33,805 bases of DNA, taken from a virus (lineage: Duplodnaviria > Caudoviricetes). The notes under the pieces are model-generated. The model worked only from the letters and a program-made list of their open reading frames with translations. It was not told the origin of the DNA and ran no database searches. How positions within the stretch are numbered: position 1 is the first letter of the stretch; each line of letters starts with the position of its first letter. Positions 1 through 33,805 of the stretch are shown in pieces. The stretch spans positions 1 through 33,805 of the IMG/VR virus record IMGVR_UViG_3300043443_000410. One strand, given 5' to 3'. The position numbers were made by a program, and so were the translations under genes.

Positions 1-108
1 ATCAAGCCAACTTTTCCGCCGAAATTCGGCAGCTTTTTAGAGTTAGGCGGTGATATCAGCAGTTTGGCGTTGAAGGTGATATCAAAATTCTTGCTGCCAA
101 GGTGACAG

Positions 109-519
109 ATGCCCAAGAAGAAGATGCCGGCGGTCGTTGAAGGAATCCCAACCGTACCGCCAGCCGATTTGAATCCCGAGGAAAAAAAGTGTTACGCCGT
201 GCTGCATTCACAGGTAGCACGATCCGGCCATGTGAGCAACACATCCTTGGAGTCGTTCCTGCTTCTGGTGCATCAGCGAGCCAGGCTAAACCGCATCCGG
301 CGTGAAGTGGACGCGCTCGACAGTTGGATGATCGCTGGCAGCACTGGACAAGGCGCTTTGCATCCGATGGTCAAGGAATTGCGCCAAATGGAAACCGCCT
401 ACGCCAACCAGCTTGGCAAACTGCTGATGGATCCGCGCAGCAAGGTCACCTCCAGAGCCAAGGAGGATCAGGTGCTTGCGGTGGCAGGTGACAATCCGAT
501 CCTGAGATCGCTGGGATGA
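109..519 (+). CDS. terS: Terminase small subunit (P27-like)
   Basis: Directly upstream of terL with ATGA overlap; C-terminal HP...LGKLLMDPRS resembles the P27-family HP...LGLTP.SR motif. Confidence 0.8.
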   Translation: MPKKKMPAVVEGIPTVPPADLNPEEKKCYAVLHSQVARSGHVSNTSLESFLLLVHQRARLNRIRREVDALDSWMIAGSTGQGALHPMVKELRQMETAYANQLGKLLMDPRSKVTSRAKEDQVLAVAGDNPILRSLG

Positions 520-2090
520 GCATGGCCAGAGCGCCAAAACGGCGTGCAAAGAAACCATTGGCCACACTTCCTAGCGAGAAGTTCCGGAACTTCTGCGCCC
601 AGTATCTCACCCATGTGCATGGTCCGTTGCGCGGACAGCCTTTCCTCCTGGAGGAATGGCAGATGGAACGGATCATTCGTCCGTTGTACGACACCATCCG
701 CAGGGATGGTCTGCGCCAGTACCGGACCACCTATGTCGAGATCGGCAGGAAGAACGGCAAAAGCTTTCTGGCCATGGCGGTGGCGCTCTACGGTCTGATC
801 TGCGATGGCGAGCCGGGAGCGCAGGTGATCAGTGCCGCCGGCACGCGGGAGCAAGCCAGCCTGGTGTTTGATGTGGCGCGCGCCGCAATACTGGCCAACC
901 CGATCCTGCGGCGCATGTGCCGCGTCTACAAAAAGGTGATCGAAACGCAGGACGGAAGCACCTACAAGGTAGTGAGCGCGGACGGTTTTAATGCCCACGG
1001 CCTTTCGATTTCCACGCTAATTTTTGATGAACTGTGGGTTCAAAAAAAACCGGACCTGTACGAAGCGCTCACCACCTCGATGGGAGCGCGCAAGCAACCG
1101 CTGTCCTTCCTGATATCGACATCCGGATTCGACAAGAACACGATCTGTTACCAGACGCACAGCTACGCCAAGCGGGTGCGTGACGGCATCGTCGAGGATC
1201 CGACCTTTCTGCCGGTGCTGTTTGGCGCTCCCGAGGAAGCGGACTGGAAGGACCGCAAAACTTGGTTGAGCGCCAATCCCAATCTTGGCGTTTCGGTGTC
1301 TGAGGAATTCTTGGCCAATGCCTGCCGCGAGGCGCAAGAAAATCCGGCCAAGGAAATCAGTTTTCGGCAGTTCTTCCTGAGCCAATGGGTGTCGGCTGAA
1401 TCTCGGTGGTTCAGCCTGGACAAGATCGATGCCGCCATGGTGGATGAAAAGAATTGGCCGGACCTAACCGGCAAGGATTGTGTCCTCGGCCTCGACCTGT
1501 CCAGCACGACTGACCTGACCAGCATTGCCGCTGTCTGGTCGGTGGACGGCGTGTTTTACCTCGACTCCTGGTCATGGGCACCGCGTGGAGCGTTGGCGAC
1601 GCGGGAAAAGGCCAACCGCACACGGTTCCAGCCATGGGAAAAGTCCGGCCATGTGGTCGTGACAGATGGCGAGGTGATCGATTACACGGCCATCCACCGG
1701 CATATCGAGGACTTGGCAACCCGATTCAACATCCGCGAAATAGCGGTGGACAAGTGGAACAGCGTGGCGCTGTCCAACCAGTTGCAGTCGGAAGGCCACA
1801 CGGTGGTGGCATTCCCGCAGGGTTTCGCCAGCATGTCGCCAGCGTCCAAGGACTTCGAGGCGCTGGTGACATCCGGGAAAGTTCGCATCCGCAAGAATCC
1901 GCTGTACCGCTGGGCCTTCTCCAATGTGTCCATGGTTCAGGATCCAGCCGGGAATGTCAGGCCGGACAAGTCACGCAGCGGCGACAAGATCGACCCGGTG
2001 ATCGCCAGCCTGATGGCGATTGCCAGGGCGAGGCACCATGAGGCATCCAGCCGATCCGGGTACGAGTCCGGCGGACTGATGGTCCTGTGA
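516..2090 (+). CDS. terL: Terminase large subunit
   Basis: Walker A GRKNGKS, Walker B LIFDE, coupling motif ISTSG, RNase H-like GLDLSSTTDLT, C-terminal KIDPVIA. Confidence 0.97.
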   Translation: MSMARAPKRRAKKPLATLPSEKFRNFCAQYLTHVHGPLRGQPFLLEEWQMERIIRPLYDTIRRDGLRQYRTTYVEIGRKNGKSFLAMAVALYGLICDGEPGAQVISAAGTREQASLVFDVARAAILANPILRRMCRVYKKVIETQDGSTYKVVSADGFNAHGLSISTLIFDELWVQKKPDLYEALTTSMGARKQPLSFLISTSGFDKNTICYQTHSYAKRVRDGIVEDPTFLPVLFGAPEEADWKDRKTWLSANPNLGVSVSEEFLANACREAQENPAKEISFRQFFLSQWVSAESRWFSLDKIDAAMVDEKNWPDLTGKDCVLGLDLSSTTDLTSIAAVWSVDGVFYLDSWSWAPRGALATREKANRTRFQPWEKSGHVVVTDGEVIDYTAIHRHIEDLATRFNIREIAVDKWNSVALSNQLQSEGHTVVAFPQGFASMSPASKDFEALVTSGKVRIRKNPLYRWAFSNVSMVQDPAGNVRPDKSRSGDKIDPVIASLMAIARARHHEASSRSGYESGGLMVL

Positions 2091-2113
2091 GTTCGCTTGG
2101 TTTTTCAGAATCG
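2088..2113 (+). promoter_or_regulatory. Putative phage late promoter, copy 1 (before portal)
   Basis: TGAGTTCGCTTGGTTTTTCAGAATCG; same motif at 4125 and 13267. Confidence 0.65.
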
Positions 2114-2117
2114 GAGT

Positions 2118-3377
2118 ATGGCAGACAGTATCCTAAGCCGCATCCGCCAAACCGTTTCCAGCCTGTTCAGCGCCGGCCAGCGCGGTCGTCCGCTCATCCT
2201 GCACGATTACAACGCCATTGAGCGCGCATGGAACGGCAGGCCTATCGCCAGTGAATACCTTGGCATCCCGTCAGTTCTGGCTGGCCTGCGCCTGATCTGC
2301 GAGACGGTGGCCGGCCTGCCGCTGCATTACTACCACCGCCAACAGGATGGCGGAAGGAATCGCGCGGAAAATCAGGTTGCCGCCGATGCGTTCAAGTATT
2401 CCGAAGGCCGTAACGAGTTTGAACTGCGATCCAGCCTGATGTTCCGCATGTTGGCCGAAGGCGTTGCCTACGCCAGGGTGTGGAAAAACCAGGCCAACGA
2501 GGCGTACAAGCTGCAAGAGATTCCCGGCGATTGCATCATCGAAAAGGTTGACGAGATCACCGGTTCAAAGGTTTACGGCATCAAGTCCGATCCCTACCAA
2601 AACGACGCGGAAACATGGGTTCCCGAACGGGACATGTTCATCCTGAAAGGTTCCTTCAATGGCAACAGCCTTTTGGAACTTTGCCAGGGATCGCTGGAAC
2701 TGACCAAGGCCGCGCAGGAATACGGATCGACGCTGTACGCCAACGGCGCAAGGCCTTCTGGCGTGCTGACTCACCCAGGCAAATTGTCAGACGATGCGCG
2801 CCGTCGCCTGCGATCAGACTTTGAAAAGCTGCACACCGGTCTGGCCAATGCCGGCAGGATTGCCGTGCTTGAGGAAGGCCTGTCCTTTACACCGACCAGC
2901 ACATCACCGGAGGACGCGCAGGCGATCCAGACCCGCGAGTTTCAGGTGCGTGAAGTCTGCCGGATCTTCGGCATCCCGCCGGCCAAGATGGGACTGGCTG
3001 GCGGTGGGGAAAGCATCGAGGCGCAGAACATCCAGTTCCTGACCGATTGCATCCAACCACATCTGGTCCGGTTCGAGCAGGAATGCAACAGGAAACTGGT
3101 CAGGGAATCCGACTGGGGCTGGTACACATGGTCCCATAGCGTCGAAGGGTTGCTGCGCGCTGACATCCTCACCCGCTACAAGTCGTACAGCATCGGGCGC
3201 AACTGGGGCTGGCTCAGTGTTAACCAGATCCGCAAACTTGAATCGTGGGATCCGATCCCCGGCGGTGATGTGTTCCTCAGTCCGACCAACATGCAACCGC
3301 TGACAGACACGCCACCTGGGGCCAGAGCGCCTGCCGGTGATCAGCCAGTTGATCCGGTGGAACCTCTCAATGGCTGA
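2118..3377 (+). CDS. Portal protein, HK97 family
   Basis: NGARPSGVL, AVLEEGL, EVCRIFGIPP, LLRAD, GWLSVNQIRKLE motifs; ATG at 2118 preferred to the TTG at 2097. Confidence 0.95.
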   Translation: MADSILSRIRQTVSSLFSAGQRGRPLILHDYNAIERAWNGRPIASEYLGIPSVLAGLRLICETVAGLPLHYYHRQQDGGRNRAENQVAADAFKYSEGRNEFELRSSLMFRMLAEGVAYARVWKNQANEAYKLQEIPGDCIIEKVDEITGSKVYGIKSDPYQNDAETWVPERDMFILKGSFNGNSLLELCQGSLELTKAAQEYGSTLYANGARPSGVLTHPGKLSDDARRRLRSDFEKLHTGLANAGRIAVLEEGLSFTPTSTSPEDAQAIQTREFQVREVCRIFGIPPAKMGLAGGGESIEAQNIQFLTDCIQPHLVRFEQECNRKLVRESDWGWYTWSHSVEGLLRADILTRYKSYSIGRNWGWLSVNQIRKLESWDPIPGGDVFLSPTNMQPLTDTPPGARAPAGDQPVDPVEPLNG

Positions 3378-3591
3378 GTCCGCTTGGGATGGCGTGCTGT
3401 TGATTCTGGGTGAGGCGAGAACACCGCGCCACCTGCCACCCGGTCCGCCATCCGCCCCGCCGATCCGGCTCAGTTTTGAGGACATGGTTTCCGACGATCC
3501 GGAAACAACCGAGACAGGACGCATCCGCAGGACATCCATTCGGGGAGAATTCCGATGCTCACCGCCGGAATCGATATCGAACGACGCGTAG
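3370..3591 (+). CDS. Hypothetical Pro-rich protein between portal and protease
   Basis: ATG overlaps the portal end and the ORF fills the gap before the protease; no recognisable family. Confidence 0.4.
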
Positions 3592-4127
3592 GCAGCCTTG
3601 CCGCCGTTGAATCCGAAGGCAACAAGCTGCACGGCTACGCTGCGGTTTTCAATCAGCCCAGCGAGAATCTCGGCGGTTTCCGCGAGTTTATCGCTCCAGG
3701 CGCTTTCAAACGATCGCTGGATTCCGGCGAGGATGTCCGGGCGCTGCTCGATCACGACACACGCTTGGTGCTGGGGCGCAGGTCAGCAGGCACGCTTCGC
3801 CTGCATGAGGACAGCAAAGGCCTTGCGGTGGAGATTGACCTCCCATCCACCAGTTACGCCAGGGACGCGGCAGAACTGATCCGTCGCGGCGATGTGTCCC
3901 AAATGTCGTTCGGGTTCACCATCCCGCAGGGCGGAGACGAATGGTTGCCGCCGGAAGGCGACGAACCATTGCGCCGGCGAATCGTCCGCCAGGCAAACCT
4001 CATGGAAGTTTCCGTTGTGTCAATCCCGGCCTATCCGCAGACGGAAATCGGCCTGAGATCTCTCACCAGATGGTTGATGGATCGGAATAAGAACTGCTTC
4101 AAGGTTTTGGGTTTGCGTAGGTTCTGA
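3555..4127 (+). CDS. Prohead protease (HK97 family)
   Basis: [38 protein letters not shown]. Confidence 0.95.
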
Positions 4128-4150
4128 GTTCGTTCGGTTTCTTAGTTTCG
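4125..4150 (+). promoter_or_regulatory. Putative phage late promoter, copy 2 (before major capsid)
   Basis: TGAGTTCGTTCGGTTTCTTAGTTTCG. Confidence 0.65.
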
Positions 4151-4179
4151 ATTTTATGACCCTATCCCAGGAGTATCGG

Positions 4180-5544
4180 ATGTCTGACATCAACATTTCA
4201 AAAGCCGGCAGGCCTGAACTGCTGGAAGCGCGTTCGGCAACGATGGCGATCCTCGCCGGAATGCAAGAGCGGCAACTTACCCCCGAGGAACAGGCCGCGT
4301 TCGACGGTCTGGTTCAGCAAGTAAACGAGATCGATGCACGACTGCAAACCGTGGAGGCTGAAGTTATGGCTGATCCTGCTGTTGATTCTGGTGACGCTCC
4401 GGTCGATCAGACCGCAGCGCGTTCCCTTCCCGCCGTGGCCGAACTGCCGCCTGTGCCTGCCGCCAGCGAGCCGGTGCGGGTTGCCGTTCCCGTTCCGAAT
4501 GTCGTGCGCGACTGGAACGACCGGCGCGCCATCCGCAACAAGGACTTGGCGCTTCGTGGCTGGGCGCTCCAGCCGACCGGTCTCTGCTCCGCCGAGCATG
4601 TCCGGGCCGCCAGCGAGATCGGTTTCAACCTGAACAACAAGGTTCTGAACCTGCGCCTGCTGGACAATCCCAAGAAGGAAACCCGCGCCCAGTCCGCCGG
4701 GACCGGCAGCGCCGGCGGCTACTTGGTGCCGACCGACCTGATCCGCAGCCTCGAAACGGCGCTGGCCTACACCTGCCCGATCCGGAACTTTGCCCAGGTG
4801 ATTCGCACCGCCAGCGGCAACCCGATCGACATTCCCACTGTCGATGACACCAGCAACAACGGCGAACTGGTGGCGGAAAACGCTTCCTACGCGACGCAGG
4901 ATGTGACATTTTCCAAGGTGACCCTGAACGCTTACAAGTTCACCAGCAAGCTGGTTTTGGCCTCGCTGGAACTGCTTCAGGATTCGGCCATCGATGTGGC
5001 CACCATCCTGGGCAACCTGCTGGGCGAGCGCATCGGTCGCAGCCAGCTTGGCTACTTCACCACGGGCACCGGTTCCAGCCAGCCGCAGGGTGCGGTGACC
5101 GGATCCAGCGCCGGCGTGACCGCCGCCAGCGCGACTGCCATTGCCGTGGATGACCTGCTCGGATTGGTTCACAGCGTGGATCGCGCCTACCGCGATGCTG
5201 GCGCATTTATGATGCACGACAGCGTTCTGCTTGCCGTCCGCAAGTTGAAAGACTCAACCAACCAGCCGATCTTTACCCAAAGCTACATTGTGGGTGAGCC
5301 GGATCGACTGTTCGGTTATCCCGTTGTCATCAACAACTCGATGGCCAGCACCGTGGCAACCACCAACAAGACGGTGCTGTTTGGCGACTGGTCCAAGTTC
5401 ATCATCCGCGACGCGCTGGACATCCAGCTTGTCCGGTCGGACGAGCGTTACATGGAATACGGCCAGTCCGCATTCGTGGCGCTGGCTCGCACCGACTCCA
5501 AGGTGACCATTTCCGGCGCCTTGAAGCGGCTCACCCAGGCCTAA
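4180..5544 (+). CDS. Major capsid protein, HK97 fold, with N-terminal delta (scaffold) domain
   Basis: Coiled-coil N-terminus, AGGYLVP, LFGYPVV, LFGDWS; SD AGGAG before ATG 4180 (alternative start 4156). Confidence 0.95.
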   Translation: MSDINISKAGRPELLEARSATMAILAGMQERQLTPEEQAAFDGLVQQVNEIDARLQTVEAEVMADPAVDSGDAPVDQTAARSLPAVAELPPVPAASEPVRVAVPVPNVVRDWNDRRAIRNKDLALRGWALQPTGLCSAEHVRAASEIGFNLNNKVLNLRLLDNPKKETRAQSAGTGSAGGYLVPTDLIRSLETALAYTCPIRNFAQVIRTASGNPIDIPTVDDTSNNGELVAENASYATQDVTFSKVTLNAYKFTSKLVLASLELLQDSAIDVATILGNLLGERIGRSQLGYFTTGTGSSQPQGAVTGSSAGVTAASATAIAVDDLLGLVHSVDRAYRDAGAFMMHDSVLLAVRKLKDSTNQPIFTQSYIVGEPDRLFGYPVVINNSMASTVATTNKTVLFGDWSKFIIRDALDIQLVRSDERYMEYGQSAFVALARTDSKVTISGALKRLTQA

Positions 5545-5571
5545 TCCCAGCGCGGGGACCGGCCTGTATCG

Positions 5572-5610
5572 ACCGGTCCGGCGGGATGCTCGCCGGACCG
5601 GTTTGTTCTT
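5572..5610 (+). terminator. Rho-independent terminator after the capsid gene
   Basis: ACCGGTCCGGCG / CGCCGGACCGGT perfect 12-bp stem followed by TTGTTCTT. Confidence 0.7.
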
Positions 5611-5624
5611 GGGGAGAGTGAACC

Positions 5625-5837
5625 ATGTCCGTGGAAGTTGTGCTGCTGGAATCATTCGCCAATACCGTCACCGCTTGGATGCCTGGTCAGCTTTTCCAGT
5701 GCGCCGATCAGGCCGAGGCTGATCGGTTGGTTGAGCGTGGTCTGGCGATCCCGGTCACCAGCACCGGAGTCAATCCGGCTCCGGAAACCGAGACAACCAG
5801 CACCGAGGAAGCGCCGAAGGCCAAGAAACGCAAGTGA
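5625..5837 (+). CDS. Small head-associated hypothetical protein
   Basis: EADRLVERGLA motif and Lys-rich tail, typical of small genes that follow the capsid gene. Confidence 0.7.
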   Translation: MSVEVVLLESFANTVTAWMPGQLFQCADQAEADRLVERGLAIPVTSTGVNPAPETETTSTEEAPKAKKRK

Positions 5838-5844
5838 GGTGACG

Positions 5845-6450
5845 ATGTTCCTGGAACGGATCACCGCGCCGGCCAGCGAGCCGGTGACACTGGCCGAGGC
5901 CAAGGCGCACCTCCGGGTGGATCACAGCGACGATGACACGCTGATATCGGCGTTGATATCCACGGCGCGAGATCATGTCGAGCGCACCACCAGGCTGGCG
6001 CTGATACGGCAGCAATGGCGCATGAGGCTGGAGGACTTCCCGGCTGATGGAGCCGACATAGAAATCCTGCGCCGTCCGCTCATCACGACATCCGGTACCT
6101 ATTCGCCTGTTGTCACCTACTACAACCCGGACGATGTCACCACCACATCGTGGGATCTTGATGATGAGGAGTTTCTGGCCTACAACGGCAACCCGCCGAC
6201 CTTGGCCATCTGGGGAACAGCAGGCTGGCCGACGCTTGACTCAGAGCGCAAATACCCGGTCGAGGTGACTTTTTACGCAGGATTTGGCACCAGCGGCGCT
6301 GATGTGCCGGGACCGATCAAGCAGGCGATGCTCCTGCTGATCGGCAATTGGTACATCCGGCGCGAGGCGGCTAGCCAAGAGGCCGGTTTGCCGGTGCCGT
6401 ATGCGGTGGAAAGTTTGCTCTCGCTGTACGATTCCGGGGAATACCAGTGA
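5845..6450 (+). CDS. Head-tail connector (gp6-like adaptor)
   Basis: EPVTLAEAKAHLRVD and IKQAMLLLIGNWYIRRE; start revised to ATG 5845 after GAGGT. Confidence 0.9.
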   Translation: MFLERITAPASEPVTLAEAKAHLRVDHSDDDTLISALISTARDHVERTTRLALIRQQWRMRLEDFPADGADIEILRRPLITTSGTYSPVVTYYNPDDVTTTSWDLDDEEFLAYNGNPPTLAIWGTAGWPTLDSERKYPVEVTFYAGFGTSGADVPGPIKQAMLLLIGNWYIRREAASQEAGLPVPYAVESLLSLYDSGEYQ

Positions 6451-6779
6451 TCCCAGCCGGCAGGATGCGGCACCGTGTGGCTGTCCAGTCGCCAGCAACG
6501 ACCGTGGACAGTTACGGCCAGCCAAGCCTGACATGGTCCACCGTTTCAACAGTGTGGGCCGAACTCGTCGGACGCGGTGGCGGCACGCAGGCCATCGTGA
6601 ACAAAGGACAGGTTACGCTCGGCCACACCGTGCGGATTCGATACTGTGCCGCATTTTCAACGATGGATGAAACTTGGCGCTTGCTGCTGGGTTTCCGTGT
6701 GCTGGAAATCTCCAGCGTGGCCAATGTGGACTACCTGAATGAAATCCTTGAATTAACCTGCTCCGAGGAAGTGGTCTAG
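6447..6779 (+). CDS. Head closure / head-tail joining protein
   Basis: AGRMRHRVAVQ...DSYGQ...W...VWA pattern; position after the adaptor. Confidence 0.88.
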   Translation: MIPAGRMRHRVAVQSPATTVDSYGQPSLTWSTVSTVWAELVGRGGGTQAIVNKGQVTLGHTVRIRYCAAFSTMDETWRLLLGFRVLEISSVANVDYLNEILELTCSEEVV

Positions 6780-7865
6780 GTGGCAGACCTTGGCTACAAG
6801 CTGGAATTCAATGGGGCGGACAGGCTGATCCGGACCGTGCTGCAATTCCCCAGGAAAAAACAGCAGGTATTCCGGTCGGTTGCGCGCGCTGTCGGTCGTG
6901 TCCTGATACCTGCCATCCGATCCAGCATCCGCGCCAGGCTGGGAATCAACCGCCTGCGGGAGGCCGCAAAGCCAAGCCGGTTGTCCAAATTCCTGTCAGC
7001 CGCCGGCAAGCAGTCCGCCGACTACCAGAAGAAACTCAAGAAGCTGCTCAAGCCGCATCTGTCGGCGGCTCGCAAATCCAGCAAGCGCGCCATGAAAGTG
7101 GCCAGCAAGTTTGGAAGCAAGATTTCCAAGGCTGCGCGCAAGGATGCCGACAACCTGATGCGCGAGGTGTTCAGCGAGTTTGGCATTCGGCTGAAACGCA
7201 AAAAAAAGCCGGCAGTGGCCAAGGCTGAAAAGCCGCAGCGCATCGAGCAGGCAAAACCTGAGAAGCCCAAGCGCGGCAGGCCACCGAAACCGGGCAGAAT
7301 CAAGAAGCGAACCTATAGCGTGGACCAGATCCGTGGAATGATCACAACGCCAGAAGAGCGCGAACTGCTCCGGTTTGCCATCACGACCAAGGGCGCATTT
7401 GGAACCAAGAACAACACCGTGCAGGAAATCGGATCGACCGGCGCTCTGGCCAAGTCAATCGGTGTCAAGATCCACATGGTAAAGAAAAAATCCTTTGCCT
7501 ATTCACCCAGCGGAAAACTTATTGGCGGCAGCGGAATTCGCAGTAGCGGAACAAGTGACGATTGGAAGAATGTCAAATGGAAATCAATTAGCTCTGGCCG
7601 TGTTGTCTGCGTTGTTGGGCCGCGCAAAGGATTTCAGGTCACAGCATGGAATCCTTTTGTCAACAAATTAGTAACGCACGACCCGTACAAGTACGCATGG
7701 TGGGTTGAAAAAGGTCACCTGCTGAAAGTGCGAGGCCAATCAACCGGCAAGCGCGTGAAACCTTATCCGTTCATTCGTCCGGCATTTGCGGCAACACAGG
7801 GCCAGGTTCGCACGCTGGTTCGCGAAAAACTGCGTGTGGAAGTGGCCAAGCTACTGAGCCGTTAG
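6780..7865 (+). CDS. HK97 gp10-like neck protein with a large basic insertion (AT-hook)
   Basis: TGALAKSI, VVGP, YAWWVEKGH, PYPFIRPAF motifs; internal K/R-rich segment containing KPKRGRPPK. Confidence 0.75.
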   Translation: MADLGYKLEFNGADRLIRTVLQFPRKKQQVFRSVARAVGRVLIPAIRSSIRARLGINRLREAAKPSRLSKFLSAAGKQSADYQKKLKKLLKPHLSAARKSSKRAMKVASKFGSKISKAARKDADNLMREVFSEFGIRLKRKKKPAVAKAEKPQRIEQAKPEKPKRGRPPKPGRIKKRTYSVDQIRGMITTPEERELLRFAITTKGAFGTKNNTVQEIGSTGALAKSIGVKIHMVKKKSFAYSPSGKLIGGSGIRSSGTSDDWKNVKWKSISSGRVVCVVGPRKGFQVTAWNPFVNKLVTHDPYKYAWWVEKGHLLKVRGQSTGKRVKPYPFIRPAFAATQGQVRTLVREKLRVEVAKLLSR

Positions 7866-7874
7866 GAGGTTCCC

Positions 7875-8282
7875 ATGTCGGCGCTGGGAAAGGCGATCCG
7901 CACGCATCTGGTGGCGCAGACCGGATACTCGGCCACAATTCCCGGCGGGATTTCTCCCGAGATTGCGCCGGCTGGCGTGACCATGCCGTTCGTGGTGTAC
8001 ACCGGCAGCGAGGACGCACCGGTCCTCAAGCTGGACGGGACGACCATTTGCCGGCAAGCCAGCGTCAATTTTGTCGTGACTGCGATGACGCGAAGCGACT
8101 GCGAGTCCGTGGTCGCATGGCTCAGGACCAAGCTTGAGCAGGGAACTTGGGTAGGCACGGCCAATCCAAAGGTTTTTTTCTGGCGTATCACCAGCCAGTC
8201 GGATGTTAGCGAAGTCATTCTGGACGGATCGGATGAGTCTGTCCGGTTGGTTAATTTACAGGTTGATGGGGCTTACATTTAG
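7875..8282 (+). CDS. Tail terminator / completion protein
   Basis: Position before the tail tube; AP..vtmPFVVY motif; SD AGGAGG. Confidence 0.75.
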   Translation: MSALGKAIRTHLVAQTGYSATIPGGISPEIAPAGVTMPFVVYTGSEDAPVLKLDGTTICRQASVNFVVTAMTRSDCESVVAWLRTKLEQGTWVGTANPKVFFWRITSQSDVSEVILDGSDESVRLVNLQVDGAYI

Positions 8283-8293
8283 GAGGATTTCCA

Positions 8294-8713
8294 ATGCCTG
8301 ATCCGGTATTTGCCGCCGGCACGACGGCCAGCTACGCGCCGGTTTCCGGCGGTGCTTCCGTGACCATGACCGGCCTCACCGCAATTGGTGGCAACACCAA
8401 GACGCGCACAACCGCCGAAACAACCCTGCTTAGCGACACGACCCTGAAGCGCCGGCCAGTGCGGACCGATCCCGGGACTGTGCAGTTCACCTTCCAGTTG
8501 AACGACACCGCAACCGCCACCAACGAATGGTCGGCGCTTAATACCCTGCTCGGAGCCGGCACACTCATCACCGTGACGGTGAACATGCCTGGCGCTTTCG
8601 ACTCGACGGCGCTCTACTCGTGGTCCGGGTTCCTGTCGGACCTGACCACGCCGGAATTGGCAGCCAACGACACGATGCTGACCTACACGGCAACCCTGAC
8701 GGTGACCGCCTGA
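8294..8713 (+). CDS. Tail tube protein (paralog 1)
   Basis: Strong SD AGGAGG; DPGT motif; Thr-rich beta character; canonical position. Confidence 0.75.
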   Translation: MPDPVFAAGTTASYAPVSGGASVTMTGLTAIGGNTKTRTTAETTLLSDTTLKRRPVRTDPGTVQFTFQLNDTATATNEWSALNTLLGAGTLITVTVNMPGAFDSTALYSWSGFLSDLTTPELAANDTMLTYTATLTVTA

Positions 8714-8716
8714 CAT

Positions 8717-9136
8717 ATGCCAAACCCCGTGATGGCCGCCGGAACGAAGGTCTGGACGCGCGCCAGCGGGGTTGGATCGTATGTCGAGTTGCCTTATGTG
8801 CTGGGAATTTCCGGCAGCGGATTGACCAGGGCATTCAGCGACAACACAGCGGCAAGCGAGATGACGGTTTCCCGGACCATCGGCAGGGTGGATCCGGGAA
8901 CCATCAGCATCACCCAGCACCTGGAGGATGTGGCGACCGCATCCAACACCTACTCAGGCTGGCGCGCCGGGTTGACAGGGGCCAGCAGCTACGACATCAA
9001 GTTTGACATGCCGTACTCGGCGGACGATGGATCGAACCTGCTGGTCTTCACCGGCGTGAAACTCACCAGCGTTTCAGCTTTGGACATGTCAAGCAGTTCC
9101 GGCCTTGTGACATATACCATCACCTTTCAACTATAA
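8717..9136 (+). CDS. Tail tube-like protein (paralog 2)
   Basis: Same length as and collinear with paralog 1 (MP.PV.AAGT, R.DPGT, ATA.N, TYT). Confidence 0.7.
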   Translation: MPNPVMAAGTKVWTRASGVGSYVELPYVLGISGSGLTRAFSDNTAASEMTVSRTIGRVDPGTISITQHLEDVATASNTYSGWRAGLTGASSYDIKFDMPYSADDGSNLLVFTGVKLTSVSALDMSSSSGLVTYTITFQL

Positions 9137-9146
9137 GGAGGCGTTT

Positions 9147-9473
9147 GTGCTGACCCGCGACAGTTTCAAACCCTATGCGCTGCTCAAGCGCGAACGGCTG
9201 GACATTCCGGAAATGAGCGACTTTGTCTATGTGCGGGAATTGTCCGCAGGCGAGGCGCTGGAATTCCGCAGACGCATGAGCGCCGGCGAACCGTTCGAGT
9301 CCTTGGTTTTGCCAATGCTGGCCAAGGTTATCGTTGATGATAAGGGCATTCAGGTTTTTGATCCGTCCGACACGGATCTGATCGGCAAGGCGTTTCCAAT
9401 CGAAGTGATGGAGCGAATAGCAAACAAGGCTCAGGAATTGTCAGGACTTCTGGGGAAATCGGAAAAAAACTGA
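9147..9473 (+). CDS. Tail assembly chaperone gpG
   Basis: VYVRELS motif; ends EKN-stop on a slippery site; lies between tube and tape measure. Confidence 0.85.
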   Translation: MLTRDSFKPYALLKRERLDIPEMSDFVYVRELSAGEALEFRRRMSAGEPFESLVLPMLAKVIVDDKGIQVFDPSDTDLIGKAFPIEVMERIANKAQELSGLLGKSEKN

Positions 9474-9808
9474 CACACCAGCGGCGCTTCATGATGGCGC
9501 TGGCCGGCCACCTGGGAAGAACGGTGGCCGAACTGGAAGCGACGCTGGGTGCTGGTGAACTGGAAGAATGGATCGCCTTGGCGCAAGAGGAACCGTGGGG
9601 ACCATTCCGGCAGGATGTCTTGGCAACGCTCGGTTGGTCTTATGCGGTGATGGCACCGCACCTGAAAGATCCGGCTGACACGGCGAAGAAGATTACCTTG
9701 CCGTGGTGGAAAGACAGGCCGGCTGAGAATGTCCGGCAGGTGACACCCGAGGAAATGCGCTTGGCGCTGTTGTCGCTGGGTGCCAAACCGGTGGAGTCCG
9801 ATGGCTGA
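9464..9808 (+). CDS. gpT part of gpG-T, reached by -1 frameshift at A AAA AAC (9464-9470)
   Basis: -1 frame is open from the slip site (KKLTHQRRFMMALAGHLGRTVAELE); classic lambda G-T arrangement. Confidence 0.85.
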   Translation, partial: KKLTHQRRFMMALAGHLGRTVAELEATLGAGELEEWIALAQEEPWGPFRQDVLATLGWSYAVMAPHLKDPADTAKKITLPWWKDRPAENVRQVTPEEMRLALLSLGAKPVESDG

Positions 9809-10910
9809 ATCCATTTCCAACCTAGCCATCACCGTGGCGCTCGACGGCACCAAGGCCGAGTCAGGCCTGAACCGAGTTGCCGACAAGGTCGAGGATTTTG
9901 GCAAGCGGATGTCGGCTGTCAGCCAAATTGGTGCCGGCCTAGGCTCCATCCTTGGCGCTTTCAAATTTGGCGTGTTTGCTGCCGCCGGCGCTGGCGCTGT
10001 CGGGATGCTTAAAAATCTGGCAGCCAGCGCAAAGGACGCGCTGCTTGCCGAGGAAGCGCTACAGTTCAGCCAGGTGGCAGACCAAGGCGCTCTGATGCAA
10101 CAGCCGCAATGGCTTGGATCGATGACCGGCCAGATGGCGCTTCTGTCCGAGTCATGGGACAACCTGATACTGCGTTTGGCGGAACCGTTTGAAGGAGTCA
10201 TCAAGGAAGGCCTCGCATTTATGCGCGGCGTGTTTGAGGGTGTCGCGGTTTTTGCCGAGGAAATCGCCAGAGCATTTGGTTGGGTAAAGGATGATGACGG
10301 CAACTTTGAAAACCTTCAAAACATATTCAAGGTTGTCCGGGACTACACCATCGACATCGCCAAGGCGCTCACCGGCTCGATCAAATATTTTGTCGATGGG
10401 ATCACAACCGGTCTGGCAGAACTTCGCAAGATCACCAATCCCGGCGCTTTCAAACAAGCCTGGAACGATGTTCTTTTGGATTTGGGTTTGCGGAATCGCC
10501 GGCAATACAACCAGGCGATGCGCGCCAATGCCCAGGAATTTGCCAACAATCAAAACAACGGCGCGCTTGCAGGGTTCCAAGCTGGCCTCGAAAACTTTAG
10601 CGCAATGCTTGGAAATCTTCAGAACAATCTTGAGGAGGCCAAGGGTCGGGAGCGCCAACCACGCCTGAAGGTTCCAGCCATGGAACAGGCTCCGGAAAAC
10701 ATATTTGCGGCAGCTTTGGAACGCGGATCGGTTGCCGAATGGGAAAGCAGGATGCGTGATCAATTCAGCGCCGAGACGGTGAACATCCAAGAGCAGATTG
10801 CAGACAATACCAACAGGACTGTGTTTATCCTGGAACAGATGGCGCAAGGCGTGCTTGCAGCCGGCCAAGTTGTCATGCCTGGCCTGCTTGAATTTGGAAA
10901 GGGATTCTAA
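9801..10910 (+). CDS. Tape measure protein (short, ~369 aa)
   Basis: Follows gpG-T; N-terminal ISNLAITVALDG; Ala/Gly-rich helical composition. Confidence 0.8.
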   Translation: MAESISNLAITVALDGTKAESGLNRVADKVEDFGKRMSAVSQIGAGLGSILGAFKFGVFAAAGAGAVGMLKNLAASAKDALLAEEALQFSQVADQGALMQQPQWLGSMTGQMALLSESWDNLILRLAEPFEGVIKEGLAFMRGVFEGVAVFAEEIARAFGWVKDDDGNFENLQNIFKVVRDYTIDIAKALTGSIKYFVDGITTGLAELRKITNPGAFKQAWNDVLLDLGLRNRRQYNQAMRANAQEFANNQNNGALAGFQAGLENFSAMLGNLQNNLEEAKGRERQPRLKVPAMEQAPENIFAAALERGSVAEWESRMRDQFSAETVNIQEQIADNTNRTVFILEQMAQGVLAAGQVVMPGLLEFGKGF

Positions 10911-11876
10911 ATGGGATACACCAGCTTCAAGGAACTGGCTGGCAAATCCGGCTCCGTCAATTCGAGCTACCAGCGCCAATACACCCGGCAGTTCCGAATC
11001 ATCACCGACGACGCGACTCACGGTCCCTACTATGTCGGAAGCCATCCCAGCCTACCGCTGATTTTTTCCGCATATCCGGAAGACGCAAACGCTTTCTGCG
11101 TGTCACTAAATCCCCAGCAGGATTCAGACAACCCATTGGCATGGACGGTCACGGCGCAATACGCCTACGCCATGGACTCATGGGCCGGCGGTGGTGGCGG
11201 GGTTGGGCCTGTGGCAACAGGCAACCCGCAGATAGATAGCCAGCAGAAAGGCCAGCCGCCGGCCAGCAGGGCATCCGCTCCACTTTCGAGGCCTCGCGAT
11301 TACAGCTTCCAAACCATCAATGTCGGCCAACGGGTTGTTGAAAAGGATGTTGTGACCAATGAACCGATCGTGAACACGGCAGGCGATCCAATAGCGCCAC
11401 CCTACCTGATAGACATTCCGGCGATCGCAATCACCATCGGCCTGAACAGCACGACAGCACCTGGGGATGGTTGGGTTTCCGCGCTGGGAAAAATCAACAC
11501 CAACACGCTGACAATCGGTTCTTGGATCATTGCCGCCAAGCGCGCAAGATTGCGTGGCATTTCGGCCAACCTTGTCTATGAGGAAGGACTTTCCTATTGG
11601 CGCTGGCAGATCAACTTTGAGGTGCGTTATAGCTGGAAATGGGATCTCAGGTCGGTTGGCCTTGAGGCGAAGCAGTACGCCAAGGACGGGGCTGGGAATC
11701 AAATTGTGGTGAAAGGCCCAATCAAAAAGAATGGTAAGTACATCACCCAGCCAGTTGGATTGGACACCAACGGTTTTGTGGCGGAAAACACCAAGGCCGG
11801 CGGAGTCTGGACCGACAACGCGGCGCAGTTGTCTTTTGATGTGATTGAGTCCACAACCTTTCCGAGTCCGCTCTAA
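10911..11876 (+). CDS. Putative tail tip / baseplate protein
   Basis: Immediately after the tape measure; family not recognised. Confidence 0.55.
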   Translation: MGYTSFKELAGKSGSVNSSYQRQYTRQFRIITDDATHGPYYVGSHPSLPLIFSAYPEDANAFCVSLNPQQDSDNPLAWTVTAQYAYAMDSWAGGGGGVGPVATGNPQIDSQQKGQPPASRASAPLSRPRDYSFQTINVGQRVVEKDVVTNEPIVNTAGDPIAPPYLIDIPAIAITIGLNSTTAPGDGWVSALGKINTNTLTIGSWIIAAKRARLRGISANLVYEEGLSYWRWQINFEVRYSWKWDLRSVGLEAKQYAKDGAGNQIVVKGPIKKNGKYITQPVGLDTNGFVAENTKAGGVWTDNAAQLSFDVIESTTFPSPL

Positions 11877-12346
11877 TGCCGCAGGAAATCGGATACACCA
11901 TTTCCAGCGAGTCAGCCGAACGGCTGGCAACGATGCTGCGCGCCTTTGAAGGCGGCAGGCTGTCCAAAAAGTTTGGCAGCGATGAGGACGATTATGTCAG
12001 CCAGCCTGGCGATGGTGTCGAGTTTGTCCAGGTCACCGGCACGACAACGCCGGCTGGCGATCATCTGGCGAAGATAGTCTGGTGGGACAACACCAACGAC
12101 GAATGGCGTTCAGACGATACCGAAATCATAGTTCGTGAACCGGACGGCAAAACGCTGCCAAACGGCAAGTACATCGCCAAATACATGTTCACCAGGCTGA
12201 TCAGCGGATCGACTACCAAGGATGTGTATGTGACCAGTTCTGGTCCAATCCTGTCCATTCAGGTGGTGACAGACATCACCTGTGTTAGCGGCGTGTTAAC
12301 CGTGACCAAAAAGACGCTTCACATCCCAGGCGGCAGGTCCACCTGA
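11876..12346 (+). CDS. Putative minor tail protein
   Basis: TAATG coupling to the previous gene; tail-region position. Confidence 0.55.
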   Translation: MPQEIGYTISSESAERLATMLRAFEGGRLSKKFGSDEDDYVSQPGDGVEFVQVTGTTTPAGDHLAKIVWWDNTNDEWRSDDTEIIVREPDGKTLPNGKYIAKYMFTRLISGSTTKDVYVTSSGPILSIQVVTDITCVSGVLTVTKKTLHIPGGRST

Positions 12347-12960
12347 TGGCAACATCGGTAACAGGATCCGAGGACTACAAGGGGCCATCCGCAATTTCCC
12401 TGCCACCTTCAGGCGGGGCAACTGGGACAACAGGCGGAACCAGCACCACAACGCTCACTTGCACGCCGTGCTGCGCTCCTCCAACCAACTTTCTGGCCGG
12501 GTGGTTTGGCTCTTCCGGTCTTTGCCCAAGCGCGACAGACAACACGGTTCCAATCCCGCTTGACGCGTCATTCTCATTCACGGCTAATTCGCCATATACT
12601 CTTGGCGGATTGTGCCTGCCATCGTCCGCCACGGTTTCCATGGTTGCCGACAATTACAACACATCCGCACAGCAAAACCTTTACTGGTCGAGTCCGGGAA
12701 CATGCACGACTATATCCCCGCCAACAACGAGAATTCTGGGTAAAAGCGGTTTCATTCCCTACGAAATTCTCCCAAGCGGAAACATCCGTTCTATATACCC
12801 AAGGATTTGCAACTGCTATTCTTTTGGATACATCTCTCTCTACATTTCCGAGACCACATCCCCTACCTATTCTTGCAGCCCTTTTTCCATCACATTCACC
12901 GGAACAATGTACGACGGATACACCCAGGTCGGCACCTTCTCAGTCACTTTCACATTGTGA
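12346..12960 (+). CDS. Ser/Thr/Cys-rich putative tail tip or adhesin protein
   Basis: TGATG coupling; CTPCC motif; lower GC in the 3' part. Confidence 0.55.
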   Translation: MATSVTGSEDYKGPSAISLPPSGGATGTTGGTSTTTLTCTPCCAPPTNFLAGWFGSSGLCPSATDNTVPIPLDASFSFTANSPYTLGGLCLPSSATVSMVADNYNTSAQQNLYWSSPGTCTTISPPTTRILGKSGFIPYEILPSGNIRSIYPRICNCYSFGYISLYISETTSPTYSCSPFSITFTGTMYDGYTQVGTFSVTFTL

Positions 12961-13283
12961 GTTACACCACCAAACCTTGTCCGCATGACCCAACCGCCTG
13001 CGAATGCCGGGTGTGCCATCTGTACCTGACCAACCCGGAATACAACCGCCTCTGGGGTGGCACCGGCATCGATCCAGCTTTTCGCCGGCAATGGATCAGC
13101 CGCGCCACCACGCCATGCGTTCACCTTGGCGAAAACATCGAAAATCCAACCACCTGTGGATGCGGTGTGGCGGTTTTGCGTGCGTGCGCCTTGCATGGCC
13201 AGTGCCGAAGGATTGGCCAGCCAAAAGCCGGGGAAAAGGTTTGCGCCACCTGTCCGGACTGGCAGGTGAGTTCGTCGGGTTAA
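12957..13283 (+). CDS. Cys-rich hypothetical protein (~108 aa)
   Basis: GTG start overlaps the previous TGA; CECRVC, CVHLG, CGC, CALHGQC, CATCPDW motifs. Confidence 0.7.
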   Translation: MSYTTKPCPHDPTACECRVCHLYLTNPEYNRLWGGTGIDPAFRRQWISRATTPCVHLGENIENPTTCGCGVAVLRACALHGQCRRIGQPKAGEKVCATCPDWQVSSSG

Positions 13284-13292
13284 TTATCTTCG
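13267..13292 (+). promoter_or_regulatory. Putative phage late promoter, copy 3 (before the putative lysis cassette)
   Basis: TGAGTTCGTCGGGTTAATTATCTTCG, followed by ATG at 13297. Confidence 0.65.
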
Positions 13293-13296
13293 AGGT

Positions 13297-13980
13297 ATGA
13301 CACCCGCACTCATATTTCTGTTGTTTTGCGAGATCAAAGCACCGCCAGAGGTTCGCACGCCGTGCAACCGTCTGGCGCGCGTCGAAATCACCTCCACCGG
13401 CAAAAACACCATCCTGATCCAGCCAGCCGGCGACTGTGACGCATTCCAAGAGGTTGCGGCATCCGGCAAACTGTCCTTCCGGGTGATCTGTTACACACCG
13501 GGGAGGTACCGTTTAACGTTCGTAAGCGCTTCTGGCGATGTGCCGGAATATGCCACAACTGACATAATCGCCGGGGATGTCCCGCCACCCACGCCACCGG
13601 CTCCGGTGCCACCGGCTCCCACACCCACGCCGGATGACATCACCCGGGATCCCCTCTACGTTGCTCTGTCCAACATCCTTGGCGGCTTGCAGGAACCGGA
13701 CCAGCAAGCCAGCCTGAAAACACTTGCCGAAATTTACCGTCAAGGCGAAATCATGGCGAGCCAGCACGGCACGCTGGGCGCGTGGACCGGCGCATTGCGA
13801 CTACTCAGCCAGCAAACCAACCTCGGGAACAAGCTATTGGCGGTGCGCCAGCGTATTGCCGACGAGTTGTCCAACACTCTTGGAACTGATCCGGCGGCCA
13901 TCCTTGCGGGGGGACTCGGCGCACGATGCGCCGCGCAGTGCCGCCGGATCAGCCAAATTCTCAACACTCTGGCGCGGTGA
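13297..13980 (+). CDS. Exported two-domain protein with a Pro-rich linker
   Basis: Hydrophobic N-terminus ALIFLLFC; PPPTPPAPVPPAPTPTP linker; helical C-terminal domain. Confidence 0.7.
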   Translation: MTPALIFLLFCEIKAPPEVRTPCNRLARVEITSTGKNTILIQPAGDCDAFQEVAASGKLSFRVICYTPGRYRLTFVSASGDVPEYATTDIIAGDVPPPTPPAPVPPAPTPTPDDITRDPLYVALSNILGGLQEPDQQASLKTLAEIYRQGEIMASQHGTLGAWTGALRLLSQQTNLGNKLLAVRQRIADELSNTLGTDPAAILAGGLGARCAAQCRRISQILNTLAR

Positions 13981-13984
13981 ACGA

Positions 13985-14884
13985 ATGGCTGAAGAGATTC
14001 AGGACTTCGGATGGATCGAGGACCCCGCCGCAGTGGATGCGGTGTTGGCCTCGCTACCCATGCCGACATGGGGAGACACGCCGGCCAGCGCCGTGGATGA
14101 GGCCAAACTGCCGGACGAGGTGTTGGGATGGCAGGCATGGCAAAAGGCCAGCGGAACGGCATGGCCTGAACTGTCTCAGGGTTCTGTTGGCTCCTGCGTT
14201 TCGTTCGGAACCAGCCATGCGTTGATGTTCACCATGGCCTGCGAAATCCTTGCCGGTGATGACGAGGAAACCAAGATTCCGTGCATGGAGGCCATCTACG
14301 GCGGTTCCCGTGTCGAGGTCGGCGGCGGCAAAATCTCCGGGGATGGCTCGGTAGGCGCTTGGGCAGCCGAGTGGGTACGCAACTGGGGAGTGGTCGCGCA
14401 GGGTGTCTATGGCTCCTATGACCTGCGGAAATACGATCCAAAACGCTGCCGGGACTGGGGGCGCGGTGGAGTACCACCGGAGATCGAGGCCGAGGCGAAA
14501 AAACATCCAATCGGCGAATGCACTCTGATTACCTCGTTCTCGGATGCCGTCTCAGCCATTGGCCAGGGTTACGGCGTGCAGGTGGCCAGTACCCGGGGAT
14601 TCTCACTCAAACGCTCAGAGGATGGCTATTCCGCGCCCAGTGGCCGGTGGGGACATTCGATGTCGTTTATAGGCTACAGGCGCGCCGGGAAACGGCCTGG
14701 ATTGTTCATCGTGAACAGTTGGGGATTCCAGTCAACCACCGGTCCAAAATCGCACCCGGACGCGCCGTCATCCGGCTGGTGGGTGGATGCCGAGGTGGCG
14801 GATTCCATGCTGCGCCAGCGGGATTCTTTTGCATTCTCACGGTTCACCGGTTTCCCTGCTCGTTCCATCAATTGGCTGATCTGA
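13985..14884 (+). CDS. Papain-like (C1 family) cysteine peptidase
   Basis: QGSVGSC (oxyanion Gln and catalytic Cys), GHSMSFIGY (His), IVNSWG (Asn); start revised to ATG 13985. Confidence 0.9.
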   Translation: MAEEIQDFGWIEDPAAVDAVLASLPMPTWGDTPASAVDEAKLPDEVLGWQAWQKASGTAWPELSQGSVGSCVSFGTSHALMFTMACEILAGDDEETKIPCMEAIYGGSRVEVGGGKISGDGSVGAWAAEWVRNWGVVAQGVYGSYDLRKYDPKRCRDWGRGGVPPEIEAEAKKHPIGECTLITSFSDAVSAIGQGYGVQVASTRGFSLKRSEDGYSAPSGRWGHSMSFIGYRRAGKRPGLFIVNSWGFQSTTGPKSHPDAPSSGWWVDAEVADSMLRQRDSFAFSRFTGFPARSINWLI

Positions 14885-14892
14885 GGTTGTCC

Positions 14893-15153
14893 ATGGATGC
14901 TGTCCAATTCATCCGCGAGTTCGGTTTGCCAACCATGGGCCTGTGTGTGGCTGGGTATGCGTTTTATCAATGCTGCGCCTGGATAGCCAAAGAATTGATT
15001 GTGCCGCTGCGGGATCGCCACTTTGCGTTCTTGTCCTCACTGGAAAGCACGCTGTCTGTCCTGGCGAAAACCCAGCAGCAGCTAGGCACCGAGATCGAGC
15101 GGATCACCGACATGATTCAAGGTGGCCAGTTCAAACCCAAGGATAAAGCGTAA
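14893..15153 (+). CDS. Holin-like single-TM protein
   Basis: 86 aa; EFGLPTMGLCVAGYAFY hydrophobic segment then a charged coiled-coil-like tail; SD GAGG. Confidence 0.55.
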   Translation: MDAVQFIREFGLPTMGLCVAGYAFYQCCAWIAKELIVPLRDRHFAFLSSLESTLSVLAKTQQQLGTEIERITDMIQGGQFKPKDKA

Positions 15154-15572
15154 TGGCGAGTCTGGTGTACAACTCGTTCTATTACGACTCGTTCACGGGT
15201 GCGATCAATTGCGCATCCGACACGTTCAAGTGCATGTTGGTTACCAGTAGCTACACTGCCGACAAGGCGCACGACAAACGCAACGACATCACGAATGAAG
15301 TGACCGGCACCGGTTACACCAGCGGCGGTAACTCAGCCACCTGCACTGTGGCAGCGGTGGACAACACGAACAACGATGTGGAAATCAGTTTCTCAATTAC
15401 CAGTTGGACCAGCAGCACAATCACCGCTCGCGGCGCAGTGATTTATAAATCCCGAGGCGGCGCATCGAGCGCGGACGAACTGGTTTGCTTTATCGATTTC
15501 GGTGCCGACATCAGCAGTAGCGCGGGAACATTCGCAGTGACGATGAATGACCCAATCAAGGTTCAGAACTAG
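15153..15572 (+). CDS. Putative virion structural protein
   Basis: DTFKCML...NEVTGTGYTSGG...ITARGAVIY...LVCFIDFG, a pattern common in phage minor structural proteins. Confidence 0.7.
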   Translation: MASLVYNSFYYDSFTGAINCASDTFKCMLVTSSYTADKAHDKRNDITNEVTGTGYTSGGNSATCTVAAVDNTNNDVEISFSITSWTSSTITARGAVIYKSRGGASSADELVCFIDFGADISSSAGTFAVTMNDPIKVQN

Positions 15573-15580
15573 GAGGAATC

Positions 15581-16000
15581 ATGCCAAAGAGTACCAATCT
15601 GAATTTCACGCAGGAAATCGAGATTGCTGGCAAGCAATTGACCAGTGCCAGCACCACGGCGCTCCAAACCTTGTACACAGCCGGTTCCAATGACTGCGTG
15701 GTAAAGAGCCTAACGGCAACCAGCGATGATTCTGCTGCCATCAACCTCAAGGTTGTAATCAATGACGGCACGACTGATTTGCTTCTAGGCACCGTCCGCA
15801 TCGCTGCCACCAGCGGCACCGATGGCGCAGCGGCAACGGTCGACATTCTAGGCTCCAGCCTGTTGCCAGGACTGCCGCGCGACCTGAACAACCGCGCCAT
15901 CCTGCCGCTGAAGAACGGTCACATTCTCAAAGTGGGCGCGCTGGCCACGATGACCAGTGCCAAGACGGCAAACATTGTCGCAGTAATCGAGGAGTACTAA
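15581..16000 (+). CDS. Putative structural (decoration-like) protein
   Basis: SD AGGAGG; small beta-rich Ala/Thr protein in a structural cluster. Confidence 0.6.
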   Translation: MPKSTNLNFTQEIEIAGKQLTSASTTALQTLYTAGSNDCVVKSLTATSDDSAAINLKVVINDGTTDLLLGTVRIAATSGTDGAAATVDILGSSLLPGLPRDLNNRAILPLKNGHILKVGALATMTSAKTANIVAVIEEY

Positions 16001-16003
16001 GAG

Positions 16004-16267
16004 ATGGCAGACCAGCATCAATTTGCAGCGGAAGGCCTGACGAGTCCGGCGGACAATGCCGTAGCGGTCACTCCGAGTGACTCCACCGATTTGGCCTACA
16101 CATCCAGAGCGCTCTATGTGGGCGGCGCTGGCAATATCGTCGCCACAATGGCCGGCGGTGGGGATGTGACCTTCACAGCGGTTCCGGCTGGTAGCATTCT
16201 GCCGGTGCGGGTGACCAGGGTTAAGGCTACCAGCACCACGGCTACATCCATCGTTAACCTGTACTGA
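16004..16267 (+). CDS. Head-spike base protein, RcGTA Rcc01079-like
   Basis: SPA.nAvAVTPSD.tDL...RALYVGGAGN...VTF..vPAGsiLPVRV.RV.AT.TTAT.IV.L pattern. Confidence 0.75.
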   Translation: MADQHQFAAEGLTSPADNAVAVTPSDSTDLAYTSRALYVGGAGNIVATMAGGGDVTFTAVPAGSILPVRVTRVKATSTTATSIVNLY

Positions 16268-16323
16268 TTTCGGGGTAGCCAATGCGCGACCTTCTAAGCA
16301 TCGGCACCAACCGGAGAGAATCC

Positions 16324-17103
16324 ATGATTGGCACGGGCATTGGGCTGGGGCTGAGTGGATATAGATTGGCTAGCGGGCCATCATTTCAGCCAACTTTGAT
16401 TTCAGGTTTAGAGCTTTGGCTCGATGCTTCTGATTTATCAACACTTTATCAATCCAGCGGTGGTAGCCTTGCAATTGCTGACGGAGATCCTGTTGGAGAG
16501 TGGAGAGACAAGAGTGGAACATTGAGGAATGCGGTTCAAGCAAGTGGAACAAATAAGCCGGCATTAAAATTATCTATTTTGAATTCCCTTCCAGTAGTGC
16601 GTTTTGATGGCGTGAATGATTTTTTATCTAATTCCCTGCAATGGGCCAACTTGGCATTCACGATAATCACCGTAACAAAAAGGGCTGGTGGTTCAAACTA
16701 TCCAGCATTCATTGCAGAATATTCTGGAACGGCTAATGGGTATCTGGCATTTGGTTTAGACCCTTCCTCGTATCTGTCTATTCACAAAACAGGGCTTGCA
16801 ACTTCAGCATCTAATCTAGTCCAGACTGCCGGAACATTTTTTATTCAGTCAGCACAAAGCTCTGGCATTTCGTCTGGAAATGTCTCCGTTGATGTTAAAT
16901 CGAATGGAGTGTCTGCATCAAGCACATTGACTTTGACTGGATTGTCCACGAACTCACTAACGAGTTACGGAGCAAGCAAAAACGGGACAACCGATTTTTT
17001 TAACGGAGACATTGCTGAAATAATTGTTTACAGCAGCGTTTTGTCTGCTGGTAATCTTGCATCTGTATTTAACTACCTGCGTGGAAAATGGGGTGTGTAC
17101 TAA
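16324..17103 (+). CDS. Head-spike fibre-like protein with a LamG/concanavalin-like domain
   Basis: N-terminal MIGTGIGLGL anchor; LWLDASD, WRDKSG, FDGVND, FNGDIAEIIVY, YLRGKWG; AT-rich body. Confidence 0.75.
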   Translation: MIGTGIGLGLSGYRLASGPSFQPTLISGLELWLDASDLSTLYQSSGGSLAIADGDPVGEWRDKSGTLRNAVQASGTNKPALKLSILNSLPVVRFDGVNDFLSNSLQWANLAFTIITVTKRAGGSNYPAFIAEYSGTANGYLAFGLDPSSYLSIHKTGLATSASNLVQTAGTFFIQSAQSSGISSGNVSVDVKSNGVSASSTLTLTGLSTNSLTSYGASKNGTTDFFNGDIAEIIVYSSVLSAGNLASVFNYLRGKWGVY

Positions 17104-17501
17104 TGTCGACCATTTGGGAACACCAAGTTTTTGTGATTGGCGCATCGGCATCGATGCCGGGTGCTATTGCTGCTCTAGACATTGCATTCCCTCGCGACGA
17201 TGGCCAGCCGCGTGACCCGTCAAAACCTGAAGAGGTTGGGTGCCAGCTTTCGGCCAATGGTCAGGCGCCTGCCACTCATTACGGTGCGGCTTTCAGCGTG
17301 ACTGAAGCCATACGGGAAAACTTGGAAGGCATGGGATTGGCTCAGACTCCAGGAATCGTCTATTGGAGATGTAGCAACCCGGCAGGCATTCTTGAAACTA
17401 CCAACCACCCAGCCAGTCAGGCCAGCATTGGCCAGCCTTGGGACTGGCAGAAATGCTTGACGGCGGTTGTCTTGCAGGCTGTCCAGGTTGAATTGCCGTG
17501 A
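17103..17501 (+). CDS. Hypothetical protein
   Basis: TAATG coupling to the fibre gene; possible fibre accessory protein. Confidence 0.6.
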   Translation: MSTIWEHQVFVIGASASMPGAIAALDIAFPRDDGQPRDPSKPEEVGCQLSANGQAPATHYGAAFSVTEAIRENLEGMGLAQTPGIVYWRCSNPAGILETTNHPASQASIGQPWDWQKCLTAVVLQAVQVELP

Positions 17502-17764
17502 GTTATCAGAGCTATTTAAACCTGTGCCTATCGCCAGCCACCAGCCTGGGTGGTTCAGATGCCAGCGCAGGTAAGTCTCTGCCGACTCGTAGGCTTACCG
17601 ACCGGCTCAATTTTGCTCTAGCCGGTTACGGACTTCTAGCCGGTGGTTCTGGCAGCGCACCGGAGCCCGGCGTTATCACGACATCCACCATTGGGAAATC
17701 AACCCAACTGATCCTGTCGGCATCCAAATCAACCAGCATCACGATGGAACTGTTTGGAGGCTGA
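17498..17764 (+). CDS. Hypothetical protein
   Basis: GTGA overlap; fits the operon tiling. Confidence 0.55.
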   Translation: MSYQSYLNLCLSPATSLGGSDASAGKSLPTRRLTDRLNFALAGYGLLAGGSGSAPEPGVITTSTIGKSTQLILSASKSTSITMELFGG

Positions 17765-17767
17765 TAC

Positions 17768-18076
17768 ATGCCGTACAACGCAAACACCGGAACCTACTCA
17801 TACAACATCGGAGACTTGATCCGGGTTCAGGCCACCTTTAAGGACATTGGCGGCGCGGTGGTTGATCCAACCAACATCACGCTGAAGGTAAAGGTTCCAG
17901 CCGGCACCGTCTCGACCTTCTATTACCCCGGCACGGTCACCCGCTCTAGCACGGGTGTGTATTACTACGACTTCCCGATAACCGCCAGCGGCACCCATTA
18001 CTACAACTGGTCCGGAACTGGTGCGTATACCGTTGCAGACGAGAGCAGTTTTGAGGTGGTTTCTACGCAGTTCTAG
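17768..18076 (+). CDS. Small Ig-like beta-sandwich protein
   Basis: VDPTNITLKVK.P.G...STGVYYYDF...SGTHYYNW pattern. Confidence 0.65.
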   Translation: MPYNANTGTYSYNIGDLIRVQATFKDIGGAVVDPTNITLKVKVPAGTVSTFYYPGTVTRSSTGVYYYDFPITASGTHYYNWSGTGAYTVADESSFEVVSTQF

Positions 18077-18087
18077 TGAGGTGTTTC

Positions 18088-18402
18088 ATGTTCGACCCGA
18101 TTCAACTTCCCAACGAACTCCCAGTTAATAGCTTGAAAATCCTTTTGGACTTCGCACGCGCAAAGACTCCATGGGGACGGGACGTGCTGGCTGCTGCCGC
18201 AACCGTTGGACTCTACGGCGCACAGATTGCGGTGCCGGCTCCCAGCATGGCAACCGGTGAGGACTTCAGCCCTGAGGCCGCACTAGAGGCCGCCATCAGC
18301 CAGGCGAAAGCAGGCGACGAGGCCAAGCAGTTTCTGCCGATCCCGTGGCTCCTGTTGGCTCAGTGGGCGCTTGGCCTGCTTCTCAACAAGATCACGCATT
18401 AA
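18088..18402 (+). CDS. Hypothetical membrane-associated protein
   Basis: SD GAGGT; hydrophobic C-terminus FLPIPWLLLAQWALGLLL. Confidence 0.6.
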   Translation: MFDPIQLPNELPVNSLKILLDFARAKTPWGRDVLAAAATVGLYGAQIAVPAPSMATGEDFSPEAALEAAISQAKAGDEAKQFLPIPWLLLAQWALGLLLNKITH

Positions 18403-18728
18403 TGAGCCTCTGGCGGAAACTGCTCCAGCCACAGTTTGAAATGTGGCTGGGTGTTCCCAGATCTCCCGGCTGGCGCGCCGTCCGGTCCAAGCATCTAACG
18501 CAGTTCCCGACCTGCGCCGCTTGCGGACGCTCCAAGGACTTGGAGGTCCACCATGTGGTGCCATTTCACCTGAACCGCGATGCGGAGCTAGACCCGGCCA
18601 ATCTCCTCACACTGTGCGGAGATTCCTGCCATCTTGCATTTGGCCACTTGTTTGACTGGCAAAGCTACAACCCCGCAGTCCGTGAAGATTCAGCCGCGTT
18701 CCTGGCTAAAGTCCGCACCCGACCGTGA
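18402..18728 (+). CDS. HNH endonuclease
   Basis: CAACG...EVHHVVP...NLLTLC..CH; TAATG coupling. Confidence 0.88.
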   Translation: MSLWRKLLQPQFEMWLGVPRSPGWRAVRSKHLTQFPTCAACGRSKDLEVHHVVPFHLNRDAELDPANLLTLCGDSCHLAFGHLFDWQSYNPAVREDSAAFLAKVRTRP

Positions 18729-18735
18729 GGTTCCC

Positions 18736-19602
18736 ATGCCAATTCAGTGGTCCGTGTCCAAGGTGGACGATAAAGTCCATCGTCTCACCTACACCATCGA
18801 CTCGGTCGGGAAGGATGTTCCCGAGCTACTGGTCCTCACCGACCTGCACTGGGACTCGGCGCAATGCGATCTGGGTCTGCTCAAACAGCACATGGATCTG
18901 GCGCTGTCCCGAAAGATCCCGATCCTGATCGGTGGCGACCTGTTCGATGTCATGCAAGGGCGCTGGGATCCGCGAGCCAGCCAGGACAGTTTGCGGGAAG
19001 AGCATCGAGGCGGTAGATACTTCGACAGCGTGATTAGCACGGCGCTCGATTGGTTCAAACCTTACAAGGACATCTTGGCAGTAGTCGCACCAGGCAATCA
19101 CGAGACATCAATCGCCAAGCGCCACGACACAAACTTGATCTCCCGGTTCGTGGAAGGCCTTACCCGTATGGGAGCCACCACGCTGGAGGCCGGGTACTGG
19201 GGATTTGTGCAGATTCAGGTCGCCCAAAAAAATAGTCATAAAGGACAAATATTGTTACATTTTACACATGGCAGTGGAGGAGGAGCCGAGGTCACTCGCG
19301 GATTTATAGACCAGAATCGCATACGCTCGATGTACTCGGCAGACATCTACATATCCGGACACATCCACCGCAAAAACTACGACGAAAACATTATGCTCGG
19401 CGTGAGTAGCCTGGGGAAACTCCGGAAGCAAAAACAACTGTTTTTGAGGTGTTCGACCTACAAGGACGAGATCGATGGTTGGCACGCGGAGAAAGGCCGC
19501 GCCGCTCGTCCGCTTGGCGGATGGATCCTCCAGTTCAATTGCAAGCGCGTCTCTAAACACGACGGCAGCATCGAGATCACACCGCAGGCGATTGCGCCGT
19601 GA
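18736..19602 (+). CDS. Calcineurin-like metallophosphoesterase
   Basis: DLH, GD.FD, GNHE, THG, GHIH motifs in canonical order. Confidence 0.9.
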   Translation: MPIQWSVSKVDDKVHRLTYTIDSVGKDVPELLVLTDLHWDSAQCDLGLLKQHMDLALSRKIPILIGGDLFDVMQGRWDPRASQDSLREEHRGGRYFDSVISTALDWFKPYKDILAVVAPGNHETSIAKRHDTNLISRFVEGLTRMGATTLEAGYWGFVQIQVAQKNSHKGQILLHFTHGSGGGAEVTRGFIDQNRIRSMYSADIYISGHIHRKNYDENIMLGVSSLGKLRKQKQLFLRCSTYKDEIDGWHAEKGRAARPLGGWILQFNCKRVSKHDGSIEITPQAIAP

Positions 19603-20030
19603 TTCAGTTGCCGGACCTGCGGCAGCAAACCGACTACGACTGCGGTGCCGTGTGCTGCCAGATCGTGTGGCAGTATTTCGGGATGCCACGCCGGAAGGTC
19701 GATTCCAACCAGATCGATGGCACCGATCCCAGAACGCTCGAAGCTGCGCTGCGAGTTTCAGGCCTGCCGGTCCTCAGCGGGGAAATGACGGTATCGGATC
19801 TGGTGTATTTTGCGCGCAGCAAAAGGCCGACCATTGTCCTGGCAAAAACTATTGGTGAACCTGTGACTGGTCATTACATGGTCTGCGCTGGCAGCCGGGA
19901 CCGGCGGTTGCATTTTCAATGTCCCACACGCGGACCGATCGTCGAAACGCCGAGGCGGTTCGATAAGCGCTGGCACGATGTGGACCGGCATGGGACGGTG
20001 TTCAGGCGGTGGGGAATTGTGGTGGGTTAA
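19599..20030 (+). CDS. C39-like cysteine peptidase, stand-alone
   Basis: QQTDYDCGAVC and GHYMV motifs. Confidence 0.8.
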   Translation: MIQLPDLRQQTDYDCGAVCCQIVWQYFGMPRRKVDSNQIDGTDPRTLEAALRVSGLPVLSGEMTVSDLVYFARSKRPTIVLAKTIGEPVTGHYMVCAGSRDRRLHFQCPTRGPIVETPRRFDKRWHDVDRHGTVFRRWGIVVG

Positions 20031-21178
20031 CCGTACTTTTCAACCACCGATTGCCTTTGCGCCTCGGTGATCTGAGCATATCTCAGCGTGATGTTTCCCG
20101 ACTGGTGGCCAAGAATGGACCCGATCACATCGGTGTCCACGCCTTTCAGCTTTAGATAGGTCGCTGCCGTGTGTCGGATCTGGCGCGGCGTGTACGCTGG
20201 CAAGCCGAGTTCTTGACATTTCCTGACAAACACATTTCGGTATGTGTCCTTAAGAATGGTTCCGCCTTTGCTTGTGGGAAACAACAACCCGCCGGCCTTG
20301 GCCGAATCAATGAACGGCGCTACCGCTCGGCGCGCCTTCGGTCCCAACAGGATCACCAATTTTTGGCCTCGATGCCGGCCTTTGTGCTGGCGGGGAATGT
20401 ATTGCCATGTGGTGCCAGTTCGCTTGAATTCCTTGGCGCTGGCGGTGATGGCGGTCTCGGCACGCTGGCCGGTATACAAATGAAAATCAAAAATCTGTCG
20501 CCATCGTCCGGTAAGTGAATGTCGCAGCATGGCCAGGTGGCGAATCGGGATTGGCTCGATCTGTTTGGATTTCTTGCCGAATCCCCGGACACGCTCCCAC
20601 CTGGACAATCGGATGAACTGTTCGCTGGTAATCCAGTCCTGTTTTTCGGCCTTGGAAAAACACCTGACCAGTCGACCCATGTACTCTCGGATCGTCTTGG
20701 CGCTTACCTTTTTCTTTCCCATCGCCAGACGGTCGCGGACGAGGTGCATGTGCTGGCGGGAGATCTTCTTGAGCGGCACCGTTCCAAGGCCGAAATCGGC
20801 AATCAGCTGGGCCGCGCGCTTGCATACGCCGTATTCCCCGGTGGGCCTGCCATCGAGCCGGACATACTCACGCCGGCATTCCTCCAACCACCATGCCAGC
20901 AGGCCTGCCCAGGTGTGAACCTTTTGAGGGATGCGTGTTTTGATTTCCCCAACATTTTCTCTGATATATTCTTCTACCCATTTGGCATAAGCCAATTGAG
21001 TTTCGATTACCCCGGTTGGACCAAAGTAGACCACCCGTTTTGTGCCAGGGATCGTCACATAGGACCGACCGGATGCCTTGTGCTGGCGCAGGGTAGGCAC
21101 CCGGATTTTCGGTAATCCTGACGGAATTTCGGTAGAGTCCTTCGGTACCTGCTTCTTTTTTCGGTAATCTTCAGGCAT
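20027..21178 (-). CDS. int: Tyrosine integrase
   Basis: TGQR, RQIRHT, LGH and catalytic Tyr (LRYA); N-terminal arm-binding-like LRQHKASGRSYVT; adjacent attP. Confidence 0.93.
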   Translation of the reverse strand: MPEDYRKKKQVPKDSTEIPSGLPKIRVPTLRQHKASGRSYVTIPGTKRVVYFGPTGVIETQLAYAKWVEEYIRENVGEIKTRIPQKVHTWAGLLAWWLEECRREYVRLDGRPTGEYGVCKRAAQLIADFGLGTVPLKKISRQHMHLVRDRLAMGKKKVSAKTIREYMGRLVRCFSKAEKQDWITSEQFIRLSRWERVRGFGKKSKQIEPIPIRHLAMLRHSLTGRWRQIFDFHLYTGQRAETAITASAKEFKRTGTTWQYIPRQHKGRHRGQKLVILLGPKARRAVAPFIDSAKAGGLLFPTSKGGTILKDTYRNVFVRKCQELGLPAYTPRQIRHTAATYLKLKGVDTDVIGSILGHQSGNITLRYAQITEAQRQSVVEKYG

Positions 21179-21421
21179 TTTCGGTAATCCTAACCGAGCT
21201 TGCTCCTTTGCGTTTTTCCCTTGTTTTCCAGAGGTTTTGGGTATTCGGGGCGACAGGATTCGAACCTGCGACTTCTTGGTCCCAAACCAAATTGAAAAAT
21301 CGGGAAAAGACTACAAAACAAGCTGTTTTTGCAGTTCAGCCACCGTTCTGGCGACCAACACTTACCCCCATTTTCCCCTGATTTCTTCGGTACGGAAGTG
21401 CAATTTCGGTAATTCGGTAAT
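21107..21421 (+). repeat. Eight direct TTCGGTA(AT) repeats flanking the att core (putative integrase arm sites)
   Basis: TTCGGTA at 21108, 21128, 21141, 21160, 21180 and 21386, 21405, 21413. Confidence 0.75.
21245..21290 (-). other. attP core: 3' half of tRNA-Pro(TGG)
   Basis: Minus strand reads TTGGTTTGGGACCAAGAAGTCGCAGGTTCGAATCCTGTCGCCCCGA = anticodon arm, T arm and acceptor 3' strand; no 5' half. Confidence 0.9.
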
Positions 21422-21481
21422 TCTTGTTTTTCTTAGTTGCCAACAAAGCAGTCGCTGGTAATTTAATCCGGGTACACCGGG

Positions 21482-21511
21482 TTGACCGGTTGTACTGAAC
21501 ATGCGTACAGT
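21482..21511 (+). promoter_or_regulatory. Possible sigma70 promoter for xis with an internal inverted repeat
   Basis: TTGACC-N18-TACAGT; TGTAC-N9-GTACA overlaps it. Confidence 0.4.
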
Positions 21512-21606
21512 AGAAGTGTAGGGGGCAGTTGACCTCTACCCTGATCGCCAAGTCGGCGGTCTGCCAGGTGCCAGCAAGGCCTGGACGATTTCCGGGATAA
21601 CAATCA

Positions 21607-21891
21607 GTGGAGTATCTGCGAACGACTGAAGTGGCCAACCAGTTGGCCGTTTCACCCAACACTGTTTTGAGTTGGATCACCACCGGCGTACACATTGCCG
21701 GCAAGAATCATCGGCTCGACGCGCAACGCATCGGGCGCAATTTCCGGATCACCCAAGATTCGGTTTACAGATTTCTGGCTGAAATGCAGCCCAACAACCC
21801 TATTTCTTCCGAGGCTTCCGCGCCTTCGGTTTTGCGCCTTCCGTCTCGGCGGGAGTCTCGGAGCCTAGAGCGGCAGTTACGGAAGAAATGA
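21607..21891 (+). CDS. xis: Excisionase-like HTH protein
   Basis: YLRTTEVANQLAVSPNTVLSWI...AQRIGRNFRI; next to attP. Confidence 0.85.
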   Translation: MEYLRTTEVANQLAVSPNTVLSWITTGVHIAGKNHRLDAQRIGRNFRITQDSVYRFLAEMQPNNPISSEASAPSVLRLPSRRESRSLERQLRKK

Positions 21892-22048
21892 TTTCTGGGA
21901 AATGCTGCTCCAAGTAAATGGTTATCGCATGAATCGCAATTGCGTTCATCGTTGACTGCGGTTTGGACTGTTCGGATGCCAATTTGAGCCTTGCATGAGT
22001 CAAGGCATCAAGTCTCACCGGATAGTTTGGTTGCGGTTGTCTGACCAT
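21800..22048 (-). CDS. Arc/Mnt-like ribbon-helix-helix regulator (putative repressor)
   Basis: NYPVRLD strand followed by two helices (HARLKLAS, TMNAIAIHAI); SD GGAGG; divergent from the early operon. Confidence 0.7.
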   Translation of the reverse strand: MVRQPQPNYPVRLDALTHARLKLASEQSKPQSTMNAIAIHAITIYLEQHFPEIISSVTAALGSETPAETEGAKPKARKPRKK

Positions 22049-22143
22049 TTTTCTGATGCACCTCCCTAACCAACAATTCTAGCCGTTTTGCGTCAACAAC
22101 AAAGGCGTTTGGTGTCGATGTAGAAACCGGTAGTAAACTACTA

Positions 22144-22172
22144 TTGACTCATGTTTACTTCCGGGTAAACAT
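22144..22172 (+). promoter_or_regulatory. Early promoter overlapped by a palindromic operator
   Basis: TTGACT at 22144; perfect inverted repeat ATGTTTAC-N6-GTAAACAT at 22151-22172 covers the spacer and -10. Confidence 0.65.
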
Positions 22173-22190
22173 ACGCCAAGGCGGTGCAAC

Positions 22191-22328
22191 ATGAACAACC
22201 TGTGGAATCTGTGTGTCGTTCTGGTGTGCGCCGTGCTGTGTGGATGTTCGGCGATGAGGTACGAGGTTCAGGTGTCTTATTCGCCTGCAATGGATTGCGC
22301 CGTCACCGCAAGGGTGATGGGGAACTGA
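22191..22328 (+). CDS. Small putative lipoprotein (45 aa, not in the ORF track)
   Basis: MNNLWNLCVVLVCAVLCGC-SAMRYEVQVSY...; hydrophobic core and LCGC lipobox-like motif. Confidence 0.55.
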   Translation: MNNLWNLCVVLVCAVLCGCSAMRYEVQVSYSPAMDCAVTARVMGN

Positions 22329-22344
22329 TAGGGGAGGTCAGCTG

Positions 22345-22593
22345 ATGTTGGTCATCACATGCCGGGACAAAGAGTCATTCCGGGTTAGCCACGAAGGGGT
22401 CGAAGTATGGATCACGCTGAAGAAGCACAACGGAAAGATCCGCGTCTATGTCAGCGGTCCCAAGGCGCTTCAGGTGCTGCGGGAGAACCTGTGCGAATCG
22501 GAACCTGCGGCAAGTGCGGAAGCGCCGATTTCGGAGACATCTCCGGCCTTTGCTGGCGCTGCTTCCGGGCTGAGCAGGAGGATTGACCAATGA
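22345..22593 (+). CDS. csrA: CsrA-like protein (diverged)
   Basis: MLVITCRDKES...KIRVYVSGPKALQVLRENL aligns with CsrA MLILTRRVGE...VRIGVNAPKEVSVHREEI; SD GGAGG. Confidence 0.75.
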   Translation: MLVITCRDKESFRVSHEGVEVWITLKKHNGKIRVYVSGPKALQVLRENLCESEPAASAEAPISETSPAFAGAASGLSRRIDQ

Positions 22594-22784
22594 AGATCAT
22601 TGCATCCCTCAAGGACTGCCCATGCGGTTCAGGAGAAATGTCCAGGGACATGTACGACGCGCGCGGCCTGTACCTGGCTCGGGTGTGCGGTCATTGCATC
22701 GAGCGCCGAATGGGAGCATTCCGGCCCGAGGTGCTGACCGACCGCAACTACGACCACGACGAACCAATTGAGGAGGACGCATGA
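22590..22784 (+). CDS. Small Zn-binding hypothetical protein
   Basis: CPCGSG...YDARG...C..C; ATGA coupling at both ends. Confidence 0.75.
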   Translation: MKIIASLKDCPCGSGEMSRDMYDARGLYLARVCGHCIERRMGAFRPEVLTDRNYDHDEPIEEDA

Positions 22785-22978
22785 CCATCGAACAGATCAG
22801 CGCGGCTCTTGAAGGAACCATTTGGGAAGACCACATCAGGAAGATGCTTAACGAAGGATTTGACGATGCAGATAACCGACCCGCACTTCAACAGTCTGGA
22901 TCTGTCAGCAGCGACACGCCTGTCGGTCTGCTCGATCTGCCAGCGGTTCCAGATTCCATACGACGCGAAGCGCGATGA
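22781..22978 (+). CDS. Hypothetical protein
   Basis: SD GGAGG and ATGA overlap; 3' half overlaps the next gene. Confidence 0.5.
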   Translation: MTIEQISAALEGTIWEDHIRKMLNEGFDDADNRPALQQSGSVSSDTPVGLLDLPAVPDSIRREAR

Positions 22979-23117
22979 ACTGACCGACACGATGGTCTAC
23001 CGAGCCAGAGGCTGGATTGGGCAAAGCGCCAACAGCCGAGTGCCGGAAACAAACCGACCGTGGTGTACCGATTGCCGGTTGATGCATTTTGAGGCGAAGC
23101 GAAAGGAGGCGGCATGA
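22866..23117 (+). CDS. Zn-ribbon hypothetical protein
   Basis: CSIC...CTDC; stop coupled to the next ATG. Confidence 0.6.
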   Translation: MQITDPHFNSLDLSAATRLSVCSICQRFQIPYDAKRDELTDTMVYRARGWIGQSANSRVPETNRPWCTDCRLMHFEAKRKEAA

Positions 23118-23458
23118 GTGCCAACATTCTGCCCGAGCTGCTGCGCCAGAACGCGGATGACCAGTCGCTGCGCTTCGTCGAGTTCTACAACGCGTGGGTG
23201 CAGGCCGGGTGCCAAGGACACTGGCAGGGAACGACGGTCGATGGGTGCTGGAGGTTTCTGGTCAGAACTGAGATCGACCAGGACGGATACCTTCAGCCCA
23301 GCGTGTGGGTGGAGGAACGGCGCAATGCTCCATCCGGCCCTGGCAAATTCTGGATGTTTCCGAAAGTTTTCGGATGCCACAAGAGACACCCAAGCGAATG
23401 GTTTGCCTTGGTTTTGCGTGGCCTGTCCGACCGCGCGTCACTGCTGGACATGCCTTGA
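23114..23458 (+). CDS. Hypothetical protein
   Basis: SD AGGAGG, ATGA overlap. Confidence 0.65.
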   Translation: MSANILPELLRQNADDQSLRFVEFYNAWVQAGCQGHWQGTTVDGCWRFLVRTEIDQDGYLQPSVWVEERRNAPSGPGKFWMFPKVFGCHKRHPSEWFALVLRGLSDRASLLDMP

Positions 23459-23590
23459 GCCACTGTCGTGGAGTCCGCCAGATGCTCCGGTGCTGGTGGA
23501 TCAAGTTAAACCCGGAGGACAGTAAAGGAGGCTCCCTTTCAACAGTAAGTGCATTGGTGCTGATTCTTTCTTTGCAGTTTAGATCTGGTG

Positions 23591-23799
23591 TTCACCTGCT
23601 GGCGTGTGCGCCAGGGTTCGATTCCCTGGGGGTGAAATGGTGGTACGGGTTGGCGCTTGATGTTTAGGACTGGGAGGCGGAGCCTTGAACCTTCCAAACT
23701 CTGAACCGAACGGCGAGCCTTTTACCACGCTTGTGGCACCCAACCACCACAGGCCCGCGCGATGGTCGGCATCATCGGCGTTTCGACACGCTGGCGCGG
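23591..23799 (+). ncRNA. Two candidate mini-tRNA-like structures (23591-23636 and 23755-23799)
   Basis: Each has a closing stem, a short hairpin and a TTCGA T-loop arm; found by manual pairing only. Confidence 0.35.
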
Positions 23800-23832
23800 C
23801 TTTGATTTTTTCGAATCGGCAGGAGGCTTTGG

Positions 23833-24015
23833 ATGCACAGATCGAAAGTGGAAAAACAGCGCCGGGAGACGGAGCGGTATCGGCAACTGGTTGGGTTCTG
23901 CGTGATGTGTCGAGGCTCAAAAAAATTCATGGCGATGCCTGGCAGCACGACCTGCCTGAAGCATAAGCCACCGGCCAGACGGAATCTGATGCGTCGTTTG
24001 ATGAATGTTAACTAG
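23833..24015 (+). CDS. Small basic Zn-finger-like protein
   Basis: SD AGGAGG; CVMC...CLKH. Confidence 0.65.
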   Translation: MHRSKVEKQRRETERYRQLVGFCVMCRGSKKFMAMPGSTTCLKHKPPARRNLMRRLMNVN

Positions 24016-24028
24016 GAGGTGGTGGACC

Positions 24029-24766
24029 GTGAGTGAGACAGCAATCGCAGTGATCGAACCGAACAATCCGCAGTTGGTTGTGACCCGAGGGCAAGCGACG
24101 GCAAATGCCTGCCGGCAGATTGTCCTCAAATGCTCGATGCAGTTGCAGGGTAAGACCTACATCAAAGCGGAGGGCTGGCAAGCGCTGGCCGCATCGTGCG
24201 GGTATTCGCCACGCATCGGCACCGTTGAGGAACTGAGCAACGGTGACATCCGCGCCGTGTGCGATCTGGTGCGCCTGAGCGATGGCGAAATCGTCGCATC
24301 GGCTGAAGGTTATCTCGGCGTGGATGAATCCACCTGGGCACGCCGGCCACGGTATGCGCGCCGTGCGATGGCGCAGACCCGAGCCACCAGTCGGGCTTGT
24401 CGCTCGGCGCTGGCGTGGATTGTTCCGCTGCTCGATGCCGGATTGGAGACCACGCCGGCGGAAGAGATACCACACGCTGAAATTGAAACAAGAGCGATGC
24501 CGGTGCAGACAACATCGATGCCTGCGGTGGAAACACCCGAGGCAAAGGTCGAGCGCAATGTATCCGAGCAGACCATGCAAAAGATCGTCGGCCTTATTTC
24601 CCGAGCTAAGCGGGAAGGCGTGATCGATGACGCGGAGAAATTCCGCAGCGAGATGCGCCAAACCTACGGCGTGAAAAGCGCCAAGGATCTCACCGAGGCG
24701 CAGGCCGAGGAAGTTTTGGACAGTTTGCAAACCATGATTGCCGAGCGTTCGGCAATTGCACAGTAA
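24029..24766 (+). CDS. Putative single-strand annealing / recombination protein
   Basis: GTG after AGGAGGT; GKTYIKAEGW...MAQTRA.SRA.R...TPAEEI pattern; upstream of the SSB-like gene. Confidence 0.6.
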   Translation: MSETAIAVIEPNNPQLVVTRGQATANACRQIVLKCSMQLQGKTYIKAEGWQALAASCGYSPRIGTVEELSNGDIRAVCDLVRLSDGEIVASAEGYLGVDESTWARRPRYARRAMAQTRATSRACRSALAWIVPLLDAGLETTPAEEIPHAEIETRAMPVQTTSMPAVETPEAKVERNVSEQTMQKIVGLISRAKREGVIDDAEKFRSEMRQTYGVKSAKDLTEAQAEEVLDSLQTMIAERSAIAQ

Positions 24767-24779
24767 GGAGGGAATACCA

Positions 24780-25244
24780 ATGGATCTGAGCGAATTCGAT
24801 GCGATGCTGGCCGGCACCAAACCACAGGAAAAGCGCCAGTACGAGACCATTCGACCGGGAACCTACTTTGTCGAGATTGTTTCTGAGGACACCAAGTCCA
24901 CCAAGGCCGGAGACGGTGAATACCTCGAACTGGTGCTGCGGATTGAGCATGGCGAGTTTGCCGGCCAGCGGATTTGGGACCGGCTGAACCTGAAGAACCG
25001 TTCCACCAAAGCTGTAGAGATTGCCTTGGCAACTCTGCGCTCCATCCAACGCGCCTGCGGCATTGAAAAGCTGGGATCCTCCGCAGATCTGGTTGGCCAC
25101 AAGTTGCGGGTAAAAACTCGTTTGCGTGAGTGGAACGGCAAGCAGTCTGCGGAGGTTGTCGAGTACGACTCGTACCATTCCGAACCGCCGGTGGTTAATC
25201 CGCAACCCGGCAAGGAATTCGGCAACGACGATTTCCCATTCTGA
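24780..25244 (+). CDS. DUF669-like ssDNA-binding protein
   Basis: PGTY.VEI...TKAGDGEYLEL...GEFAGQRIWD; acidic tail DDFPF. Confidence 0.8.
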   Translation: MDLSEFDAMLAGTKPQEKRQYETIRPGTYFVEIVSEDTKSTKAGDGEYLELVLRIEHGEFAGQRIWDRLNLKNRSTKAVEIALATLRSIQRACGIEKLGSSADLVGHKLRVKTRLREWNGKQSAEVVEYDSYHSEPPVVNPQPGKEFGNDDFPF

Positions 25245-25262
25245 CAATTTGAGGGATTAGAC

Positions 25263-25613
25263 GTGAAACAGAACGACCTTTTTGGAGGCGTGGATGCCTA
25301 CGGTATGCAGTTGCCGCCACCAACAGGAGCGGAATTGCGGGACAAGGCGATTCAGCAGGTGGCCGCAAACGCTCCACCTAACTGGATTGAGGACACGATC
25401 AACGCCATTCGGCATGTGTCACTTACTCATCGGCTGATCAGTTCGGATGACGTGTGGCCGCTGGTCATTCATCCGCCAGAACCACGCGCTATGGGTGCAG
25501 CGTTTCAGGAAGCAGCACGCCGAAACATCATCCGGAAAACTGACCGGGTGATTTCTAGTCGCAGGCCGGAATGTCATGGAAGGCCGATTGCAGTTTGGGA
25601 GGTGGTGGCATGA
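25263..25613 (+). CDS. Hypothetical phage protein
   Basis: PRAMGAAF...SRRPECHGRPIAVW pattern common in phage early regions. Confidence 0.75.
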   Translation: MKQNDLFGGVDAYGMQLPPPTGAELRDKAIQQVAANAPPNWIEDTINAIRHVSLTHRLISSDDVWPLVIHPPEPRAMGAAFQEAARRNIIRKTDRVISSRRPECHGRPIAVWEVVA

Positions 25614-26419
25614 GCGAAAAGCTAACTGGCACAGTAATTGGAATAGGTGCGCCAAACAGGACGCAGGACCGGCGAGTTGTTCAATGCGCCATATTGCTTG
25701 GCGATGACGACCTTGGGTTTTTTCGAGTCTTTTCTGAGTACCAAGGCAAAATGGATGGCCTGAGCCTGTGGGACAGATGCGAAGTGGATGTAATTGCCAG
25801 CAACAAAGACTCAAGGAAAAGGAGTTGGAAACTAGTTTCGGCTAGACAGGTGCCAGGAAAAATTGTGGATCGCGAGCATAAAAGGGAAATACTTGATTCA
25901 TGCTGTCGAGATTTCCAAGGCGATCCTGTTGATGTTTTGAACAAAGAAAAGGACAGCATTGGCGTTGTGCGCGTTAATCAAAGTGGCATTGGCTACACGA
26001 TGACGCATCGTGAATTTGAGGAATCGCCGGACCTTTATCAGACACAAAGCGAGACACCGCAAAAGCCATATGTGCGGTGGGTTGGCCAGTCTGGTAAGCC
26101 GCATGAAAGCCAGCTTTGCTCACACGAAGCTTATGAATGGATACGCAAAAACCCAAGCAGGCCTGACAGGCTTTGGGAAAACATGCAGTTATCCAACATT
26201 GATTACGACAAGTGGTTTGTCATTGGCAACATTGTCGCTTTTCAATCCACCTGGGTTGTCGTTCAGGTTCACCGTTTAAAAAAAACAACCCAGCAACATA
26301 TCGGCGCAAGCTGGTGGATCAACAGTGGAAAGCCAAGAGATTGGCCTTACTGTCTGCCCGTGGACATAGATGCCAGGCGTGTGGCATCCACGGGACAGGG
26401 ATTGCTGTTCACCATTTGA
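25610..26419 (+). CDS. Hypothetical protein (possible OB-fold); may frameshift into an HNH domain
   Basis: ATGA overlap after GGAGG; lower GC; slippery run at 26275-26285. Confidence 0.7.
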   Translation: MSEKLTGTVIGIGAPNRTQDRRVVQCAILLGDDDLGFFRVFSEYQGKMDGLSLWDRCEVDVIASNKDSRKRSWKLVSARQVPGKIVDREHKREILDSCCRDFQGDPVDVLNKEKDSIGVVRVNQSGIGYTMTHREFEESPDLYQTQSETPQKPYVRWVGQSGKPHESQLCSHEAYEWIRKNPSRPDRLWENMQLSNIDYDKWFVIGNIVAFQSTWVVVQVHRLKKTTQQHIGASWWINSGKPRDWPYCLPVDIDARRVASTGQGLLFTI

Positions 26420-26511
26420 AGTACGACCCAGAACTTGAGCCTTGGGAGTACCAAGACTCTGACTACATGCTTGTTTGCAAGGCCTGCCATAAGAGGATTC
26501 ACGGAAGATGA
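26275..26511 (+). CDS. HNH nuclease domain lacking a convincing start of its own
   Basis: TYRRKLVDQQWKAKR...CQACG...VHHLKY...PWEY...VCKACHKRIH; stop overlaps the next ATG. Confidence 0.75.
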   Translation, partial: FKKNNPATYRRKLVDQQWKAKRLALLSARGHRCQACGIHGTGIAVHHLKYDPELEPWEYQDSDYMLVCKACHKRIHGR

Positions 26512-27428
26512 AGAATCACCCAATTGCAGATGTTTGGCCAATGATGGAGCAGGACATGCTTCAAGCACTGGCCGAGGACATCAAGAAGAATGGCCAGCTT
26601 GTTCCCGTCTGGTTGTACGAGGGAATGATACTTGACGGGCGCAACCGATACGCGGCCTGCAAGATGATCGGTGTGGAGCCGAAGACGCAACCGTATACAG
26701 GAGATGAACCGACAGCGTTTGCCGTTTCCCTGAATGATAAGCGGCGGCATATGACCGCCGGGGTCCGTGCTGCTGTTGCCGTTGAATTGCTTCCGTTTTT
26801 TGAAGCTGATGCGGCAAAAAGAAGAAAGGAGACCGAGGGGAGACCAAAGAAAGAGCAAGAAAAACTTGGGGAAAAAATTCCCCAAGTTATTCCACAACAT
26901 GAAAAGACAACAGAAAGAAACCCCAAGGCTACCGAAGAGGCGTCCAGGTCTGTTGGTGTCAATCATCGCTACATTTCTGACGCAAAGAAGGTCAAGCAAG
27001 AAGCACCGGAAGTCTTCGACCGCTTGAAGGCGGGCAAGATTACCTTGCAAGATGCCAAGCGGGAAGTCGCAAAGATTCCCGTAGACGATTGGCGAAAAGA
27101 TGAGCGGGAGCGGCAAGCCAAAGTGAAAGCTGGCGAGACAGTTGTTGCCAATGCTCAGTCTGACAAGAACCTTATTTTGTGGGCTGAGCGTGAAGGCAAA
27201 GCTATTCGGATTGACCGTAGCACCAGATACGGCAACCCATTTGTGATGGGTGAGGATGGCACTCGCGATGATGTTTGCGATGCCTTTGAGATGCACTACC
27301 TGCCACACAAACCATCCATCAATAGCCGCATAAAGTCTGGAGAACTATGCGGCAAGGTGCTGGTGTGCCACTGCTACCCAGAGCGGTGCCATGGGAACTG
27401 TTTGGCCGATCTCGCAAATATGCGGTAG
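26508..27428 (+). CDS. ParB-like N-terminal domain fused to DUF4326
   Basis: LAEDIKKNG...ILDGRNRYAAC...SLN..RRH; C-terminal IDRS..GNPF...GKVLVCHCYPERCHG. Confidence 0.82.
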   Translation: MKNHPIADVWPMMEQDMLQALAEDIKKNGQLVPVWLYEGMILDGRNRYAACKMIGVEPKTQPYTGDEPTAFAVSLNDKRRHMTAGVRAAVAVELLPFFEADAAKRRKETEGRPKKEQEKLGEKIPQVIPQHEKTTERNPKATEEASRSVGVNHRYISDAKKVKQEAPEVFDRLKAGKITLQDAKREVAKIPVDDWRKDERERQAKVKAGETVVANAQSDKNLILWAEREGKAIRIDRSTRYGNPFVMGEDGTRDDVCDAFEMHYLPHKPSINSRIKSGELCGKVLVCHCYPERCHGNCLADLANMR

Positions 27429-27438
27429 GTGCCACACC

Positions 27439-28305
27439 ATGAAGTTAAACACCATTAATCACCCAAAGGTTTTGCGCCTGCGCCGCCGGTTGACTCTCCC
27501 AGCTTGGGGAGCGGTTGGCCTGCTTGAGAGCCTTTGGCATCTCACCGCGCAGCACGCCAAGGACGGAGCGCTTGGGAAAACCTTTACCAACGAAGACATA
27601 GCCAACGCTATCGGATGGGAAGGCGATCCGGACCAACTGATAGATGCTTTGGTGTCATCCGGCTGGCTGGATGTGTGCGAGGTGAACCGTTTGGTTGTTC
27701 ACGACTGGCACGATCACTGTCCTGAATTCGTGAAAGGAAACATCCGGCGCATGAAAAAAGAGTTTGCCAGCGACCCGAACTCAGTAGGCAACTCAGTACC
27801 GTACTCAGTACCTAACTCAGTAACGTACTCTAGTACGGTACTGAGTAGCGTACTAGAGTCGCCTACTCCAAGACCAATCCAAGACCAAGACCAAGACCAA
27901 GCCAATTCAAGCCAAGTAGAAGATAGCAGCGAGCCGGTTCCCACCGACTCGCCGCCGGTCGCGGTTCAGCCTGTCGCCACCTTCCCGTGTCAGGGGAAAC
28001 AAAAAGAGTGGCATCTGCTTGCACCTACTATCGCTGAATGGCAAGCGACATATCCAGGTTTGGATGTCTTTGCCGAAATCAAAAAGGCGCGCGCCTGGAT
28101 CATGGCCAACCCTGAGAAGCGCAAGACGGCGCGAGGTATGCCAGCGTTCTTGCTGCGCTGGTTTAACCGCACCGTGGATAACCCGCAGCGCAGCGCACCA
28201 GCCGCATCAAAGCAACCACCACCGGCACCCCGGCCATGGTCCGAGGTGTTCGCAGAGCAGGAGCAAGAAAAAGCCAAGTTGATCGAAATCGAGGTGGTGG
28301 AATGA
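27439..28305 (+). CDS. Replication initiator (lambda O-like organisation)
   Basis: HPKVLRL...LVVHDWHDH N-domain, central repeat linker with iterons, C-domain W..ANPEKRKTARGM..FL.RW. Confidence 0.75.
   Translation: MKLNTINHPKVLRLRRRLTLPAWGAVGLLESLWHLTAQHAKDGALGKTFTNEDIANAIGWEGDPDQLIDALVSSGWLDVCEVNRLVVHDWHDHCPEFVKGNIRRMKKEFASDPNSVGNSVPYSVPNSVTYSSTVLSSVLESPTPRPIQDQDQDQANSSQVEDSSEPVPTDSPPVAVQPVATFPCQGKQKEWHLLAPTIAEWQATYPGLDVFAEIKKARAWIMANPEKRKTARGMPAFLLRWFNRTVDNPQRSAPAASKQPPPAPRPWSEVFAEQEQEKAKLIEIEVVE
27779..27900. repeat. Iterons / probable replication origin inside the initiator gene
   Basis: ACTCAGTA at 27779, 27791, 27803, 27815 (12-bp period), variant at 27827, inverted copies at 27839 and 27851, then CCAAGA tandem repeats. 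Confidence 0.75.
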
Positions 28306-28493
28306 AAAGACCTTTGGAAAAGGAAATGCCTATCGCTGATCTTTTTATCCGGCTCATTGAAGGAATTGAGTTGGCTCAAGAAAGATGGATGGAGACAAAG
28401 CCGGGAATCAAATCCGTTTGGCTGAAGGTTGCCAAGGACGATTTGGAAAAACTTATTGCGATAGCCAAATCGGAGGAATCAACCCATGGGTGA
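28302..28493 (+). CDS. Hypothetical protein
   Basis: ATGA overlap, SD GAGGTGG. Confidence 0.55.
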   Translation: MKRPLEKEMPIADLFIRLIEGIELAQERWMETKPGIKSVWLKVAKDDLEKLIAIAKSEESTHG

Positions 28494-29130
28494 GATGGTT
28501 CCAAGTGGTCTGCCACCGGTCACCAACTGGGTGGATTTGTTTCAAGCGCTGTTCTCGGCTCATAGTCCGACATGGGGACCAACGCTCCTGGCATGGAAGC
28601 AACTGTTTGAGGCCGAGTCCCGATCTAACTCGGAGATGGTTTCAGCCTGCCATAGCATCGCCAAGCGCACAACCATTCCCCGGTTTGCTCCAGAGTTCTT
28701 GCAAGCTATCCGCGAGGAACTCAGCCGACAGGATGCCAGTTTCGCACGCCAGCGTGAGGACGCACGGTTGGCCGACCTGACACAACCGACACGCTGCCGC
28801 AAATGCCGGGACGTGGGAATGATCACCGGCCTGCCGCATGTGGATTTTGTGGACGGTGTGAATTGGAACAGGCCGCGCTACACACAGTCCGCAACCTGCG
28901 ACTGTGCGCAAGGCCAGCAGTCTCGGCAGAAGTGGCTGAGCATGGAAAAACCGGTGATGACGTTCAACGAATACGAGCGCCGCAACCCGCACTGGCGCTC
29001 ACAGGTGCAGATGAGGCGATTAGAGGTCGAGGCCGAACTAACCGCGCATCGGCAGCAGCACGGTGACCCGGAATGGATGGCAGTAGTCGAACGACTGAAA
29101 GCGAGGATGAACGGCAATGCTCACGGATGA
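28486..29130 (+). CDS. Putative helicase-loader-related protein with a Zn finger
   Basis: Follows the initiator; CRKCRDVG...CDC; SD GGAGG. Confidence 0.55.
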   Translation: MGEMVPSGLPPVTNWVDLFQALFSAHSPTWGPTLLAWKQLFEAESRSNSEMVSACHSIAKRTTIPRFAPEFLQAIREELSRQDASFARQREDARLADLTQPTRCRKCRDVGMITGLPHVDFVDGVNWNRPRYTQSATCDCAQGQQSRQKWLSMEKPVMTFNEYERRNPHWRSQVQMRRLEVEAELTAHRQQHGDPEWMAVVERLKARMNGNAHG

Positions 29131-29323
29131 ACGCAAGGCCAAGGCGCAACGCATTCTGGCACGACTGCTGGAAGCGCTCGACGAATCCTACCGGGATGAG
29201 ATCGAGCGCTTGCGGTTGGCGATACGAGTCCACCAGGAACACAGTCTGGAACTGATCCAGAACAACCCGGCAGTGCGACTGAGTGAGGCGGATTACGAGT
29301 TGTGGGAAGTGTTAGGCGATTAG
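29117..29323 (+). CDS. Small coiled-coil protein (family member 1 of 3)
   Basis: EIERLRLAIRVHQ...DYELW. Confidence 0.65.
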   Translation: MLTDERKAKAQRILARLLEALDESYRDEIERLRLAIRVHQEHSLELIQNNPAVRLSEADYELWEVLGD

Positions 29324-29366
29324 GAACAGACCACCATGGACGGTCCAACCATGAGGTTATTTTTCG

Positions 29367-29834
29367 ATGCCAGTGATTCGATTGACGGATAAACAACGCG
29401 ACGATGCCGGTTCCAAAGTGGAGTTGGCCAGGCGCATGGCCAGGCGGTTCAGGCCGCCACCAAGCATGAGCGCGGACGAATGGGAATGCGAGGTGATGAT
29501 GGTGCTGGTGGAGACGGTTGCGACCTGTAGTCCTAATACGAACTTTGAGGCATATTTTTTCATGAAATGCCGTTGGCGAAAGTTAAGCCTGATTGAGAAG
29601 TACCGGCGCACCCACGCGGCCTTGGCATTCGATCCGGAGTGCAGGCCGCAGAAGCGGCACACGCTCGACGATGTGTTGGAAGGTGTGAGTCCCATGGATT
29701 CGGACATCATCCGCTTGAGGTTGGCAGGCGGTCGCTGGCCGACGATTGGCATGGCATACGGCGTTAGCGGAAGAACCATCCAGCGCTGGCACGATGCGGC
29801 GCTGCGAAGGATTCGGCGGAGGGTGATGGCGTGA
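29367..29834 (+). CDS. Sigma70-family (ECF-size) sigma factor-like protein
   Basis: Region 2-like LARRMARRF...FEAYF and region 4 HTH SPMDSDIIRLR...IGMAYGVSGRTIQRW...ALRRIR. Confidence 0.72.
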   Translation: MPVIRLTDKQRDDAGSKVELARRMARRFRPPPSMSADEWECEVMMVLVETVATCSPNTNFEAYFFMKCRWRKLSLIEKYRRTHAALAFDPECRPQKRHTLDDVLEGVSPMDSDIIRLRLAGGRWPTIGMAYGVSGRTIQRWHDAALRRIRRRVMA

Positions 29835-30091
29835 GCAAACCATATCGAAACAAGATTGACCTAATTAGGGCAAGCGAAGCTTTTAGCCTTGATGATTCCA
29901 CGCCTAGCGGTCTTCGCTGGAATTTTGGCCACGGCAACACCAACTCTGGAAAGCCGGCGGGTTGCCTAGTCGACAAAGGCTACAAGCAGTACTGGCAAGT
30001 TATCTGGAGGAAAAAACATTACTACTGCCATCGAATTGTCTGGGCTATCAAAAACCAAAAAGACCCAGCGAAAAAGAAGGTGACCACATGA
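29831..30091 (+). pseudogene. Truncated HNH homing endonuclease (N-terminal part only)
   Basis: SGLRW...GKPAGC...Y..HRIVW present, but the ORF stops before the expected DH...N catalytic motif. Confidence 0.55.
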
Positions 30092-30852
30092 TTCACTACC
30101 ACGGTTTGCCAATTAATCCCGATTCGGCATGCGCTCAAATCATTCATGGCGCGCATGTACTTATAAGCCATCGGTACCCAGAACAGCTTGGCATTGCTGC
30201 CTCAGCAGCGAAATCTTTTGTTTTGGATAACGGCGCGTTTTCCGCATGGAAAAAAGGCGAACCCGTAACCGATTGGCAACCATATTTGCAATGGTCATTG
30301 GAGGCGATGACTCATCCGAATTGCGACTGGGTGATAGTGCCAGATGTTATTGATGGCAGTGAGCGTGAAAACGACGAACTAATCGGATGGTTTCTGTCTA
30401 AATGGGCAGCTCGTCGAAAGTATGGAAACGCTGAATGCGTTCCGGTTTGGCACCTTCATGAATCTTTTGGGCGGTTGGCCCGCTTGGCTTCATGGTTTAC
30501 GAGGGTGGCACTGGGATCATCTGGTGAATTCGCCACACCAAAAACACCAGCTTGGTGGGCAAGGATAGGGAAAGCAATGAGGCATATATCGGATAGTTCT
30601 GGAAAGCTGCCATGCAAACTGCATGGTTTAAGGATGCTGGATCCGGAGATTTTTACCAAGCTGCCGCTCTCGTCTGCTGATTCCACGGCGGTGGCGAGGT
30701 CAATTGGATTGGATTGCAGGTGGACTGGTTCCTACAGGCCGCCCACCAAGGCTGCTCGCGGAATACTTATGCGGCAAAGAATTGAACAGCACAATTCAGC
30801 CAGCATTGTTTTTGACATCAATTTGCAGACACAGGGAGAATTATTCGCATGA
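30088..30852 (+). CDS. TGT/DpdA-like protein
   Basis: MIHYHG.P, LDNGAFS, PDVI, PVWH, LHGL, SADS motifs; ATGA coupling. Confidence 0.6.
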   Translation: MIHYHGLPINPDSACAQIIHGAHVLISHRYPEQLGIAASAAKSFVLDNGAFSAWKKGEPVTDWQPYLQWSLEAMTHPNCDWVIVPDVIDGSERENDELIGWFLSKWAARRKYGNAECVPVWHLHESFGRLARLASWFTRVALGSSGEFATPKTPAWWARIGKAMRHISDSSGKLPCKLHGLRMLDPEIFTKLPLSSADSTAVARSIGLDCRWTGSYRPPTKAARGILMRQRIEQHNSASIVFDINLQTQGELFA

Positions 30853-31028
30853 GCGACCGAGACGCAAACCACACACTTTCCGAGTTGCAGGAAGCCAGGG
30901 CGGAACTGGACCGATTGCGGAAGGCGATCAAAAAGCATCAGCATGAGATGCGGGAATACAAGGGCGCGTTTTATGACGAGGAGTTGTGGAAGGCAATCGG
31001 CTCGTTGCCGGGCGAAGGAGGGGAGTGA
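30849..31028 (+). CDS. Small coiled-coil protein (family member 2 of 3; 59 aa, not in the ORF track)
   Basis: ATGA overlap; ELDRLRKAIKKHQ...DEELW. Confidence 0.65.
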   Translation: MSDRDANHTLSELQEARAELDRLRKAIKKHQHEMREYKGAFYDEELWKAIGSLPGEGGE

Positions 31029-31072
31029 TGTCGAGTAATATGTTTTAATCTGATTTTATTTGGGGGTGGATT

Positions 31073-31507
31073 ATGGCAGGCTGGTCAGTTGATGGCGGGA
31101 ATCTGTATCTGTACGGGGTAAAGGTTCCCGGCATTAAAAGCGTTCATTTTGTGCCAGAAGGCCGGGAAGAGATTCGCGGATATGGTCCTAATGGTGAACC
31201 TACAAGCAAGCCAGGACAAAGGATCCCCAGTGAATTGGTTATTCGAGTAATAGACCTGCCAGTTGATTCAAAATTGGAATTACATCCGGATTTGCGGGAT
31301 CAAGTGGTAGATGAGTTGATGGCACGAATTCTGAAGTTAGAGAAAGAAAAATTAGACCTAACAAAAGCATTGCGAATTGAAATCATTGAATCCGAAGGTT
31401 GGGTTGAAGGTTGCCCATACAAAAAACCATCTCAGATTCCCGACGAATTTATTCAGCAAACAATTAAAAACCACATCGAATCGTACGACGAATGGGAAAA
31501 CGAATGA
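31073..31507 (+). CDS. Hypothetical protein, low GC
   Basis: 144-aa ORF coupled to the next gene. Confidence 0.6.
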   Translation: MAGWSVDGGNLYLYGVKVPGIKSVHFVPEGREEIRGYGPNGEPTSKPGQRIPSELVIRVIDLPVDSKLELHPDLRDQVVDELMARILKLEKEKLDLTKALRIEIIESEGWVEGCPYKKPSQIPDEFIQQTIKNHIESYDEWENE

Positions 31508-31725
31508 GCGACAGTATTAACCCAAACCACTACCTTGGCGAAAACGGGATCGAGTGCCATCACTCCCAGCGCGCCATAGTCGGCGCTGCTGGCATGAAAG
31601 CCTATTGGACAGCCACGGCGCTGAAATACCTTTGGCGCTGGGAGCGCAAAAACGGTGTTGAAGACTTGCGGAAAGCGCAGCGCTGTTTGCAATTCCTGAT
31701 CGACCTGCAAACCGAGAAAACCTAA
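31504..31725 (+). CDS. DUF3310 family protein
   Basis: INPNHY...GIEC...ALKYLWRWERKNGVEDLRKA. Confidence 0.88.
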   Translation: MSDSINPNHYLGENGIECHHSQRAIVGAAGMKAYWTATALKYLWRWERKNGVEDLRKAQRCLQFLIDLQTEKT

Positions 31726-31828
31726 AAAGTTTTACAAACCTTTGTACGACTGCGACTTGTGGCAGATGTTTGCATTTAGTCTATCCGCTTGGGTAGGATT
31801 AGCCATCCAATTCCACGGAGGGTTGATC

Positions 31829-32077
31829 GTGAAACAAGCATTTCTGACCGTTGCTGCTTTTGGTTCCATCGGTGTCCTGTTCAGCCAGGCCGGACCTTTC
31901 AAGCGCATCGAGGAGCGCCGCGCGGCTCGATGCGCCGGATGCGCCACCACCACCGAGGTGGTCAAGGAAACCAAGCAGACTGCGGAAATCATCACCCGCG
32001 AGAAATTCCGGGTGACCACCAAACCCGCCGGCAAGACCGTCGAGGTGGTGCCGCTTCCAGCCAAGGCCAAGAACTAA
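31829..32077 (+). CDS. Small secreted protein
   Basis: GTG after GGAGG; signal peptide ending SQA-GPF. Confidence 0.65.
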   Translation: MKQAFLTVAAFGSIGVLFSQAGPFKRIEERRAARCAGCATTTEVVKETKQTAEIITREKFRVTTKPAGKTVEVVPLPAKAKN

Positions 32078-32101
32078 ATCGCAACCCAGAGGAATTCCAG
32101 C

Positions 32102-32446
32102 ATGAAAAACTTTCTTCTGGTTGCTGGTCTGCTTCTGTGTGCTGGCGGTGCTAACGCTGGCCCGTTTGGTCTGGTTAATCGCCGCAGTCCTGGAGCAGTT
32201 CAATCGACAGCCCAGGCGGCGGCATCCGGCCTGTGGACCGCAGCGCAGGCCGCAGCGTATTGCGCCTCACGCGCACGCATCGGCCACTACGGCAACCCGA
32301 CCGGTGGATACGAAGGTGTCGGATTCAGCACCGTTAGCGCAGACGCAGCGGTTTGCAACTGCTGTTTTTGGGGTAAACGCACCCCGAGAGACATCGGAGT
32401 TTGCCAGGGATCTGGCGGATGGTTCGCAGTTGTCAGATACCACTGA
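32102..32446 (+). CDS. Secreted protein, possibly a minimal CAP/SCP-like fold
   Basis: Signal peptide ending ANA-GPF; H.G....YEGVGFS...NCCFWG...GWFAVVRY. Confidence 0.7.
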   Translation: MKNFLLVAGLLLCAGGANAGPFGLVNRRSPGAVQSTAQAAASGLWTAAQAAAYCASRARIGHYGNPTGGYEGVGFSTVSADAAVCNCCFWGKRTPRDIGVCQGSGGWFAVVRYH

Positions 32447-32663
32447 TGATCCCGAGGACGAGAACCAGAAGCTCCGAAGGGAATTGGAGCGACTGGTCGG
32501 CCTGATTCACGAAGCGAACGACATCATCCATCGATTGAAACAACACCGGGACGATCTGCTCGAATCGATACGCTGGCACCGGGACATGATCCAGCTACCG
32601 ACGAGACCCGACAAGAGACTGTGGAGAAATACCATCGTTCGATGGGACAAAGACAACCGCTGA
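32430..32663 (+). CDS. Small coiled-coil protein (family member 3 of 3)
   Basis: Probable TTG start; LLESIRWHR...DKRLW; abuts rusA. Confidence 0.55.
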   Translation: MSDTTDDPEDENQKLRRELERLVGLIHEANDIIHRLKQHRDDLLESIRWHRDMIQLPTRPDKRLWRNTIVRWDKDNR

Positions 32664-33026
32664 ATGCTTCTCGAATGGCCGATTCCTCCGAGCGTCAACC
32701 ACATCTGGCGGAGACACGGCAAAAGCACCTACCTGAGCGCCAACTACAAGCGCTGGCTCAACCAGATCAATCTCTGCCTGCTCATGCGACAGGAGGATCC
32801 GATCGCCGGTCCGGTGACGGTCGATCTGGTGATTCATCCAGGCAAAGGCTGGCGCGCTAACCGAGACCTCGACAACATTTTCAAACCAGTCCTCGATGCG
32901 CTCTGCCGGTCTGGTTTGATCCTCGACGATAACTGCTCGGTGGTGCGCCAGATCAGCGCATCGATCGGAAAAGGCGATGGCACCGAGGCGCGGTTGCTGG
33001 TGCGTGTGACACCGTGGGAGGACTGA
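32664..33026 (+). CDS. rusA: RusA-like Holliday junction resolvase
   Basis: PPSVNHIWR, RDLDNIFK..LDAL, DD catalytic motifs. Confidence 0.92.
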   Translation: MLLEWPIPPSVNHIWRRHGKSTYLSANYKRWLNQINLCLLMRQEDPIAGPVTVDLVIHPGKGWRANRDLDNIFKPVLDALCRSGLILDDNCSVVRQISASIGKGDGTEARLLVRVTPWED

Positions 33027-33051
33027 AGCCCTGTGCCGCGTCCGTTGGGAT

Positions 33052-33708
33052 GTGATTCCTGTTTTGCCAGTCAAGCGCATCAAAAAACGCCTGCTGGGTT
33101 CGGGGTATCCGGCACACTGGGTAGACGCGTTGGCCAAGGCAATTGGTCGCAAAAAGAAGATCACCGGAGAAACTTTGGCCGACATCATAGAAGTCGTAGC
33201 CAAGCAGCTAGACGAATGGACGCTGGAACAGTGGGGAGAAATTGTCTTGAGGCTGGCACCAGAAATGTTCGGCACGCCTCGACAGTCCTGCTGGCCAAGC
33301 GATGCGCCGGCTGGCAGCTACGAAAAGATCCGGCGCTTGCGCCGGCGAGCAGCGCGAGGCCTCGACCTTTGGCAACACCAGGACGATTCAAACAATGCCG
33401 CGCAAAATGTCGAGCCACAAGCCAAACCAGTTCCAGTCAGCCGACAGCCGGCAGGCCAACCAGAGCAGGCACGCGCGCGGGTACGACAGCGTGTGGACTC
33501 GGTACGCCAAGCTGTACCTCAAGCAAAACCCGCTCTGCCGAATGTGCGAACAGGCCAGTCGGACGACTCTGGCCAGCCTGGTCGATCACATCATCCCGCT
33601 GCGCCTGCGTCCCGACCTGCGGCTCGATCCAGCAAACCTTCAACCGCTGTGCCGAAGCTGCCACGCAGTCAAAACGTCAGCCGAGACGAAAAACGCCTAA
33701 AAAAATAG
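33052..33708 (+). CDS. Hypothetical protein whose 3' half overlaps the HNH gene
   Basis: Contains PSDAPAGSYEKIRRLRRRAARGLDLW. Confidence 0.55.
   Translation: MIPVLPVKRIKKRLLGSGYPAHWVDALAKAIGRKKKITGETLADIIEVVAKQLDEWTLEQWGEIVLRLAPEMFGTPRQSCWPSDAPAGSYEKIRRLRRRAARGLDLWQHQDDSNNAAQNVEPQAKPVPVSRQPAGQPEQARARVRQRVDSVRQAVPQAKPALPNVRTGQSDDSGQPGRSHHPAAPASRPAARSSKPSTAVPKLPRSQNVSRDEKRLKK
33395..33700 (+). CDS. Packaging-associated HNH endonuclease (HK97 gp74-like)
   Basis: RGYD..W...PLCRMC...VDHIIP...NLQPLCRSCHAVKT; precedes cos/terS in circular order. Confidence 0.9.
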   Translation: MPRKMSSHKPNQFQSADSRQANQSRHARGYDSVWTRYAKLYLKQNPLCRMCEQASRTTLASLVDHIIPLRLRPDLRLDPANLQPLCRSCHAVKTSAETKNA

Positions 33709-33805
33709 ATATCAGCCGGAATCAAAAACTCTTTGTACAGGTGATATCAGGCACTAGCGTTAAAATAGGGGGGATGGTGCGGGTTCAGCACCTGCCAGAA
33801 AGGAC
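33708..33805. other. Probable cos-proximal non-coding region (continuing into 1-108)
   Basis: Lies between HNH and terS; (GGT)GATATCA at 33708, 33740, 49 and 75; G-run near 33777. Confidence 0.5.

Follow-up and report, generated by a model that had tools for sequence, protein, structure and literature searches.

The 33,805-nt stretch of phage DNA analysed here (in the following, the window) carries a 26-base motif in three copies, which raises the question of what these copies do and which factor reads them. They sit at 2088, 4125 and 13267 exactly as spelled in an earlier note, which had proposed them as a bipartite -35/-10-like late promoter, and an ATG follows 4, 5 and 4 nt downstream (2118, 4156 and 13297), as that note had also stated. 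The pattern of 17 positions shared by the copies has 3 matches in the window, with no further site even for up to 3 mismatches; its chance mean is 0.06 and 0/100 shuffles get to 3. Since this pattern was built from the same three copies, conservation in relatives provides the better test.

Here, the motif is indeed conserved at orthologous sites, i.e., 13 positions are invariant in all 13 distinct orthologous sites; a lack of such conservation is what the earlier note had named as speaking against its proposal. Its count of 17 invariant positions out of 26 holds among the window's three copies, while in relatives only 13 stay invariant. Because these 13 positions are invariant while third codon positions are only 53-59% identical between window and sister clade (0.59 for terL, 0.53 for the protease), the sequence comparison indicates that all three are genuine copies maintained by selection. 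A terL tree gave no clear relation among the motif groups.

Within each copy, TGAGTTCG occupies -30 to -23, followed by GGTT and an nAnnnT -10 box, with the ATG at the predicted +1 for the portal and ORF 13297. The -10 box corresponds to motif positions 19-24, with 12 nt between upstream box and -10. That is, a TAnnnT-type hexamer (CAGAAT, TAGTTT, TATCTT) is present about 6 nt ahead of each predicted +1, with C instead of T at -12 in copy 1. Group-1 sigma factors flip out two bases, A-11 and T-7; both are invariant in 13/13 sites, and T-12 is found in 9/13. A TTGACA-like -35 hexamer at a spacer of 16-18 nt is missing, the bases at -36 to -31 being GTCCTG, AGGTTC and GGCAGG, and the three sites are not among the matches of a promoter scan with the sigma70 consensus. 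We consider it highly probable that the copies are promoters. From the earlier proposal, the bipartite late promoter is thus retained by inference, but not its -35/-10 reading, as the box sits at -30 to -23 and no TTGACA-like hexamer is found.

Copy 1 (2088..2113, plus strand) has its TGAGTTCG box at 2088-2095, GGTT at 2099-2102 and CAGAAT at 2106-2111; its predicted +1 at 2118 falls on the A that begins the portal ATG. The TGA it opens with doubles as stop codon of the terminase large subunit gene terL (516..2090, plus strand), and likewise copy 2 (4125..4150, plus strand; box 4125-4132, TAGTTT 4143-4148) opens with the stop codon of the prohead protease gene (3555..4127, plus strand); both overlaps were absent from the earlier note. 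For copy 2, a +1 at about 4155 is predicted, giving a leader that carries AGGAG ahead of the capsid ATG at 4180. Copy 3 (13267..13292, plus strand; box 13267-13274, TATCTT 13285-13290), with a predicted +1 at the ATG 13297, overlaps, in the window, the last part of a Cys-rich frame whose stop is at 13283. In relatives the TGA of this copy is the stop of the Cys-rich frame, while in the window it is not.

The genes behind copies 1 and 2 are those the earlier note had named, i.e., the portal (2118..3377, plus strand; PF04860) and the HK97-type major capsid protein (4180..5544, plus strand; PF05065). Copy 3 precedes a block (13297..15153, plus strand) of ORFs 13297, 13985 and 14845, whose products have a hydrophobic N-terminus, are papain-like by motif alone (weak cathepsin match, E 0.35) and form a small membrane protein, respectively. 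No Pfam family was found in this third block, and a lysis cassette is plausible. With the ATG at the predicted +1, the proposed leaderless messages of the portal and ORF 13297 are borne out by inference, and so is the short SD-bearing capsid leader; where the sister clade has the ATG corresponding to 4156, a stop comes directly after it. A purine-rich GGAG/GAGG immediately abuts the ATGs of the portal and ORF 13297, such that a role in translation is possible. RNA-run contigs were short, scattered pieces of a depth too low to show transcription starts.

Distant relatives carry another box in identical geometry, namely ATCGTG-N12-TAnnnT-N6-ATG. When ATCGTG-Nk-TAnnnT is counted across distant viral loci (about 688 kb), which are the same loci where the box was first spotted, a peak of 18 distinct sites is observed for k=12, with 0-6 for other k. 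No such peak is present in 80 GTDB terminase loci (4; range 1-8). The ATG lies exactly at +1 in 12/23 ATCGTG sites, and still in 10 of the 21 sites retrieved without an ATG-bearing pattern; TG is found at -15/-14 in 12/23. One genome, G415, has ahead of portal and capsid only the variants ATCGGA and ATCGTA. Several ATCGTG phages have sites ahead of HNH or terS, in contrast to the window, where no motif copy precedes either. A scan for TRATCGTG-N12-TAGnnT-N6-ATG gave mostly unrelated contigs, and a GTDB terL scan with a single protein as query gave no matches.

To judge which factors are at hand, the host matters. The source phage is a freshwater one. Its attP core (21247..21289, plus strand) adjoins the integrase and is read from its sequence as the reverse complement of the 3' half of tRNA-Pro(UGG); it has a match in 19/101 genomes of the Gemmataceae family (6 exact) and in 0/301 of a phylum sample. 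Because attP matches the Gemmataceae tRNA-Pro, the host is probably a member of this family. Promoters of this host have the canonical form: counts of TTGAC-N-TAnnnT reach 13 for spacer 16 and 20 for spacer 17, compared to 4-8 elsewhere, in 1.05 Mb, and regions 2.4 and 4.2 of host RpoD are ordinary. The full motif is not enriched in host genomes (3/61 genomes vs. 4 control matches), and neither is the ATCGTG type (37 at spacer 12 vs. 91 over three other spacers, 81 genomes). A reversed-pattern control had resembled enrichment, which the spacer control abolished. A housekeeping host promoter of such shape was rejected, as neither box is in excess at spacer 12. Ordinary host promoters and the lack of enrichment of either box argue that a phage factor is needed, and we think that the sites are probably served by the host sigma together with a phage activator.

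The leading candidate is ORF 33052 (X; 33052..33708, plus strand), from an unnamed family adjoining cos whose conserved part spans about residues 1-115; an HNH endonuclease gene (33395..33700, plus strand) lies in another frame beneath its C-terminal extension. X is found in all 6 near-complete genomes counted (the window, the main arm of G002, G003, G004, G415 and G416), each with bipartite sites. For this count, G001 was left out, being chimeric between two phages, and G002 above about 35 kb was handled as a second phage. The complete record G417 has neither an X match nor a site, and in G005 one exact ATCGTG site occurs without an X match. In four loci (L102, L084, L107, L298) the ATCGTG site starts at or just past the X stop codon. 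Since X adjoins cos and terminase, its co-occurrence with the motif may be plain linkage.

When X(1-115) was modelled in complex with an RpoD from Gemmataceae, the score was 0.67 (best of 3 controls 0.18) in 2/3 runs and 0.01 in one of the three, with a contact agreement among runs of at least 0% and a partner pLDDT of at least 65. The score mark used is reached by 116/157 solved pairs and 2/215 mismatched pairs; alignments were our own, and the RpoD stems from G044, which is linked to the phage by the att sequence only. The predicted interface comprises RpoD 501-561 (region 4) and, on the X side, includes the invariant residues E47, W61, A100 and L106. That is, X is predicted by modelling to bind region 4 of host RpoD. 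The X alignment has a mean column identity of 32%, with very divergent proteins in ATCGTG phages. Fold searches returned nothing recognisable as a DNA-binding fold (best Z 6.3), and a weak HTH_32 match below the cut-off occurs in 2/8 members. No usable match was found in the ESM Atlas, none among 50,697 GenBank phages, and none to MotA or AsiA in Pfam, PHROGs, NCBIfam or PDB; Pfam gave no Mor match for 8 X members (E up to 10) or 56 window ORFs (E up to 0.01). The X proteins of ATCGTG phages end in clamp-motif-like C-termini (QLSLF, QLELF, QTTLF), and no C-terminal clamp motif was found in the window's X.

Taken together, recognition of the nAnnnT -10 box would fall to the main sigma factor of the host, while a phage protein, most likely X, would grip sigma region 4, such that the polymerase then uses TGAGTTCG. 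Located at -30 to -23, this box would take the place of the -35 hexamer and might be read by X itself or by the repositioned region 4. Transcription from the sites would be late-timed, with portal and ORF 13297 translated leaderless and the capsid from a 25-nt SD leader. For this overall reading, i.e., phage-specific late promoters combining a host sigma -10 with an X-enabled TGAGTTCG box, we see a slight balance in favour; for X being the phage activator that works with the host sigma, the chances look evenly divided. Rather doubtful, but conceivable, is a wider version in which X forms a new single-protein family of sigma-region-4 appropriators that re-space the holoenzyme from 17 to 12 nt, have two specificities (TGAGTTCG and ATCGTG) and are mostly tied to replication via a C-terminal sliding-clamp motif. 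Here, a C-terminal segment in common with a small unnamed planctomycete chromosomal protein would mark the latter as a host sigma-binding regulator.

The earlier note had assigned the motif to ORF 29367 (29367..29834, plus strand), an ECF-like sigma with distant cousins in relatives. It does carry sigma regions 2 and 4 (TIGR02937 match at 9e-07), ECF sigmas lead its fold matches (all E >0.001), and every near-complete relative examined has 1-3 sigma-like genes. Still, inheritance of the gene does not follow that of the motif: searches of the sister clade (G002 main arm, L434), which keeps all three sites, gave no orthologue, and the only sigma-like there is a 254-aa Zn-ribbon protein at another position with 27% identity over 59 aa. 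G417 lacks a site despite its two sigma-likes, the region-4 helices of the ATCGTG phages' sigma-likes visibly differ while the box is unchanged, and the -10 is of housekeeping type, often with TG. A real ECF-like sigma, ORF 29367 is thus unlikely to be the reader. A host factor acting alone, e.g., a small-regulon host activator or the second large sigma70-family protein that Gemmataceae encode, appears quite unlikely given the counts at spacer 12 in host genomes and the near-canonical region 4.2 of the second sigma. It would nevertheless fit the further RpoD-like sigmas in 5/5 host genomes searched, the constancy of ATCGTG across phages with such divergent X, and the G005 site without X.

Two further readings we hold to be improbable. 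Instead of X, another phage activator might assist the host sigma, e.g., ORF 25263 (25263..25613, plus strand), a 116-aa protein with 85% identity in the sister clade. Its N-terminal, clamp-like QNDLF matches the consensus Qx[D/E][L/M]F of Mor/MuC N-termini (PMC12867686), but a 69% identical homologue occurs in G417, which has no site, and none was found in ATCGTG phages. The copies might also act on the RNA level by translational coupling or repression across a stop codon and the next start. An upstream stop codon opens the motif at 2/3 window sites, TGA/TAA overlapping the box precedes 15/23 ATCGTG sites, and SD-like purines directly abut two ATGs. Against this stand the TGA of copy 3, the capsid start 25 nt past the predicted +1, one L068 site within coding sequence and one L083 site 40 nt past a stop, while the fixed nAnnnT-N6-ATG spacing suits a promoter. 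A shared RNA hairpin was ruled out since 17 sites have no common fold, and so was a stop-codon read-through or SECIS-like role, as read-through at copy 2 would run into a TAG in its own frame, which is not that of the capsid.

For the preferred host-sigma-plus-X reading, a close likeness is found in T4 middle promoters, where a host sigma70 -10 is combined with a phage MotA box, centred near -30 in place of the -35, and AsiA/MotA act on region 4 (PMC6755090). For the box, this likeness is one of position only. Unlike there, the genes here are late, the phage is temperate, the single candidate protein has no MotA/AsiA match, the box centre lies nearer -27 and messages are predicted to be leaderless. 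Phage Mu C/Mor (PMC12867686) serve few late promoters with a -10 and without a -35 through host RNAP, sigma70 and a small phage activator, with the sigma70 C-terminal domain not required for MuC. The few late promoters and the clamp-motif-like C-termini in ATCGTG phages resemble this system; in contrast to it, X has no Mor-family match, the box is not a TTAT-N5-6-ATAA dyad, X is predicted to bind the sigma C-terminal domain and, in the window, has no clamp motif at its C-terminus. X would act like T4 MotA/AsiA or Mu C, yet matches neither of these families. The Thermus phage Lalka27a (bioRxiv 10.64898/2026.04.20.719267) has many leaderless late promoters with TANNNT and starts 6 nt downstream, an extra conserved base at -25 and a proposed unknown phage factor. 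The -10 type, start distance and predicted leaderless messages agree, whereas a TAGGGT -10 provides specificity there; here, a 6-8-base box at -30 does so and the -10 is degenerate. In Gram-positive phages, Ltr late activators target a repeat region that precedes terS (PMC3753634); unlike the targets described therein, the sites here lie inside the late region and none is ahead of terS.

In the literature on planctomycete promoters and phages and on phage late promoters, with subscription papers mostly outside coverage, we found no account of phage late control in planctomycetes. If true, our reading would define a promoter class, name a candidate for its activator along with the surface on sigma region 4 which that protein is predicted to contact, and possibly add a new route for taking over host transcription. 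Next to T4 MotA/AsiA and Mu C, this would make a third way to redirect host polymerase without a phage sigma; it could yield an inducible promoter-activator pair for a phylum poor in genetic tools, and would give a first functional lead on the small planctomycete protein of unknown function.

Finally, a possible weak fourth copy is observed at 8234..8259 (plus strand), within the tail-completion gene and 60 nt upstream of the tail-tube ATG. It matches 11/13 invariant positions and has TAATTT as -10, which alone is not significant; only one other 11/13 site exists in the window, on the minus strand at 27783.

The window (33,805 bases) is the entire virus record and represents a temperate phage of the HK97 type, with terS (109), terL (516-2090), portal (2118), prohead protease (3555-4127) and integrase (20027-21178) genes besides capsid and tail genes. 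All three 26-mers claimed in the earlier note, i.e., at 2088, 4125 and 13267, were found as described, and the 17-position pattern (≤3 mismatches) matches the window 3 times vs. a mean of 0.06 in shuffles. Copies 1 and 2 each open with a stop codon, that of terL and that of the protease, respectively. The Cys-rich frame upstream of copy 3 ends at the TGA in relatives, whereas a deletion has shifted its stop to 13283 in the window. A weaker fourth site at 8234 has the same spacing, but its score does not exceed that of the best site in shuffled sequence. Two tail-tube-like genes stand in tandem at 8294-8713 and 8717-9136 (~35% identical to each other), and a short tape-measure-like gene (369 aa) lies downstream of them. 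Genes in the early region include one resembling queuine tRNA-ribosyltransferase (phrog_887; 30088-30852) and one resembling CsrA (22345-22593).

Each copy contains a -10-like nAnnnT hexamer (2106-2111, 4143-4148, 13285-13290), whose positions 2 and 6 are the invariant A and T. The ATGs of portal and ORF 13297 stand six bases past it, as expected for a leaderless message behind a sigma70-type -10 box. The identical 6-nt spacing from -10 to start was used for phage Lalka27a, whose leaderless late promoters (bioRxiv 10.64898/2026.04.20.719267) the predicted promoters of the window resemble. We infer that the portal and ORF 13297 messages are leaderless. For the capsid copy, +1 is predicted at ~4155. 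In the sister clade, i.e., relatives keeping all three sites, an ATG at this +1 meets a stop and the gene start instead follows AGGAG, which supports the earlier proposal of a capsid start at 4180 with an SD leader. In this register, the box covers -30 to -23, which leaves 12 nt between its first hexamer and the -10. No -35 hexamer is present at the sites, and the -35/-10 reading first put forward is not supported. No common RNA fold was found among 17 sites. A 15-pair terminator-like hairpin, conserved among relatives, lies 3' of the capsid gene (5571-5603).

Scanning viral contigs for exact motif matches returned 7 stretches, of which 5 are orthologues of copy 3 and 2 look like chance matches. 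Within 80 surveyed portal loci, every close relative (80-97% identity) that includes the region retains the motif. Anchoring via flanking sequence yielded 13 distinct orthologous sites (4 portal, 5 capsid, 4 ORF 13297), in which TGAGTTCG, GTT, one A and one T are invariant. Since third codon positions are only 0.59 (terL) and 0.53 (protease) identical between window and sister clade, 13 of the 17 pattern positions are under selection. The terminal TCG of the originally claimed consensus varies among relatives.

Relatives with ~40% portal identity show ATCGTG-N12-TAnnnT at the corresponding places, with sites before the portal, capsid and HNH genes. The spacer distribution peaks at 12 (18 distinct sites vs. 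0-6 at other lengths), a peak absent in 80 bacterial terminase loci. Both an ATG at +1 and an extended -10 TG are seen in 12/23 sites each, the former in 10/21 without the two sites that came from an ATG-bearing search. Genomes G416 and G415 show this pattern again, G415 with ATCGGA and ATCGTA variants. In a third group of relatives, the terL-portal and protease-capsid genes overlap and no site is found at those junctions. In the RusA-HNH interval of L113 (G005) and L039, a 350-nt gene-free stretch with short A-rich repeats lies past a single ATCGTG site. The Gemmataceae prophages L210 and L212 have a different short word (CTAGATAC / CTAAATAC) after the terL and protease stops.

With regard to the host, a 43-base stretch at 21247-21289, adjoining the integrase, can be read as a tRNA-Pro 3' half. 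Matches occur in 19/101 genomes of the family of record G006 (Gemmataceae; 6 exact) and in 0/301 of a phylum sample. In 1.05 Mb of one exact-match genome, TTGAC-N-TAnnnT is most frequent with spacers of 16 and 17, and a small peak is also seen for TAnnnT-N6-ATG (14 vs. 2-8). Host RpoD is canonical. Neither the full phage motif (3/61 genomes vs. 4 control matches) nor the ATCGTG type (37 at spacer 12 vs. 91 over three other spacers) is enriched in host genomes. Because host promoters and RpoD are ordinary and the phage boxes lack host enrichment, a phage factor is probably needed.

The earlier note had considered ORF 29367, an ECF-like sigma, as such a reader. This is weakened by the sister clade, in which all three sites are kept but no orthologue was found in the arms examined; its sole sigma-like protein is of Zn-ribbon type and 27% identical to ORF 29367 over 59 aa. 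Sigma-like proteins vary widely and occur in every near-complete relative; G417, with two of them, has no site. The same record recurs for ORF 25263, whose clamp-like QNDLF and 85% conservation in the sister clade would suit a reader, but of which a 69% homologue is present in site-less G417. Clamp-motif-like words stand at the terminus of three early ORFs (25263, 25571, 29962: QNDLF, QGLLF, QGELF). Phages of this group (G002, L298, L099, G417) have between one and three ECF-like sigma genes, which are divergent and in some cases extended by a Cys-rich C-terminus.

Our candidate activator is X (ORF 33052; 33052-33708, + strand), flanked by RusA and an HNH gene at the cos end, a place occupied by late activators of other temperate phages (PMC3753634). 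Excluding G001 as a chimera, X was detected in the window, the G002 main arm, G003, G004, G415 and G416, with bipartite sites in 6/6. X was not matched in two near-complete records, of which G417 has no site and G005 has one. G001 and G002 are chimeric joins of two phages each, which inflates record length. In four ATCGTG loci, the putative promoter starts at or just past the X stop codon. The C-termini of the X proteins there read QLSLF, QLELF or QTTLF, resembling the clamp motif required by Mu C for late transcription (PMC12867686). The window's X lacks such an ending.

Complex prediction of X(1-115) with Gemmataceae RpoD residues 112-570 scored 0.67 (runs 0.67, 0.01, 0.69; best of 3 controls 0.18). 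The mark used is reached by 116/157 solved and 2/215 mismatched pairs, a rough guide here given custom alignments. Contact agreement of the runs is at least 0% and partner pLDDT at least 65. All confident predicted X contacts lie within RpoD region 4 (501-561), and the interface takes in four invariant X residues (E47, W61, A100, L106). Since X has no known solved relative, it is less likely that the score merely reflects known complexes, though region 4 is frequent as a partner in solved structures. The modelling supports, as a prediction, binding of X to region 4. In the proposed mechanism, X would attach to this region of the host's sigma late in the lytic cycle, and the X-bound holoenzyme would engage the box at -30 in place of a -35 and still open a host-type -10. 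Internal promoters would then raise expression of the portal, capsid and third blocks separately, with leaderless portal and ORF 13297 messages and an SD-led capsid message as predicted output.

Such an X-driven system would work like T4 sigma appropriation (PMC6755090) and Mu C activation (PMC12867686). On the tests run, X matched neither the T4 nor the Mu C protein family; family and fold searches gave no match. Its C-terminal segment weakly matches (E 1e-4 to 1e-3) chromosomal sequence in 3/3 planctomycete genomes searched and has unnamed Planctomycetota clusters as Atlas neighbours, but the host protein was found in only 2/61 phylum genomes. Small unnamed chromosomal planctomycete proteins with this segment are found at L217:1465-1698 (-), L216:1348-1647 (+) and in L218, the Gemmataceae versions carrying an extra N-terminal Cys-rich part. 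The HNH endonuclease gene (33395-33700, +) lies entirely under the C-terminal extension of X in another frame, an overlap kept in the sister clade.
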